DNA from: an uncultured Methanomassiliicoccales archaeon
GTDB taxonomy: Archaea; Thermoplasmatota; Thermoplasmata; Methanomassiliicoccales; UBA472
Direction of reading: 5' to 3'
Assembly (NCBI GenBank): GCA_963710685.1
Contig: CAVQBH010000011.1
Span: 11,258 to 75,257 of the forward strand
DNA: 64,000 nucleotides
The notes beneath the pieces were generated by a model that did not search any database, was not told the origin of the DNA, and saw nothing but the letters and a program-made list of their open reading frames with translations. Shown piece by piece: positions 1 to 64,000 of this stretch. The position numbers and the translations under genes were made by a program. Position 1 is the first letter of the stretch; each line of letters starts with the position of its first letter.

Positions 1-117
1 AATAATCCTGGGCCGCCCCAGCATGAATTGTCACCGATTTTGTGGAAGTGACCCCAATCGGTACATCATTCTCCCGATGACACAAAAGTAATATTTACCT
101 CACAGCCAATCGTGAAC

Positions 118-402
118 ATGTATGGATACGGTCTTCCAATGAAATGTCCGAAATGCGGGGAGGAAAGCACCCCCGGGGCCAACTTCTGCGGCCATTGTTC
201 CTATTCATTTTCCGCTAACGTACCGGTCCAGAAAACGCCAGTTCTTTCAACCTCGGTGGATCAATCCCTTCCAGCGGACTATGTCAGGCACCGGCCACCA
301 CCGCGGACACTGTCCCCTCAACAAAGGAAGATCAACAAATTAGCGATCGTCGGCTTCATCATCGGGGTATTGGCCGTGGCCTTGCTGCTGCTCTACAGTT
401 GA
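118..402 (+). CDS. zinc-ribbon membrane protein (hypothetical)
   Basis: ORF 112..402 opens with GTG and has an ATG at 118. It carries a CPKCG-x12-CGHC zinc-ribbon, then a Pro-rich linker and a C-terminal hydrophobic helix (LAIVGFIIGVLAVALLLLY). Stop is TGA. Confidence 0.55.
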   Translation: MYGYGLPMKCPKCGEESTPGANFCGHCSYSFSANVPVQKTPVLSTSVDQSLPADYVRHRPPPRTLSPQQRKINKLAIVGFIIGVLAVALLLLYS

Positions 403-526
403 AGTTGACTGACAGAGAACAACACCGGACCATTATGGATCGCATTCGCGGGAACCGTTTACGGATAACGAGTTCATGATCGATGGCGAACAGAAACGGT
501 GACCTAGACCTGCATCCCAGTAGAGT

Positions 527-817
527 TCATTTCCTTTTCCTGGTGCCTTCGCTCACCATTTCGTTCAGCCACAGCACGACGGTGCGGTACGAGTCCTTCC
601 CCTTTGGCGTCACCAGCACGGTCTGGTGCCCATCGTCCCCATCGTTGAAGGTGACCAGTCCGCGTTCCTGCATCCATAGAATATAGCGCATCAGGTTGTC
701 GTTGCTGACGTTCGTGGCCACCTGCAATCGCGTCCGCAGCATCGGCTCGTCCTCCTTCCACAGCCGGTCCAGCAACCTCGAAAGAACGTAGATGTCCGGC
801 CTCTCCAGTCCGACCAT
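527..817 (-). CDS. winged-helix DNA-binding protein (small archaeal regulator)
   Basis: This is the C-terminal 96 aa of ORF 527..1096, starting at ATG 817 (MVGLERPDIYVLSRLLDRLWKEDEPMLRTRLQVATNVSNDNLMRYILWMQERGLVTF...). The pattern is helix-turn-helix plus wing. The part of the ORF upstream of 817 overlaps the next gene and looks off-frame. Confidence 0.6.
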   Translation of the reverse strand: MVGLERPDIYVLSRLLDRLWKEDEPMLRTRLQVATNVSNDNLMRYILWMQERGLVTFNDGDDGHQTVLVTPKGKDSYRTVVLWLNEMVSEGTRKRK

Positions 818-819
818 CG

Positions 820-1155
820 TCAGAGCTCCTGGAGCTTGTTCTCGATTTCGTCCTTCAGCGTCCCGATCCGTGACCTCCATTGTTCCAGCGATCGCCGGTC
901 GGAGACGATGTTCTTCCACTTCGTATGCGCATAGAGCAGCATCAGCAGCCCGAAGATGACGAGCACGATCGAACGTCCCAGACCGAACGAGGCGAAACCG
1001 GCCCAGGATATTATCAGCGCGACCATGACCCATTCGATCACCGAACCAATGCCCGGATTCCTGAAAGTGAAGTTCCGGGTCCGGTACCTGGTCCATCGGG
1101 GAAGCTCGGGACAGACGTTCAGCAGTGTCTCCAGCGCCGACTCGTCACCATCCAT
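820..1155 (-). CDS. small membrane protein (hypothetical)
   Basis: 111-aa ORF with two hydrophobic helices (VIEWVMVALIISWAGFASFGL, IVLVIFGLLMLLYA) and a coiled-coil-like tail. Its stop lies 2 nt upstream of the wHTH start, which suggests co-transcription. Confidence 0.5.
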   Translation of the reverse strand: MDGDESALETLLNVCPELPRWTRYRTRNFTFRNPGIGSVIEWVMVALIISWAGFASFGLGRSIVLVIFGLLMLLYAHTKWKNIVSDRRSLEQWRSRIGTLKDEIENKLQEL

Positions 1156-1159
1156 TGGT

Positions 1160-2090
1160 CTAACCGAACCCCTCCTCCCGGCCTATCGCCGCCTGCAGAC
1201 TTCCGATCGCCCGGTTCACCTCCTCCGATTCCGATCGATACCGCGCCCGTAACCAGACCAGCAGCAGCACGACGATGACGAAGATCGCGGCCAGCATGAA
1301 TCCGAAGAGGTACGGATAATAGTCCGGCCAGGGGGCGTTGATGTCCCCCGTAAGGACCAGTGCAGACACCAGGGCGAGGTAGGAAAGGAAGCCGGTCAGA
1401 GGGATGAGCCGTTTCCGGTCTGAGTGGCTCGCGTGCAACGCCATGAACGCCTCGGTGGCCAGGCGGTTTGCCTTCTTCAGGGAGGCGATGATCGATCGAT
1501 CCGGTCTCCGGTTGCTCCGGTCCCCCGGTCCTCTTCCGGTCTTCCAGGAACGTCAGCGCGGGCCGGAGGACGTTCTCGCTGAACGCCCCCGTTATTTGCA
1601 TCGAACGGTAGGACATCCACAGCGCCACAGCCCCGCCGAACGGCAGGACGACGATGGAGGGGAACAGCTTTCCCAGACCCTCACGGGTCAATGCCGGGAA
1701 GACCTTAAGCTCGCTTCCGCTTGCCGTTTCCTTCACCTCGATGCGGGCGTTCCGGTTGCGGTCCAGCATCACATCGATCCGGCGGTCCGTCGATCCCGCA
1801 GTGTATCCTATCCTCTGCAGATGCTCTTCGATCGAACTGGCCACGACCTTGGCGTTCATATCCGTGGTGAGCGCGTCGATGCTCCGGTAGTGGACGAGGA
1901 TGGCACCGACCGTCGCCAAAATTGCCAGTGTCAGGTGCAGCGAGTAAACGACCGCAAAGGGCCAGAAGCTCCCCCATCCAGCTATCAACGTGAAAAGCAC
2001 CAAGAACAGCAGCGATGCGCTGACCGTGGTCCAGAGGATGAGAAGAACGCCCTTCATTTTCATCCAGGCCCACCCCTTAGAATCCCCCAT
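1160..2090 (-). pseudogene. multi-pass membrane protein, reading frame interrupted at a C5 run (possible assembly indel)
   Basis: ORF 1119..2090 begins with credible TM text (LLILWTTVSASLLFLVLFTLIAGW...) but turns R/G/P-rich after about aa 190. ORF 1160..1444 (LIPLTGFLSYLALVSALVL, FGFMLAAIFVIVVLLLVWL) stays open upstream as far as CCCCC at 1522-1526. Removing one C fuses the two: 931 nt - 1 = 930 = 310 codons. Confidence 0.6.
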
Positions 2091-2482
2091 CCCGGCACGA
2101 ACAGAACGGCTCTATCCCTCATCCGTGTTTCCCCATCGGTAATACGCCTACCAATTAGAAATGGGTAGCTCATCCGGGATGAGCCGGACTCTTCGGACCA
2201 AGGATTGGAGAAAAATGTCCGGTGTTTTTGGAACTGTTTCTGAGGCTACCGGGCACAGCCTAGGAAAGTCGGGATCGAGCGAAACCTGAAGATAAGGAGG
2301 GCCTCTGACCCTTGTGGATTGTTAACCCTGCAGGGTCGTACCCAGAGGTGCTTCGTGACGATATTTGGTAGGAAAAAAATCAACAGCAAACCACCCCATG
2401 ATTCCGCTAAAACATCGTTTTGAACGGAAACCCTTTAATTACTGACCGCGGTCCGGATGTTACACTGTATTGGTGGGGACCA

Positions 2483-4171
2483 ATGGAACTGTTGTACGTC
2501 GACGATGAGCCGTCACTTCTGGAACTGGGAAAGGAATTCTTGGAGCTCGAGCACGATGTGCAGGTGACCACCCAGGTCAATCCGGTCGAAGCGCTGTCAT
2601 TGCTGAACGACAAGCATTTCGACATCATCGTCTCCGATTACATGATGCCGGAGATGAACGGGCTGGAGTTCTTCAAGCGCCTGCGTATCACTGGCAACGC
2701 CACACCGTTCATCCTCTTCACCGGCAAGGGAAGGGAGGAGGTGGTCATAGAGGCGATGCGGCACGGCGTCGATTTCTACATCAAGAAGGGCGGGGACGCC
2801 CAGAGCCAGTTCGCCGAACTGATCAACGCCATCCGGCAGTGCACCGCCCGCAAGGAGGCGGAGGAGGCGCTGGAGCACAACGCCCGCCGGTTCCGCACCA
2901 TGATCGAGAACCAGTCCGAGGTCATCGCGATCTCCGATCTATCCGGCAATTTCAAGTTCGTATCCAATTCGTTGAAACGCATTCTCGGATACGATTCGGA
3001 GGAGTTCATCGGAAGGAACGTCTCCGAGTTCTTCGTCGATCCGAGACAGTTCGACCTGAGGCCGAGGATCGGTTCCCCCGCGATGTCGCCGGAGCTCACG
3101 TTCAAATTAGAGGCGGAGATGAGGCACAAGGACGGCTCGACCAGGTTCATGGAGATGCGCGGCCAGCTGCTCTCCAGAGAAGGTTCTCCGATCGAGGTGC
3201 TGGTGAACGCCTATGACATCACCGGCCGCAAGCAGGACGAGAGGCGCATCTCCCACCTGATCAACGTCCTCAAGGCGATACGGCAGATCAACAAGTGCAT
3301 TACCACCGAAACGGAACCGATGACGCTACTGAAGAAGGCCTGCGACATCGCGGTCGAACGCGGGTATTCCACCGCCTGGGCGATTATCTTCGGCGATGAG
3401 CGCAACTCCGTCCGCATGGTCGACACCGGGAACGGGCAGCCGTTCGAAGAGGTCCGCCGCAAGTATCTGGCCGAGGAACCGCTCAGATGCACCGAACACA
3501 TCCTTTCGGGCAATGACATCCTGGTCAACGAGCGGCCGCTGGAGACCTGCCCGGATTGTCCCCTGAATGGTTATCCGCTCGAGCACATCCACGTGGCCAA
3601 GCCCTTGAGCTATGGCGGACACATCTTCGGTCAGTTCTCGGTCACGCTGCCCCGCGAGCTCTTCTCCCCGGACGAGCTGTCAGTGCTGGGAGAGATATCG
3701 GAGGATCTTTCCTTCGCCATTCACCATCTGCTGCTGGGCAGGGAGAAGGAGGAATATCATCTCACGATCATCAAGCGGAAGGTTTTCCTGGAACGCTTCA
3801 CGCATACAAAGGACCCGACCTTCGTAGTGACCCAGGAGCAATCCGGTGTAGGTGCTACCCTTCTGAGGATCGCGGGCACTAGTGCCACATTCCTCCATGC
3901 CACCGGATTTGATGAAGCCATAAACGGCATGCCGGTGAGCGTCCTGGCGGGGAACGTCCGCGACGGTGAGGAACTTGTCCGGGCCGTTGAGGAGGTCGTC
4001 CGCTCAAAGATACCACGATCAGTATCGATTCGTTCGGACCTTACTGGAATAGAATATGTCGGATTCATATTCGCCCCTGACACCGGTTATGCCGGGGTCA
4101 CCCTCATCCCCACGGTTAAAACCGAGAGCTCGCTGGGCATCGGGCGGAAACCGGAAACCGTTCAACATTAG
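2483..4171 (+). CDS. response-regulator receiver + PAS + GAF-like + PAS sensor protein (no kinase domain)
   Basis: Starts at ATG 2483 (MELLYVDDEPSLLELGKEFLE...DIIVSDYMMPEMNGLEF...ILFTGKGREEVVIEAMRHGVDFYIKK), a CheY-like REC domain. A PAS domain follows, ending ...VNAYDITGRKQDE, then a GAF-like segment containing CPDCPL. Stop is TAG. Confidence 0.85.
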   Translation: MELLYVDDEPSLLELGKEFLELEHDVQVTTQVNPVEALSLLNDKHFDIIVSDYMMPEMNGLEFFKRLRITGNATPFILFTGKGREEVVIEAMRHGVDFYIKKGGDAQSQFAELINAIRQCTARKEAEEALEHNARRFRTMIENQSEVIAISDLSGNFKFVSNSLKRILGYDSEEFIGRNVSEFFVDPRQFDLRPRIGSPAMSPELTFKLEAEMRHKDGSTRFMEMRGQLLSREGSPIEVLVNAYDITGRKQDERRISHLINVLKAIRQINKCITTETEPMTLLKKACDIAVERGYSTAWAIIFGDERNSVRMVDTGNGQPFEEVRRKYLAEEPLRCTEHILSGNDILVNERPLETCPDCPLNGYPLEHIHVAKPLSYGGHIFGQFSVTLPRELFSPDELSVLGEISEDLSFAIHHLLLGREKEEYHLTIIKRKVFLERFTHTKDPTFVVTQEQSGVGATLLRIAGTSATFLHATGFDEAINGMPVSVLAGNVRDGEELVRAVEEVVRSKIPRSVSIRSDLTGIEYVGFIFAPDTGYAGVTLIPTVKTESSLGIGRKPETVQH

Positions 4172-4246
4172 GCAGTGGTCAGTTGTTTACTGATGCAAAA
4201 GCAATCGGTGTTTCTCAGGATTGTCAGGTCGATCATGGCGGATCGA

Positions 4247-6978
4247 TCAGATCTTGACTTCCTTCGGGATGGTGAAGTAGAACGTCGACCCGACCCCTTC
4301 CTCTGACGCCACCCACACCTTGCCCCCGTGCCGCTCCACGATCTTCTTCACGATCGCCAGCCCCACCCCGGTGCCCTCGTACTTTCCCGGCGTGTGCAGC
4401 CGCTGGAACATCTGGAAGATCCGGGTCGGAATAGTCCATGTTCATGCCGATGCCGTTGTCCTGCACGGAGAACGTCCACTTGTTCCGGTCCTCGGTGCAG
4501 CTGATGCGTATCAGCGGCAACGCGTCCGGTCTGGTGAACTTCAGCGCGTTGGCCAGCAGGTTCTGCATCACCTGGCCCAGCTGCATCGCGTCGCCGGTCA
4601 CGATGGGCAGCGGGTCGAGCACGATCTTGGCCTTGCTCTCGGCGATCATCAGGTCATAGATCATGATCGTCTCGTGCGCCACCCGGTTCATGTCGACCAT
4701 GTTGGTGAGCCGGACCTTCGTCTCCACCCGCGAATACTCCAGGAGGTCGTCGATCAGCGTCTTCATCCTCTTGCCGCCCAGGATAGCGTATTCCATGTAC
4801 TCCTTGGCCTCGCTGTCCAGGTCCTCCGAGTGCCGCCTCTCCAGCAGGGAGAGGTAGCTGATCACCATGCGCAGCGGTTCCTGCAGATCGTGCGAGGCGA
4901 CGTAGGCGAACTGCTGCAGCTCCTCGTTGGAGCGGGCCAGCTCCCCGGCCCGCTCGGTGAGCTTGAGCTCCAGCTCCTTGAGCGCCGAAATGTCCACGAA
5001 GACGGTGGCGAACTGCTTCCTGACCGGGGAGAAGGCGGATATCCGGAAATGCTTGTCCATCGGTTCGAAGAACACGTCGAAGGTGATGGGCTCGCCGGTC
5101 TCCGCCACCTTCCGGTAGATGTCCAGGTACGGAGGTTCTCCGGTGCCGTAGAGCACGGACGCAAGAGCACCGGTGGCCTTTTCCTTGGCGATGCCGGTGG
5201 TCGCCTCGAAGGCCGAGTTGACCTTGATGACGCGGTAGTCCACCACATTCCCGTCGTCCGCATAGACCAGCTCGTGCAGCGCGATACCTTCGTTGCTGCT
5301 TGAGAAGAGCGATTCGAACTCGGCCCGGCTCTCCTTCAGGTCGTCCTCCGTCCGGAACTTTGCCAAAGCCACGGCCAGATAGCCGGCCAGCCGCTCCCAC
5401 TGGGCGATGGTCTCGATCGAGAACCTGCCGATCCGGCGGTCGTTCAGTTGGAGCAGGCCGAGGGTGTCCTCCCCGACCCGGAGGGCGATGAGCGCCACCG
5501 ACTCGTACCCCTCACCGTTGCAGCGATTTCTTGTTCGGGACTGGCGATCCTCCTCGATGGTGCTGGCCAGCAGCGCCGTCGTGTTGTTGGTCCAGAAGCT
5601 GCCGGCGGCGGTGAAGAACGGCTTCGTCGGGTCGAACCGGCCCCGGATAACGTTCCCGCACATGCAATCCAGGATCGGGATGACATGCTCGTCGTTCTCG
5701 GGAAGTCCGTCCTCACCGTAGGTGCAGAGATGACTCTCCTTCAGCACGAAGTCCTGCGAGAAACCGCTGGTCTCAAAGTAGGGATAGTCGCCCTTTTCCC
5801 TCAGGCGTATGCCCACGGCCGAACAGCCTGACTGCTTCTGGAAGAAATCGGTGGCCGAATGCACCAGCTCGCCGGTGGAATGGCTCTCGTTCACCAGACG
5901 GAGGAACTGGATGGTGGTCTCGCGTTCCTTCTCGGCCCGCTTGCTCTCGGTGATGTCCCGGACGATCGACACCGAGCCGATCGATCTGCCCGGCCGCGTC
6001 CCGCACCGGTGAGGCGTTCACCTGCCTGAACCGCAGTTCGCCGTTGGCAGGCGTCCGGACCATCTCCTCCTGGCCTTTCACCACCTCTCCCTTCAATGCC
6101 TTGAGCGGCGGGGCCTCCTCCATCGGCCGCGGACTGCCGTCGATACGCAGCACCTCCAGGTCCGAGGCCATCTGCTGCACCGTCACCCCGTCGGACGCTT
6201 TGCCCAGCATGAACTCCCTTGCCGCCGACGGATTGGTGAGGGTGAAATTTCCATCTGGGTCAGCGAACCACACCTCATCGCTGATGCTGTTCACCAATGA
6301 GGTGAGCCGGTCCTTCTCCCGGGTCAGGGCCAGTTCCGCCTTGCTGCGGTCGACGATCTCCAGGAACGCCCTCCGGCGCTGGTCGTGCAGCTCCCAGGAA
6401 CTGATGAAAGCGATGAAGAAGACGAACGCCAGGCTGACCAGGACCGGGAACAGGTCGGTGATGGAGGGGCGGGTGGAGAAGATGATGATGAGCGATTCAC
6501 CCAGGGACAGCGTAGCCGTCAGAACGATCTGGAACTCGAACCTGTTGGGGAGGATCAGGTAGATGATGAAGACGAACACCGTGACCACGATGACATGGAC
6601 CACGTAGTTCTCCGGCCGGGTTAGATTTATCAGCAGGTTGGAGACGATCGCGACGATGAGCCAGGCGGTCAGGTACCTGTCGTACGTCCGGTAGTCGCTT
6701 ATCTTGTCCAGATAGTAGAGCAATGCTATGCTGCAGACCGCCAGGCCGCCGCGCAGGGCCACCAGGCCAAAGAACTCTGAAGACGTTCCGAAGAACTGGT
6801 AATCGTTAAAGACGTAGACCAGGATGGGAACGAAGATCAGCAGGATGCCGATCCTGGCCAGCTTGATGTCGGTTCGCAGGCCGTCCTTCCGGAACGCATC
6901 CTCCTGCTCCGGTGTGATCCCGAATGTCAGGCGGTCACGGAGCAATCGCTTGCCTCGATCAACCGCATCTGAAAGCAT
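4247..6978 (-). pseudogene. membrane sensor histidine kinase (multi-TM + PAS + GAF + PAS + HisKA + HATPase_c) with two frame breaks
   Basis: ORF 5773..6978 holds the TM-rich N-terminus plus a PAS domain, and ORF 4233..5972 holds GAF, PAS, the H-box FAYVASHDLQEPLRMV, and the N/G boxes. Dropping one base of CCC 5989-5991 reads ...VRDAAGRSIGSVSIVRDITESK. Dropping one base of GGG 4423-4425 restores [39 protein letters not shown]...[11 protein letters not shown] with a stop at 4247. Arithmetic: 2732 nt - 2 = 2730 = 910 codons. Confidence 0.8.
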
Positions 6979-7218
6979 CTTCGGACCTCCCCTGAATCCT
7001 AGGAGAAAAGACCATTATCTGATTATTTGATGATTTTCCTGGAATGACGGACGCTTGGCGATGGTTGGATCGTGACATGCTATCCATTGATTGAATTCTC
7101 GGAGGTCGTCCCATGAGCGATTCCTTTCCATGACATCATGACCAGCCTTTGTTACGTACACGAGCGCTGGCCATTTGGGATCGGGAAAAGGTTTGCGGTG
7201 GCGGGATGTATGGCCGGA

Positions 7219-8463
7219 TCAATCGATCTTCGGCGATATCCCGCTCAACACCCCGACCCCGAGCATGGCGACCAGGACGGTCAGGACCAGCACCACCGGT
7301 TGCCATGAGGCCTGCCAGGCCGAATCCGATATGGCCATCAGGATGCTGCCGCTGCCGGCGTAGATGGTCTTCCCGTTCACCACGGGCTGGCCGTCGAAGG
7401 CGCCTTCCAGCCTCCAGATGACCCCTCCGTTCCTGTCGGCCAGCATCAGTCCGGTCGAGTTGGCCAGGAGCACTCCGTTCCCGAAGGCTACCGGGACGGT
7501 CTTGACGTTGGAGCTCCGCCACAGCTCGTTGCCGTGGCTGTCCACGGCGAAGACCAGCAGGTTCAGCGGGGTCGCGCCGGTACCCTCTCCGAAGACGGTG
7601 GTCCCGTCAACGAGGATGGCCAGGTCCCCGTACTCGCCGGAGACCGGGAAGGCCCACATGTAGGAGCCGTTGGCGTTCAAAGCATACAGGTAGGCGCCGC
7701 CAGTGCTCTGGGAGAGATTGTATCCCACCATCCGCATGGTGCCGTCCGGGGCGAAGAAGATGCTCATCTGCGGCACGAAGGCGGTCTGGAACGACCGGAA
7801 CACGACCCCGTCCGGGGTGTACTCGGTGATCACCGATCGGTCCGGCGAGGACAGGGAGATGTTGGCCGCCAGGACGTCGTTGCCGAGTATGGCCACCGGG
7901 TACATCAGGGAGTTGGGGAAGCTGGCGTTGTAGCTGCCCTTGGTCCAGCGCTCGGTCCCGTCGGCGTTCAGGCAGATCAGGCTGTGCTGGCCTGGGAACC
8001 TCGGTTCCGTGCCGATGACGACGCCGCCGTCGGGCAGGACCCGCATGCCGTAGGTCAGTCCAGGCACGGTGATGTTCCATTTCGCTTCGCCCGTGGAGGA
8101 CAGGGCCAGAACGCCCGTGCCGTTCACCTGGGTGTTCGAGAGGACCGTGACCAGTACGTAGATCGATCCGTCAACGGGGCTGAACTGGGGCATGCTGTTC
8201 AGGGCGATCTCGGTGTTCCAAAGGCCTTGGCCCTGGGGAGAGACGGCATAGACCGTCGTGTTGACGGCATTGGTGGAATAGACGAACAGATCGCCCGTCG
8301 GCGACAGCGCTGGATAACCGGCGACGGTGGACGAACTGCCCTGATAGGTCCACTGGACCGATTGACTTTTCGCCTCGATGGGCGTGGTCGCGATCAATGT
8401 CGACGAAATGATGATCGCTGCGATCACCAGCGTTATCTTGAGAAGGGTTCGGCTTGAGACCAT
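7219..8463 (-). CDS. secreted PQQ-like beta-propeller repeat protein with C-terminal TM anchor
   Basis: Has a signal-like N-terminus (MVSSRTLLKITLVIAAIIISSTLIA from ATG 8463; an alternative TTG lies at 8484). Contains repeated ...G..lW... blade-like units (GQGLWNTE, GEAKWNIT, GTERWTKG, GSYMWAFP, GNELWRSS, GGVIWRLE). Ends in a C-terminal helix (VVLVLTVLVAMLGVGVL). Confidence 0.7.
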   Translation of the reverse strand: MVSSRTLLKITLVIAAIIISSTLIATTPIEAKSQSVQWTYQGSSSTVAGYPALSPTGDLFVYSTNAVNTTVYAVSPQGQGLWNTEIALNSMPQFSPVDGSIYVLVTVLSNTQVNGTGVLALSSTGEAKWNITVPGLTYGMRVLPDGGVVIGTEPRFPGQHSLICLNADGTERWTKGSYNASFPNSLMYPVAILGNDVLAANISLSSPDRSVITEYTPDGVVFRSFQTAFVPQMSIFFAPDGTMRMVGYNLSQSTGGAYLYALNANGSYMWAFPVSGEYGDLAILVDGTTVFGEGTGATPLNLLVFAVDSHGNELWRSSNVKTVPVAFGNGVLLANSTGLMLADRNGGVIWRLEGAFDGQPVVNGKTIYAGSGSILMAISDSAWQASWQPVVLVLTVLVAMLGVGVLSGISPKID

Positions 8464-8817
8464 GAGGGACACTCGCTTTGGCAATGCAGCAATTCATGGA
8501 TATATTTATCCCAGGTCTGGTGGTCTTCTTTTCCGGTGAAGCGATGCAAAATCCGGACATTCGGGCCGATTTTTCGTTCCGAAGGTCCGAGAAGGCGACG
8601 AACAAATGGAACTGAAGGGCAATTCCCGCCATTTCGTCAGAGATCAATTAACTACCAGTTGATACGTAGTTAGCACTATAATTGCGCAGCCATTCGGTTA
8701 GTTGTACCGATACGGCAGCTGGGAATCCGTGTCAATGATCCGCCTGGTGCCACTGGATGCGACAGAGGACGCTTGAAATATGAGGCGCAACGAGGAGATG
8801 CGGCATAGGGAGGGGGA

Positions 8818-9174
8818 ATGGCGGACTTTTTCGTGGTCCTGGTCACTCTGGACGGCAGGGGCCAGTTCAATCGAGTTCTGGAAGGAGAGGGTGCGGCAAA
8901 GGCCTCGGCGGAACGTTATGCGAAGGATATTCTGACCCTACAGGCGAAAGGGGATCAGGGTTGCTGGGAAGTGCTCACATCCAGGGTCATCGACCGCCAT
9001 TCGTTCCCCTATGGCGGACCGAACCTGATGCTCAACGCCCAGCAGGGAGGAAGGATGCTGGTCGGTACGGACGGTTCATCATGCGAGCAGGTCTGGCGCA
9101 GGTTGCTGCTTTCCCGGAAGAACGCTCTGGACAAAGGAACTGGGATCAGTTCAGAGGCTTGCCGCAGGCAATGA
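8818..9174 (+). CDS. hypothetical protein (weak)
   Basis: 118-aa ORF in an otherwise empty spacer. The first half has protein-like composition, but I recognise no motif. Confidence 0.25.
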   Translation: MADFFVVLVTLDGRGQFNRVLEGEGAAKASAERYAKDILTLQAKGDQGCWEVLTSRVIDRHSFPYGGPNLMLNAQQGGRMLVGTDGSSCEQVWRRLLLSRKNALDKGTGISSEACRRQ

Positions 9175-9381
9175 ATGAATTTCATACCATCCGTTTCGTA
9201 TGAGCATGATGACGTTATGAACGCCAGTGGTATCGCATGATAGGCGATATTTGATAAACGAAGAACAGTTTCAATTCTCGATCCACCGACAGGATTTAAA
9301 GAGCAAAACCGATTACGATTCGTTCCAGGAGAATGCAACCGATTTCACTCTTGCGGTCATTCGGTCCTGGACGATCGATAG

Positions 9382-12006
9382 ATGGCGGTGACCATGACGA
9401 AAATAGAGGTTCATGATGGGTCCCTGTTACGGGCCATCTATGAGAACAGCTTTGACGCAGTCCTTCTGATGCGTACGGACGGCGTCATCCTCTCCGCCAA
9501 CCCATCGGCGTGCCGGATGCTCGGGCTGCCGGAATTCGAGATCAAGAACGCCGGCATAGGTAAATTCGTTCTCCATTGGCCTCCGGTGACCTCGGACCCG
9601 CCGGAGAGGGCAGAGGCCAGGCTCACCTTCAGGAGAATGGATGGGGCGATCTTTTCGGCCGATACCGTTTCTACCCCATTCGTCGATGAGGATTCGATCG
9701 TGAACATATGTCTGGTCATCGGCCAGGCGCGAAACGTCAACGGGCAGGAAGGGCCGAGATGCGGCGACCGCGAACTGAAGCGCTTCTACCGGATACTTTC
9801 CAGCATGCCCTACGGGATCCTCCTGGTGACCAACGAGGACGTCGTGGAGTTCGTGAACCAGGCATTCTGCGACATGTTCGGCCTGACCGAGTCCCCGGCC
9901 GAGCTGGCGGGCACCACCGCCAAGAGGATGATCGGGAAGATCCGCTCATCCTACGCTGACCCGTCCGTCGCGGTGGCCAGGATCAAGGAGGTCATGAGCG
10001 CCGCCCAACCCGTTTCCGGTGAAGAGCTGGGCATGACCGCCGGCCGCACCATGCTCCGGGACTTCATCCCGATCAGGCTGGGTGGCAGCGAGTATGGCAG
10101 GCTGTGGATCCATGTTGACATCACCGAGATCAAATGGACCGAGGCGGCGTTGAAGAGGAGCCAGACGGGTCTGGCCGCGGCCCAGCGCATCGCTCACATG
10201 GGGAGCTGGGAATGGAACATCCAGACCGGTGAGCTGCGCTGGTCGGAGGAACTGTACCGCATATACGGGATCGATCCGAAGGCCGCGGCCCCCAGCATGG
10301 AGACGTTTGCCGGTTTCATCCATCCAGACGATCGCGGGCTGGTCAACTCCCAGATCGACCAGGTGATGACGAAAGGAGCTCCGGTGACGTTCGACTTCCG
10401 CATTGTAGCGACGGATGGATCGGTCCGCCATCTGAAGACCAACGGGGAGGTGCTGGAGTATGACCCGGGGGGCCGGCCGCTGGTGATGGTGGGTGTGAAC
10501 CAGGACATCACCGAGAGGTTGCTGGTCGAAAGCAGCGTCAAAGAGAGCCAGGCCAAATACCGCGATCTCTTTGAGACGGTTCAGGAGGTCTTCTACATCG
10601 ACAGGCTGCTCTACGATGACCAGGGCAGGGTGGTCGATTGGACCTTCGAGGACCTGAACCCGGCGGGACTGGAGCTGCTCGGCCTGGACGACAAGGGACA
10701 GGTGGTCGGGAGAAGGGGATCGGAAGTGCTGGGCGATGAGAGCGCGGCCTTCTATCTGCCCATGATCGAGGAGGCGCGGAGATCGGGCAAGGCGGTGACG
10801 TTCCAATACCAAAGCCCCCACGTCGACAGGGAGTTCCTCACCTCCTACGTCGTGCACGGCGATCGGCTCATCACGGCCCAGATGGACATCACCGGCATCA
10901 AGCGGGCGCAAAGGGCGGTGGAGCTGAGCGAGGCCAAGTATGGCGGCCTCTTCCAGGCGGTCCAGGAGGCGTTGTTCATCATGCACCTCGTTCGCGACGA
11001 CGGGGGCGATGTGGTGGACTGGGTGATCGAGGATGTCAATCCGGCCGGTCTCCGGTCGTTGGGGTTCGATTCGCTCAGCGACGTGAAGGGCAAGTTGGGG
11101 TCCGAGGTGATCGGGCCGGAGCGGGTGAAGTTCTTCCTGCCGAAGATAGAGAGCGCATTGCGCTCTGGCAAACCGGAGGTCTTCGAGTTCCGCAGCGACC
11201 GCCTGGACAGGGAGTTCATCAACTCGTCGGTGGTCATCGGGGACCGTTACATCTCCTCTCAGATCGACATCACCGAGATCAAGAGGGCGCAGCGTGAGGC
11301 GGAGGAGTACACCAAAAGCCTGCAGCGGTCGAACGAGGAGCTGCAGCAGTTCGCCTACGTCGCCTCCCACGACCTCCAGGAACCGCTGCGCATGGTCCTC
11401 AGCTATCTTTCTTTGCTGGAACGGAGATACAAGGGCCAGGTCGATGAACAGGCCCAGCGGTACATCGACTTCGCGGTGCAGGGAGGGATGAGGATGAGGG
11501 AGTTGATCGACGACCTTCTCGAGTATTCCAGGGTGGAGACAAAGGGCAAGAGCTTCGTCCCGGTCGACATGAACGAACTGGTCCTGAGAACCTTGTCCAT
11601 ACTGAAGGATGGGGTGGAAAAGAGCGGCGCGGAGATCATCGTTGACGATCTTCCGACCCTCCCGATCGACGAATCGCAGATGAGCCAGGTGCTACAGAAC
11701 CTGGTCAGCAACGCGCTCAAGTTCCGCGGTCCGGACAGGCCGGAGATCGTCATCTCGGCCACCGAGGGAAACGGGGAATGGACCTTCGCGGTCAGGGACA
11801 ACGGGATAGGTCTGGACATGGAACATTCCGACCGCATATTCCAAATGTTCCAGCGGCTGCACACCAAGGAGGTGTACCCGGGGACCGGGGTAGGGCTGGC
11901 CATCGCCAAGAAGATCGTCGAGAGGCACGGCGGGCGGATCTGGGTCGAGTCGAGGGAAGGGGAGGGGGCAACGTTCTTCTTCACCATACCGGTCAGGCAA
12001 GAATGA
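9382..12006 (+). CDS. multi-PAS sensor histidine kinase (soluble)
   Basis: About five PAS/PAC units, each ending in an (I/V)DITE/GIK motif (VDITEIKWTE, QDITERL, MDITGIKRAQ, IDITEIKRAQ). These are followed by HisKA (EELQQFAYVASHDLQEPLRMVLSYLSLLERR) and HATPase_c ([39 protein letters not shown]). Confidence 0.9.
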   Translation: MAVTMTKIEVHDGSLLRAIYENSFDAVLLMRTDGVILSANPSACRMLGLPEFEIKNAGIGKFVLHWPPVTSDPPERAEARLTFRRMDGAIFSADTVSTPFVDEDSIVNICLVIGQARNVNGQEGPRCGDRELKRFYRILSSMPYGILLVTNEDVVEFVNQAFCDMFGLTESPAELAGTTAKRMIGKIRSSYADPSVAVARIKEVMSAAQPVSGEELGMTAGRTMLRDFIPIRLGGSEYGRLWIHVDITEIKWTEAALKRSQTGLAAAQRIAHMGSWEWNIQTGELRWSEELYRIYGIDPKAAAPSMETFAGFIHPDDRGLVNSQIDQVMTKGAPVTFDFRIVATDGSVRHLKTNGEVLEYDPGGRPLVMVGVNQDITERLLVESSVKESQAKYRDLFETVQEVFYIDRLLYDDQGRVVDWTFEDLNPAGLELLGLDDKGQVVGRRGSEVLGDESAAFYLPMIEEARRSGKAVTFQYQSPHVDREFLTSYVVHGDRLITAQMDITGIKRAQRAVELSEAKYGGLFQAVQEALFIMHLVRDDGGDVVDWVIEDVNPAGLRSLGFDSLSDVKGKLGSEVIGPERVKFFLPKIESALRSGKPEVFEFRSDRLDREFINSSVVIGDRYISSQIDITEIKRAQREAEEYTKSLQRSNEELQQFAYVASHDLQEPLRMVLSYLSLLERRYKGQVDEQAQRYIDFAVQGGMRMRELIDDLLEYSRVETKGKSFVPVDMNELVLRTLSILKDGVEKSGAEIIVDDLPTLPIDESQMSQVLQNLVSNALKFRGPDRPEIVISATEGNGEWTFAVRDNGIGLDMEHSDRIFQMFQRLHTKEVYPGTGVGLAIAKKIVERHGGRIWVESREGEGATFFFTIPVRQE

Positions 12007-12305
12007 TCTGCATGCGGTCCGGCGCCCAATCACTGACGACATTGCCATGGCCGGCGGACCTGGCAATTCCATGACATGGGCAAAAGCTCCCGGCTGAAGC
12101 ATGCCGTTCGGACCTGTCCCCAGGAACTGGATGTTTCGGGGTTTGATATCCGAAAGGGTTCTTTTATTATCAGTTGACGGGTTTGATGGTCGAACGTTAG
12201 AGAAACGTCATTCTGGCTCGAATGCCCGGGAACTCGATCGAATAGACGTACGACGATGTTCAGAACTCACATTCCGCCGATAACATAGGTTGTCCAAACG
12301 GTAAC

Positions 12306-14879
12306 TTGGAAGGGTCCGACTTGAGGCTGCGAACAAAGACATCAGCGATAATAGTCATCTCAGTTGTCTGTCTGATAGCGCTCACTCAATTCACCCTCGA
12401 ATATTTCGTCCACAATGAGATTCAGAAGAACGAGGACCGGGAGACCCAGGACATGGTCACCCGGATCAAGGCCAACGTGGACAAAGAGCTGGAGACCATC
12501 AACCTGACCGGCTATAGCTGGGCCTGCTGGGACGACACCTACCGATACGTCCAGGACCAGAACGTTTCCTACATCTATCAGAATTTTGAACAGTCCTTCA
12601 TGGCCAATTATGACCTGAACATCTTCATCTTCCTGAACCTGACCGGCTACGACGTCCTGAACGTCGGATACAACACCTCGAGCCATTCGTTCGAAGATCT
12701 GGACCCCCACACCTTGTCGATGCTGGCCGGCGATCCCCTTCTTCAGGACCATTCAGATAAAAATTCTATGGCTGGAATAATGGCGCTTCCCCGCGGACCC
12801 TGCCTGATCTCCGCCTGGTCGATATTGCATTCGAACTCATCCGGCCCCAGCATGGGGACGGCCATCTTCGGCAGATACCTGGATGAGGGGAGGCAATCCA
12901 GCCTTTCGGTCGAGTACGACACCCCCGTCTCGATCGTTGACGTTGCCGATATCACCAGTTCATCCGATCAATATCAGGCGAAAATGTCCCTGCATAATGA
13001 ATCCGGGGTCTACACCGTCGACCAGAACGACAGAGTCTCCGTCTCATCCTTCCTCGTCAACGATATCGGTTCACAGCCGACCCTGCTCATCTCCACCACG
13101 CAGGACCGGGTGGCATACCAGCAGGGGACCAATTCCCTGACCATGATGTCGGCGGCAGTGGGCGTGATGGGCATCGTGATGATATTCATCAGCCTGTTCC
13201 TGGTCAACAGCGTGGTGATCTCCCGGATGACCAGGCTGGAGGACAATGTCCGGAAGATGGGGAAAGGGGGCGATCCCGGTCAGCGGCTGGCCGCCACCGG
13301 GAATGATGAGATATTCTCCCTCTCCCAGGAGATTAACACCATGGTCGAGTCCATCGAGAAAAGGAATCAGGACCTGCGGGAGAGCGAGGAGCGGTACAAG
13401 GCGATCATGGAACAATCGGTGGGCGCCATATTCATCGTGGACTCGGAGAGCTGGACCATCCAGCAGGTCAATTCGGCCTTTGTGAAGCTGTTCGGATATT
13501 CCGAGAACTGCATACCGCAGCTCCCGCTCTCCGCGCTCTCGCCGAAGGGCTCACCGGACCTCGAGAACATTCTGAAGCGCATATCGAGCGTGCACCCGGT
13601 GGTGGGGGCGGAACTGAGCATGAGGGACCAGGAGGGCAGGGAGCTGGAGATAGAGATGTCCGGGAGCTTGATCGAGCACGGCGGAGACCGGTCGCTCTGC
13701 ATCACCGCCTGGGACGTCACGGAGAGGCACCAGCTGGAACGGGACATGGCCAGGAACCAGAAGCTGGAGTCGCTGGGGGTGCTGGCGGGAGGCATCGCCC
13801 ACGATTTCAACAACATCCTCACCTCCATCGTCAGCAACATCGAGATCACGATGATCTCGCTGCCCGAGGAAGACAAACAGAAGCACCGGCTGGAGGAGTC
13901 GGTCCGTTCCGCGATGAGGGCGAAAGGCCTCACCCAGCAGCTGCTCACATTCTCCCCGGGCGGACAGCCGGTCAAGGAGACCGTGGACCTGGCGGGGCTC
14001 GTCCGTTCCAGCACCGAATTCGTGCTGGCCGGTTCCCCGGTGGTGGCGGTCTACGAGTTCGAGGACGGCCTTAGCCGGATAAACGCCGACCCGGCCCAGA
14101 TGGAGCAGGTGATCAACAATCTGATCATCAATTCCGTGCAGGCGATGCCCGGCGGGGGTCGGATCACGATCAGGGCCACGAACCTAAGGTCGGGTCCGCA
14201 GACCAGGTTACCGCTGGGGGAAGGGAATCACGTCCAGATCGATATCATGGACGAGGGGGTGGGCATACCGCAAGAGCATCTTGACCGGATATTCGATCCG
14301 TTCTACACCACCAAGGAGAACGGCACCGGTCTGGGCCTCTCCACCGTCAGGTCCATCGTCCGGAACCACGGAGGAACGGTCCAGGTCGATTCGGTCCTGG
14401 GAAAGGGTACCACGATCACGCTGGTCCTTCCCGCCGAGACGAGTACGGGACCGGTCCCCGCTCCCGCCGCCCCGCAGAATGGGCAAGGCAGGCGCGGACG
14501 GATACTGGTCATGGACGATGAGGAATCGATCCTGGAGGTTCTGCAGATCATGCTGGAGGATTTCGGCCATTCGGTCACCTGCGTCAACACCGGCGAGAAG
14601 GCCATCGCCGCCTACCGTGAGGGCATCTCCTCCGGACATCCGTTCGACCTGGTCATCATGGACCTCACGATCAAGGGCGGAATGGGAGGCAAGGAAACGA
14701 TCGTGGAGATACTGGCGATCGATCCGGAGGCGCGGGTGATAGTTTCCAGCGGCTACTCGAACGATCCGATCATGGCCCATCCGAAGGAGTATGGTTTCAA
14801 GGACGTGCTGATGAAACCGTTCACGATCCAGGAGCTGTCGGCGAAGGTATCGTCGGTCATGGGCCGGAAAAATGAGTGA
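12306..14879 (+). CDS. hybrid sensor histidine kinase: TM + CHASE4-like periplasmic domain + TM/HAMP + PAS + HisKA + HATPase_c + REC
   Basis: TTG start. An N-terminal TM is followed by YSWACWDDTYRYVQDQN...NIFIFLNLTGYDVL (CHASE4-like) and a second TM (MMSAAVGVMGIVMIFISLFLV). Then come a PAS domain, the H-box LESLGVLAGGIAHDFNNILT, the HATPase motif DEGVGIP...GTGLGLSTVRSIVRNHGG, and a C-terminal receiver (RILVMDDEESIL...DLVIMDLTIKGGMGG). Confidence 0.9.
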   Translation: MEGSDLRLRTKTSAIIVISVVCLIALTQFTLEYFVHNEIQKNEDRETQDMVTRIKANVDKELETINLTGYSWACWDDTYRYVQDQNVSYIYQNFEQSFMANYDLNIFIFLNLTGYDVLNVGYNTSSHSFEDLDPHTLSMLAGDPLLQDHSDKNSMAGIMALPRGPCLISAWSILHSNSSGPSMGTAIFGRYLDEGRQSSLSVEYDTPVSIVDVADITSSSDQYQAKMSLHNESGVYTVDQNDRVSVSSFLVNDIGSQPTLLISTTQDRVAYQQGTNSLTMMSAAVGVMGIVMIFISLFLVNSVVISRMTRLEDNVRKMGKGGDPGQRLAATGNDEIFSLSQEINTMVESIEKRNQDLRESEERYKAIMEQSVGAIFIVDSESWTIQQVNSAFVKLFGYSENCIPQLPLSALSPKGSPDLENILKRISSVHPVVGAELSMRDQEGRELEIEMSGSLIEHGGDRSLCITAWDVTERHQLERDMARNQKLESLGVLAGGIAHDFNNILTSIVSNIEITMISLPEEDKQKHRLEESVRSAMRAKGLTQQLLTFSPGGQPVKETVDLAGLVRSSTEFVLAGSPVVAVYEFEDGLSRINADPAQMEQVINNLIINSVQAMPGGGRITIRATNLRSGPQTRLPLGEGNHVQIDIMDEGVGIPQEHLDRIFDPFYTTKENGTGLGLSTVRSIVRNHGGTVQVDSVLGKGTTITLVLPAETSTGPVPAPAAPQNGQGRRGRILVMDDEESILEVLQIMLEDFGHSVTCVNTGEKAIAAYREGISSGHPFDLVIMDLTIKGGMGGKETIVEILAIDPEARVIVSSGYSNDPIMAHPKEYGFKDVLMKPFTIQELSAKVSSVMGRKNE

Positions 14880-14943
14880 TCCGGTTCGGTTTCGGACCGG
14901 GATGGGTCCTAGGACCTAAACTTTCGCGAACAGCAGGAAGCGA

Positions 14944-17863
14944 TCAGTCCTGGTCGAACCGGAACCTGCCCTCGGGCACTTCCATCTCGAACCTGACACC
15001 GCGGCCGGGTTCTCCCGTCTCCCTGATCTCGATGTCGGTTATGGACAATATTTCCAAAGAAAGGTGCAGGCCGAGACCGGTGCCCTTCCCGAACCCCATC
15101 TCGAAGATCTTCTGCTTCTCCTCCACCGGTATGCCCGGTCCGCGGTCCTCGTAGATCAGCACCAGCGATCGGCCTTTCATCTGGAGCCAGATCTTTGCGC
15201 TGATGGGTTTGTCGGCGTACTTGACCGTGTCCTCCATGATGTTGTGGAAGACCTTGCCCAGCATCGGGTCGGCGTACACCTGCAGGCGCTCCAGCCTGCC
15301 GTCCACCTCCAGTTCCGGGATCTCCCTGACGTCGGGCAGTCCCTGGACCAGCTGGGCGATGTTCTGCCACTGGGGCGAGGCGGTCCCCATCTCCTGGTAG
15401 TCCTTGGCGAACTGGAGCTGGGAATTGATGATGTCGGCGGAACGTTCGATCCTGTGCAATCGCTCCGCCATGGCGGGGTCGCCGTCGACCGATTTGGCCA
15501 GCTCCAGGTTGCCCTGCAGGACCATGAGCTGGTTCATTATGTCGTGCCGGGTGATGCTGTTCAGTATCTTCAGTTTCTCGTTCGCCCGTTCCAGCTTCGA
15601 TTCCGCGTTCTTGCGCTCGGTGATGTCCCTGCAGACGGCCAGTATCGCCGGTTTGCCATTGTAGTCGATCACGATGGCATTTATTTCCGAGGGGATCTTC
15701 CTCCCGTCCTTCGTGACGTTTGTGGACTCGAAGATGGCCGATCCATTCTCCACCAATCGTTTGGTCTTCTCCGGTATGGCATGGGTCGTCTCGGGAACAT
15801 CGATGTCCTCCGGCCTCAATCTTGAGCATCTCTTCCCGTGAATAGCCATACCGTTCACAGGCCAGATCGTTCACCTCGAAGAACGGCCCGCCCGGCTCAT
15901 GGATCATCACCGCATCGTGCATGTTGTTGAAGATCTCACGGAACTTCCGCTCGCTCTCCCTCAGCATCTCGGCGTCCCGGCGCTGTTCCGAGATGTCCAC
16001 CACGGAGGCGATGGTCCCGCCGTACTCGCCATGGTCAAAGAGAGGCACTGCGGTGACCTGGACCCATACCGGGCTCCCATCCCCACGCAGGAAACGGTAC
16101 TCCTCCACCCCTTTCCCTCCCTTGGTTCGGAGGGTCATGTTCCTCAGCACCAATGCCTTGTGCTCATCGGCCACCAGGTCGATCGGTGAATATCCGATGA
16201 TCTGCTCCGGCCTGCGGCGCAGCAGACCCTGCACGGTCTGATTGGCGTAGATCAGCTTGCCAGTGACATCGGTGACCAATATGCCTACGGCCAGGCTGTT
16301 CAGGATGCGGTTATGCCGGAGCTCCGATTCCCCCACCAGGCGCTTGGTCCGTTCCATCTCGGAGATGTCGTGCACCATGGAGAACAGCAGGGAACGGCCC
16401 TCGAACTCGATGGGGCCGCTGAAGACCTCCACGTCCCTCAGCTCTCCGGAGGCCAGGCGATGCTGGAAGATGAAGTACTGTTTCTTCTCCGAATAGGCGG
16501 AATGCATTTTTTCTGCCACCGCCTTGGGGTCCATGGTGTTGATGTCCGAGATCCTCATTGCCAGCAAACGTTCGCTCCCGTAACCGTAGAATTCGATGGC
16601 GGACTTGTTCGCGTAGACGATGTCCCCGGTCCTGGGGTCCACTATCAACATGTTGGCCTTGTTGTTGTCCAGCAATCCGAGGATGTTCTCCTCCCGGAGC
16701 CTGAACTCCTTCTCCCGCAGGGACTGGAAGGTGACGTCCAGGAAGCTCCAGAACCTTCCCTCCACCTCCGTTCCCAGCATGACCGGTTTCGTGCAGGCGT
16801 CGAATTTCCGGCCATCGGTGAACTCGATGGTCCACCTCTTCTCGTCCAGAGGATGGGAGTAAATGTCGTCAATGAACGACATGAAAACGTCCGGCGCCGC
16901 AACCTGTTCCCGGACATGGGTCAGCAGCGAGCCTTCGGCATCGGCCGACATCACACCTGCCGGGATCCCCCACATCTCCAGGAACCTCTGATTGTACTCG
17001 GTCACCCGCTGGTCCGGGTCAGTGACCAGTATGCCCTCCTCGCTGGAATCGAAGGCGGCCTGGATCAATGAGATCGAACGTTGCAGCTTCGCCTCGTTCC
17101 GCTTGGCGTCGGTCACGTCGGTGCCGAAAAGAAGAACCTCTTCGACGACCTCCCTTTCGTCCCGTATGAACCGGCAGGTCCAGGCCACCCAGCGTTTCTC
17201 GCCTTCCCTGGTGCGGAACGAATGGGTGAACGTCTCCCCCTTTTCCCGCTGGGCGAACATGGCCTGGAAGATATGCCGGGGATGCTCGTCCCGGCCGACG
17301 CGGGCCTTGTCCAGCCACTCCACGAAGCTGGTGCCGACCAGGTCGTTTCCCCAGCCCATCTGCTTCATTCCGTACGGGTTCACGTAGATGACCCGCATCT
17401 CCGGGTCGAGCTTCACGGCGATGGCGTTCACATCCTCCACCAGATCGCGGTACCTGCGCTGGGTGATGGCCAGCGACCTTTCCGTCAGGTGGCTCTTGGC
17501 CAACTGGAGGATGGCCTTCTGCAGCTGTCCGTACTGTACCGACGGGTCGCCTCCCTTCTGCAGGTAGAAATCGGCCCCGCAGTTCAACGCCTCGATCGCC
17601 ACCTCCTCCCGGCCCCGGCCGGTGAATAGAATGAACGGAACGTATCGGGATCGGGAACGGAGCTTCTTCAGGAAGTCGATGCCGCTGGTTCCGGGCATCT
17701 GATAGTCGGAAACGATGACCTCGTATTCCACCCGGGCCATGGCCGCCTCCGCCTCATGGACGGAAAGCGCAGTATCCATCGTTATCTGTCCCGGAACCTG
17801 GATGAATTCCCGGCAGATATCAAGGAGCGACGGTTCGTCGTCGACGTACAGGACCTTGATCAA
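14944..17863 (-). pseudogene. REC + multi-PAS + histidine kinase (RHDIxN H-box type), one frame break
   Basis: ORF 14909..17863 is credible from MIKVLYVDDEPSLLDICREF (REC) through four PAS units up to ...ERYGYSREEMLK, then becomes off-frame. ORF 14944..15858 resumes with RPEDIDVPETTHAIPEKTKRL...CRDITERKNAE, the H-box ILNSITRHDIMNQL, and the HATPase motif EDRGPGIP...GTGLGLHLS. The junction lies at about 15812-15826. Arithmetic: 2920 nt - 1 = 2919 = 973 codons. Confidence 0.85.
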
Positions 17864-18056
17864 AATGGAACCTACCTATGTGGTTTTCAACACATTCATG
17901 ATATTTAATCTACCCTTTCTGAATCTCAATCAGCCAGTGCGTGACAGGAAGGGACCGCAGTGACTGGCCGTTCCTGGTTTCAGAAATCGCGGGAGCAGGG
18001 AGGCATGGATAATTACAAATCAGCGGGGCTGGAATTACGACCCACGTTGTGATCGG

Positions 18057-19634
18057 ATGCCGTTTCAGAACCTCAATACCTATGTCCGCCTGGCCAAGGA
18101 GAACAGGCAGGAAGAGTTCCATGCGAAATTCGAGAAGGCAGTGGCGGCGATGTGCGCCTCGGCCAGGGAGACGGTGATCCCCTATCCCATCCTCATCAAC
18201 GGGGAGGCCATCCCGGCCAGGCAGCTCTTCGACAACCCCAGTCCGATCGATGCGAGCCTCATCATGGGGCGATTCCCGAAGTGCACCAAGGCGGACGTGG
18301 AACGGGCGGTGGGGGCCGCCGAGAACGCCTTCGAGAAGTGGTCGCTGACCCCGTACCAGAAAAGGGCGGAGGTCTTCCACAGGGCGGCAGAGCTCATGGC
18401 CCAGGAGGTCTACCGGTTCGCTGCGGCGTTGACCCTCGACAACGGGAAGAACCGGGACGAGGCCATCGGGGAGGTGGATGAGGCGGTCGATTTCCTCGAG
18501 TTCTATGCCCAGACCGTGCTGGAGAGCGAGGGCTTCCGGGAAAGGAAGAACCCGCCGTACGATGACGAGGACCCGGTCAGCGTCATGCTGCCGTTCGGGG
18601 TGTTCGCCGTCGTCTGCCCGTTCAACTTCCCCCTGTCGATCAGCGTGGGGATGACCACAGGGGCGATCATCACCGGCAACACCGCGGTCGTCAAACCCGC
18701 CTCCGTGGCGCCGCTGGCGGTCTACCTGTTCTACGATCTGCTGGTCAGGGCCGGCCTGCCGGCGGGCGTGATGAACGTGGTGACCGGTTCCGGGGCCGAG
18801 GTCGGCGATCAACTGGTCCATCATCCCAAGGTCGCCGGGATCGCCTTCACCGGCTCCAAGGAGGTCGGGTTCAAGCTGCTCCGCACCAACCCACGGACCT
18901 GGTCCATTCCCATCATCGCCGAGATGGGCGGCAAGAACGCCTGCATCGTCACCGCGAGCGCTGACCTGGACAGTGCGGCGGAGGGCGCCGCCAACTCCGC
19001 CTTCGGCTTCTCCGGACAGAAATGCTCGGCCTGCTCCCGGGTCTATGTCCAGGAGGAGGTGTTCGATGCCTTCGTCGGCAAATTGGTCTCCCGCACCAAG
19101 GACCTGAAGGTCTGCGACCCCCGCCTGAGGGAGTGCAGCCTGGGCCCGGTCATCCACGGCAAAGCGGTCACCGATTACGAGAAGTACGTCTCACTGGCGA
19201 AGAAGGACGGCCAGGTCCGGTGCGGGGGAAGCGTGCTGAGGCCGGAGGGAAAACGGGGCAACTATGTCGAACCGACGGTGGTCACCGGACTGCCCGATGA
19301 CCATTTCCTGGTCCGGAACGAGCTGTTCGTGCCCGTCCTGGTGGTGCAGATGTTCAAGGACCTGCCGGAGGCCATCGGGAAGGCGAACAGCGTCGAGTAC
19401 GGATTGACGTCCGGCATCTTCTCGAAGGACAAGGGGGAGATCGATTACTTCTTCGACCACATCCAGGCCGGCGTGGCCTATGCCAACCGTTCCAGGGGCG
19501 CCACCACCGGGGCCATGGTGGGCGGGCAGCCGTTCGGCGGCTGGAAGGCGTCCAGCTCGACCGGGAAAGGGTCCGGGACGAAGGAGTACCTGCTCCAGAT
19601 GGTGCGGCAGCAGGCCCGGACGACGATGCGTTAG
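18057..19634 (+). CDS. pruA: aldehyde dehydrogenase family, L-glutamate gamma-semialdehyde (1-pyrroline-5-carboxylate) dehydrogenase-like
   Basis: 525 aa with the ALDH catalytic motifs EMGGKNACIV (Glu) and FGFSGQKCSACSRVYV (Cys). The N-terminal layout (YPILINGE...NPSPID...AENAFEKW) is typical of RocA/PruA-type P5CDH. Substrate assignment comes from family resemblance only. Confidence 0.7.
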   Translation: MPFQNLNTYVRLAKENRQEEFHAKFEKAVAAMCASARETVIPYPILINGEAIPARQLFDNPSPIDASLIMGRFPKCTKADVERAVGAAENAFEKWSLTPYQKRAEVFHRAAELMAQEVYRFAAALTLDNGKNRDEAIGEVDEAVDFLEFYAQTVLESEGFRERKNPPYDDEDPVSVMLPFGVFAVVCPFNFPLSISVGMTTGAIITGNTAVVKPASVAPLAVYLFYDLLVRAGLPAGVMNVVTGSGAEVGDQLVHHPKVAGIAFTGSKEVGFKLLRTNPRTWSIPIIAEMGGKNACIVTASADLDSAAEGAANSAFGFSGQKCSACSRVYVQEEVFDAFVGKLVSRTKDLKVCDPRLRECSLGPVIHGKAVTDYEKYVSLAKKDGQVRCGGSVLRPEGKRGNYVEPTVVTGLPDDHFLVRNELFVPVLVVQMFKDLPEAIGKANSVEYGLTSGIFSKDKGEIDYFFDHIQAGVAYANRSRGATTGAMVGGQPFGGWKASSSTGKGSGTKEYLLQMVRQQARTTMR

Positions 19635-19642
19635 ATAGCGTC

Positions 19643-19675
19643 CCTGGAATCAGATTCCAGGATCCACTTTTATCT
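19643..19675 (+). terminator. hairpin plus T-rich tract after pruA
   Basis: A 9-nt inverted repeat (cctggaatc a gattccagg) sits at 19643-19661, about 9 nt after the TAG stop. It is followed by ccacttttatcttt. Confidence 0.45.
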
Positions 19676-19802
19676 TTGGTAGGTTGCTGATTCTAAGCCC
19701 GACCGGGACACATGGGCCGATGATGGTTCCCGCCAACGTTGCGAATGAAATGTCGAAAGCAGCAACAAGGTAGTAAATACAGAGGTCGATGATTGATCGG
19801 GC

Positions 19803-20285
19803 ATGGCCATATTTCGAACCGGGGACGAGCTCGTCATGTCCCTGAAGCGAGCTTTACAGATCGAGGAAGGGTTTGAATCCATAGCTCAATGGGAGGCTTA
19901 CGTGACCACCCAGGATGATAATTTTCGGAGAATGATGTTCCAATTGCTTTCAGATTCGGAAAGACACAAGGGTTTGGTAGAACAGATGATTTCCCGGGCC
20001 CATGTATCGGATCCGAGACAGGCCACACCGCTTTCGCCTCGGGTCATTGATTTTTCAGGAAAGGAGGACCAAGAGGTGATGGACGAATTGTTCAAAACAG
20101 AGAATCTTATGCTTAACACCTATCTGCTCATCAAAGAGGCGTTGACGGGGGGAGACATAGGACAGCTGATCGATCCAGCGGACGAGGGATTTTTCTCGGA
20201 GACCCTTAACAACCTGATCAGGGAAGAGGGCATACACGCATCATTGGTCTCCTCAAAGCGAGGCAAGATGGTCCGGATCCATTAG
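19803..20285 (+). CDS. ferritin-like / four-helix-bundle hypothetical protein
   Basis: 160-aa helical ORF containing SDSERHKGLVEQM and NLIREEGIHASL segments that resemble rubrerythrin/ferritin-like E..H metal ligands. No firm family call. Confidence 0.45.
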   Translation: MAIFRTGDELVMSLKRALQIEEGFESIAQWEAYVTTQDDNFRRMMFQLLSDSERHKGLVEQMISRAHVSDPRQATPLSPRVIDFSGKEDQEVMDELFKTENLMLNTYLLIKEALTGGDIGQLIDPADEGFFSETLNNLIREEGIHASLVSSKRGKMVRIH

Positions 20286-20472
20286 CTTGCCGATCTGAGG
20301 GCGAACCGTTCAAACATTTCAAGATGACGCTCATCGACTTATCGAGGAAATAGAAACCTCAGCTTATCGTAGCGAAATGGTTCCCAAAAAGGCCTGATGT
20401 AAAGTGATCATCTCGCTTTGATGATCTAACGAGACGGTCTACCATCAGTTCCTGGGGAAGCAGATAGCTCAA

Positions 20473-21124
20473 CTAGCCAGAGTCATCCATATCCTCCACC
20501 GGTCGGGAGAATTCGGCCATCGCTTTCGCCTTGACAAGGCCGAGGTAAATGCTGGCCATCGAGCCATACCGGGACTCATGGCGCAGGTTATGGGTGTTCT
20601 GCGAACTCGATCGACCGGCGTTTGCTTTCCTCCGCGCCCTCCACCCCGGTGTCGATGAATTGGCATCTGGAGTAGTTCTCGAAGACCATCTTCAGGATGA
20701 AATCCACCCCGTAGTCCTCGTTATCATAGCCGTCCAGGTTCAGGACCTTGGAGAGATATTCCTCATGCCTGTCGGCGATGGCCGGTATGGCGAACCACGT
20801 CCCCGCGCATCTCATCAATTCCTTGGCGTATTCCTCCTGGGGCAGGAGTATGTCCACGCAATCATCCCCCTCCAAGGAGACCGACGGCAGGGCAAGACCT
20901 TTCTCGATGTTCTTGAGGCCCCGACAGGTGCCATAACCGAGGAGCACCGCATCGACCTTTCCTTCCAATCCCTTTACCTTTTCCTCGATGGTGGACCTCA
21001 ATATCTGCGGGTCTGCGTGAAGGGCGAAGTCCAGATACTCCAGGTGGACGACGTCGGGATCGTCCCTGGTGATCAGGTCGAATTCCTTCCGAAGCATGTC
21101 GCAGGCGATCACGCCGATCCTCAT
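20473..21124 (-). pseudogene. DUF1638-like protein, probable frame break near the C-terminus
   Basis: ORF 20588..21124 (MRIGVIACDMLRKEF...AVLLGYGTCRGL...) matches the DUF1638 layout but stops early at ...EFAEHP. Deleting one G of GGG 20592-20594 continues as HNLRHESRYGSMASIYLGLVKAKAMAEFSRPVEDMDDSG up to TAG 20473. Arithmetic: 652 nt - 1 = 651 = 217 codons. Confidence 0.55.
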
Positions 21125-21699
21125 TCTAACCGTTCCCTGTTTTCCGAAACATGGTCATGATCAGCTCATTTGAGGCGTTCCGAAAGGACGATGGTTTTTC
21201 TCCCTCATCCTTTGACCCATGTTGCCAGCCGATGTGATCGGCCGCCATCGGTCACGGAAACCCATGAACGGAAAAATAATGAACCGCAGGAATATAACAT
21301 GTTTTCGCTAATGGTAATGAACTGTGAATGGTACAGGTGCAAGTGCGATTTAATTTCATCAATAAGTTTCAATTTGCTCAATAAATAATTGTTAAGATTA
21401 CGATCACGCAATTTCCGACGAAATTCAGGAGATCGAGAGGATTGAGCTTGCCGAACTTACGAATCCGATCAGGGAGATCCATGTTGCTCGAGAGGCCACA
21501 CATCAGGTACCATCGCCGGAGGCATTTTTCCGTCATGCCTTGACCGCCGTACTCCCGGCTCTGCGGACAATCACCCCCATCGGGACTTTTTCACCAGGAA
21601 ATGATTTCACGGGCAGGATGAGATTTCCGGTGGATAAGCACCGCTCTACATGGCAAACGCTTATCATGGCCTCGATGGATTATCACCCCAGGTGCATTA

Positions 21700-22287
21700 A
21701 TGGTCAGAATGGAGGACATCATGGGGAAGGAGGTCATCTCCACCGATGCTATAGTCGTGGGAACGGTCGAAGGGGTCAGTATCGATCCGGACCACTGGCG
21801 TATCCCGGCGGTGCGACTCACCGTGACGAAGGGTCTAGAGATGGCCCTCGATAAGAAGAAGAAAACGCTCGGATCATCGAAGGCGTTCATCAACACCGGT
21901 GCGGTCAACGGTTTCACCGACACCATAACCCTCTCGGTCTCGATGACGGACATCAAGGGCGCGTTGGTGGCGGACGCACTGTGGCCGCTCAATTTCGGTA
22001 ATCTGACCGGAATGCGGGTCATCTGCAAGAAGGGTCGGCAGATCGGCTACGTGGACAACATCGTCTTCGATCCCAAGGACGACTGGAAGATCAACTACAT
22101 CGACGTCAGGCTGGACAAGGCGACCAGGGACGACCTGAACATCAAGAAGAGGATGATGTCCAACTCGTCCGGGATCGTGGTCAAGACCAGCGATATCCGG
22201 ACCATCGGGGACATGGTCATGCTGAACATCGACATCGACGAGCTGAAGATGTGGCTGGCGAACCGGCCCGCCTCGTTGAACAGATGA
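21700..22287 (+). CDS. PRC-barrel domain protein (two PRC barrels)
   Basis: Two copies of the PRC-barrel N-terminal pattern are present: MEDIMGKEVISTDAIVVGTVEGVSIDPDHWRI and LTGMRVICKKGRQIGYVDNIVFDPKDDWKI. The alternative start at ATG 21709 may be the true one. Confidence 0.75.
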   Translation: MVRMEDIMGKEVISTDAIVVGTVEGVSIDPDHWRIPAVRLTVTKGLEMALDKKKKTLGSSKAFINTGAVNGFTDTITLSVSMTDIKGALVADALWPLNFGNLTGMRVICKKGRQIGYVDNIVFDPKDDWKINYIDVRLDKATRDDLNIKKRMMSNSSGIVVKTSDIRTIGDMVMLNIDIDELKMWLANRPASLNR

Positions 22288-23230
22288 TCGGGGTGGAACA
22301 CCTCTGATCGAGACGGTCGAGCTCACCCGCAAATTCGAACGGACGGTCGCGGTCGAGGACCTGACCATCACCATCGAGGACGGAGAGGTCTTCGGTTTCC
22401 TCGGCCCGAACGGCGCAGGCAAGACCACCACCATCCGGATGCTGTGCTGCCTCATCGAGCCCACCTCCGGCCAGGCGTTCGTGGACGGCCTGAACGTCAA
22501 TGACAAAGAGTCTCGGATCAAGATCCGGCAGAACATCGGGCTGCTCCCGGAGAATCCGGGGCTCTACGAGTCGCTCTCCGCCTACCAGAACCTGGACTTC
22601 TTCGCCAGGATGTACGGCGTGCCGGCGGACAAACGTTCCCCGCGCATCACCGAGCTCCTCCAGGCCCTGGACATCCTGGACCGGAAGAACGATGCGGTGG
22701 GATCGTTCTCCAAGGGGATGAAGCAGAAGATCGCCATCGCCCGGGCGCTGGTGCATGACCCGAAATACCTGTTCCTGGACGAACCGACCTCGGGTCTCGA
22801 TCCGGTCTCCTCCATCACCGTCCGCAACTACCTCATGGACCTGAAGCGGGAGGGCCGCACCATCTTCATCAACACCCACCATCTGGACGAGGCCCAGCGG
22901 CTGTGCGATAAGATCGGCATCCTCAAGACCCGCCTGCTCTCCACCGGCTCGCCGGAAAAGCTGGCCAACGAGTTCTTCGGCAAGGTAACCATGGTCGAGC
23001 TGGACGTCGTGACGCCGGAGATCCTCCGGGTGGTCCAGGGTTCCAAGGGGGTCAAGGCGTTCCGCCAGGACGGCAACCGGCTGTTCCTCACCATCGATGA
23101 CCCGGTCACCGACAACCCGGCCATCGTCGCCGACCTGGTCCGTTCCGGGGCGCGCATCATCCACGTGGAAGAAGTGAAGAAGGGGCTGGAGGACGTCTAC
23201 CTGCGCATCCTGGGGGGCGAGGGCAAGTGA
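22284..23230 (+). pseudogene. ABC transporter ATP-binding protein; the start codon is out of frame with the body (one base apparently missing)
   Basis: The frame holding Walker A (GPNGAGKTTTIRML), the signature (FSKGMKQKIAIARAL) and Walker B (YLFLDEPTSGLD) is open from 22280 but has no ATG/GTG/TTG before 22439. ATG 22284 overlaps the PRC stop as ATGA but reads MIGVEHL* in another frame. Adding one C at CC 22301-22302 gives MIGVEHPLIETVELTRKF... Arithmetic: 947 nt + 1 = 948 = 316 codons. Confidence 0.8.
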
Positions 23231-24255
23231 TGCGCTTCGAGAAGATCTGGGCCATCGCCAGGAAGGAGTTCTCCGAGTTCCGCCGCAACCGGTACGTGCT
23301 TATGACCCTGGTGCTCATGCCCCTGATCATGACCATCGTGCTGCCGGTCGTCTACCTGGTGCCGGTGACGGCGCTGTCCACCCAGAACAACCGTCCGGTG
23401 CAGCTCTCATTGGACATACAGAACTCCTACGACGGGGCGAACCTCACCAGCGGGTACTTCAACAACACATCGTTCACCGACTGTCGGCTCACCAACGTCA
23501 TCCTGGAAGGGTGCCAGGTCCGGGGCGGTTACCTCAACTCCTCCCTCGTCCGGTCGTCCCAGGTCAACGATTCCTGGATGGATTCCACGATCCTCTATCG
23601 CTCCAACCTGAACAACGACACCCGCATCGATGCGGTCCTGGTGTCCAGCGTGGTCATCGGCGGCCAATCCGAGCTGGTCGGTACGCTGCAGCTGCTGATC
23701 AACCTGCTCATGCTGATGTTCATGGTGCTGCCTGCGGTCCTGCCGACCATCATCGCCTCCTACACCCTGGTGGGGGAGAAGGTGAACAAGAGCCTGGAAC
23801 CGCTGCTGGCCACCCCCACCACCGACCTGGAGCTGCTGGGAGGGAAGACCCTCAGCATATTCCTGCCCACGATGCTGGCCTCCTGGCTCTCGTTCGTCCC
23901 GTTCGTGGTACTGGTCGATCTCATCACCCAGCCCGCCTTCGGCTACTTCGTCCTGCCGAACGCGATGTGGATCCTGGCCATCTTCGTCATGGCCCCGCTG
24001 ATCGCGATGCTGAGCATCCTGTCCAACGTCATCGTCTCGTCGCGGGTCTCGGACGTCCGGAGCGCCCAGCAGATCGGCTCGCTGGTCGTCCTGCCGATCA
24101 TCCTCTTCTTCATCCTGATCCTGACCCAGTCGTCCTCCACCAGCGTCAATCTGATGGGGCTGTTCTCCGTGCTGCTCCTGGGGATCGACGTCCTGGTCCT
24201 TTTCCTGGCGCTGAAGGTATTCCGCCGCGAGGAAATATTGATACGGTGGAAATGA
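23230..24255 (+). CDS. ABC-2 type permease with pentapeptide-repeat extracytoplasmic loop
   Basis: ATG 23230 overlaps the ATPase stop as ATGA. It has the N-terminal RKEFSEFRRNRYVLMTLVLMPLIM typical of ABC-2/NatB-like permeases and five or more C-terminal TM helices. The loop between TM1 and TM2 consists of about 14 consecutive pentapeptide repeats. Confidence 0.8.
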   Translation: MRFEKIWAIARKEFSEFRRNRYVLMTLVLMPLIMTIVLPVVYLVPVTALSTQNNRPVQLSLDIQNSYDGANLTSGYFNNTSFTDCRLTNVILEGCQVRGGYLNSSLVRSSQVNDSWMDSTILYRSNLNNDTRIDAVLVSSVVIGGQSELVGTLQLLINLLMLMFMVLPAVLPTIIASYTLVGEKVNKSLEPLLATPTTDLELLGGKTLSIFLPTMLASWLSFVPFVVLVDLITQPAFGYFVLPNAMWILAIFVMAPLIAMLSILSNVIVSSRVSDVRSAQQIGSLVVLPIILFFILILTQSSSTSVNLMGLFSVLLLGIDVLVLFLALKVFRREEILIRWK

Positions 24256-24665
24256 CAAACGTTCCAGGGAGACCCAAGATGAACATGGAATCGGCGGAAT
24301 GGATGGCAAGGGCGGAGAGGGAGTACGACGCCGCCCTGGACATGTACAAGATGACCTATCACCGGTTCGCATTGATGCATGCCCAGCTGAGCCTGGTGTA
24401 CTCGCTGCGCGCGGTGGCCGTGGACAAGGGCTTCAGCCCGCACGAGACCATCGACCTGCCCGGTCTAACCCTGCTCGTCGCCACGCCCCCGGAGATCTCC
24501 AGCGTCGTCGAGGAGGTCAGGGGCGAGTGCGCACTGATCCACAAGGGCGAGTACTGGCAGGATCCTGACGGCGGGCGGGTGGGCAGATTGCTCGATTCCG
24601 CCGGGGAGGTCCTGGAATGGGCGGAGAACGCCCTCGACGACAGCTGCTGGTCGGAAAAGATATGA
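24252..24665 (+). CDS. HEPN-like helical protein
   Basis: ATG 24252 overlaps the permease stop as ATGA. The stretch SAEWMARAEREYDAALDMYKMTYHRFALMHAQLSLVYSLRAVAVDKGFSPHETIDLPGL follows the HEPN (PF05168-type) helix pattern (W..AE.....A....y..a...aqqa....lkA......H.l..L). The part of ORF 23511..24665 upstream of 24252 is shadow. Confidence 0.45.
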   Translation: MTNVPGRPKMNMESAEWMARAEREYDAALDMYKMTYHRFALMHAQLSLVYSLRAVAVDKGFSPHETIDLPGLTLLVATPPEISSVVEEVRGECALIHKGEYWQDPDGGRVGRLLDSAGEVLEWAENALDDSCWSEKI

Positions 24666-24986
24666 GAAAGGCTGGTGGGAAAGAGGCCGTGGAAAGATCG
24701 CTCTTCCTTCCAGCGGGAACCCCCGGAGGGAAGAAAATCGGAATGTACCCCGGCGCTTCTGCGTCATCCGTGACAATTCACTCTTCTTCAGGATCATGCG
24801 GAATCATTCGATCGCTGGTCCTGATAATGCGATTTTGTCGTTATCAGAACAGGTAGGGTGCATGGATTCAGCCCAGTTCTCCTTTATGATTATCTCGCTT
24901 GATAATCTGGGGCAAAATCACTTTAAGAACGGTGGGAATCTCAACGTCATAATGCAGAAGCCATCGAAACCCCCGGGAGGTGTGCC

Positions 24987-26321
24987 ATGCTATCCAAGGG
25001 ATTTATGATTCCTCTTTCCTTTGCCAGCCTCCCGGTCATTTCGATCACCTTCTTCGACAAGAAGAAAAGGTCCAGGAAGCGGAAGGAAGAGGACGAGATA
25101 GATGTACCTCCGGACGGCCTTTCGATCGAGGACCTGGAGAGCCTGGACCTGGACCAGCTTCAGTCCCATAGCGAGAAAATGTCGGAGAGGGGGATGTCGC
25201 CCGGCGACCCCGGTGTCATCACCATCCTCCCTGGCTGGTCCTTTATTCCCTGCATCACCATCGCCCTGCCCCGGAAGGGCCGGTTCGGCGACTCGCTGTT
25301 CGACACGGCGGAGGACGCCGAGATCATCGAGGGCATCAGGAAAGCGCCGTTACCGGACACGCTCTTCCAACCGGTCCGGGAACACGACCGTGCCCCCAAG
25401 GACCGGGACGTGGCCGAGTTCGATCCGCAGACCGACGCGATCATCCGTCCGGACGCCGATACCGAGAGCATCGTCACCCCCAAGGTGGCGCCCCTGCCGG
25501 CCAAGCCGGCCAAGAGGCCGGGGCCTGTCATGTCCGTCGGCAGCCCAGGACTGGACGACCTGGACCTGGAGGAGAAGGTCCCGGACGCTCTCGGTCCCGG
25601 CCTGGAAATGCCAGAGGACCATCTCATCAAACCGGAGAAGGCCGGACCGGACCGTACCACCATCGTCCCCGTCGGCATGGACCGGGACGACCTCGACATC
25701 ATGCTCGGCGGAGGGCTGCCCCGGGGCTCCATCGTCCTCATCGAGGGAAAGAAGGGTTCCGGCGTGGAACAATTCGTCCAGCGCCTCACGTTCGGGTTCC
25801 TGCAGAACGGGGTCGGGGTCACTTACATCTCCACCGAGAACGGCACCAGCGATTTCATCGAGCAGATGTACGGTTCCGGGTTCTTGATGGCGAACCACCT
25901 GCTGGGCAAGAAGATACTGTACATCCCCATCGATTCGCTGATACGCAAGGAACGGGCCACGGCCGGTTATATCGACCGTCTGATCCGCTCGCCCCAGCTG
26001 CTCAACGAGGTCATGATAATCGACCGGCTTTCGACCATGACGGCGAACGACCAGGACGAGAACGGGCATCTCAAGCTGCTGTCCTATCTCAAGGGCGCGG
26101 TCACCAAGAACCGGACCGTGATACTGGTCACCGACGAGAAGCAGAACGGCATCGAGACCATCAGGGAAGAGGCCAGGGCCCGTATGAGCCTGAGCGTGAT
26201 CGAGGACGGCCCGGAGACCACCCACTCGGTCCATGTCCTGAAGTATCCGGAGTCGGTCCACGAGGCCCAGCAGGAGATACGTTTCAAGATAGAACCGGGG
26301 CTCGGAATGGTCGTCCAGTAG
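24987..26321 (+). CDS. membrane-anchored RecA/KaiC-superfamily protein, FlaH/ArlH-like, with degenerate Walker A
   Basis: The N-terminus has hydrophobic segments (GFMIPLSFASLPVISITFF, VITILPGWSFIPCITIAL). A roughly 140-aa acidic, Pro-rich linker follows. The C-terminal domain reads DLDIMLGGGLPRGSIVLIEGKKGSGVEQFVQRLTFGFLQNGVGVTYISTENGTSDFIEQM, where the P-loop is GKKGSGVE instead of GxxGxGK[ST]. Confidence 0.65.
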   Translation: MLSKGFMIPLSFASLPVISITFFDKKKRSRKRKEEDEIDVPPDGLSIEDLESLDLDQLQSHSEKMSERGMSPGDPGVITILPGWSFIPCITIALPRKGRFGDSLFDTAEDAEIIEGIRKAPLPDTLFQPVREHDRAPKDRDVAEFDPQTDAIIRPDADTESIVTPKVAPLPAKPAKRPGPVMSVGSPGLDDLDLEEKVPDALGPGLEMPEDHLIKPEKAGPDRTTIVPVGMDRDDLDIMLGGGLPRGSIVLIEGKKGSGVEQFVQRLTFGFLQNGVGVTYISTENGTSDFIEQMYGSGFLMANHLLGKKILYIPIDSLIRKERATAGYIDRLIRSPQLLNEVMIIDRLSTMTANDQDENGHLKLLSYLKGAVTKNRTVILVTDEKQNGIETIREEARARMSLSVIEDGPETTHSVHVLKYPESVHEAQQEIRFKIEPGLGMVVQ

Positions 26322-26416
26322 TCCGCCGCAGCGGTTCCGGTTTTTGATAACTGGCTGATAACGTCTTTATAAACCGGCGCCACTCAAAAGTTGAACATTC
26401 TTGAGGGCTGAGATCG

Positions 26417-29400
26417 ATGCGTGAGACCCGTTCGCGATATGGTTCAGTATGCGTACTGGTGGCTTTCCTGCTCCTAGTGCCGCTGTTCTCGATGAACGTG
26501 GCCGCTGATTCGTTACCCGGTGCCCCCATCAACCCGATCGCGACCGGGGGTATCGCCCGGATCACGATCAGCTGGACGGCCCCGGCGAACACCGGGCCAG
26601 CAATCACCGGCTACACCATCTACAAGTGGACCAATTCAACGGACTTGGGCGCTTTCGAGGACCTCCCATCCACTCCCTGTACGTTCGTGGATTTGACGGT
26701 GCAGAACGGTCACACATACAACTACTACGTGACCGCCAAGAACAATGTGGGTGAGGGCAGTCCTTCAACAAATGTCTCTGCGGCGCCTCTTAGCTCCCCG
26801 TTCGCCCCGACCGGACTTGTATTGACCCCAGGCGTGGGCGGGATGTCCCTGAGCTGGAACCCTCCCTACAACGACGGCGGTTCTACGATCATCTGTTACC
26901 GTGTCTACCGCGGAACATCATCATCCACGCTCCTCTATCTGAAGAACACCACCCAGACCTCCATCATCGACGGCGGCCTGAGCAATGGCCAGACCTATTA
27001 CTACCAGATCACGGCGGTCAATATCGTGGGAGAAGGGGCCAAGAGCGATACGGTGCATAGAACGCTATCCTCCCCACCAGGCCCGCTCCTGGACTTTCAG
27101 GCGGTCGCCTCCGCATCCCGGGTCAATCTGACCTGGACCGCCCCGTCCGACAACGGCGGTTCGGCCATAACCGGTTACCTGATCTATCGTTCGCTGATCT
27201 CCGGACAGGAGACGTTCCTGCAGCAGGTCACCTCCAGCACCTCCTACCAGGATTCCAACCTGGCGAACGGGGTCACTTACTACTACCAGGTCTCGGCCGT
27301 CAACTCCGCCGGGGAAGGGCAGAGGTCCAATGAGCTGGCGCGCGTCCCGACCGCCGTTCTTGGACCTCCCACGTCGGTCACCGCGACGCCAGCCAATTCC
27401 TCCGTTTATCTGACCTGGGCCGCCCCGGCGAACACCGGAGGTTCTCCCGCCTCATCGTACAAGATCTACCGCGGCACGTCCGCCACCAGCTTCCTGTTCC
27501 TGGCCTCCGTCAACCAGACCAGCTACCGGGACATGAACCTCACCAACGGACACGGATATTTCTACAGGGTCAGTTCGGTGAACGCCGTCGGCGAAGGTCT
27601 CCCGGGCGCGCCGATCCCCTCCACGCCGGTCAACACCGCCTCGGTCCCGTTCCAGTTGAACTCGGTCAGCGGGATCAGGAGCGTGGCATTGAGCTGGTCG
27701 ACACCGGCCGACATCGGCGGGGCCAGCATCTCCACCTACCGCATCTACCGCAGCCTCTCCGGGACCGGAACTTTCGATCTGATCGCTTCGGTTTCGGGCA
27801 CCACGTACACCGACAAGCAGCTGAACAACGGGACCCTTTACTTCTACCACGTTACCGCCGTCAACTCCGCCGGAGAAGGCCCGGCGGCGGCCACCAGCTC
27901 CACCACCTTCCCGCTCCCGGACCCACCGGTCCTCAACGCCAGCATGAGCGGGATGAACGTGCATCTGGCCTGGTCCGCCTGTCCCAGCGCCATATCCTAC
28001 CGCATCTACCGCGGGGACGTCTCCGGGGGGCAGACGTATCTGAGGTCGGTCCTCACCAACAGCTACCTGGACGGGCCGTTCGTGTCCGGCCGGACGGTCT
28101 TCTACCTGGTGACCGTGGTCAATGCCACCGGGGAAAGCCTGCCGTCGAACGAGGCCAGCGTCAAGATCGTGTCCCTGCCCTCGGCCCCGCTCAATCTCAC
28201 CGCCTCCATCGCCTGGTCCGAGGCGGTCCTGAGATGGGAAGCACCGCTGAACTTCGGGTCCGCCTCGACCATCACCTACCAGGTGCTGCGCGGTCTGTCC
28301 CCGGGCTCGGAGCAGGTCATCGGGACCTGCGATACATCAGCGTACAATGATTCCACCATCGACCCGGCCCAGCAATACTACTACCAGGTGAAGGCCGTCA
28401 ATCAGGCCGGCGCCGGTGCCGCCTCCAACGAGGTGGGCGTGTACTACCGGAACGTCTTCACCGCATCCGTGCTGACGGTCATTCCAGGCCTCGAACGGAT
28501 AACCCTCCAATGGACCGTTCCCACCGATACGGACGGGAACCCGCTCACCGGCTACCAGGTGTACCGGAGGGGCACCGGCGCTCCGGAGGCGTTCCTGATC
28601 GGGGAGAACATCACCGCGCTGACCGACACCGGTGTGGTGGCCGGGCAGGTCTACTACTATGAGGTCAAGGGAGTGACCGAGGCCGAGCTGGGCCCGGCGT
28701 CCAACGAGGTGAACGCGACGCCGTTCTCGTTCCCGGGGACCCCGGTCTCGTTCTCCGCGGCAGCTTCAGCGGACTCGGCCATCCTGAACTGGTCCGCCCC
28801 GGTCACGGACGGAAATTCGTCCGTGATCGGCTATCACGTCTTCCGCGGAGGGGCGGCGGGCAACCTGAGCCAGGTGGCGACCGTTTCCGGCCTCAACTAC
28901 ACGGACACCGGCCTGGTGGCGGGCACCACCTACTATTACGAGGTCACCGCCTTCAACGCCGCCGGCGACGGTCACGCCTCCTCCGAGACGTCCATCACGG
29001 CGCCGGTGCTCAACGATCCGCCGGTGGGACTGACCGCCACCGTCTCCGGGGGCAAGATCACGCTGGAATGGAACCCGCCCGCCGGGACGAACGTGTTCAC
29101 GTACAGCATATACCGCGGCAACGGTTCGGGGGTGGAGGTCTTCCTGACCAACTTTCCGGGCACCAGCTGGGTGGACAGCAATGTGAGCGACGGCCAAACA
29201 TACTACTACCGGGTCTCCGCCACCACCATGCATGGGGAGAGCCAGATGTCCGAGGAAGCGGTGGTGACGACGGTGGGAGCACAGAACCAGATACAGGCCG
29301 GCATTCCGGACCAGCTATGGTTCCGCATGGTCATCATAATGACGATCCTGGTGGTGGGCTTCTTCTCCTTCGTCGTATTCGTCAGGAACGGGACGCTCCG

Positions 29401-29419
29401 GGTGAATATGGGCAGGTGA
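26417..29419 (+). CDS. cell-surface protein, signal peptide + 10 fibronectin type III repeats + C-terminal TM anchor
   Basis: Signal-like start (VCVLVAFLLLVPLFSMNVAA). Ten units of the form W..P...GGS.I.GY.IYR......L..V...SY.D..L.NG.TYYY.V.AVN..GEG..SNE. C-terminal helix (MVIIMTILVVGFFSFVVFV) followed by a basic tail. Confidence 0.85.
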   Translation: MRETRSRYGSVCVLVAFLLLVPLFSMNVAADSLPGAPINPIATGGIARITISWTAPANTGPAITGYTIYKWTNSTDLGAFEDLPSTPCTFVDLTVQNGHTYNYYVTAKNNVGEGSPSTNVSAAPLSSPFAPTGLVLTPGVGGMSLSWNPPYNDGGSTIICYRVYRGTSSSTLLYLKNTTQTSIIDGGLSNGQTYYYQITAVNIVGEGAKSDTVHRTLSSPPGPLLDFQAVASASRVNLTWTAPSDNGGSAITGYLIYRSLISGQETFLQQVTSSTSYQDSNLANGVTYYYQVSAVNSAGEGQRSNELARVPTAVLGPPTSVTATPANSSVYLTWAAPANTGGSPASSYKIYRGTSATSFLFLASVNQTSYRDMNLTNGHGYFYRVSSVNAVGEGLPGAPIPSTPVNTASVPFQLNSVSGIRSVALSWSTPADIGGASISTYRIYRSLSGTGTFDLIASVSGTTYTDKQLNNGTLYFYHVTAVNSAGEGPAAATSSTTFPLPDPPVLNASMSGMNVHLAWSACPSAISYRIYRGDVSGGQTYLRSVLTNSYLDGPFVSGRTVFYLVTVVNATGESLPSNEASVKIVSLPSAPLNLTASIAWSEAVLRWEAPLNFGSASTITYQVLRGLSPGSEQVIGTCDTSAYNDSTIDPAQQYYYQVKAVNQAGAGAASNEVGVYYRNVFTASVLTVIPGLERITLQWTVPTDTDGNPLTGYQVYRRGTGAPEAFLIGENITALTDTGVVAGQVYYYEVKGVTEAELGPASNEVNATPFSFPGTPVSFSAAASADSAILNWSAPVTDGNSSVIGYHVFRGGAAGNLSQVATVSGLNYTDTGLVAGTTYYYEVTAFNAAGDGHASSETSITAPVLNDPPVGLTATVSGGKITLEWNPPAGTNVFTYSIYRGNGSGVEVFLTNFPGTSWVDSNVSDGQTYYYRVSATTMHGESQMSEEAVVTTVGAQNQIQAGIPDQLWFRMVIIMTILVVGFFSFVVFVRNGTLRVNMGR

Positions 29420-29609
29420 CGACCATTCCCGTCGGTCGTTACAACAGCGACCGAGCCGGTCGGGATCGGATGGACCATGGTCACCCAGATCCCGTCGTCA
29501 CGACGGCCGTCCTTCTTTTTCTCGACGGTTTCATGACCGGGCGAATCCGGAATCAGGCCTGATACTTACATCAGGCCATTTATAAGGAAAAATAGCCGCT
29601 CAAGCTTCA

Positions 29610-32600
29610 ATGCACCGGAAATACCATAGTGCTCACTTTCTCCTCCTGGCACTGGCACTATTGTTACCCGGATTGCTTTTACCGTTCACCTTCCTCCCCG
29701 TGACGTCGGCATCTCCGGTCACGGAAGAGCCCGCCGGCACCTCGGTGCAGACCCATGCCATGACCGCCGAAGAGGCGGCACAGATGGAGCTGGTCTCCGG
29801 CACCTACGTGAATGGGACGGATTACAACCAGATCGTCGACGGTCACGGCACCGGGCTGGCCCCGCCGACGTCCGCGGAGTACACGGAAATGGTCGGGAAC
29901 GTGCAGGTCACCGATTCGGTGCAGACCGACCTCATGTCCTCGTCATCCTACGACATCTCCACCCAGCCCTATTTCCCGGCGGTCGGGGACCAGGGCAGCC
30001 AGGGCTCATGCGCCGCCTGGGCCATGACCTATTACGACTACGGATACCTGGAGGCCCGGGACAATAACTGGACCGACGCCTCCACCGGCAACCCCGCGCA
30101 TCTGATGAGCCCGGCCTGGACCTACAACCGCGCCGACGGCGGCGTGGACCGCGGTACGTTCATGGACACGGTCGCCGACATCATCAAGGACTGGGGGGTG
30201 GCCAGCATGGCCACTATGCCGTACAACGCCAACGACCTCCAGGGATGGGGCAGCGAGGCGGCCGCCCGGGAGGCGCCCCTTAACCGGGCGCTGGACGTCC
30301 ATACCATTCCCTACAGTGATTCCGACCCGAACACCGCGTTCAGCACGATCAAGGGACTGTTATCGTCCAACCTCCCGGTGACGTTCGCCCTGGACGCGAA
30401 CATGCTCACCAATTCACTGGCAGATAACATCATCACTGCCAACGAGTACAACTCGAACGTGATGAACCATGCCCAGACCATCGTTGGATACGATGACGCC
30501 AAGACCGATGGCGTGCATGCGGACGTGGGCGCGTTCAAGATCGTCAACTCCTGGGGCAAGAACTGGGGCAACCACGGCTACTACTGGATCTCCTACGACG
30601 CGATGAAGAAGATCGGCGACAATCTGTTCCTGACCTACATCACCGACCGGCCGGCCTACCAGCCCAGTCTGCTCGCCATCATCGAGTTCAACAACGCCCC
30701 CACCCGCGAAACGACCATCACCGTCGGGGTCGGGAACGTCCCCGGAAAGAACAAGTTCGTCCCCTATTTCGAGGAGAACTACGACGCCTCGGTGACCGCC
30801 ACCTTCCCTTCCTTCCTGGTCATCGACATGACCGACCTTCAGTCAAAGTATCAGGCGAACAATACCGGTTTCTACCTGACGCTGGGGGCGACCACCACCG
30901 CCGGCAACGTGTCCTCGTTCCGCATCGAACAGTACCTGAACGGCTACTCGAACGCCGCCACGCAGGTGTCCGGCCAATCCGCGGACCTGCCCCGGGTCAA
31001 CCCATGTTCGGTGAATGTGTCCATGACGCCCTACGTCACGCTGACACCGCAGGCGGCCTTGGACAACGCCGGCCTGTCGTTCATCGGTTCTGGGAATGCC
31101 CAGTGGTCCCCGGAGACCCGTGATTACCACTACGGCGGCAGCGCCCTGCAGAGCGGGAACGTGGGCAACAACGACCGGAGCGCCATCCAGACCACCGTCC
31201 TGGGGCCATCGACGGTCTCGTTCTGGTGGAAGGCTTCCACGCAGGCCACCGACCTGGTCCGGTTCTATGTCGACTCGGTCAACCGGGCCAACGCCAGCGG
31301 GGCACTCCCCTGGACCCAGGTCAGCCTGGCGATTGGCAACGGGACCCACGTGCTCAAATGGGAATACGCCAAGGATGCCGCGATGGCCGGGAACCAGGAC
31401 ATGGCCCTGATCGATCAGGTGGTGGCCGTGACCGGCAACGCCGTTCCCACCGCGCCCTTCGGTCTGGCGGCGACCGTCGCCACCAGCATTCAGCTGAACT
31501 GGTCCGCACCTTCCTCCAACGGCGGGACGCCCGTGACCTCCTACAATGTCTATCGCGGGATCTCCACCGGGACCGAATCGCTGCTGGCCAGCGTGCCGGC
31601 GTCCAGCCTGGTGTACACCGACCCCAGCGCCCTGGTGAACCAGAACTACTTCTACCAGGTAACCGCGGTGAACTCCGTCGGCGAATCCTCCCGTTCCAAC
31701 GAGGCCAGCGGGAGGTTGCCGATCCCGGTACCATCCGCCCCCTCCTATCTGACGGCGGTGGCCGGTGGTTCGTACATCGACCTTTCCTGGTCCTCGAACG
31801 GCGCCAGTCTGACCGGTTTCCACCTTTATCGCGGTACCGCCGCGAACGGTGAGACGCTGCTCCAGACATTATCATCGTCGGCCCGTTCCGCCCGTGACGG
31901 CACCGCCGTCGCCGGCACGACCTACTACTATCGGATGGACGCCTTCAACAGCCAGGTATCCTCCTCGTACAGCAACGAGGTTTCCGCCCGGGTAGCAGTG
32001 GTTCCGGGCGCGCCGACCGCCCTCACCGCCGTGACCGGTACCGGGATTCACCTGACCTGGACTGCCCCGGTCGACAACGGCGGCTCCCCGGTCCTCGGCT
32101 ACAAGGTGTACCGAGGAACCTCGGCCGGCGGGGAGACGGCCACTCCCATCGGCACCCCGGGGACGACCGTTTATGACGATCTTACCGCTGCCGTCGGAAC
32201 CAGATACTACTACGTGGTGAAGGCCAACAACGCCATCGGCGATTCCGCCGCCAGCAACGAGGCGTTGGCCCGAATGCCCACTGTCCCGGGCGCACCCATC
32301 TCCCTGAACGCCACGGCCTCCGGGAACCATACCCACCTCAGTTGGACCGCTCCGGACAATGGAGGGGCAGCCATAAGCCGATACGACATTTACCGCGGCA
32401 CGTTCGCCGGCGGTGAGAGCGCGGTGGCGCTCGGAACGACCGGAACCACCTCCTACGACGACCTGTCCGCGGTCGTCGGGATCCAATACTATTACGTGGT
32501 CCGGGCCCTGAACCCGGCGGGAGAATCCGCTTCGAGCAACGAAGCGTCCTGCCAGATCATCCATGCCCCGGACTCCCCCTCCTCCCTGACGGTCAGGGTC

Positions 32601-35492
32601 ACGCTCGGGCATGACTCGCTCTCGTGGACCGCCCCACTGTCCAACGGTGGCAGCCCGCTGACGTCCTACGAGGTGCTGCGCGGCCCAACCGCAGATCCGG
32701 CCACGCACGTCCAGATGGCCGCTGTCATGATCCCCCAATATGACGACACCCAGATCACCCTCGGCCAGACCTACTATTACTCGGTGAGGGCGGTCAACAT
32801 GGTGGCTTCGTCGTCCGCGAGCAATGTCGTCTCCGTCATGGTCAAGGGGCTGCCGGGCGCGCCGAACACTCCGACCGCCCAGATGTCGGACGGATCGGTC
32901 CTGCTCTCCTGGTCGGCACCGGTCAGCGATGGTTATTCCAACATCACCGTTTACAAGGTGTACCGGTCCGTGACGTCCGGGGCCGAGTCGTTCACCGCCG
33001 CTGCCATCGGGACGGCGTATATCGATGGAGGACTGACCAACGGCCTTGTTTATTACTATAGGATAACCGCGGTCAACGCGATGGGCGAAAGCTCACCCAG
33101 CATCGAGGTCCAAGCGTCCCCAGGGTCGGTCCCGGGCGATCCGGTCATCACCGGGACGACCTTCTCCCTGGGTACGGTGGGATTGTCCTGGTCGCTGCCG
33201 GACGACGGAGGAAGGACGATCGCCGGGTTCTCCGTCTACCGCGGTAATACGTCGAGCTTCTCCTCCGCAACGCTGATGTCACAGTACATCGCCGGTAACG
33301 TCTATCAAGATCCCACGGCCACCGTCGGGTCCACCTACTATTACTTCGTGACGGCCGCGAACTCGATAGGCACTTCGGGTCCCGGTTCGTCCGGCCCGTT
33401 CTACGTGTCCGGTTCCCCGTCCCCACCCTTTGCACTTACCGCTTCGATCACCTCCGATCATGTCCTACTGAGCTGGTCCGCCCCCGATTCCACCGGTTCA
33501 TCGTCGGTGTCGGGATACTACGTCTACCGTTCCCTCGCCCCCGGGCAGGGAACGGTCATCGCGCACCTCGGGAACGTTCTATCGTACAGCGATGTGGCGG
33601 TCATACTAGGTGAGACGTACTACTACAGCGTGTCGGCCGAGAACCAGAACGGTACCGGTCCCCTTTCTGCCGAGGTCCGCGCCGCCTATGTCCTGGCGCC
33701 CGGCTCTCCCTCCGGTCTGACGGTCACCGGATCGACCGGGACCGCCAGTCTGACCTGGTCCGCCCTGGTCCAGAACGGCATCCCCGTCTCCGGCTATACG
33801 GTACGTGTTTGGACCTCGGGAGTGGCGCCCTCCATAGCTGGACAGGTCGGACCGGATTCGCTTTCATTCGTCATCGGTGGCCTCACCGACGGCGTTCAGT
33901 ACTGGTTCACCGTTTCCGCGTTCAATCAGGCGGGAGAGGGGCCGGCAGGTCCTTCCGTGAAGTGTACGATCGGTTCGGCCCCCGGTGCGCCGGCAGCGGT
34001 GGCAGTGTCGGTGGGGAACGGTTCCATTTCCGTCTCCTGGACGCCCCCGACGGCCAACGGCGGCCTCAGCGACCTGGCCTACCACGTGTGGCGGTCGACC
34101 ACCGGCGCCAGCACCTTGCTTGTCGACCTGGGCGGTTCCGCCAGGACATACACCGATCGCACGGTCGTACCGGGCACCACCTACCGCTACACCGTGACCG
34201 CTTCGAACCTAATCGGATCCAGCACACCGGCCGGCCCGGTCGAGGCGGTGGCGGCCACGGTGCCGGGGGCACCATCGTCGGTCACGGTGGCATCGGACTC
34301 CTCATCGGTGCTGGTCTCCTGGAACGCCCCCACGGACGACGGAGGGGTCGGGCTAACGGGTTTCAACCTCTTCCGTTCCAGTGGGGCCGGATGGACGCTG
34401 CTCTCCCCGTCGATCGGCCCGACGACCTTGGTATACCGCGACCGGACGGTGTTGGGCGGGGTCACGTACCAATATCGGGTGGCCGCGGCCAACGCCATAG
34501 GGGAGGGGGTGCTGTCGGAGGTATCGGACAGCGTTTCCACCGTGTCGGTGCCGCCCGCCTTCAGCGTGACCGCCATCGTCGGCGACTCCAACGTCACGCT
34601 CACCTGGACCATCCCTTCAGGGGACGGTGGACCGTCGTTCCCCCTCACCATACTCCGGACCGACTCCCAGACCGGTTCGGTCACCACGATGAACGCCACC
34701 TCGGAGGATGAGACTTTCACCGACCATGGCGTGGTCCCGGGACAGGACTACACCTATGTGGTCAAGGCCACAAACGCGGCCGGGTCAGCCATTGCCGATG
34801 GGGTGACCGTGCATGCCCTGCGGACGGTGGCCATGAAGGTCCAGGTCGTTCCGTTCCAAACGGTCATATCAGTCTCCGGCGTCGTCACGGACCTTTCCGG
34901 TCTGGGGATGGGAGGTCAAAAGGTCATCCTCTACCGCAGCAGCAACATGAGCGGGGATTGGACCGAGGAGGTGCAGCTGACCACCGCGGCCAGTGGAAAG
35001 TTCTCATATCTGATGAACAGCAGTGACGGAATATTGAGCATAAGGGTGGTGCTCACCGATGATGGAACCCACCTTTCACGGATCATCGAGCAGACGGTAG
35101 GCTCCATCCGACTGAGGGACGGCGACACGGCCAGCATAATGTCCAACAGCACGATGTCCGCTGTGGCGTTGAGCAGCACCGGGGATCTGATCACGGTCAC
35201 CCTGGAAAAGGCGGGCACGGCGAACATCTCGATTCCGAAGGATTCGATCGAGAGCCTGGACCTGGTAGGGGTGTCGATCGACGGCAAGAAGGGTAATTAT
35301 CAGGTGACCGAGACCGGAGACCGATACATCTTCAGCTTGGAAGACGTGAAGGCGGGACAAACGGTCTCGATGAGCATCGGACACACTTCCTCAGAGGGGG
35401 GCCTTCCTTTCCTGATAGAGATGACATTGATCGTCGGCGCATGCCTTGGTGCCCTTTTCCTATGGCGCGGCATCAAGAAACGGCGGGCATGA
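29610..35492 (+). CDS. giant surface protein: signal peptide + papain-family (C1) cysteine peptidase + beta-sandwich domain + 12 FN3 repeats + C-terminal TM anchor
   Basis: The C1 catalytic motifs are present: GDQGSQGSCAAWAM (Cys codon 30009-30011), HAQTIVGYDD, and FKIVNSWGKNWGNHGYYWISYD. Next comes SFWWKASTQATDLVRFYVDS...GTHVLKWEYAKDAAMAGNQDMALIDQV. Twelve FN3 units (YFYQVTAVNSVGES ... YTYVVKATNAAGS) follow, then LIEMTLIVGACLGALFLWRGIKKRRA. Confidence 0.85.
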   Translation: MHRKYHSAHFLLLALALLLPGLLLPFTFLPVTSASPVTEEPAGTSVQTHAMTAEEAAQMELVSGTYVNGTDYNQIVDGHGTGLAPPTSAEYTEMVGNVQVTDSVQTDLMSSSSYDISTQPYFPAVGDQGSQGSCAAWAMTYYDYGYLEARDNNWTDASTGNPAHLMSPAWTYNRADGGVDRGTFMDTVADIIKDWGVASMATMPYNANDLQGWGSEAAAREAPLNRALDVHTIPYSDSDPNTAFSTIKGLLSSNLPVTFALDANMLTNSLADNIITANEYNSNVMNHAQTIVGYDDAKTDGVHADVGAFKIVNSWGKNWGNHGYYWISYDAMKKIGDNLFLTYITDRPAYQPSLLAIIEFNNAPTRETTITVGVGNVPGKNKFVPYFEENYDASVTATFPSFLVIDMTDLQSKYQANNTGFYLTLGATTTAGNVSSFRIEQYLNGYSNAATQVSGQSADLPRVNPCSVNVSMTPYVTLTPQAALDNAGLSFIGSGNAQWSPETRDYHYGGSALQSGNVGNNDRSAIQTTVLGPSTVSFWWKASTQATDLVRFYVDSVNRANASGALPWTQVSLAIGNGTHVLKWEYAKDAAMAGNQDMALIDQVVAVTGNAVPTAPFGLAATVATSIQLNWSAPSSNGGTPVTSYNVYRGISTGTESLLASVPASSLVYTDPSALVNQNYFYQVTAVNSVGESSRSNEASGRLPIPVPSAPSYLTAVAGGSYIDLSWSSNGASLTGFHLYRGTAANGETLLQTLSSSARSARDGTAVAGTTYYYRMDAFNSQVSSSYSNEVSARVAVVPGAPTALTAVTGTGIHLTWTAPVDNGGSPVLGYKVYRGTSAGGETATPIGTPGTTVYDDLTAAVGTRYYYVVKANNAIGDSAASNEALARMPTVPGAPISLNATASGNHTHLSWTAPDNGGAAISRYDIYRGTFAGGESAVALGTTGTTSYDDLSAVVGIQYYYVVRALNPAGESASSNEASCQIIHAPDSPSSLTVRVTLGHDSLSWTAPLSNGGSPLTSYEVLRGPTADPATHVQMAAVMIPQYDDTQITLGQTYYYSVRAVNMVASSSASNVVSVMVKGLPGAPNTPTAQMSDGSVLLSWSAPVSDGYSNITVYKVYRSVTSGAESFTAAAIGTAYIDGGLTNGLVYYYRITAVNAMGESSPSIEVQASPGSVPGDPVITGTTFSLGTVGLSWSLPDDGGRTIAGFSVYRGNTSSFSSATLMSQYIAGNVYQDPTATVGSTYYYFVTAANSIGTSGPGSSGPFYVSGSPSPPFALTASITSDHVLLSWSAPDSTGSSSVSGYYVYRSLAPGQGTVIAHLGNVLSYSDVAVILGETYYYSVSAENQNGTGPLSAEVRAAYVLAPGSPSGLTVTGSTGTASLTWSALVQNGIPVSGYTVRVWTSGVAPSIAGQVGPDSLSFVIGGLTDGVQYWFTVSAFNQAGEGPAGPSVKCTIGSAPGAPAAVAVSVGNGSISVSWTPPTANGGLSDLAYHVWRSTTGASTLLVDLGGSARTYTDRTVVPGTTYRYTVTASNLIGSSTPAGPVEAVAATVPGAPSSVTVASDSSSVLVSWNAPTDDGGVGLTGFNLFRSSGAGWTLLSPSIGPTTLVYRDRTVLGGVTYQYRVAAANAIGEGVLSEVSDSVSTVSVPPAFSVTAIVGDSNVTLTWTIPSGDGGPSFPLTILRTDSQTGSVTTMNATSEDETFTDHGVVPGQDYTYVVKATNAAGSAIADGVTVHALRTVAMKVQVVPFQTVISVSGVVTDLSGLGMGGQKVILYRSSNMSGDWTEEVQLTTAASGKFSYLMNSSDGILSIRVVLTDDGTHLSRIIEQTVGSIRLRDGDTASIMSNSTMSAVALSSTGDLITVTLEKAGTANISIPKDSIESLDLVGVSIDGKKGNYQVTETGDRYIFSLEDVKAGQTVSMSIGHTSSEGGLPFLIEMTLIVGACLGALFLWRGIKKRRA

Positions 35493-35780
35493 GACGAAAC
35501 CGAACCGCAAGGCTCTCGATAGACCTATTCTCTTTCTCGTTCGTCGATCAATGATCTGCGATGATTGCCGTCAGACGACCCAACTCATTCACCTCGGGAT
35601 CCACGAGACACGGTGCATCGTAGCGATCGTTACCTTTTGTGTCGAAGGGTAGGGTCGACAGGACCGGTCATTATCGATAACGATCGTATGAACCGATAAA
35701 TAACGGTCTTGATAACAAATGGGGTAGGCGAGGCCTCTCCAAACTACCCAGATGTCTGATAATGCGATGTTGCACCCCAA

Positions 35781-36216
35781 AATCCATGGAATATTTCTGC
35801 TCGTTCATTATGATAATAATCATATTTCCAAAACAATAACAATCATTTGTAATGAATAATTATATAATGCTGGCAAGCAAATTGTTGGTCTATATAACGT
35901 ACAAAATGGCATCCAAACTCCAGGAAATATCTTTCAATAATTTATAGAATATTTAATCCAGTCGAAATTGCTTTACTATTTGACTCAGGACTTCAATATG
36001 AATAATATCTAGGTCATTATTGTTTAATGATTATGCCAGTAATAATATAGACTATGATTAATAATCGAAAAATCGGACCTACCTTAAAAGCTCTGTCCTG
36101 ACCAAACTATATATATCTTTTTCCTCAATTGTTCAGCAGTGAAAATAGCTAAGGAATAAGGCGGCTGTGGAAATCACGATCGACTTGTCCCTGAAGCTAA
36201 AGGGAGGAGGGGTTAA
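35781..36216. other. AT-rich island / extended promoter region upstream of the Ig-repeat gene
   Basis: About 430 bp that are visibly A/T-dominated (runs such as ataataatcatatttccaaaacaataacaatcatttgtaatgaataattatataatg) in an otherwise GC-rich window. Contains several TATA-like boxes (ctatatatatcttttt at 36108-36123) and a GGAGGAGG Shine-Dalgarno at 36203-36210, just before ATG 36217. Confidence 0.6.
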
Positions 36217-37527
36217 ATGAATAGATCTGGAGCTCTAAAGCTCACTGCAATAGTGGTAGTATTCGTCCTATGTTTGTCGAGCCTATACATAGGCCTGCAA
36301 TTGTCACAAAAGGGAAAGTCTTCGCCTAGCATAGGTGATGTCTCGCCTGTGCCTCCGACGGATGTACCCTTGAACACAGGAGAAAGCCCGGCTGTCTCCG
36401 TTCCTAGCAGCCCTTCGGTCTCTGTGCCTAGTACCGGCGATTCCACGGTCCAACAGCCGGTGACCAATCAAGATGTGGGCACCACAACCACCGATCCCAT
36501 AGTCGTTGGGCCGGTCGCCTCCACCACGGTCACCCAGCTTTCAGCCGATGGCATCATCCTGGGCAACTACGTCTATGACACGGCGATCGTATCTGGCCAG
36601 GCCGGAATCTCGACGCCGACCGGAACGGTTACCTTCGAGGTCAAGGCCCCAGGCGCAGCATCATTCGTGCCCTACGGGACCTCGGGCCCGGTCGCCATTG
36701 ACGTGACCGGAAAGGCGGTCTCAGAGAACTACTATCCAACGATCGTGGGATCATACTATTTCCTGGCGATCTACAGCGGAGATTCGAACTACAAGTGCGG
36801 ACAAAGCCCGGCTGACGCCGAGCTCCTCAACGTAGCGAAGGCATCAACCTTCACCTCGACCTCCCTGAACGGGAACGAAGGGCCGTTCATTCTTGGAAAC
36901 TCGGTCTACGACACCGCCAAGGTGATCGCACTCGACAGTGCATTGCCGACCCCGACCGGAACGGTCACATTCCAGGTCAGCGCCGATAACGGTGCCTCCT
37001 GGACCATGATCGGATCCCCCGTCGCCCTGGTCGATGGACAGGCCGCCTCCCAGACCTACCAGCCATCGATGGCTGGGCAATATGAGTTCCGGGCCCTGTA
37101 CAGCGGTGATTGTAACTTCGTCTGCTCGAGCAGCGGAGTATGCGACGAGCCCCTGAAGGTCCTGATGGCCCAAACGACGACGACCACGAACTTCGGACCG
37201 TGCGAGATCACCGTCGGCCAGTCTGTGAAAGACAACGCCACGGTGATCGGAGTGGCAGGATCCCCAGCGCCGTCCGGCACTGTGACCTACTACATCAGCA
37301 CTGACAGCGGAGCGTCCTGGACCATGATCGGATGTGGACCGGCCACCTTGGATGCCAATGGAAAGGCACAATCTGACTGGTACACGCCAGCCACCTCGGG
37401 ATACGTCTTCTTCAAGGCGGTCTACAGCGGCGACAACAACTATCAGCCATCGGTGAGCGACATCTCCACCGAGCGTCTGATGGTCGATTGCGCCTCATCG
37501 GTCGACACGTCATCCGCGCTGTCCTAA
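36217..37527 (+). CDS. secreted/anchored Ig-like domain repeat protein
   Basis: N-terminal TM/signal (LKLTAIVVVFVLCLSSLYIGL) and a Ser/Pro/Val linker. Three to four units of roughly 110 aa follow: LGN.VYDTA.V.......PTGTVTF.V.......W...G.PV......G.A.S..Y.P...G.Y.F.A.YSGD.NY. Confidence 0.75.
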   Translation: MNRSGALKLTAIVVVFVLCLSSLYIGLQLSQKGKSSPSIGDVSPVPPTDVPLNTGESPAVSVPSSPSVSVPSTGDSTVQQPVTNQDVGTTTTDPIVVGPVASTTVTQLSADGIILGNYVYDTAIVSGQAGISTPTGTVTFEVKAPGAASFVPYGTSGPVAIDVTGKAVSENYYPTIVGSYYFLAIYSGDSNYKCGQSPADAELLNVAKASTFTSTSLNGNEGPFILGNSVYDTAKVIALDSALPTPTGTVTFQVSADNGASWTMIGSPVALVDGQAASQTYQPSMAGQYEFRALYSGDCNFVCSSSGVCDEPLKVLMAQTTTTTNFGPCEITVGQSVKDNATVIGVAGSPAPSGTVTYYISTDSGASWTMIGCGPATLDANGKAQSDWYTPATSGYVFFKAVYSGDNNYQPSVSDISTERLMVDCASSVDTSSALS

Positions 37528-37562
37528 GCAGCCTGGAGACACCCCAACGGAGAGGCAACTCC

Positions 37563-37596
37563 CCACTTTTCTTTTTTTCCTTTCTTTCTGTTTTTC
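37563..37596 (+). terminator. oligo-T termination tract after the Ig-repeat gene
   Basis: The tract cttttctttttttcctttctttctgtttttct starts about 35 nt after the TAA stop. Archaeal RNAP terminates at oligo-T. Confidence 0.55.
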
Positions 37597-37718
37597 TACC
37601 ATCCACCGGGATTCTAGCACTCGGGCCCATCCGAATTCAGCATGCCCATTGTCACTGGCCCCGCTCGTTCCACCTGAAGTATTATCACCGCGCACGGCCC
37701 TCTTCGTCGAGATAGTCC

Positions 37719-38477
37719 ATGCACGGCGGAGAGACGAGCCTGAACGATGACGAAAGGACGCGGTATCTCAGACAGATAGCGATGGAAGGGTTCGGGGAGA
37801 CCGCGCAGCTCGCTTTGAAACGCTCGACCGTCACCATCATGGGGGTGGGCGGCCTCGGATCTCCGGCATCCATGTATCTGGCGGCGGCCGGCGTCGGCAG
37901 GCTGATACTGGTGGACTACCAGTCTCCCGATCTTTCCAACCTCAACCGGCAGGTGCTGCATTGGGAAAATGATGTCAAGACCGGTACGAGGAAGGCGCAG
38001 TCGGCGGCATACAAGCTCCGCGAAATGAACTCCGAGATAGAGATCGTGGCCAAAGTGGCGAAGATCGGGGTCGACGAGCTGAGCGACGTAATCGAAGGAA
38101 GTTCCCTGATCGTGGACTGTCTGGACAATTTCGAGGCCCGGAAGTTGCTGAACGCGCATTGCGCAAGGGAGCGGGTCCCGTTCGTCCATGCGGCGGTGGA
38201 AGGTTTCTCAGGACAGCTCACGGTCATCGTCCCCGGCCGGACCCCTTGCCTTGATTGCCTGTTCCCGGTACCGCCGTCGAGGAAGCCGCTCATTCCGATC
38301 ATCGGCTTCACCGCCGGGGTGTTCGGCTGCATGGAGGCCGCCGAGGCGGTCAAAATGATCACCGGGGTGGGAGAACCGCTGGCCGGCAAACTGCTAGTGG
38401 GGGACCTGTCGAGCAACTACTGGGAGACGATCGAGGTGGAGCGCAGCGGGCATTGCGGCACCTGCGGTGGGTATTGA
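37719..38477 (+). CDS. ThiF/MoeB/UbaA-type E1-like adenylyltransferase
   Basis: RYLRQIAMEGFGETAQLALKRSTVTIMGVGGLGSPASMYLAAAGVGRLILVDYQSPDLSNLNRQ contains the GxGxxG nucleotide loop. Two CxxC pairs (CLDC and CGTC) provide the zinc site. There is no rhodanese domain. Confidence 0.85.
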   Translation: MHGGETSLNDDERTRYLRQIAMEGFGETAQLALKRSTVTIMGVGGLGSPASMYLAAAGVGRLILVDYQSPDLSNLNRQVLHWENDVKTGTRKAQSAAYKLREMNSEIEIVAKVAKIGVDELSDVIEGSSLIVDCLDNFEARKLLNAHCARERVPFVHAAVEGFSGQLTVIVPGRTPCLDCLFPVPPSRKPLIPIIGFTAGVFGCMEAAEAVKMITGVGEPLAGKLLVGDLSSNYWETIEVERSGHCGTCGGY

Positions 38478-38537
38478 GTCAGTCTCATTGTAGCGGAGAA
38501 CTGGAACTAGCCTCGCCTCCATTCATAACATATTCGA

Positions 38538-38741
38538 ATGGAAGTGAAAGAAATGGACCTTGAGACCTCATTGGACCGGATGTGCATGGGCGTGGAAGAA
38601 CTGAACTTCCGGATGGCCCGGATCGAGATCGCGCTGCGCAGACAGAACGTCCGAATAAGGATGGCCGAGCCGGTGATCGTCATCAAGGACGTCTCATCGG
38701 CCCCGCTCGAAAATGAGTTCCAGGGATGGACCTATCCCTGA
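38538..38741 (+). CDS. small hypothetical protein (weak)
   Basis: 67-aa ORF with helical composition. It overlaps the 3' end of the convergent PadR gene by 10 nt. Confidence 0.2.
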   Translation: MEVKEMDLETSLDRMCMGVEELNFRMARIEIALRRQNVRIRMAEPVIVIKDVSSAPLENEFQGWTYP

Positions 38742-39157
38742 ACCCGCGTCTCTTCTGGAACATCCACTGGTGGCTTGTAGTTGAGCAGGATGGTGATGTG
38801 TTCGAGCACGATGTTGGCGTGTTTTATGGCCGCCTCGAGCACGATCCGTCCCGCCGGTGTGATGTCGTAGATCCTCCTTCTGCCGTCGGCGATGGAGGTG
38901 ATCAGTCCATGCTTCACCAGCGACTGCAGTGCCGGATATATTGACCCCGGGGACGGTCTCCAGTCCTCCGAGGTGATCCGTTCTATCTCCTTGATCAGCG
39001 CGTAACCATGGATCGGCTTCTCCGCCACGAGCCTAAGGATGGCGAGCTTGAGGAACCCCGTCTTGAATCCATACTTGTGAAACGCTTTTTTTAAGTGGAC
39101 TGCCTCCGGAATGTCCGGAAAGAGCGGTTCCCCTCCGTGCTTAGGTCCGTTTTCCAT
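38732..39157 (-). CDS. PadR family transcriptional regulator
   Basis: FLKLAILRLVAEKPIHGYALIKEIERITSEDWRPSPGSIYPALQSLVKHGLITS...RRRIYDITPAG is the canonical PadR winged helix. Confidence 0.85.
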   Translation of the reverse strand: MENGPKHGGEPLFPDIPEAVHLKKAFHKYGFKTGFLKLAILRLVAEKPIHGYALIKEIERITSEDWRPSPGSIYPALQSLVKHGLITSIADGRRRIYDITPAGRIVLEAAIKHANIVLEHITILLNYKPPVDVPEETRVQG

Positions 39158-39166
39158 GTTATCAGA

Positions 39167-39892
39167 TCACAGGAAATAGAACTTGGTCCCGTACTTGATG
39201 CTGATGTTGGCTACCTTTTCCAGCCGGTCCAGCACACCCGAGTAGCGCCTTACCATCATCTTGCTCTCCAGCGGCAGCTTCTCGCGCAGCACCTTGATCT
39301 CCTCCAACATCCGGACCGCGTCCTCCTTGGTGAACAGGGTCTTGCTCTTCACCGCGTTCGGAACGCTGGCGATGATCGTGCAGCCGTACTTGGCGGCGAT
39401 CTCGGGCAGGGCGGAGTTGTCCGGGCCGAACGTTCCTATGCAGCCCCTTCCCTCATCCCAGGAGACCTCGCACTTCTTGCATGCCTCACCCATCTCGTCG
39501 AAGGACAGCATGTCCCACTTGGTCAGCCGGTTGTCCGGGTCGGCCAGTTCCAGAAGTCTCTTCTGGGTGTCGGCGGAAGCATTGTCCACCGCGATCCAGC
39601 CCGTGTACTGTTTCTTGGCCAGCGGTGCCAGCTTTTGCTTGTCCGCATCGTTCTTGACCTTTTCCAGGTAGATGTTCTCCGCCTCGGCATCCACCCGGTT
39701 GCGCTTGGCGAAGGCCTCGAAATCCGCTCCGAACGCGGTCTTGGCGGCTGCCACCGGGACCATCAGGTCGAACTCGGCGCAGGACTCGAACCCGGTGACA
39801 TCCTTGAGATTGACCTTCAAGATGGATGTCTTGGCGTTCTTGCATGTTGAGGCATCGGTGTCTAATTCACAGATCGCTATACTGACTCCCAT
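39167..39892 (-). CDS. conserved-looking hypothetical protein with Cys cluster
   Basis: 241-aa ORF with good protein-like composition and CKKCEVSWDEGRGCIGTFGPD plus additional Cys residues. It lies 9 nt upstream of PadR on the same strand. I recognise no family. Confidence 0.55.
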   Translation of the reverse strand: MGVSIAICELDTDASTCKNAKTSILKVNLKDVTGFESCAEFDLMVPVAAAKTAFGADFEAFAKRNRVDAEAENIYLEKVKNDADKQKLAPLAKKQYTGWIAVDNASADTQKRLLELADPDNRLTKWDMLSFDEMGEACKKCEVSWDEGRGCIGTFGPDNSALPEIAAKYGCTIIASVPNAVKSKTLFTKEDAVRMLEEIKVLREKLPLESKMMVRRYSGVLDRLEKVANISIKYGTKFYFL

Positions 39893-40258
39893 TGCTATCC
39901 CTTCCTGAGGCTGAGTTACACGGCGGGCATTATTTAATCTCTTTTCTCGATCGGGAAATATTCTAGGAAGGAATTAAAACCAGCGTGTCCGGAATGCGAT
40001 GAAATTGCGGTCCGGACGGTCGCAGCAAAGAACGGCCAGCGTGATCAATTCTCATGGCCAGACAAAGTTGAAGGGACCGAGGGAAAGGTCCCTGGGCATT
40101 GACGGGACCGGCATTGCAAAGCTTCGCGGACGAAGGTCATCAAACCACCGACGAAGATTCGTAGCGCCGGGTAAAACGACTATATAGCGAAAAAAATTGA
40201 GGAAAATCGACGTTAGGTCTGCACCCTTGCTAATACGGATTCTTCCTAGCGGTTCTCG

Positions 40259-40814
40259 TTGACATCTTTTGCCGATAGCGAACGGAACTCATGGGATGGT
40301 TCGTCATTGTCAGATACTGGATTGAAAAATTGGAGAAAATACCTCGGGGAGTACGGGGTCACCGAGGACCGTTTCCTGCGGAAATTGGCCGAACTGACGG
40401 AGGAGCGGAAGCACTTGGATCCCCGGGAGGAAACGATATGGGGTTTGATCTACGAGATCAACCTCCAGGCACTTCAAAGCAAGAGCGATTCGCTCATGGA
40501 ACGGACGTACCGGACCATGGCGGTGATGACCTACGACCTGGGGGAGGACCCCCCGGGGCATGGTCGAGATGAGCATGCAGTACGGTCTGATCCAGCTCGA
40601 TGACGATTCGGCGTACCGGACAAAGTACTCCAGGGAGGAGCTGGTCCCGGCATGCGACGATTGCTTCAATGGTAACAGGACGTTCGACCTCTCCGTTGCC
40701 AGGGCTCTCATCCCGCTGCCGTGCAAGCAGTGCCAGAACCATAGGGACAGCGGCCATCCCTACGGCCTGTGCGAATGTATCTGGCGACCGGTCCTGGATC
40801 AAGATTTACCCTGA
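40259..40814 (+). pseudogene. hypothetical Cys-rich protein, frame break at a C6G4 run
   Basis: ORF 40259..40603 ends in off-frame text after ...MTYDLGEDP. ORF 40560..40814 (MVEMSMQYGLIQLDDD...CDDC...CKQC...CEC) is in the +1 frame. Removing one C of CCCCCC 40549-40554 reads ...GEDPRGMVEMSMQ... Arithmetic: 556 nt - 1 = 555 = 185 codons. Confidence 0.5.
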
Positions 40815-40850
40815 TGGGCGATCGTGGTCGGTTTCGCCCCCTTCCTTCCG

Positions 40851-41945
40851 CTAGCTTTGCTGCTTGTTCTTGCCTGCCTTTTTCAGCTGTTTTTCGATCC
40901 GCCTGCGTTCGGCCGCCTTTTTCTCGTTCACCGGCTGGAAGCCCTGGGCTATCCAGTCCTTCCGGTACGAGATCATTTCCACCAGGTAGTAGAGGGCCCA
41001 CAGGCTCACCCCCAAAATCAGCAAGAGGATATAGGGCTGGTAGTCGACATTGACCTGGATGCTTCCCAGGTCGGCCTGGAACCGTCCCTGCAGGGTGGCG
41101 TACCATATCCACAGGTCGAGGAGCGCCACGATGACCATGCTGAAACCCATCCTGGAAACGGAGCCCTTGGGGTAGAATCCCTTGAAGAAGCTGAGGATGG
41201 CGATGGGAATGCCCACCAGGAACAGCAGCGTCATCGTCGAGGCCAGGGTGTTCGTGAGCTGGTCGGTCATCGCGTTCCCCATCGAGGAGATGAGAGACTG
41301 GACAATGATGACGATGGCCACCGGAACGATGACGAAGCGGAGCATCGCCCCCCGGGCCATCCCTATTCCGTTGGTATACCGGCCATAGCGGAGCCGGAAG
41401 TCGTGCCAGGGTCTGTGAGCCTTGGGATCTTCCGGAACGGTCTGCTTCGGGAGATAGGGTGTGCCGTCGATCGCCGCTTTCGCCTTGAGCCATTTCTGGT
41501 GAAAGTCGGCCCATTCGCCGACGAGATACAGCATGCCCAGTCCGATGAGCACCACCAGCAGGTAGAACAACGACATCAGGTCGATGTCCGGACCCGCCGT
41601 ACTTAGGGCGTCGTGCAGCCCCGACCCGGAGAACAGCACGAACCCCAGGACGATCTCCACCACCGCGCGGATCTCGCCGAAGAGCATTCTGGACCATGAC
41701 CCGGCCGGGTAGAACTGGTTGAAGAAGGATATGACCGCCAGGATCAATCCGAAGATCAAGAAAGTGGTCTCCAGGGCCAATAGGGCGCGGTCCAGGTCGG
41801 CCAAGGACCGGTCGCCCGTGCCCTCCAGCAACGACGACGCCACCAGGATCAGGACGATCGGGATGATTATGAACAGGGCCAGAGCCTTGGCGCTGCCGAA
41901 CAGGCCCTTGACCAGGCTGCTGTACCTGGGGGACAGGTCGCTCAT
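40851..41945 (-). CDS. polytopic membrane protein built from two tandem ~150-aa modules
   Basis: The start at ATG 41945 (MSDLSPRYSSLVKGLF) overlaps the upstream stop as ATGA. The two halves align: AVISFFNQFYPAGSWSRMLFGEI / AILSFFKGFYPKGSVSRMGFSMV, and ...YLVGEWADFHQKW / ...YLVEMISYRKDW. The tail is Lys-rich. Confidence 0.7.
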   Translation of the reverse strand: MSDLSPRYSSLVKGLFGSAKALALFIIIPIVLILVASSLLEGTGDRSLADLDRALLALETTFLIFGLILAVISFFNQFYPAGSWSRMLFGEIRAVVEIVLGFVLFSGSGLHDALSTAGPDIDLMSLFYLLVVLIGLGMLYLVGEWADFHQKWLKAKAAIDGTPYLPKQTVPEDPKAHRPWHDFRLRYGRYTNGIGMARGAMLRFVIVPVAIVIIVQSLISSMGNAMTDQLTNTLASTMTLLFLVGIPIAILSFFKGFYPKGSVSRMGFSMVIVALLDLWIWYATLQGRFQADLGSIQVNVDYQPYILLLILGVSLWALYYLVEMISYRKDWIAQGFQPVNEKKAAERRRIEKQLKKAGKNKQQS

Positions 41946-43108
41946 GGTGCCCCCAGCGGCGCGGCCCAATGATAGGGACGGGACTGTTCGACCGTGATGC
42001 CCATCACCGTGACCTTCAGGGTAACCGTCCAGTCCTCGGAATGCTGGAGGAACCAAACGGATTCCGCCACGGAGAAGGGCATCGAGGCATGACCGGCGGT
42101 GTGCGTCTGGGCGGTCAATGAGCTCGAACCCTGCGATACGTTCCCGGTCGCGTTCACCAGGGAGCACTGGACCTGCATCTGCTGGCCGGTGATCACGCTG
42201 GAGGCATCGAAACCGAAGGGGACGCTGGCGGACAGCGGCACCCCGGACGATAACGTCGGTGTCCCCACCACCAGGTCGGAGATCAGCGGGTCCCAGTGTC
42301 CGGTGTAAGCCTGCTCGGACCGGGCTCCGTGGAAATTGATGGCCACATCGACCGTCAGGTTGTCCTCGTTCATGGCCAGTTTCTCTGCCGCCGCCCGGGT
42401 TATGCCGATCTTCATCTCACCGGCGAATTGTTGGGTGATGGAGATGTTGTCCGAACCGCTCCCCAGCAGGCCCGATTGATCGCTCAGCGTGGTTCCCACG
42501 CTCACCCGCTGTCCCACAAGGAGGTCCCCGGCATCGAAGCTGTAGGGTACCTGGACATCATAGGCGGCGCCGTTCTGCTGCAGTTCCATCCCCTGGAGGT
42601 CGAACTGCAGGTTATCGATCAGCGGGCTCCAGTCCATGGTCTGGTTCGCCCCCAGGTGGATGTTCACCAGGTGCGCCATGTAGTACGATGAGATGATCAA
42701 CGACATGTTCAGGGTGGTGTGGTTGAACGCCAGCTCTCTCATGAATGATGGTTGGATGGTGTCCAGGTCCACGGCCATCCTTACGTTCAGCAGCGTCGTC
42801 CGGCCGGCGAGGATGTCGGTCGGGGTGCTGTTCGATCGGGAGATCAGGCTGCCGTTATGGTCGCTCAACGCGATCCCGACCGTGAACGCCTGGATGTCGT
42901 AGAATCCGCCGTTGTATATTTCCACCGGGGCTCCGAAGGAAACGGTGTTGGTGAAATTGTCGTAGTTCCACCCGGCGTTCTCGCCCTGGGGGAACTTTAT
43001 GTCCAGACCCCCGGAGGCCAGCGGCACAACCGCAAGCAGCAAGAGCATCGTGGTAATGACGCTGACGACTAGGATGCCGACCCTGACCGATAACAGTCCC
43101 CAGCGCAT
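41942..43108 (-). CDS. exported/anchored protein with many N-glycosylation sequons (hypothetical)
   Basis: Signal/TM (VGILVVSVITTMLLLLAVVPLASG). The rest is beta-rich with sequons NFT, NGS, NST, NHT, NMS, NQT, NIS, NLT, NAT and NVS. Translationally coupled to the downstream membrane gene. Confidence 0.65.
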   Translation of the reverse strand: MRWGLLSVRVGILVVSVITTMLLLLAVVPLASGGLDIKFPQGENAGWNYDNFTNTVSFGAPVEIYNGGFYDIQAFTVGIALSDHNGSLISRSNSTPTDILAGRTTLLNVRMAVDLDTIQPSFMRELAFNHTTLNMSLIISSYYMAHLVNIHLGANQTMDWSPLIDNLQFDLQGMELQQNGAAYDVQVPYSFDAGDLLVGQRVSVGTTLSDQSGLLGSGSDNISITQQFAGEMKIGITRAAAEKLAMNEDNLTVDVAINFHGARSEQAYTGHWDPLISDLVVGTPTLSSGVPLSASVPFGFDASSVITGQQMQVQCSLVNATGNVSQGSSSLTAQTHTAGHASMPFSVAESVWFLQHSEDWTVTLKVTVMGITVEQSRPYHWAAPLGAP

Positions 43109-43808
43109 TGAAATCCCATTTGTTATTCGATATTAAAGTTCTCGCTCAACAATTCGCATCAGCGACCAATGGCCATATTATTTCGGATGAATCGGACGAC
43201 GAGGGATCGGGCCTCCCCAATTCCCAGGAGCCAGGGGGCGCCCAAAGACGTGTGACGATCTCCTCTGGGTTCTCATCGACGATCAACGACCTGCAATGAG
43301 GAACATCTTATCCACGGACAAATTAGGTCCCTCTGGGAATCATTCATATGATCGTGTTAGGGGAACGGTCATCGCCCGATCGATGCACCCGGAAAGCGAA
43401 CAAGTGCCCAGGTTGGAAGGAACAGACGTTTAGGAGAGACATCTTCAAAGTTTTTCTTGAACCTTCGAACCTTCCAATGACCACTCCCCCATTTATTAAA
43501 GACATTTATCAGATATTTAATCTGATTGTCGAAACTGAGACATGGTTGTCTGTCATATCGTAAGTGTTTCGGGCGACTATATTTCCGGTCGTATTTTGGT
43601 CCGATCGGAATCCATCCAAAGGATTCCAGGAACCGAAACGTTCAGAGCGCATTCTGTCCTTTTCGTAAGGACACGTCAAAGATCAGGCCTTCCACCTAGC
43701 CAGTCATTCCGTTTCCGCAGTTCGGGCACATCCTCCCATCAGATGTACCAGTCGCCTTTTGTACCGGAACCGTTAAATCGCCTATCCTTTTTATCTGAAC
43801 GTACCGTT

Positions 43809-44360
43809 ATGGCAAAACAGAAGCTCGAGATCGAATGTCCGGTCTGCGACGCCAAAATAAGCATTGACGCTCGTTCGTGCCCCAGATGCGGCGCCGACCT
43901 GGGCATGGCAGACTTTCAAGACCTTGAAGATCTGGCCAAGGACATTTCTGAGGGCAGGTCCTACTCCGAAAAGGTTCCCGATCAGGGCCCGGCGGAGGAG
44001 ACCAAGGCAGACACGGTGACCGAAGAGAAAGTGGTCGTCATTCCCTCCAAGGAAGGGCCCAAACCGGAGAACAAGGAATCCAAGAAGGAATCCAAGCCGA
44101 AGGTTCAGGCAGCCCCTCCAGCTGAACCCAAGAAGCAGGTGCCAAAGGAAGAAGTGGCCAGGAAAGTCGAGCCCAAGGCAGAGGAACCCAAGAAGCAGGT
44201 GCCAAAGGAAGAAGTGGCCAGGAAAGTCGAGCCCAAGGCAGAGGAACCCAAGAAAGAGGAAACTCGGAAACCAGAGGCGGCGGAAGAGGAAGAAGAGGTC
44301 TCGGGCGAGAAAGGAAAGAAAAAAGGTTTATTCTCAAAGTTCTTCGGCAAGAAGAAGTGA
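43809..44360 (+). CDS. zinc-ribbon protein with Lys/Glu/Pro-rich repetitive tail
   Basis: ATG 43809 gives MAKQKLEIECPVCDAKISIDARSCPRCGADLG (CxxC-x10-CxxC). The tail contains PKKQVPKEEVARKVEPKAEE twice. The part of ORF 43542.. upstream of 43809 is not protein-like. Confidence 0.7.
   Translation: MAKQKLEIECPVCDAKISIDARSCPRCGADLGMADFQDLEDLAKDISEGRSYSEKVPDQGPAEETKADTVTEEKVVVIPSKEGPKPENKESKKESKPKVQAAPPAEPKKQVPKEEVARKVEPKAEEPKKQVPKEEVARKVEPKAEEPKKEETRKPEAAEEEEEVSGEKGKKKGLFSKFFGKKK
44124..44243 (+). repeat. perfect 60-bp tandem duplication (2 copies plus an 11-nt third start)
   Basis: The unit gaacccaagaagcaggtgccaaaggaagaagtggccaggaaagtcgagcccaaggcagag occupies 44124-44183 and repeats identically at 44184-44243. 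The next 11 nt (gaacccaagaa) repeat again. Confidence 0.95.
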
Positions 44361-44368
44361 CCTGGGCC

Positions 44369-44863
44369 ATGAGCGATATCCGAATCAAGAAGAGGGGAAG
44401 GCTGCGGGAGAAGGAGATCAAATCCTTGTCCGAGGAGATATCGGCAAAGGTCGGTATGCAGGTCTTCACCCTCAAGGACACCATCGACAAGGCGGAGAGC
44501 TCGGAATTCGATGTCATATTCGTTAACAACGAGATCCTTGCCATGGTCATTTCCGGCAAGGCCTTTCTGACCGTCAAGGGGGTGCTCAAATACAACCCAC
44601 CCAAATCCTACGTCACCGTCGACATGGGCGCGGTCCCCTTCGTGGTCAAGGGGGCGGACATCATGGGCCCGGGGATCGTCGATGCGGACAAGGAGATCAA
44701 GGTCGGCGATTTCGTCTGGGTCAGGGACGTGAAGAACCAGCGCGCGCTGGCCATCGGCGAGGCGCTCGTCACCGGGGAGGAGATGCTGCAGAGGAAGTCC
44801 GGCAAGGCCATCAAGAACCTCCACTATGTCGGTGACAAGCTTTGGAAATACGACGAGAGATGA
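44369..44863 (+). CDS. PUA-domain RNA-binding protein (archaeal Tma20/MCT-1-like)
   Basis: MSDIRIKKRGRLREKEIK..., followed by the PUA core VDMGAVPFVVKGADIMGPGIVDADKEIKVGDFVWVRDVKNQRALAIGEALV...GKAIKNLHYVGDKLW. Confidence 0.8.
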   Translation: MSDIRIKKRGRLREKEIKSLSEEISAKVGMQVFTLKDTIDKAESSEFDVIFVNNEILAMVISGKAFLTVKGVLKYNPPKSYVTVDMGAVPFVVKGADIMGPGIVDADKEIKVGDFVWVRDVKNQRALAIGEALVTGEEMLQRKSGKAIKNLHYVGDKLWKYDER

Positions 44864-45000
44864 CCGCCGTTTCCGTTCCGGCGAACCGGGGCGGCTCGAC
44901 CATCTCCTACTTCTCCGCCCACCGGCTTCGATGTAAAGTCTAAATATGCCGGTTCGACTTCATACTGGTAGTAGCAATTCTCGTTGTCGCGGGTATCCAA

Positions 45001-46884
45001 ATGCGGATTAAGGGAGCCGTCATCGTCATCATCCTGTTGTTCGTCAGCTCGTCCCTCTTGACGGTCCCGATGACCGTGGACGGGGCGACCGTCGGCGGCT
45101 ACGGATATGCGGTCATCAAGAACGGTACCGCGGCGGAGATAACATCCTACACCGGGGCGGGCCGAGTGATCACCATACCGTCCACCATCGACGGCTACCC
45201 GGTCCTCTCGATCGGAGGCTTCGCCTTCTTCTCGGACACCAATCTCACCCAGGTGATCATTCCGGAAGGGATCACCAGCATCGGTTTCGCCGCGTTCTAC
45301 CAGTGCACCTACCTGACCTCGGTGACGATTCCTGAGAGCGTCACCTCGATCGGCAACGGGGCGTTCTACGATTGCCGTTCGCTGTCCTCCGTCGTTCTTC
45401 CGGACAGACTGACGTTCATCGACGAGTATGCGTTCTTCAACTGCAATCTCACCTCGATGGTCATACCCCAGAGCGTCAAGGCCATCGGTGACAACGCTTT
45501 CCTCGGATGCCACAACCTGACCTCCATCTCGCTGCCGGAAGACCTCACGGTCCTGGGGAACGGGGTGTTCGGGGAATGCCACGATCTGGCGTCCATCTCA
45601 GTTCCCGCCGGGGTGGTCAGCGTCGGGGACGGGGCGTTCTACAACTGTTCCTCGTTGACCTCGGTCGTCCTGCCCGACGGCCTCGGCATCATCGGGGAAA
45701 GTGCGTTCCAGGGCTGCAGCGGATTATCCCAGGTGACCATCGGTCCGGTAATGACCCGCATCGGCTACGCGGCGTTCTCCGGCTGCGTCTCCCTGACCTC
45801 GGCCACGGTACCGGATGGGGTCACCTCCCTCGGCGATGCCGCGTTCTACAACTGCACGAAACTGGGCACGCTGAAGCTGGGCAGCGGGGTTGGCAAATTG
45901 GGGGCAATGACGTTCTACAACTGCCGTTCACTGTCCTCAGTGGAGATCCCCGATTCGGTCGCATACATCGGGTACAGGGCGTTCTACAACTGCACCCACC
46001 TGACCTCTGCGCTCATCGGGGCCGGCGTGTCCGAGATCGGGGGGGCGGCGTTCCAGAACTGTTCCTCCCTCACGTCGGTCGTTTTCAGGAGCAGCGCACC
46101 ATCGTTGGCCTCCGACTGGATCGGAAAGAACGGTTCACGCCTGGTGATCACGTACTACAGCGGGGCGAACGGTTTCACGACGCCGCTGTGGGAAGGCCTC
46201 CGTTCAGAAATGAGAGGAACGGCTTTGGCAGCGCCCAGCAACTTCATCTCCACGCTCGGTCCGGCCTCCGTTTCGCTCTCCTGGAACGGGCTGAAGGGCA
46301 ACGGCAGCGGGTCCATCGACTACTACACCGTCTACCAGGACGGGGCGGACGTCCGGCACGTGACCTCCGGAACCTCGGCCGTGTTCACCGGGCTGCAGAC
46401 GGGCAGGAACTATACCTACCAGGTCTCGGCCCATTCCCCCTCCCTCTCCGGTCTGAGGTCGACCTCCCTGGCGGTCGGGCCGGTCCATGCGCTGGTGCGG
46501 ATCGTCGTGAACATCACCTCTCCGGCGGAGAACGCGTCGATCGGTTCCCAGGACGTCGATCTGCGATGGACCGTGGAGGGAAATTCCTTCTCCGTCGCCT
46601 TCATCACGATCAGCGTTGACAACGGCTCGGAGGTCAGACTGCCGGCGTCCGCCACCAACTACCTGATCAGCGGTGCGGGGGAAGGAACGCACCGCGCCAA
46701 CATCACCGCCGAGGACGGCCTGGGCGGTTCAGCGTCCCAGACCATCTCGTTCGCCATCAACACGACCGCCAACGCCGGAAAACCGGGCGATAACCTCTCC
46801 CAGATCGTGATGATGGTGATCGCGGCTGCCGTCATCGTGATGCTGGTCGCTGTTCTGATGTTCGGAAAACGAAGGACGGGCTGA
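45001..46884 (+). CDS. surface protein: signal peptide + BspA-type leucine-rich repeats + FN3 + Ig-like + C-terminal TM
   Basis: About 13 LRR_5-type units of roughly 23 aa (e.g. IPEGITSIGFAAFYQCTYLTSVT, IPESVTSIGNGAFYDCRSLSSVV). Then an FN3 unit (YYTVYQDG...NYTYQVSAHS) and the helix IVMMVIAAAVIVMLVAVLMF. Confidence 0.8.
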   Translation: MRIKGAVIVIILLFVSSSLLTVPMTVDGATVGGYGYAVIKNGTAAEITSYTGAGRVITIPSTIDGYPVLSIGGFAFFSDTNLTQVIIPEGITSIGFAAFYQCTYLTSVTIPESVTSIGNGAFYDCRSLSSVVLPDRLTFIDEYAFFNCNLTSMVIPQSVKAIGDNAFLGCHNLTSISLPEDLTVLGNGVFGECHDLASISVPAGVVSVGDGAFYNCSSLTSVVLPDGLGIIGESAFQGCSGLSQVTIGPVMTRIGYAAFSGCVSLTSATVPDGVTSLGDAAFYNCTKLGTLKLGSGVGKLGAMTFYNCRSLSSVEIPDSVAYIGYRAFYNCTHLTSALIGAGVSEIGGAAFQNCSSLTSVVFRSSAPSLASDWIGKNGSRLVITYYSGANGFTTPLWEGLRSEMRGTALAAPSNFISTLGPASVSLSWNGLKGNGSGSIDYYTVYQDGADVRHVTSGTSAVFTGLQTGRNYTYQVSAHSPSLSGLRSTSLAVGPVHALVRIVVNITSPAENASIGSQDVDLRWTVEGNSFSVAFITISVDNGSEVRLPASATNYLISGAGEGTHRANITAEDGLGGSASQTISFAINTTANAGKPGDNLSQIVMMVIAAAVIVMLVAVLMFGKRRTG

Positions 46885-47038
46885 AAGGTCCGTCCAATGC
46901 CTGACCGGAGCATCCGCCGGACCGGTCTCCCTAAACCGTTAGGGTCCTATCCGGTCCTAATAATCGTCCAGATAATTAATCGCCGAAATGTTAATATTCA
47001 GTCACCCCATTTCTGGAGCAATCAAAGAGGGATGCAAC

Positions 47039-47419
47039 TTGCCGCTGTTGAAGAAGCCGTTGAGAAAAGGGAAGGATGACGTTCAGACCGTTGAGACGGA
47101 TCAGTACATCGATCTCGGGGCACTGTACTTCCAGGAGGACAACCCGCTCGCCGGGAATGGAATGATCAAGGTCGCAGAGGTCTACCGATTCGAGGACGTT
47201 ACTTCCGTCAGCCAACCGGTCTACAACGGCAACATCGTCCTGATCGACTATTCGCCGATCGAGAACGACCAGCAGACCCTGAAGAAGATCACCAATGAGC
47301 TGAAGAACATCGCCCGCGACACGGGCGGCGACGTGGCGGCGATCGGCAACAACCTCATCGTGGTGGCGCCGAACGGGATCAAGATAGACCGGCACAAGAT
47401 AAAGGGCGGCTTCAACTAG
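47039..47419 (+). CDS. sepF: cell division protein SepF (archaeal type)
   Basis: The core IKVAEVYRFEDVTSVSQPVYNGNIVLIDYSPIENDQQTLKKITNELKNIARDTGGDVAAIGNNLIVVAPNGIKI matches the SepF/DUF552 layout. I prefer TTG 47039, which is preceded by GAGG. An in-frame ATG at 46988 is the alternative start. Confidence 0.7.
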   Translation: MPLLKKPLRKGKDDVQTVETDQYIDLGALYFQEDNPLAGNGMIKVAEVYRFEDVTSVSQPVYNGNIVLIDYSPIENDQQTLKKITNELKNIARDTGGDVAAIGNNLIVVAPNGIKIDRHKIKGGFN

Positions 47420-47498
47420 ACCAACTCTCTTTCCGGGGTTATCACCCCGGATTCCTGTTCTCAAAGCCAATATATAGTCCAATCCTGATTTTCCTCTC

Positions 47499-48812
47499 GT
47501 GCCAGATTACAAGGTCATCCATGACAGCGTCCATGGCAGCGTCAAGCTGAGCGGCGTCTACCTGGACCTGCTCCAAAGGGCCGAGGTCCAGCGCCTGCAC
47601 GGCGTGCACCAGCTCGGACTGGCTTACCTTGTCTTCCCCGGGGCGCACCACACCCGCATGGAGCATTCCCTCGGCACCTACCAGATCGCCACCCGAATGG
47701 CAACGGCGCTGGAGATCCCGGAACAGGAAAGGAGGTGCGTTCTGGCGGCGGCGCTGCTCCACGACATCGGCCATGCCCCCTATTCGCACACACTGGAATG
47801 TGTACTGGAAGAGCGGACCGGGATGACCCACACGGACATCGGAAGGGCGCTCATCAAGGGCGATCTCAAGACCATCGATCCGAAGGAGGGGGAGATCATC
47901 GGATACCGGGGGACGATCGCCGAGCTGCTTGAGTCGGAAGGCATCTCCGCCGACCTGGTGACCGACCTCATCGTCTCGCCCCGGGGGCCGGACCTCAGCG
48001 GCCAGAAGAAGCTCCCGCTGGAAGGGGTCCAGGCATATTTCAACGAGAATAATTACCTGAGGCAGGTCATCCACGGCCCGGTGGACGCGGACCAGATGGA
48101 CTACCTGCTGCGGGACGCGTACTACACCGGCGTGGCCCATGGGACCATCGACATCGACCGCATCATGGACACCATCGAGCTGCACCACGGGGACATCGCA
48201 GTGCGCAAGAGCGGGGTGGTGGCGATCGAGGGTCTGATGGTGGCCCGGGCGCTCATGTACACCTCGGTCTACTTCCACCACACCGTGCGCATCGCGGAGA
48301 TGATGCTGTGCAAGGCGGTGGAGAACGCCAGCGAAGGCGTGATCGAGGACATCCAGATACAGACCGACGCGAGCCTGTCGGAGCGCCTGCTCCAGGACGG
48401 GGGCAACGCCGGCCGGATCATGACCCTGCTGAAGTACCGGCGGCTGTACAAGCGGGCCTACTCGATGCTCATCTCCGACCTGGACCCGGAGCAGCTGGAC
48501 TCACTGCTTCCGCTGACCTCCTATGACAAGCGCAAGGAGGTCGAACGGGAGATCGCGGGGAGGGCGGAGGTGGACGAATCGGACGTCATCCTCGACATGC
48601 CGGAGCGGGAGCTGCTGATCACCGAACCACGCATCGGCAAGACCGAGGTGCCGATCATCAACGGCGACCGGGTCAGGCCGCTGTCCAAGTACAGCCCCCT
48701 GGCCAAGGCCATTCAGACCCGCAGCGTGAACGACTGGGCGGTCATGGTGTCTACCCCGGCGGCGAGCCGGGATAAGGTCCAGAGGGCGGCCGAAAAAGTG
48801 CTTTTCTCCTGA
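47499..48812 (+). CDS. HD-domain phosphohydrolase (SAMHD1/dGTPase-like, COG1078-type)
   Basis: GTG start. KVIHDSVHGSVKL...LLQRAEVQRLHGVHQLGLAYLVFPGAHHTRMEHSLGTYQIA...ALLHDIGHAPYSH carries the H..HD metal motifs. Confidence 0.8.
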   Translation: MPDYKVIHDSVHGSVKLSGVYLDLLQRAEVQRLHGVHQLGLAYLVFPGAHHTRMEHSLGTYQIATRMATALEIPEQERRCVLAAALLHDIGHAPYSHTLECVLEERTGMTHTDIGRALIKGDLKTIDPKEGEIIGYRGTIAELLESEGISADLVTDLIVSPRGPDLSGQKKLPLEGVQAYFNENNYLRQVIHGPVDADQMDYLLRDAYYTGVAHGTIDIDRIMDTIELHHGDIAVRKSGVVAIEGLMVARALMYTSVYFHHTVRIAEMMLCKAVENASEGVIEDIQIQTDASLSERLLQDGGNAGRIMTLLKYRRLYKRAYSMLISDLDPEQLDSLLPLTSYDKRKEVEREIAGRAEVDESDVILDMPERELLITEPRIGKTEVPIINGDRVRPLSKYSPLAKAIQTRSVNDWAVMVSTPAASRDKVQRAAEKVLFS

Positions 48813-48911
48813 ACCATCGTATTCCGGAACAGGTCTGGCATGGCCTAACCGTCAGTCCTGATATTCGGGTCGAAAAACGCTTCAAATCGGCCGCCCAATA
48901 TCGATGCTACG

Positions 48912-50177
48912 ATGAGCGACCTGCTGTTCCTGTCCCTTTCCACGATCGTATCCGTCACCGCCCTGGCGATGGGTGGGTACGTCCTATTCCGAAACCCGCA
49001 CCTGGGGGTGTCGAGGTCCTTCTTCGTGGTCATGGCGCTCCTCTCCTGCTCCTCGCTGCTGGACTATATGTTCCTGACCGCGCCGTCGATGGAGGCGGCC
49101 ACCCTCCTGGTCCGGCTCCTGATCTTCTGTCTGGTGTGCCTGTTCGGCGGTTTCCTGTACCTGGCCACCTTCTTTTCGCTGCAGAGCGATGGTGCCGTGT
49201 TCACCCGTAACTGGGTCAGATACGCGCTGCTGGTCGTCTCCTCCGGAGCGGTCTCGGCGCTGTTGTTCGCCAAGGTGCGGATGGGCGACTACGGTTGGTT
49301 CGTCCCCAACTCCCCGGAGATGCTGGGGGTCGGGGCGGTCATGCTCGTCTATCTGGGCTATGCGCTCCACCTGCTGAGCGCCGCCCACCGCGCCAGCCGT
49401 GACCCGGCGTTCGGCAGGGTGGCGGCCTATCTCACCCTGGCGATGGCGGTGCCCTTCTCCTATCCGCTGATGATATCGCTCCTGGAACTGCTGGGAATAT
49501 CCTTCCCCCCGCCCATGGCCCCGGCCAACCTGATCACCTCCGCGGTGTTCTTCCATGCCATAATCCGGGAGCGGCTCTTCGATATCCGACCCTCCGACGA
49601 CTTCTCCCGGGTCAGTTTCAAACCGCTGACCACGAAGCTCGAGAACCGTCGTTCCTACGCGGTCGAAGAAAAGGGCACGGCCGCCTCGTTCCGGGTGTTC
49701 GCCTCGGAGCTCAACGCCGGGCGGAAGGGGCTGATCATCTCCCGGACCCATCCGGAACAGATCCGCGAGGAGTTCGGGCTCCGGAACACCCCGATAATCT
49801 GGCTGGCCCACCGCCCGGGCAAGGAGGCGCTGTCGCCCTCGAACCTGCCTCTGCTGGAACGCACCGTCATGCGCTTCATGAGGGACGGCCGGAACACGGT
49901 GGTGATGGTCGACGGACTGGACAAGCTGATCCTGGAGACCTCGAGCGAGAGGGCCATGAGGTTCCTGTTCGCCCTCGAGGACGAGGCGCTGGTCCGGGGC
50001 TCCCGGCTCATCCTTTCATTCGACCCGAACGGGCTGTCCGAGCGCGACCTCGCTCTCATCATGCGCGACATGGTGGTGCTGGACCACGCCGGTCTGGCGG
50101 TGGTCAACCGGTTCGAGGAAGGGGCGGCCCTGTCCGACATCGTGGGGATCAGCCTTTCATCACGCCAATGGGCGTGA
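48912..50177 (+). CDS. 7TM sensor-like membrane domain fused to DUF835
   Basis: Seven hydrophobic helices are followed by RSYAVEEKGTAASFRVFASELNAGRKGLIISRTHPEQIREEFGLRNTPIIWLA...VVMVDGLDKLILETS...LILSFDPNGLSERDLALI (DUF835 pattern). The 3' end overlaps convergent rtcB by 29 nt. Confidence 0.75.
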   Translation: MSDLLFLSLSTIVSVTALAMGGYVLFRNPHLGVSRSFFVVMALLSCSSLLDYMFLTAPSMEAATLLVRLLIFCLVCLFGGFLYLATFFSLQSDGAVFTRNWVRYALLVVSSGAVSALLFAKVRMGDYGWFVPNSPEMLGVGAVMLVYLGYALHLLSAAHRASRDPAFGRVAAYLTLAMAVPFSYPLMISLLELLGISFPPPMAPANLITSAVFFHAIIRERLFDIRPSDDFSRVSFKPLTTKLENRRSYAVEEKGTAASFRVFASELNAGRKGLIISRTHPEQIREEFGLRNTPIIWLAHRPGKEALSPSNLPLLERTVMRFMRDGRNTVVMVDGLDKLILETSSERAMRFLFALEDEALVRGSRLILSFDPNGLSERDLALIMRDMVVLDHAGLAVVNRFEEGAALSDIVGISLSSRQWA

Positions 50178-51603
50178 GCTTGACCACCGGCCGGGAGAGC
50201 CCGGCCCCGCTCACCACGGCGATGACGTCGTCGATGTCCTTGTAGGCGCCTGGCGCTTCCTCGATGATGCCGTCCTTGGTGCTCGCCTTGAGGTAGATGC
50301 CCTTTGATTCCAGCTGCTGCTTCACCGTGGAGGCGTTGTAGGTGCTTATGGCGGTGGCCCTGGACATCATCCGACCAGCCCCGTGGCAGGTCGATCCGAA
50401 CGATTCCTTCATGCCCCGGTCCGTTCCCACCAGCACGTACGTTCCCGCGCCCATGTCGCCGGGGATGATGACCGGGTGCCCGACCGACCGGTACTTGGAC
50501 GGTACCTCCGGATGTCCGGCCGGAAATGCCCGGGTGGCACCTTTCCGGTGCACGTAGACCTTCCTCCGCCTGCCTTCCACTTCATGCTCCTCCAGCTTGG
50601 CGATGTTGTGCGCCACGTCGTATACGTGCCGCATCTCCATGTCCTCCGCCTTGCGGTGGAAGACGGATTCGAACGACTGCCGCACCCAATGCATGATCAT
50701 CTGCCGGTTCGCCCAGGCGTAGTTGGCGCCGGCGCTCATGCCGTTGAAATAGTCCTGCCCGTCGGTGGAATTCACCGGGGCGCAGGCCAGCTGGCGGTCC
50801 GGCAGGTTCAGGTTCATGGACTTCAGCGAGCGCTCCATGACCTGCAGGTAGTCGGTGGCGATCTGATGCCCGCATCCGCGCGAGCCGCAATGGATGGTGA
50901 CGGTGATCTGGCCCTCGTGCGTCAGGCCGAACGCCTTGGCCGCCACCGGGTCGAAGATCTGGTCGACCTTGTCGATCTCCAGGAAGTGGTTCCCGGAACC
51001 GAGCGAACCGACCTGGGGGATGCCCCTCTGCTTGGCCTTCTGGGACACCTTGGCCGGGTCGGCGTTCTTCAGCCTCCCCCCCTCCTCCGTGGTCTCCAGG
51101 TCCTCCTGCCAGCCGAAGCCCTTCCGGACCGCCCATTCGGCCCCCTCGGTGAGGATCACATCGATCTCGGAGGCCGCCACATCGACGACCCCTTCGGACC
51201 CCACCCCGGACGGGACGTTCTTGAACAGCGTCCCGATCAGGTCCTTGATCCTGGGCTCGACGTCCTTGACGTCCAGGTTGGTGCTCAGGAGCCTTACCCC
51301 GCAGTTGATGTCGAAGCCGATGCCTCCGGGCGATATCACTCCCTCCTCGGAGTCCATGGCCGCCACGCCGCCGATGGGGAAACCGTATCCCCAGTGAATG
51401 TCGGGCATGGCCAGGGACCTGCCGACGATGCCCGGCAGGCAGGCCACGTTGGCCGCTTGTTCCGGCGAGTTGTCGCTCAGGACGTGCTCGATCATCTTGT
51501 CATTGGAATAGATAACGGCGCTGGTGCGCATTCCCGGTTTGTAGTCCTGGGGTATCTCCCAGCGGAAATCGTCGATCTTGTTGATGGTGCCCTTCCAAGC
51601 CAT
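50149..51603 (-). CDS. rtcB: RNA-splicing ligase RtcB (3'-phosphate/5'-hydroxyl RNA ligase)
   Basis: 484 aa. MPDIHWGYGFPIGGVAAMD, GIGFDINCGVR, GSGNHFLEI, HCGSRGCGHQ and GSTCHGAGR are all canonical RtcB metal/GTP motifs. No intein is present. Confidence 0.95.
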   Translation of the reverse strand: MAWKGTINKIDDFRWEIPQDYKPGMRTSAVIYSNDKMIEHVLSDNSPEQAANVACLPGIVGRSLAMPDIHWGYGFPIGGVAAMDSEEGVISPGGIGFDINCGVRLLSTNLDVKDVEPRIKDLIGTLFKNVPSGVGSEGVVDVAASEIDVILTEGAEWAVRKGFGWQEDLETTEEGGRLKNADPAKVSQKAKQRGIPQVGSLGSGNHFLEIDKVDQIFDPVAAKAFGLTHEGQITVTIHCGSRGCGHQIATDYLQVMERSLKSMNLNLPDRQLACAPVNSTDGQDYFNGMSAGANYAWANRQMIMHWVRQSFESVFHRKAEDMEMRHVYDVAHNIAKLEEHEVEGRRRKVYVHRKGATRAFPAGHPEVPSKYRSVGHPVIIPGDMGAGTYVLVGTDRGMKESFGSTCHGAGRMMSRATAISTYNASTVKQQLESKGIYLKASTKDGIIEEAPGAYKDIDDVIAVVSGAGLSRPVVKLTPIGVMKG

Positions 51604-51683
51604 ATTTCACAACAGAGCACGTACATGGCGCGGGTTAGATAAAGTTTTCAAATACACCACCGAAGAAAGGATAATTAGCGGAT

Positions 51684-52901
51684 ATGGGCATCGGGATGGG
51701 AGCAAAGGCCCCGATGATTCAGAATCTTGAATGGTATTCGGTCTTCCCCCTGTTCTCGGGGATGATGGCATTGGTGTTGGGCATTGCGGTCTTCCGGCGG
51801 AACCGCCAAATCGCCCTATCCAACGGATTCCTGGTCCTCATGCTGGTCTTCCTCGCCGCCGGCATCCTGGATTTCCTGATGATCAACGCCTCGGACGGGA
51901 CCGCCGCCCTCCTTTTCGCCCGCGGCCTGGTCCTGACCGTGGTCCTTATCTTTGCCGGTTTCCTCTATCTGTCCACCAATCTGGCCTTCATTCCGCTGAG
52001 CGATTGGCTGGCGAAGAACCGGGTCCTCTACTCCCTGTTATCGGTCCTGCTCGGCCTGGTGGTGGCCTACAACCTCAGCGGCCTGGAGCTCGGCAGGTAC
52101 GGCTACGGACTGCCGGTTTCGCTGGGTTCCCTGACGACCCTGATCGTGGTCGCGGGGTTCACCGCCGCCACCCTCTCGTTGCTCGTCCGGCGCTGGAACC
52201 AGTCCGACGACGAGCTGGTGCGGAGCGAGTGCCTGCTGCTTTCGCTGGCGGTCCTGGCGCCCTACGCCTGGGGGCTGCTGGTCTTCGGCCTGAACCTGTA
52301 TTATCTGAACGTTCCGAGCGAGCTTTCCCCCGGGTTCTTCGCCTCCATCGTGATCCTCGGATTCTCGATCTACCGCCATCGCCTTTTCACGGTGACGCCG
52401 ATGTCGGAGGACCGGGCCGGCATCTCCGGGGAAGACCGGAAGGGGGTGCTGCCAGCGGGCAGTTATCTGCTGTTCGAGGAGACCAGGGCCGACGGCCTGT
52501 ACGAGGCGCTCCTGTCCCAGATATCCAGCGGGGCGGAGGGCCTGATCGTCACCCGCACCTATCCGGATGACCTGCGGGAGAAGTACGGGCTCAAACGGAC
52601 CCCGGTCATCTGGCTCTCCTCCCAGCCGGGCCAGGATTGGGTCGACCCCACGAACCTGTCGATCCTGGAGCACACCATCATCGAGTTCCTCAAGGCGGGG
52701 CACGAAACGGTGGTGGCCATCGACGGGCTGGAATACCTCATATCGAACAACGGTCCGGGCAAGGTGCTGCGCCTGCTCTATGGTCTCAGGGACGAGATAC
52801 TGATCGGCCAATCCCGAATGCTGGTGACATTGGATCCGGATGTTCTCGACGTCAAGGACCTGGCGTTCTTCGAAAGGGACTTCCAGGTGATAAGGAAATG
52901 A
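51684..52901 (+). CDS. 7TM sensor-like membrane domain fused to DUF835 (paralog of 48912..50177)
   Basis: Same architecture as its paralog. The C-terminus reads GSYLLFEETRADGLYEALLSQISSGAEGLIVTRTYPDDLREKYGLKRTPVIWLSS...VVAIDGLEYLISNNG...LVTLDPDVLDVKDLAFFE. Confidence 0.75.
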   Translation: MGIGMGAKAPMIQNLEWYSVFPLFSGMMALVLGIAVFRRNRQIALSNGFLVLMLVFLAAGILDFLMINASDGTAALLFARGLVLTVVLIFAGFLYLSTNLAFIPLSDWLAKNRVLYSLLSVLLGLVVAYNLSGLELGRYGYGLPVSLGSLTTLIVVAGFTAATLSLLVRRWNQSDDELVRSECLLLSLAVLAPYAWGLLVFGLNLYYLNVPSELSPGFFASIVILGFSIYRHRLFTVTPMSEDRAGISGEDRKGVLPAGSYLLFEETRADGLYEALLSQISSGAEGLIVTRTYPDDLREKYGLKRTPVIWLSSQPGQDWVDPTNLSILEHTIIEFLKAGHETVVAIDGLEYLISNNGPGKVLRLLYGLRDEILIGQSRMLVTLDPDVLDVKDLAFFERDFQVIRK

Positions 52902-53004
52902 TAAGAAGGGCCGCGTCCGTGATTTGAACACGGGTCAAAGGATCCACAGTCCCACAGGATGCCAGGCTACCCCAACGCGGCCATGCTGGAAGTTGTGGAA
53001 CGCG

Positions 53005-53019
53005 TTTTAATTAATAAAT
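53005..53019 (+). promoter_or_regulatory. TATA-like box (ttttaattaataaat) upstream of the candidate ncRNA
   Basis: An isolated AT box in GC-rich context, about 25 nt upstream of the start of a GC-rich non-coding block. Confidence 0.4.
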
Positions 53020-53039
53020 GTTGCGTGTCTCGTTCATAA

Positions 53040-53272
53040 TGGTGGTCGGCATAGGAAATCGCATTCTTGGTTCGGATCCCTTGCCTAGCCCAACCGCCAT
53101 TTTCCACGATCCGACGCCTAGCTCCACGATCGGCTGGCCGGCCTCTTGACCGGGGGTTCGTTGTTCGGCATCATCTCGTCTCCGCCCGAACGGTCCATGC
53201 CCGGACCGGGTGGTGTCTTTCATCGGCATCGGTCCAGGACCGCCTGTCCGGGTTCGTCCGAAACCCCTTTTT
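53040..53272 (+). ncRNA. candidate structured non-coding RNA (unknown family)
   Basis: A GC-rich block of about 230 nt with no protein-like frame on either strand. It has a TATA-like box upstream and local helices (aatggtggtcgg 53039-53050 pairs with ccaaccgccatt 53090-53101; gttcgg 53163-53168 with ccgaac 53185-53190). It ends in the hairpin gggtt-cgtccga-aaccc (53050-53066 in the 532xx row, i.e. 53250-53266) followed by TTTTT-ata-TTTTT at 53268-53280. Confidence 0.3.
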
Positions 53273-53347
53273 ATATTTTTGTTCATTCTTCCGGATATTT
53301 ATGCTACCGAGCGAACCGTTTAATAAAGCCATCGGAATCCTGAGACG

Positions 53348-54187
53348 ATGCGGGACAAGGCTGTGGTGGTGGTCCCATTCATTCTCATCATGCTAGCGGA
53401 GGCGTTCTTCTACGTCAAGGATACCTCCAATACCCTCACCCTGCACCTTCTGAACATCTTCGTCTGCGTGCTGCTGGCTATCTTCGTCGAGCGCTACTCG
53501 GACGTTTTCCAGGCGTTCATGCTGATCTCATTGCTCCGGGTCCTGAACATCGGGATGCCGATATTCTTCAACATGACCCTTTACTGGATGCCGTTCGTGT
53601 ACGGCACCATCATCCTCTCGGCGTACATCCTGTGGAGGCTGACCTTCGATACCATCCTCTCGAACGAGGGGGGAATGAGGCATCCGAAGGAGTTTCTGTC
53701 GGTCTATCTCCACCGTGGCTGGGAGTTCCTGAACCGGGGCACCATGGAGCAGAAGTCCCAGTGGAACTGGCTCTATCTGCCGGCCGCGATCGTCATCGGG
53801 CTGGTCATGGCGAACACGGAGTACCTCGTGCTCGGACCGAACCCCCTGATCCCGGACCTGGGCTGGTTCAACCTGACCCTATTGCTGGTGGTCATGGTGG
53901 TGTTCGTCGGCTTCGGCGAGGAGCTGATCTTCAGAGGATTCCTTCAGGCCCGGGTGGAACGCCACTGGGGGTCCAAGGCGGCACTGTTCGTCTCCGCCTT
54001 TGTCTTCGCCCTCATGCACTCCGGTTACTCGAGCGTGCCTTATCTGTTCTACGTGTTCTTCGTCGGACTGGTGCTGGCGATATTGTTCTGGAAGACCAGG
54101 AGCCTGCTGTTCGTGGCGCTCATCCACGGGTTCATCAACTTCTTCCTGTTCTCGTTCCTGCCCTACGGATGGGCATTGAAGTTCTGA
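53348..54187 (+). CDS. CPBP family intramembrane glutamic endopeptidase (CAAX protease/Abi-like)
   Basis: Polytopic membrane protein with motif 1 GFGEELIFRGFLQ, motif 2 FVFALMHS and motif 3 ALIHGFINF. A TATA-like tttaataaag lies at 53319-53328. Confidence 0.85.
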   Translation: MRDKAVVVVPFILIMLAEAFFYVKDTSNTLTLHLLNIFVCVLLAIFVERYSDVFQAFMLISLLRVLNIGMPIFFNMTLYWMPFVYGTIILSAYILWRLTFDTILSNEGGMRHPKEFLSVYLHRGWEFLNRGTMEQKSQWNWLYLPAAIVIGLVMANTEYLVLGPNPLIPDLGWFNLTLLLVVMVVFVGFGEELIFRGFLQARVERHWGSKAALFVSAFVFALMHSGYSSVPYLFYVFFVGLVLAILFWKTRSLLFVALIHGFINFFLFSFLPYGWALKF

Positions 54188-54344
54188 AGCGCCGGGCCAA
54201 CGGCCGGAAGGATCGCAGAGTAGTAGCCGAAACGACACAATGGAAGATAACTGTCTCCCTGGTGTCAGTTATTATAATAATTTCCTGCCAATGACACTAC
54301 TCCTTGGCCATACCTAGGGCCATGATGATTCGAAGGTATTACAA

Positions 54345-55274
54345 ATGGTGGTCAAGAAACGCGACGTCATCTCGATGCTGGACCTCAAGGACGATCTGGA
54401 TGACGTCCTTGAATTGGCAGCGCAGCTCAAGAAAGGGAAGTATCACAACGCCGATCCGCTCAAGAACAGGTCAATGGCGATGATATTCGAGAAGGCGAGC
54501 ACGCGCACCAGGGTCTCGTTCGAGGCGGGCATGGCCCAGCTCGGAGGGCATGCCATCTTCCTCAGCCCCAAGGACATGCAGCTCGGCCGGGGCGAGACCG
54601 TGGCGGACACCGCCAAGGTGCTGAGCCGTTATGTCGACGTGATCATGTACCGGGCCTTCAAGCACGGTATCATGCTGGAGCTGGCCCAGAACTCCACCGT
54701 TCCGGTGATCAACGCCCTGGACGACCTGGAGCATCCGTGCCAGATATGCGCCGACCTGCAGACCATCCAGGAGAAGAAGGGCCAACTGGCCGGCCTCAAG
54801 CTCACCTATGTCGGGGACGGGAACAACGTCTGCAACTCGCTCATGCTCGGCGCGGCGATGACCGGCATGGATTTCGTGGCGGCCTGTCCGAACGGTTACC
54901 AGCCGAACATCGAGCTGACCCGGAAGGCGAAGGAGATCGCCCAGGCCAAGGGGTGCAAGATATCGGTGATGGAGGACCTCAAGGTCGCGGTGAAGGGGGC
55001 CGATGTGCTGTACACCGATGTCTGGGTCTCGATGGGCGAGGAGGACGAGGCGGCCCAGAGGGAGCGCGTTTTCAAGCCCTACCAGATCAACTCCGACATG
55101 CTGTCGCTGGCCAAGGACGATTCGATCGTGCTGCACTGCATGCCCGCCCACCGGGGCATGGAGATCAGCGCCGAGGTGTTCGACGGCGAACGTAGCGCCG
55201 TCTTCGATGAGGCGGAGAACCGCCTGCACGCCCAGAAGGCGATCATACTGACCCTGCTCGGTCAGCCCAACTGA
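54345..55274 (+). CDS. argF: ornithine carbamoyltransferase
   Basis: STRTRVSFE (carbamoyl-phosphate site), LEHPCQICADL, DVWVSMGEE (ornithine SMG loop), and HCMPAHRGMEI (HCLP-type). 309 aa. Confidence 0.9.
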   Translation: MVVKKRDVISMLDLKDDLDDVLELAAQLKKGKYHNADPLKNRSMAMIFEKASTRTRVSFEAGMAQLGGHAIFLSPKDMQLGRGETVADTAKVLSRYVDVIMYRAFKHGIMLELAQNSTVPVINALDDLEHPCQICADLQTIQEKKGQLAGLKLTYVGDGNNVCNSLMLGAAMTGMDFVAACPNGYQPNIELTRKAKEIAQAKGCKISVMEDLKVAVKGADVLYTDVWVSMGEEDEAAQRERVFKPYQINSDMLSLAKDDSIVLHCMPAHRGMEISAEVFDGERSAVFDEAENRLHAQKAIILTLLGQPN

Positions 55275-56755
55275 GCGGAGACGATTCGGTCGATCTCGGC
55301 CAGGAAATCCATCTCCCTGCCCGGCGGGATGGTCGCGCCGGCGGCGATGTTGTGCCCGCCCCCGGTGCCGCCCACCGACTCCGAGGCCCGGCGCATCGCC
55401 GAGGAAAGGTCCAGCCCCCTGTCCACCAGCTCCTTCGTTCCTCGGGCTGACGCTTTGGTCATCTCCACGTTGTTGTCGTCCACGCTCACCGCGAAGGCCA
55501 GCAGCGGGCGGTCGCTGGGGATGTCCCCGGAACCGAGCAGCATCCCGGCTACGATCCCGACCACCGTGTCCTCCACCGGCAGGCAGAAGGAACCGTCCGC
55601 GTTCCTCAGGAACTGGACCGAGCCAAGCACTATGCGGTCCTTGCCCTTGACCATCTCGATCGCACCCCGCAGGTTGTCCCGGTGGTTCTGCAGGTTGCGC
55701 AGGGCCTTCTGTTTCTCGCGCTTCAGGGCCGGCCCTTTGATGCAGACCTCCAGTCCGGTGGGTGCCTTCTCGTACCGGCCGCAGGAGTTGAGCAGGGTGG
55801 CGAACTCCTTGGCGTCGTGCATGACCGTGCGCGGTTCTTCCCGGATCAGAGAGTACACCTCCCCCGTCAGCCGGGAAGCCGACTCCGGTCCCTGTTCCGA
55901 TCCGGCCAGTATCTCCCGGAGGAGGCCGACGATGCGTTCCTTCTCCTCTGGCCTCAGGTCCGCCCAGCATCTCCAGCGGCCGTCCTCCTTGAGCGGGATG
56001 CCCTGCTCCCGAAGGAACTCGTAGCACATGTCCTCCTCGTTGGTGAGGCGCGGGAGCCGGGGGTCCGACGAATACTTCAGGAAGTTCACCAGGGGCCTGC
56101 TCTCCCGGCCGAAGTAGCGCACGTCGATCGCCGCCCGTACGCTGCCCACCGTCTCCGCGTCCTCCAGGATCCGGCGGTTCAGCCCGATGAGGCGGCACTC
56201 CGAGGAGTCCTGGAAATCACCCACGGCACCGACGATGGCCAGATGCGCCAGGCTCCGGTTCCGTCCGTCCATGGCCTTGGCGATCGAGTACGCCGCCCCG
56301 GCCCCGCTCATCTCCTTCGAGCCGTCGAACCCGAACAGGTGCGGGTTCAGGTGCCTGCCCGCCTCAGTGTCGAAATCGAGCAGGTTGACCTGCCCTTTTC
56401 TTTTCGGTTGCGGTCGTCCAGCCGGGTCCACCTCGTGATGGTCGGCGATGCACAGCCCGGGATGGTCGAGCTTGGAGGCGTAGCCGCTTCCCAGGTCCAC
56501 CAGCAGCACCCCGTCCGATGCGATCTTGTTGATGCGTTTGATCTCGTTCTCGTCGATCTTCTTGATGAAATTGTAGCTGACATCGATCCGCTGGTCCTGC
56601 AGCGCCTTGAACGCGATGGAGGTGGCCGTGATGCCGTCGGCGTCGATGTGCCCGACCACCGTGACCTTTTTGCAGGTGAGCAGGAAATCGGCTATCTCCT
56701 TGGCCTGGCGGTCGAATCCGGCCAGGTCCCTATGCTCCGCGTTCGTAGCCTGCAT
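55262..56755 (-). CDS. DHH/DHHA1 phosphoesterase, archaeal RecJ/GAN (Cdc45-like) nuclease
   Basis: VVGHIDADGITATSIA (DHH motifs I/II), LCIADHHEVD (DHH), and GGGHNIAAGATI (DHHA1 GGGH). It converges on argF with a 13-nt overlap. Confidence 0.8.
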   Translation of the reverse strand: MQATNAEHRDLAGFDRQAKEIADFLLTCKKVTVVGHIDADGITATSIAFKALQDQRIDVSYNFIKKIDENEIKRINKIASDGVLLVDLGSGYASKLDHPGLCIADHHEVDPAGRPQPKRKGQVNLLDFDTEAGRHLNPHLFGFDGSKEMSGAGAAYSIAKAMDGRNRSLAHLAIVGAVGDFQDSSECRLIGLNRRILEDAETVGSVRAAIDVRYFGRESRPLVNFLKYSSDPRLPRLTNEEDMCYEFLREQGIPLKEDGRWRCWADLRPEEKERIVGLLREILAGSEQGPESASRLTGEVYSLIREEPRTVMHDAKEFATLLNSCGRYEKAPTGLEVCIKGPALKREKQKALRNLQNHRDNLRGAIEMVKGKDRIVLGSVQFLRNADGSFCLPVEDTVVGIVAGMLLGSGDIPSDRPLLAFAVSVDDNNVEMTKASARGTKELVDRGLDLSSAMRRASESVGGTGGGHNIAAGATIPPGREMDFLAEIDRIVSAQLG

Positions 56756-57539
56756 TGATGTCCCTCAGCATCTTCTCTTTCATGATATCGTAGACCAGGT
56801 CTGCCAGCGGTTCGAGGTTCTTCACGTCCTCGGTGTTGTACTTGGTCAACAGGTTCAGCGCGTTCCGATTGCCTTTTCTGCTCCACAGATGCCACAGGTA
56901 CACTGCCTGTTCCCCGGTGACATACTCGAGCTCCTGAGGCCTGGTGATCCCGATCTGCTGTTCCACCGATTTCAGTCCGCCGTGGTATCCCGCCTTGGGA
57001 CAGACGTGACGCAGGTCGTAGTGGGGCACCCGGGGGACGCTGAAGGGGAACTCGTGTCCGATCATGGGCAGGTCGAAGGAGCTGCCATTGAACGTGACCA
57101 GCATCTTCACCCCGTCGAGCGCTTCCTTGATCGCCTCGGTGTTGAGGTCCTGTCCGCGGACCAGGGTGGTCATCCTGCCCCGGTGCAGTATTCCCACCAT
57201 GGTCACCACGTGTCCCGGCCCGACCCCGTCGGTCTCGATGTCCAGATAGGCTGTTCCCTGCCTCAGCAGGTCGAACAGGCGCCACTGTTCCGTGGAGGGC
57301 AGCAGGCCGCAGAAGTATTCCGTGCGTTCCTGGCCCAGGAACTCCTCGGCCTCGACCAGGCGGGAATCCAGGTCCTCTTTCCTCTTCCTAGAGAAACCGG
57401 CGATCGAATCGGTGGAAAGGAACTCTTTCCAGGTCGTCGCTCCCTTGCTCCATATGCGCCTCTCGGTCGCCCTGCCTATGCTGGGCAGGAACACGAAGGA
57501 ACGACGTATCATACCTTGACGGACGCGCTGCCTAATCAT
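56730..57539 (-). CDS. RNase H-fold DEDDy 3'-5' exonuclease-like protein (YprB/PF13482-type)
   Basis: YLDIETDG (Exo I), TFNGSSFDLPM (Exo II) and KYNTEDVKNL (Exo III), with an N-terminal LPSIGRATERRIWSKGATTWKEF helix-hairpin-like segment. It overlaps the RecJ-like start by 26 nt. An alternative start lies at 57512. Confidence 0.7.
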   Translation of the reverse strand: MIRQRVRQGMIRRSFVFLPSIGRATERRIWSKGATTWKEFLSTDSIAGFSRKRKEDLDSRLVEAEEFLGQERTEYFCGLLPSTEQWRLFDLLRQGTAYLDIETDGVGPGHVVTMVGILHRGRMTTLVRGQDLNTEAIKEALDGVKMLVTFNGSSFDLPMIGHEFPFSVPRVPHYDLRHVCPKAGYHGGLKSVEQQIGITRPQELEYVTGEQAVYLWHLWSRKGNRNALNLLTKYNTEDVKNLEPLADLVYDIMKEKMLRDINAGYERGA

Positions 57540-57657
57540 ATCATTTTCTATCGATCACCCGAAAGTCACCGGTGCAATTGCCCCCGTAACCGGCCGGTGA
57601 AGTTCCAAAAGTTCAAGTCCTGAACGCTCGATCGTTGCGCCGGAAAGGTAGTGCCCG

Positions 57658-58386
57658 ATGTTCAACGTCCAGATATTTCCCGGGGTCAGGATCACCAACG
57701 ACCTCTGCCTGTGGATGGAGGACCGGGGAACGCTGGCCATGGCCGATCTACACATCGGGCTGGAGGCGGCCCTGGAGCGGACCGGGGTGCACATCCCGAG
57801 GATACAGTCGGCCACCATGAAGGAGTCGCTCATCCGCATCATGGACCGCTACGATCCGGACACGGTCCTCATACTGGGTGACCTCAAACACGAGTTCTCG
57901 GGCAATCTGGACCAGGAGTGGAGGGATGTGCGGGACATTCTATCGATGCTCCGGGACACCGCCACGGTCAAGGTGGCGAAGGGGAATCACGATAACTATC
58001 TGGCGAACATCTCGCACAAGCTCGGGATCGAGGTGGCGGACAGCTTCGAGATCGACGGGATCGCGTTCATGCACGGTCATGCGGACACCGCGCACCGTCC
58101 GTTGGTCATCGGACATGAGCATCCGTCAGTGCGCATATTCGACCGGGTGGGGGCCTATCTGAAGCTTCCCAGCTTCCTGCATTTCGAGACCGAGCAGATA
58201 CTGGTCCTGCCGGCATTCTCCCCGTTGGCCGCCGGCACCGATTTCACCAACCTGGGTCGGGCCGACACCATGTCACCAGTTCTCGAGAGGGCGGACATCG
58301 AGGATGCCAAGGTGTACGCTTGCACCGAGATCGGACTGCTGGCGCTCGGCACCATAAGGGACCTGGGCCGGATCCGCACCTATTGA
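57658..58386 (+). CDS. metallophosphoesterase, SbcD/Mre11-related archaeal type
   Basis: LAMADLHIGLE, LILGDLKHEF, KGNHDNY, FMHGH and IGHEHP match calcineurin-like phosphoesterase motifs I-V. Confidence 0.8.
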   Translation: MFNVQIFPGVRITNDLCLWMEDRGTLAMADLHIGLEAALERTGVHIPRIQSATMKESLIRIMDRYDPDTVLILGDLKHEFSGNLDQEWRDVRDILSMLRDTATVKVAKGNHDNYLANISHKLGIEVADSFEIDGIAFMHGHADTAHRPLVIGHEHPSVRIFDRVGAYLKLPSFLHFETEQILVLPAFSPLAAGTDFTNLGRADTMSPVLERADIEDAKVYACTEIGLLALGTIRDLGRIRTY

Positions 58387-58536
58387 CGGCCCTTTACCTT
58401 CTTGACGTCAACTATCTTAGAACAACGCCGGATGTGGTGACGACGTCGACATGCTCGGCCTGTCATGTCGGTCCGTCCCGTCAGCATGATCATCCGTGCT
58501 CTCGAGAAGGCTTGAATATCATCGACCATCTGGACA

Positions 58537-58883
58537 TCAATGGACTTCAGTGGGAGGCTTACGGACCTCCCAGGCGAGGAACACGCTGAGCACGGTTCGG
58601 ATGCCTACCACAACGGCGAGCAGCACCAGGTCATCGAAGGTCGGGGCCACGAAGGAGGAGAGGATGTCCCCGGCGATGAAGAAATCATGACCCAGAACGA
58701 TGAGCCAGGTGAGCTCCCGTTTGACCCATCATAGTCCATCGTCTTTCTCCTGATCGCCCGGTTGCCGAGCTCGATGGCAGCCAGAAAGCCGCCGGCCTAG
58801 ACGATCACCACCCCGATAGCGGCGAATATCAGCGTTAGGAACAGGGTCAGATCCGTAAGCGGGGTGAAGGAGATCGCCATCAT
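58537..58883 (-). pseudogene. DUF1622-like small membrane protein with an in-frame TAG and one frame break
   Basis: It reads MMAISFTPLTDLTLFLTLIFAAIGVVIV-TAG(58799-58801)-AGGFLAAIELGNRAIRRKTMDYDG. After one base is added at CCC 58725-58727 it continues VKRELTWLIVLGHDFFIAGDILSSFVAPTFDDLVLLAVVVGIRTVLSVFLAWEVRK..., the DUF1622 core pattern. Arithmetic: 347 nt + 1 = 348 = 116 codons. Confidence 0.45.
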
Positions 58884-58888
58884 CTCAA

Positions 58889-59359
58889 TTATACCGGCTC
58901 GGTCTTCTTCGGTCCCTCCTGGGCCGGTTTAGCGACGGCCTGTTCCTTTATCTCTGCCTCTCCGGCCCGCTTCTTCAGCACAATCCTTTTGCTTGGCGGG
59001 GCTTGTATCACCGTGTACTCGAACGGCTTCATTTCCAGTCCGTAGACGTGCGTCTCCCTCAGGTAGACCGCCTCCGAATACTTCGGCTCCATGGTGATGG
59101 TGTTGGTGGGGCAGACGTCCACGCAAGTACGGCAGGCGATGCAGCGGGCGCGCACTATGGTCTGCGTTTTGTGCGCTTTGTCGGTGGTGATGGCCAGCGT
59201 GGGACAGTTCTTCTCGCACAGGCGGCACCAGATGCATCTCTGCATGTCCCACACCACCCGGCCCCGGTTGTTGTCCGGGATGTCCGCCTTTTGGTATGGA
59301 TAGAGGACCGTGATCGGCCGGGAAAACAGGTTTTTCAGGGTGCTCTTTAGCATTGACAT
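58889..59359 (-). CDS. echF: energy-converting hydrogenase subunit F (2x[4Fe-4S] ferredoxin, NuoI-like)
   Basis: Two CxxCxxCxxxCP motifs: CIWCRLCEKNCP and CIACRTCVDVCP. The start at ATG 59359 lies 5 nt after the echE stop. The C-terminal tail is Lys/Ala/Pro-rich. Confidence 0.85.
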   Translation of the reverse strand: MSMLKSTLKNLFSRPITVLYPYQKADIPDNNRGRVVWDMQRCIWCRLCEKNCPTLAITTDKAHKTQTIVRARCIACRTCVDVCPTNTITMEPKYSEAVYLRETHVYGLEMKPFEYTVIQAPPSKRIVLKKRAGEAEIKEQAVAKPAQEGPKKTEPV

Positions 59360-59363
59360 GTCA

Positions 59364-60446
59364 TCACTTATCACAGCAGCATATGCACGGATCGACCGAA
59401 ACCGCAATCGGCGCCACGTCCGCCAGCTGTGCCCCTCCGATCATCGCCGCGATGGCCGGGATGTTCACAGACGCCGGCGTGCGGACCTTGATCCGGTCCA
59501 GCTTCACCTCTCCCACGGGCTTGACGTAGTACAATAGCTCCCCCCTCGGCGCCTCCACCCTGCCCACTCCCTCGGCCGTCGGATGCCCCTTTGTGGGCGT
59601 GAGGTAGGGTCCGTCACGGATCAGATTGAGGGCCTGGCGGATCAGGTCGACGGACTGGAGGACCTCGTCCATGCGGACCATGTTGCGAGCGTACACATCG
59701 CCCTCCTCATATGATATCGGCTGGAACTTTATCCCGTCCACTCCGTATCCGGCGAATCCAGTAAGGCGGATGTCGTGGGGCATGCCGCTGCCGCGGCCGA
59801 CCGGGCCGACCACACAGTAGCTCTCGGCGTCCGATCTCTTCAGGACGCCAATGCCCCTGGTCCTCTTTCGGTACGTGCTGTCCGTGCGTATCACCTTCTG
59901 CAGTTCCAGGAACCTGGGCTCCACAAGGTCCATGGTCTTCTCCACGTCCTTCAGCTGTTCGTAGGTCACGTCCTTCCTCAATCCGCCGATCGCGTTCATG
60001 CTGTAGTGGACGCGGTTTCCCGAGACCCGGTTCACCAGCATCATGATGTCCTCCCTTTCCCGGAAGAACTGCATGAACAGGTTCTCATAGCCCAGCGCTT
60101 CCGCCGTATGGCCCAGCGCAAGCAGGTGCGACGTGAGTCGTTGACACTCCATCATTATCGTGCGCACCAGGTTGGCCCGGTCACTCACCTTCACGTTGAA
60201 GGCGTTCTCCATGGCCTGCACGTAGCAGGATGAATGGTGGTAGGAGCATATCCCGCAGATACGTTCACAAAGGAACACCGTCCTCCTGTAGTCCTGGGCC
60301 ATGGCATATTCCATGCCCCGGTGGTTGTACCCGATGTTAATGGTCGCGCCGACCACCGTCTCTTCTTCAAGAACGAGCTTGAGGTTCATCGGCTCCAGGA
60401 AACTGGAATGCTGCGGCCCGAACGGTATCACGCTGGTGCGGCTCAC
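59364..60446 (-). CDS. echE: group-4 [NiFe] hydrogenase large subunit (NuoD-like)
   Basis: 360 aa. The N-terminal Ni-Fe ligand motif is RICGICSYHH, and the C-terminal motif VDPCICCCDK ends the protein with no protease-cleaved extension. GTG start in a GTGA overlap with echD. Confidence 0.9.
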   Translation of the reverse strand: MSRTSVIPFGPQHSSFLEPMNLKLVLEEETVVGATINIGYNHRGMEYAMAQDYRRTVFLCERICGICSYHHSSCYVQAMENAFNVKVSDRANLVRTIMMECQRLTSHLLALGHTAEALGYENLFMQFFREREDIMMLVNRVSGNRVHYSMNAIGGLRKDVTYEQLKDVEKTMDLVEPRFLELQKVIRTDSTYRKRTRGIGVLKRSDAESYCVVGPVGRGSGMPHDIRLTGFAGYGVDGIKFQPISYEEGDVYARNMVRMDEVLQSVDLIRQALNLIRDGPYLTPTKGHPTAEGVGRVEAPRGELLYYVKPVGEVKLDRIKVRTPASVNIPAIAAMIGGAQLADVAPIAVSVDPCICCCDK

Positions 60447-60886
60447 TGTTTCACCTCTGGAAGATCCGGCTTCTGCGCCGTTTGGGTCGGTGACGCCTCT
60501 GGGCTCGTGGCGGGTAAGGGCGCCGGAGGCTTGAGCGGCTTCCTGAGGGGCGCCACTATGCCTTTTCCTGGTTCCAGCAAAAGGCCACCCTTGATTCCTT
60601 TGAAATGAAGTCCCATCATGTCGACGACCTCCCGTTCCATGTTCACCGCCCCGGCGTAATATGAGGAAAGGCTCTCCAGCTCGTCCTCTCCTTTGACGGT
60701 GAAACGGACGTCGGTGTACTGGTTGTTGTAATGGAACCCATAGATCAGCTCAAAGGTGCCGTCCGCATTGTCATTGGCTATTATCGTGATCAGCCTCGGT
60801 TTGGGGAATTTCAGGTCCATGCGGTCGATCTTGGATTTGATGTCGTTGACTGGCTTATTTTCCTTGCGGTCGGTTTCATCGCTCAT
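60443..60886 (-). CDS. echD: hydrogenase subunit D (NuoC/30-kDa-like)
   Basis: ITIIANDNADGTFELIYGFHY...SLSSYYAGAVNMEREVVDMMGLHFKG matches the NuoC-family core. Pro-rich C-terminal tail. ATGA overlap with echC. Confidence 0.8.
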   Translation of the reverse strand: MSDETDRKENKPVNDIKSKIDRMDLKFPKPRLITIIANDNADGTFELIYGFHYNNQYTDVRFTVKGEDELESLSSYYAGAVNMEREVVDMMGLHFKGIKGGLLLEPGKGIVAPLRKPLKPPAPLPATSPEASPTQTAQKPDLPEVKQ

Positions 60887-61384
60887 GATTTCGCCTCAGG
60901 TAGCGTTCCGGTCTCCGGCGTTTCCTCTTCTTTCTTTTCCGATGTGGCGGGGTCCGTTATCTCCGCTGCCATCTTCTCCTTCCACTTCGAGATGGCCAGC
61001 ACCACGCCGTCGATGATCGCCTCGGGACGGCAGGCGCATCCCGGAACGTAGACGTCGACCGGGATGACCCGGTCGATCCCGCCGTCGACGTTGTAGCAGT
61101 CGAAGAAGGGCACTCCGTTGGTGGCGCAGTTGCCGCAGGCCACCACCACCTTCGGTCCGGGCGTCTGGTTGTACAGGGTCATTAGCCGGTCCTCGGTCTT
61201 CTTGGTGACCGGTCCGGTGAGCAGCAGGATGTCGGCGTGCTTGGGGTTCGCCTTGTTCACCATGCCGAACCGCTCCACGTCGTATTTCGGGCGTCAGCAA
61301 TGCCCACACCTCCAGGTCGCACCCGTTGCAGCTGCCGGTGTCGAAGTGCAGGATCCAGGGCGACCTCATGCGCATCTTCTCCAT
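60883..61384 (-). pseudogene. echC: hydrogenase small subunit (NuoB-like, [4Fe-4S]) with a frame break at GGG 61289-61291
   Basis: ORF 60896..61393 gives MEKMRMRSPWILHFDTGSCNGCDLEVWALLTP and then off-frame text. ORF 60883..61278 gives ERFGMVNKANPKHADILLLTGPVTKK...VVACGNCA...VPGCACRPE. Removing one G reads ...LLTPKYDVERFGM... Arithmetic: 502 nt - 1 = 501 = 167 codons. Confidence 0.85.
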
Positions 61385-62262
61385 CAAGGCCACGTGAGCA
61401 CCCCCTTGTCCGCCAGGAAGACGATCACGATGTTCGCCACGGTCAGGGTCATCCCGAAGGCCAGGGTGAACCTCACCATCCTGGTCCGGGTAAGCCTGGC
61501 GGTGCTGTTGTCGATTATCAATGCCACCAGGAAGAACGCCAGCACGATCAGCACCTTACCGGCGATGCTGACGTAGACGTTCGGGTCCTGGAAGAACAGG
61601 GTGATGATGCCGAACACGATCCCCAGCTCGAACCAGTGGGCGATCTCGGTGAACGCCAGGTACCTTCCGGAGTATTCCACGTACGGTCCGGAGATCAGTT
61701 CGGTGTGGGCCACGGCGATGTCGTACGGCGATTTCTCCATCTTGATGAGGATCACCGGCAGCAGGGCGAGCAGGGCCAGCGGCAGGACCACCAGCAGGTC
61801 CTGGCCGATGCCGTTGGAAAGGAAGGTGCCCTCCCGGTACGCGATGGCGAAGATCGCCAGGAACAGGACCGGCTCATAGGCCAGTATCTGCAGCAATTCC
61901 CTCTGGGCGCCGAAGTAAGAGAACGGAGAGCGGGCACTGAACGCCCCCATCACCAGGGAGAACGATCCGGCGCCGGAAACGAAGAAGACGATCAGCAGGT
62001 CGCCTCCGGTGACCAGGAGCACGAAGGCCGAGACCTGGAGCAGCATCGCCGCTATCCCGAACACGGCCTGGCTGTTGTTCATCACCCGTCTTTCCTTGCC
62101 GAACAGTTTGAACAGGTCGTAGTAGGGCTGCAGTATCGGGGGACCGACCCGGTTCTGCATGCGGGCGGTCAGCTTCCGGTCCAATCCCATCAACAACCCG
62201 ATCGCGAATGGTGAGACGATGAGCAGGAACAGCATCACCAGCACGTCCTCCGTCGTGGTCAT
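61384..62262 (-). CDS. echB: hydrogenase membrane subunit B (NuoH-like)
   Basis: The start at ATG 62262 (MTTTEDVLVMLFLLIVSPFAIGLLMGLDRKLTARMQNRVGPP...) overlaps the echA stop as ATGA. Carries the NuoH/HycD signature DRK..A..Q.R.GP. The part of ORF 61384..63315 upstream of this start is shadow. Confidence 0.85.
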   Translation of the reverse strand: MTTTEDVLVMLFLLIVSPFAIGLLMGLDRKLTARMQNRVGPPILQPYYDLFKLFGKERRVMNNSQAVFGIAAMLLQVSAFVLLVTGGDLLIVFFVSGAGSFSLVMGAFSARSPFSYFGAQRELLQILAYEPVLFLAIFAIAYREGTFLSNGIGQDLLVVLPLALLALLPVILIKMEKSPYDIAVAHTELISGPYVEYSGRYLAFTEIAHWFELGIVFGIITLFFQDPNVYVSIAGKVLIVLAFFLVALIIDNSTARLTRTRMVRFTLAFGMTLTVANIVIVFLADKGVLTWP

Positions 62263-64000
62263 CTGAACACCTCCAGGGCGAGCGGCAGGGAGACCAGCGC
62301 GACCAGCAGCAGGGCCGCCACCAGGTTGGTGCCCAGGGTCATCCTTTTCTCCATCCTCTCGTCCGCATAGTACAGCCCGCCCAGTTCGAAGACCGGGTCC
62401 TCTCCCCCGGCATAGGCCTGGCTGAGGTCCTTCCGGTCCGGTCTCAGGATGAAGCCCAGCCCCAGGAAGATCAGGCCGACGACGATCAGCACCAGGACGA
62501 TCGGGAACGCCCCCAGCCCGGTGGTCAGGGAGAAGGTCTCCCCACCTATCGGCGCCGTGTAATAAAGGCTGACGAACGGGTCCACCAGGTATTTCGTCAC
62601 CAGGTTCACCCCGAAGGACAGGACTATCCCGGCCACCAGGAGCACCCCCAGCGTAAGCCGGTAGAGGAACGGGACCTTCTCCCGCCGCATCGTCGGGCGT
62701 CCGGTCATAGGCCCCGTGGCGAAGATCCGCCCCAGCCACTTGCCGTAGTAGACCATGGAGGCGGCGAATCCGACGGACAATACGATGCCGATCAGGGGGA
62801 ACGAGACGTTCGCCTCGGACACGATCCATTTCCCGGCGAACATCCCGAAGGGGGGGAGCAGGATCATGAAGACCCCGATGAAGATGGCCGTGGACACAAA
62901 GGGCATCCGGTCGCGCAGGAAGGCCATGTTCTCGATGTCCTCGGAACCGGTCTCGTCCTTCACCACCCCGACGGACATGAACAGCAGTGCCTTGGAGATC
63001 GCGTGGAACAGCAGGATGATGATCGCCGCGGTGATCGAAAGCGGCGTGTTCAGGCCGACGCAGACCACGATAAGGCCCAGGTTGCCGATGGTGGAGTAGG
63101 CCAGCAACCGTTTGGAATTGCTCTGGGCGATGGCCAGCAAAGAGGTGGCCAGGAAGGAGGCGGCGCCCACGATGCCTATGGTCCAGAGCATGATGTTCTG
63201 GTGCAGCAGGTTTGGTGACAGCCGCAGCAGGAAATAGACTCCCAGGTTCACCATGGTGGCGGAATGGAGCAGGGCGGAGACCGGCGTCGGTGCCACCATG
63301 GCACCCAGCAGCCATTTCTGGAAGGGTACCTGGGCGGATTTTGTGAAGGCCGCAACCGCCATCAGGGCAAAGGGAAGCAACTGTAGCCCGACGATGCTGT
63401 TTCCGACCGGAAGCGAGGAGATCGTCAAGGAACTGAAATAGTAATAGGACAGGATGATCGAGGCGAGCAGGAGCACGCCGCCTCCCAGGGTGATCTCGGC
63501 GGCGAGCCGGGCGGACTGCTTCGCCTCATCGGTCTTGGTGTGGCCGATCAGCAGGAAGGAGGTAAGGGTGGTCACCTCCCAGAAGAAGAACAGCCACAGA
63601 AGGTCGTTGCAGAAGACGGCGCCGTTCATCGCCCCCACGAAGATGAGCATGACCGCAAAGAAACGGGGCTGGTTCCCGTCGCTCTTCATGTACCGTACCG
63701 CGTACAGGATGATGACCGACCCGACCAGCGAGGTGATGAGCATCATGACGATGCTGAGATAGTCGGCGAATATCACCGGGTCCCCGGTCCTGCCTCCGAT
63801 GGCCGACTCGAAGATGACCATCGGAACGATCTGCAGGAAGGCGAAGGTCACGATCCATCTGCTCCTCTCCCTGACACCCACGTAGACGAAGTAGGCGATG
63901 AGCACCAGGTCGAGCGAGAGTATCACCCATTCCATGGGAAAGAGCTCGTCCGCGTTGACCGAGATGGTGGTGATGTGGTTGAACGACAGGTAGACCAGCA
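62259..64000 (-). CDS. echA: hydrogenase membrane subunit A (NuoL/Mrp antiporter-like), 5' end beyond the window
   Basis: Polytopic, with FFWEVTTLTSFLLIGH and ALLHSATMVNLGVYFLLR (proton-pumping antiporter-like motifs). The frame stays open upstream of ATG 63935 to position 64000, so the true start is probably outside the window. Confidence 0.8.
   Translation of the reverse strand, partial: LVYLSFNHITTISVNADELFPMEWVILSLDLVLIAYFVYVGVRERSRWIVTFAFLQIVPMVIFESAIGGRTGDPVIFADYLSIVMMLITSLVGSVIILYAVRYMKSDGNQPRFFAVMLIFVGAMNGAVFCNDLLWLFFFWEVTTLTSFLLIGHTKTDEAKQSARLAAEITLGGGVLLLASIILSYYYFSSLTISSLPVGNSIVGLQLLPFALMAVAAFTKSAQVPFQKWLLGAMVAPTPVSALLHSATMVNLGVYFLLRLSPNLLHQNIMLWTIGIVGAASFLATSLLAIAQSNSKRLLAYSTIGNLGLIVVCVGLNTPLSITAAIIILLFHAISKALLFMSVGVVKDETGSEDIENMAFLRDRMPFVSTAIFIGVFMILLPPFGMFAGKWIVSEANVSFPLIGIVLSVGFAASMVYYGKWLGRIFATGPMTGRPTMRREKVPFLYRLTLGVLLVAGIVLSFGVNLVTKYLVDPFVSLYYTAPIGGETFSLTTGLGAFPIVLVLIVVGLIFLGLGFILRPDRKDLSQAYAGGEDPVFELGGLYYADERMEKRMTLGTNLVAALLLVALVSLPLALEVFR

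Follow-up and report, generated by a model that had tools for sequence, protein, structure and literature searches.

What does a relative of the archaellum motor protein ArlH (FlaH) do when its ATP-binding loop is degenerate and its gene is followed by genes for giant surface proteins? The question was raised by 64,000 nt of DNA (the window) from an uncultured Methanomassiliicoccales archaeon (UBA472; GCA_963710685.1, contig CAVQBH010000011.1, positions 11,258-75,257 of the forward strand). Four co-directional genes described there in an earlier note were recovered in the ORF list and translations, all on the plus strand and where it had placed them (Table 1). The first, here called pseudo-ArlH, has a ribosome-binding site (GGGAGGTG) and a conserved N-terminus.

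Table 1. Features of the pseudo-ArlH locus, in positions of the window
Feature	Position	Strand	Size or residues	Basis
Upstream syntenic genes (the next three rows)	21700-24255	+		Pfam; orthologues
PRC-barrel protein gene	21700-22287	+		Pfam
ABC ATPase gene	22439-23230 (listed ORF; frame open from 22280)	+		Pfam
ABC-2 permease gene	23227-24255	+		Pfam
HEPN-domain protein gene, between ABC operon and pseudo-ArlH gene	24279-24665	+		Pfam HEPN, 36.7 bits
pseudo-ArlH gene (long FlaH-like pseudo-ATPase)	24987-26321	+	444 aa	ORF and translation; orthologues; alignment; dN/dS
Hydrophobic N-terminus MLSKGFMIPLSFASLPVISITFF	24987-25055	+	aa 1-23	Hydropathy; orthologue alignment
Polybasic patch DKKKRSRKRK	25056-25085	+	aa 24-33	80% Lys+Arg, pI 11.8; conserved
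Acidic proline-rich linker	25086-25658	+	aa 34-224	pI 4.3; mostly disordered; invariant columns
Beta-hairpin motif VITILPGWSFIPCITIALPRK, second LPxIxIxLP motif	25212-25274	+	aa 76-96	Conserved; alignment; AlphaFold
ArlH/FlaH-fold (RecA/KaiC superfamily) pseudo-ATPase domain	25659-26318	+	aa 225-444	Profiles; AlphaFold; Foldseek
Degenerate Walker A GKKGSGVE	25746-25769	+	aa 254-261	Canonical GxxGxGK[ST]; Lys to Val260, Ser/Thr to Glu261
KaiC/ArlH catalytic Glu/Gln position (YISTEN)	25836-25838	+	Glu284	Retained; invariant in alignment
Walker B aspartate (IIDRLS)	26022-26024	+	Asp346	Retained; invariant; aligned to MjFlaH IFDSIS
FN3 fibrillar surface protein gene, conserved partner	26417-29419	+	1000 aa	Pfam fn3; unit count; synteny
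Surface-anchored papain-like protease giant gene	29610-35492	+	1960 aa	Pfam; unit count; synteny
Peptidase_C1 domain	29946-30605	+	aa 113-332	PF00112, 52.8 bits (cutoff 20.7)
AT-rich gap between conserved trio and Ig-repeat gene	35493-36216	.	724 bp	
N-terminally anchored 3x Big_3_5 Ig-like repeat protein gene	36217-37527	+	436 aa	Pfam

The earlier note assigned the C-terminal domain to the RecA/KaiC superfamily with an ArlH-like layout, and the comparisons bore this out. The NCBIfam ArlH and FlaH models scored 154 and 157 bits on the domain, and the KaiC, RadA and RadB models at most 36 bits. The ArlH score was below the curated family cutoff (154 vs 215 bits); Pfam KaiC gave 42.7 bits, above its gathering score. 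The top PDB sequence match was FlaH 4wia (E 1.9e-32), aligned end to end. AlphaFold predicted the domain with a pLDDT of about 90, and Foldseek again ranked 4wia (M. jannaschii FlaH) best with a TM-score of 0.91, followed by 4yds (0.82) and KaiC (about 0.7). By profile, sequence and fold, the best matches were therefore ArlH/FlaH, inside the KaiC/FlaH clade.

The Walker A motif aligned with GEESTGKS of MjFlaH. Twenty-three close orthologues were found, and an alignment (A1) was made of 20 sequences, the query and 19 orthologues of 70-98% identity. G[KR]KGSGVE was present in all 20, with V260 and E261 invariant or at least 90% conserved. The dead Walker A that had been read from one sequence was thus shared by every aligned orthologue (Val-Glu in 19/19), and none of them carried an intact GxxGxGK[ST]. 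The dN/dS ratio was 0.06-0.44 for the protein, 0.06-0.18 for the domain and 0.08-0.21 for residues 1-33. These ratios indicated a protein that is under purifying selection and still functional. The fixed Val-Glu pair, together with the low ratio of the domain, ruled out a local mutation and pointed to a fixed pseudo-ATPase.

A distant subgroup, that of P0047 and 25-32% identical to the pseudo-ArlH of the window, also had a degenerate Walker A. All pseudo-ArlH sequences were monophyletic within the ArlH radiation in a neighbour-joining tree (129/200 bootstraps), and their nearest canonical relative, P0030, sits in an arlH-arlI-arlJ operon. Throughout this small family the P-loop is lost, and the N-terminus is extended by an arm that carries two LPxIxIxFP strand motifs. 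The named source organisms (8 of the 18 fetched loci) were all Methanomassiliicoccales; the remaining loci came from unlabelled metagenomes.

The earlier note had seen no archaellum genes nearby. This held for the window, in which Pfam detected no archaellum or type IV pilus genes among the 48 predicted proteins, and for all loci of its clade and of the P0047 subgroup, but not for a third subgroup of the family. P0135, from a Methanomassiliicoccales MAG, is convergent to a complete archaellum operon with two Flagellin_arch-type genes (200 and 146 aa), FlaC_arch, a canonical ArlH, ArlI and ArlJ, followed by a response regulator, with CheR nearby. P0125 is flanked by the same response regulator and by T2SSF. 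This subgroup lacked an adjacent FN3 gene of the kind seen in the other two. Its position beside a complete archaellum operon argued that the family arose from arlH. Pseudo-ArlH is thus a descendant of the archaellum motor protein, and the position of its gene, directly upstream of giant FN3-repeat surface proteins, points to a motor part taken over for a job at the cell surface.

The N-terminal arm was modelled with confidence below 60 throughout (pLDDT mostly below 60 in the linker), and no Pfam family matched the first 230 residues at E<=1. A single membrane anchor and an acidic linker of about 140 aa had been proposed. The linker was indeed acidic (22% Asp+Glu, with 13% Pro), but it measured 191 aa; it contained the short conserved motifs DVPPDGL, AE..EI..GI..AP.PD..F, DV..FDP.TDAIIRP and DLDLDL. 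Two hydrophobic stretches were present, not one. The first, almost invariant among orthologues, had a borderline Kyte-Doolittle 19-residue mean of 1.76 and contained two prolines. Its residues 15-23 form the first LPxIxIxF motif, also found in P0047, P0059 and P0107, and AlphaFold placed a low-pLDDT strand at residues 17-21. With the polybasic patch behind it, this segment could possibly serve as an N-out/C-in membrane anchor. The most distant subgroup was devoid of any hydrophobic N-terminus.

The second stretch (Kyte-Doolittle 1.81) was considered as a membrane helix and ruled out, since it aligned with a charged, alternating beta-hairpin motif of distant relatives, RRLTLFHEHRLLPRVSIVFP and RRIVLFARSRILPTITIRLKP, with one invariant Pro. 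AlphaFold gave strands at residues 77-80 and 89-93, with low confidence. Both stretches preferred the same orientation, and therefore cannot make up a simple two-helix hairpin. Any membrane tethering of pseudo-ArlH is putative and would come from the first 23 residues and the polybasic patch only.

For the two giants, the domains, unit counts and transmembrane (TM) segments were as previously described. The FN3 protein consists of a Sec signal peptide, 10 FN3 units of about 93 aa (Pfam fn3, 244.6 bits) and a C-terminal TM segment, and ends in a basic tail of 11 aa, RNGTLRVNMGR, conserved as FVRKGxxRVxRxx. It contains 21 N-x-S/T sequons (12 expected). All FN3 partners end in a TM segment and a short tail of 8-15 residues with alternating hydrophobic residues. 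The protease giant has a signal peptide, the Peptidase_C1 domain, a conserved domain without a Pfam match at about residues 350-620, 12 FN3 units, a beta-sandwich-like C-terminal region, a C-terminal TM segment and the tail RGIKKRRA. The Gln/Cys (QGSQGSCAAW), His (NHAQTIVGY) and Asn (VNSWG) motifs, which we take to be catalytic as in papain, were all in place, and the predicted protease is apparently intact.

The order of these genes was conserved. In the clade of the window, an FN3 orthologue lay directly downstream of the pseudo-ArlH gene in 8/8 distinct loci. The protease giant came next in seven of them (L001, L002, L003, L004, L005, L007 and L010); the contig of the eighth, L006, stops inside the FN3 gene. 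In the distant subgroup, a signal-peptide FN3 protein was encoded downstream in 5/5 loci (L011, L012, L015, L018 and L019). The adjacency was therefore found elsewhere in every locus of two of the three subgroups (13/13), even at 25-32% identity. The other flanking genes were completely different between the clade of the window and the P0047 subgroup, and the FN3 partners of different subgroups just 36-46% identical, which indicated that the adjacency had outlasted a long divergence.

Upstream, orthologues of the PRC-barrel, ABC ATPase and ABC-2 permease genes (73-89% identical, same strand) were all found in L004-L007 and L010, and none in L002. L001 and L003 are cut at the 5' end, and the permease was the sole upstream gene matched, with an ABC_tran gene called at the edge of L001. 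A HEPN gene was near the ABC genes in L001-L004, and L011 and L015 had a different ABC-2 transporter after their FN3 gene.

The earlier note had also envisaged one four-gene unit beginning at pseudo-ArlH. This is doubtful: TATA-like boxes and T-runs occur between the genes, and the Ig-repeat gene lies beyond the gap, which is AT-rich as had been noted and contained no repeats and no RNA family. The three conserved genes appear, from these signals, to have their own TATA boxes and separate transcripts. The Ig-repeat protein has an N-terminal TM segment and three Big_3_5 repeats (Pfam, 74 bits). Its gene had a GC3 of 0.71 (vs 0.82-0.84 for the trio) and no homologue in the fetched loci, most of which end inside the protease gene. 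It is at most a candidate member of the module; the trio is the conserved part.

We infer from the synteny, tentatively and with somewhat less than even confidence, that pseudo-ArlH is a non-catalytic, membrane-proximal adaptor for FN3 envelope proteins. It would act as an adaptor or scaffold without ATP binding or autophosphorylation. The hydrophobic N-terminus and polybasic patch would keep it close against the cytoplasmic side of the membrane, where the strand motifs, the acidic arm or an ArlH-like oligomer would contact the membrane anchor and short basic cytoplasmic tail of the FN3 protein. In the clade of the window it might engage the papain-like protease too. Such contact would position, cluster or stabilise these proteins on a cell presumed, from its cultured relative Methanomethylophilus alvi, to have no wall or S-layer. 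Counted against the adaptor were a link that consists of gene adjacency alone, tails that offer little to bind, the TATA-like boxes and T-runs, the borderline hydropathy and the third subgroup beside an archaellum operon.

That subgroup bears on another reading, in which pseudo-ArlH regulates an archaellum or type IV pilus. Docked on ArlI, on canonical ArlH or on a response regulator whose gene lies in another part of the genome, it would inhibit the archaellum motor or serve it as stator or adaptor, and the FN3 adjacency would be mere clustering of surface genes. The neighbours of P0135 and P0125 and the nesting of the family among ArlH fit this, and the family may act on archaellum machinery even now. 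However, no such genes were found among the 48 predicted proteins of the window or in the loci of the two FN3-linked groups, and the adjacency at 25-32% identity is hard to call coincidence. Further, ArlH must bind ATP to interact with ArlI (10.1101/2021.03.19.436134), an ability presumably lost in pseudo-ArlH, and the cultured members of the order have no archaellum or pilus genes: M. alvi is devoid of archaellum genes, of a wall and of an S-layer, and carries 300-nm surface fibrils (PMC10673518), and Methanomassiliicoccus has no type IV pilus secretion ATPases (PMC4858521). We regard this reading as unlikely, but as one to be taken seriously. An inherited gene order within one order, with pseudo-ArlH in an unrelated cytoplasmic role such as an oligomeric scaffold or chaperone, is improbable. 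It would agree with the apparently separate promoters, the single order of all named sources and the abundance of C-terminally anchored surface proteins in this genome, but not with an adjacency kept in 13/13 loci despite changed flanks and diverged partners.

The nucleotide-sensing role raised in the earlier note was not favoured and is quite doubtful. The pocket would then bind a nucleotide or another phosphorylated ligand in a non-canonical manner through Lys256, Glu284 and Asp346, and its state would be relayed to the envelope proteins. Lys256 is invariant like the other two, the GxKGSG loop is kept, and KaiC-like ATPases are proposed signalling hubs of archaeal surface systems (PMC4858521); Glu284 is read from the known role of its position (10.1101/2021.03.19.436134). 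These residues leave room for residual ligand binding. However, the contacts to the beta/gamma-phosphate and to Mg2+ are both replaced, one by an acidic Glu, and the K33A change alone costs ArlH its ATP binding, its autophosphorylation and its interaction with ArlI (10.1101/2021.03.19.436134). In a census of 124 family representatives, all long relatives that lack a REC domain had lost K[ST]. The P0047 group, with the same architecture and FN3 neighbour, had lost the catalytic-position Glu as well, and the P0125 group both Glu and the Walker B Asp. The shared function can therefore not depend on the site. Hardly credible is an exported or pilin-like protein, with MLSKG/FM as a class III (prepilin) signal or with the two hydrophobic stretches putting the domain outside the cell, in direct touch with the FN3 proteins. 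A dead P-loop would suit that location, and the N-terminus, followed by a hydrophobic run, fits the FlaFind pattern, which we take to be [KRDE][GA][ALIFQMVED][ILMVTAS]. On the other hand, eight Lys/Arg come directly after the first hydrophobic run and RKGR after the second, which favours a cytoplasmic C-side; in distant relatives these runs are either charged strand motifs or missing, and the domain has a single N-x-S/T sequon, which is not conserved.

Known systems resemble the proposed adaptor in part. Pseudo-ArlH has the same single-domain RecA/KaiC fold as ArlH/FlaH (NF052589/NF006320; 4wia, 4yds), with 30-38% identity, both acidic site residues and a place among canonical ArlH. It differs in the lost Walker A Lys-Ser/Thr, the score below the curated cutoff, a 225-aa N-terminal extension (canonical ArlH, about 230 aa, has none) and a location outside the arlH-arlI-arlJ operon, beside FN3 surface giants. 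RecA-fold pseudo-ATPases such as the Rad51 paralogues are a general precedent: their nucleotide turnover is lost or weakened, and they serve as structural adaptors for an active relative. They belong, however, to another clade and process (DNA repair). The archaeal KaiC-like ATPases (PF06745), proposed regulators tied to type IV pilus systems (Makarova et al. 2016, PMC4858521), share the superfamily and the genomic association with cell-surface structures. However, theirs are intact P-loops with presumed autophosphorylation, many in two-domain proteins, whereas pseudo-ArlH is one-domain, catalytically dead and far closer to ArlH.

ArlX, with an N-terminal TM segment and a cytosolic domain (10.1101/2021.03.19.436134), and ArlC/D/E are alike in concept, as membrane-proximal non-enzymatic organisers of the base of a surface appendage; no sequence relationship to pseudo-ArlH was detected, and the likeness is one of analogy, not membership. 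The adhesin-like giants of Methanomassiliicoccales (Flg_new/List-Bac repeats; PMC10673518), for which no ArlH-like partner is reported, probably correspond to the FN3 giants. They too are long, repeat-built, membrane-anchored and fibrillar, in a wall-less archaeon, but the giants here are made of FN3 repeats, and one carries the papain-like protease.

The four co-directional genes described in the earlier note were all recovered by ORF listing and translation, and their coordinates are collected in the table with those of other features. The first gene encodes the protein that we designated pseudo-ArlH, which consists of an N-terminal arm (aa 1-224) and a domain with the fold of the archaellum motor protein ArlH, or FlaH (aa 225-444).

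Features of the window and their coordinates
Feature	Position (nt)	Strand	Product	Remarks
PAS/GAF/CHASE4 cluster	2420-17863		five large proteins	histidine kinase + receiver; dense; upstream of pseudo-ArlH region
ABC ATPase frame, 5' part	22280-22450			frame opens at 22280; upstream of pseudo-ArlH gene
PRC-barrel stop codon	22285-22287			overlapped by ABC ATPase frame
First in-frame ATG/GTG/TTG of ABC ATPase	22439			
Pseudo-ArlH gene	24987-26321	+	444 aa	ribosome-binding site GGGAGGTG immediately 5'
Pseudo-ArlH N-terminus	24987-25055	+		MLSKG/FMIPLSF...
Walker A site	25746-25769	+		GKKGSGVE
TATA-like box	near 26366			TTTATAAA, before FN3 gene
FN3 protein gene	26417-29419	+	1000 aa	signal peptide, ten FN3 units, C-terminal TM segment
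TATA-like box	near 29580			TTTATAAGG, before protease gene
Protease giant gene	29610-35492	+	1960 aa	signal peptide, Peptidase_C1 (aa 113-332), twelve FN3 units, C-terminal TM segment
Conserved domain of protease giant	30627-31529	+	aa ~340-640	between C1 peptidase and FN3 array
AT-rich gap	35493-36216			724 bp
Ig-repeat gene	36217-37527	+	436 aa	N-terminal TM segment, three Big_3_5 repeats
LRR_5 surface protein gene	45001-46884			C-terminally anchored; BspA-type LRR_5 repeats, one FN3 unit, Big_7 domain
7TM/DUF835 gene, first copy	48912-50177			7TM (HisKA_7TM-like) region + DUF835
RtcB gene	50149-51603	-		
7TM/DUF835 gene, second copy	51684-52901			paralogue of first copy
tRNA-His gene	52908-52981			

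The top two NCBIfam models for pseudo-ArlH were FlaH (NF006320, 157.1 bits) and ArlH (NF052589, 154.3 bits), the whole-protein score lying under the curated ArlH/FlaH equivalog cutoff of 215 bits. The KaiC, RadA and RadB models gave at most 36 bits, far under these scores, and the Pfam family KaiC (PF06745) was matched over aa 235-443 with 42.7 bits, which passes its gathering threshold of 26.6. The closest solved relative by sequence was FlaH of M. jannaschii (4wia), which aligned end to end (E 1.9e-32) with IEGEESTGKSVLCQRL of pseudo-ArlH opposite IEGKKGSGVEQFVQRL. AlphaFold, run on a 50-sequence alignment, modelled aa 225-444 with a pLDDT of about 90; the N-terminal 224 residues stayed below 60. 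In Foldseek, 4wia came top with a TM-score of 0.91 and an rmsd of 2.0 Å over 223 columns, and FlaH of S. acidocaldarius (0.82) and KaiC domains (about 0.7) followed. The FlaH/ArlH-like assignment of the earlier note was thus borne out by the Foldseek comparison that it had proposed, with KaiC-clade alternatives weaker.

Among 1.84 billion representative proteins searched, the nearest canonical relative (P0030) was 38% identical in the domain and had an intact GSGKS, and its gene sits within an arlH-T2SSE-T2SSF operon. Together with the matches to the NCBIfam models and the solved structures, this indicated that the domain of pseudo-ArlH derives from a genuine ArlH. Canonical ArlH forms hexamers on ArlI, and archaellation depends on it. 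Pseudo-ArlH adopts the same fold, a single RecA/KaiCII-like domain about 230 residues long. On the other hand, it has no K[ST] in Walker A, and its gene is not beside arlI (T2SSE) or arlJ (T2SSF).

The Walker A site, claimed to be dead, indeed reads GKKGSGVE instead of the canonical GxxGxGK[ST]. Val260 and Glu261 were fixed in 20 of 20 aligned sequences (G[KR]KGSGVE throughout), none of which carried an intact motif. Asp346 (IIDRLS, RecA-type Walker B) and Glu284 (STEN, the KaiCII catalytic position) were also invariant in the 20-sequence alignment. The 23 close orthologues were 63-98% identical, and all the complete ones were about 440-460 aa long. The protein is under purifying selection: in comparisons with seven orthologues, the ArlH-like domain had a dN/dS of 0.06-0.18, aa 1-33 had 0.08-0.21, and the linker gave 0.16-0.44. 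This and the fixation of the replacement ruled out a local mutation or a decaying pseudogene.

In ArlH, ATP binding by a canonical Walker A is needed for interaction with ArlI and for autophosphorylation, and a single Walker A change, K33A, abolished ATP binding and both of these activities (10.1101/2021.03.19.436134). From the effect of K33A, the fixed GKKGSGVE-type site and the low dN/dS, we interpreted pseudo-ArlH to be a conserved pseudo-ATPase as regards the canonical site. An anti-phage defence system was rejected with PADLOC, of which the sole match was a 20-bit generic RecA-like one to mad8; the other six proteins gave no match.

In the profile search, the clade of the window protein formed one cluster at 50% identity, and canonical ArlH proteins of about 230 aa ranked next. 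The weaker matches included long proteins with degenerate P-loops, namely the P0047 group (P0047, GKKGAETR; P0059, GEKGKRAR; P0107, GRKGEATR) and the P0125 group (P0125, P0135 and P0173), all with an N-terminal extension. The catalytic-position Glu was absent in the P0047 group, and both this Glu and the Walker B Asp were absent in the P0125 group. A motif LPxIxIxFP (for example LPRINISFPKK and RRLTLFHEHRLLPRVSIVFP) was present in two copies in the P0047 group, and only the second was clearly retained in the P0125 group; these motifs aligned with the two hydrophobic stretches of the window protein.

The long pseudo-ArlH family was defined by an extension with two strand motifs, an ArlH-fold domain without the Walker A K[ST], and a Methanomassiliicoccales source where one was named. 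The window protein belongs to it, as judged from two alignments (A2 and A3), the census, the tree and the source names, and all three groups came from Methanomassiliicoccales wherever the organism was named. In a neighbour-joining tree of the domain, all pseudo-ArlH proteins grouped together as a single clade within the ArlH radiation (129 of 200 bootstraps), and the P0047 and P0125 groups were joined in 200 of 200. The nearest relatives of the window protein were from soil and peat MAGs, including two complete chromosomes of about 2.55 Mb. A metagenome scan with a three-sequence alignment (A4) yielded three loci.

Two other kinds of FlaH-like protein were encountered. Fusions with a REC domain (P0087, P0114, P0117, P0137, P0138, P0150, P0158, P0163 and P0171) had an intact GKS P-loop and are a separate group outside the family. 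Otherwise canonical ArlH proteins (P0032, P0033, P0055, P0098 and that at 7080-7808 of locus L021) had GSGRS in Walker A, a Lys-to-Arg change, and one of them sits inside a complete archaellum operon.

The N-terminal arm is new to the ArlH fold. It contains two hydrophobic stretches with Kyte-Doolittle 19-residue means of 1.76 (aa 5-23) and 1.81 (aa 76-94), followed by KKKRSRKRK and RKGR, respectively. With basic residues trailing, both stretches favour an N-out/C-in orientation, which is impossible for two consecutive helices. A two-helix membrane hairpin was ruled out by this charge distribution and by the sequences of distant homologues, in which the second stretch is alternating and partly charged (for example RRIVLFARSRILPTITIRLKPSKDE). 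AlphaFold placed strands at 17-21, 77-80 and 89-93 with low confidence. We therefore regard the second stretch as a conserved beta-hairpin motif. In the window's clade, the first stretch could, with its polybasic patch, either anchor the protein singly at its N-terminus or bind the membrane peripherally; this stretch is less marked in the P0047 group and missing from the P0125 group. The membrane anchor that had been claimed for the protein would accordingly be confined to the first stretch. Residues 34-224 are acidic (pI 4.3) and proline-rich, with several invariant short motifs, and matched no Pfam family.

The FN3 protein and the protease giant matched FN3 (PF00041) with 244.6 and 228.7 bits, nine units passing individually in each; the unit counts of 10 and 12 were obtained from the period of about 90 aa and the Trp/Tyr motifs. 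Peptidase_C1 (PF00112, MEROPS C1) scored 52.8 bits against a cutoff of 20.7, and the Gln/Cys, His and Asn motifs of papain are all there in the translation (QGSQGSCAAW, NHAQ and VNSWG), their residues being paired with those of papain by eye. The domain of about 270 aa that follows the peptidase is conserved in orthologues, mostly at 61-73% identity and at 39% in the fragmented L003 copy, and matched no Pfam family at E<=1.

An FN3 orthologue lay directly after the pseudo-ArlH gene in the window and in the eight relatives' loci of its clade (L001/L008, L002, L003, L004/L009, L005, L006, L007 and L010). These orthologues were 45-59% identical to that of the window and 1650-1680 aa long where intact, with a conserved C-terminal anchor, and the C1-peptidase/FN3 giant came next wherever the contig extended. 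A signal-peptide FN3 protein was also encoded immediately 3' in five of five loci of the P0047 group (L011, L012, L015, L018 and L019), of which the flanking genes were wholly unlike those of the window's clade. The order of pseudo-ArlH and FN3 giant, the conservation of which the earlier note had left to be checked, is thus kept over deep divergence. Each FN3 partner closes with a TM segment and a short tail, which has the pattern FVRKGxxRVxRxx among proteins of the window's clade and G[IM][IL]S[FL]GK among those of the P0047 group.

Same-strand PRC-barrel, ABC ATPase and ABC-2 permease genes were found upstream in L004-L007 and L010; the fetched DNA of L001 and L003 holds only the end of this cluster, and L002 shows none. 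An ABC-2 transporter followed the FN3 gene in L011 and L015. A transporter as a shared third part was rejected, since the L011 and L015 permeases belong to different ABC-2 subfamilies from the window's, with no mutual BLAST hit, and it was not counted in the module.

TATA-like boxes before the FN3 and protease genes, and T-runs after the preceding genes, were noted by eye. This suggested that each of the two genes has a promoter of its own. The fetched loci of relatives end within the protease gene, short of the position of the Ig-repeat gene, which in the window lies beyond the AT-rich gap and has a lower GC3. The central 360 bp or so of this gap is about 25% G+C in a genome of about 60%, and no repeats, Rfam family or tRNA were found in it. 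The gap may act as a promoter region or mark the edge of an acquired gene.

The absence of archaellum genes nearby was confirmed: Pfam detected no archaellin, T2SSE or T2SSF among the 48 predicted proteins of the window that were scanned, and arlI and arlJ were absent from the 64-kb window and the eight distinct clade loci. A search with the ArlI of L016 as query listed the best 120 matches, at least 49% identical, and an ArlI of the same order was 45% identical to the query; the ArlJ search gave five matches. Two members of the P0125 group had archaellum genes beside them. P0135, from a Methanomassiliicoccales MAG (GCA_038740345.1), is convergent to a complete archaellum operon (L021 2473-10280) that runs from two Flagellin_arch-type genes of 200 and 146 aa through FlaC_arch, a canonical ArlH of 242 aa, T2SSE and T2SSF to a response regulator, with CheR nearby. 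P0125 has the same response regulator and T2SSF as neighbours. From these two loci, the family probably began as an arlH paralogue adjoining archaellum genes. The L021 operon contrasts with the cultured species of the order, which are non-motile and have been described as devoid of archaellum genes; M. alvi has no archaellum genes, wall or S-layer, and 300-nm fibrils were described (PMC10673518). Methanomassiliicoccus also has no type IV pilus secretion ATPases (PMC4858521).

The synteny points to a possible role of pseudo-ArlH as an adaptor that sits close to the membrane and needs no ATP. It would serve the FN3 fibril protein and, in the window's clade, also the surface protease, by way of their anchors or tails. 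Contacts would be made via the strand motifs, the acidic arm or an ArlH-like oligomer. We put this forward tentatively, as a role that the protein might well have but that falls short of probable. That pseudo-ArlH is instead an archaellum-linked regulator is unlikely, if worth keeping in mind: it would agree with the neighbours of P0135 and P0125, but not with the non-motile cultured members of the order or with M. alvi.

It is rather unlikely that pseudo-ArlH has no functional link at all with its FN3 neighbours, and quite improbable that a protein with this Walker A site retains residual nucleotide sensing. An exported or pilin-like pseudo-ArlH is very unlikely. Its N-terminus agrees with the class III (prepilin-like) signal pattern of archaea, with Lys4 and Gly5 in at least 90% of orthologues, but processing and export are hard to reconcile with a hydrophobic run that leads into a polybasic patch and with a domain of cytoplasmic type. 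The adaptor reading can be carried further, to the re-use of an archaellum motor component. Beneath the membrane, rings or arrays of the pseudo-ATPase would grip, with the strand motifs and the acidic arm, the anchors of giant FN3 fibrils and of a cysteine protease carried on the fibrils. In Methanomassiliicoccales that have neither wall nor S-layer, such an assembly would be the cytoplasmic base of an envelope appendage or adhesion system that works without ATP and has so far gone unrecognised; this extension is speculative and unlikely.

In the literature searched on FlaH/ArlH homologues and paralogues, and on FlaH in Methanomassiliicoccales, neither the pseudo-ArlH family nor its linkage to FN3 proteins was described, and the databases name these proteins just 'FlaH'. 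The novelty lies in a pseudoenzyme branch of ArlH, the architecture and genomic partner of which are both new. ArlH is viewed as a dedicated archaellum protein, the action of which depends on ATP binding; in the offshoot, so far seen in Methanomassiliicoccales alone where the source was named, ATP binding was given up and an arm gained while selection was maintained. With its fixed place beside the surface giants, it is a natural experiment in which a motor part turns pseudoenzyme, which should surprise archaellum specialists. The envelope biology of these methyl-reducing methanogens of soils, peat and guts is almost unknown, and pseudo-ArlH offers a testable entry and a first handle on how surface fibrils and proteases are organised in wall-less cells. 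Annotation pipelines assign the name 'FlaH', and some studies have taken PF06745 matches as a sign of motility, a reading that may mislead for this family.

In the upstream ABC ATPase, the Walker A GPNGAGKTT and a conserved LIETVELTRKF precede the first in-frame start codon, and the frame overlaps the PRC-barrel stop; the same was found in relative L006 (2492-2700). It follows that the gene has a non-canonical start, relies on translational coupling or carries a frameshift, as read from the two sequences. A gene for an LRR_5 protein also immediately precedes that of pseudo-ArlH in L001. The two 7TM/DUF835 paralogues flank RtcB and the tRNA-His gene. PAS-REC genes similar to those of the histidine-kinase cluster also occur near the pseudo-ArlH gene in L001, L004, L013 and L015.
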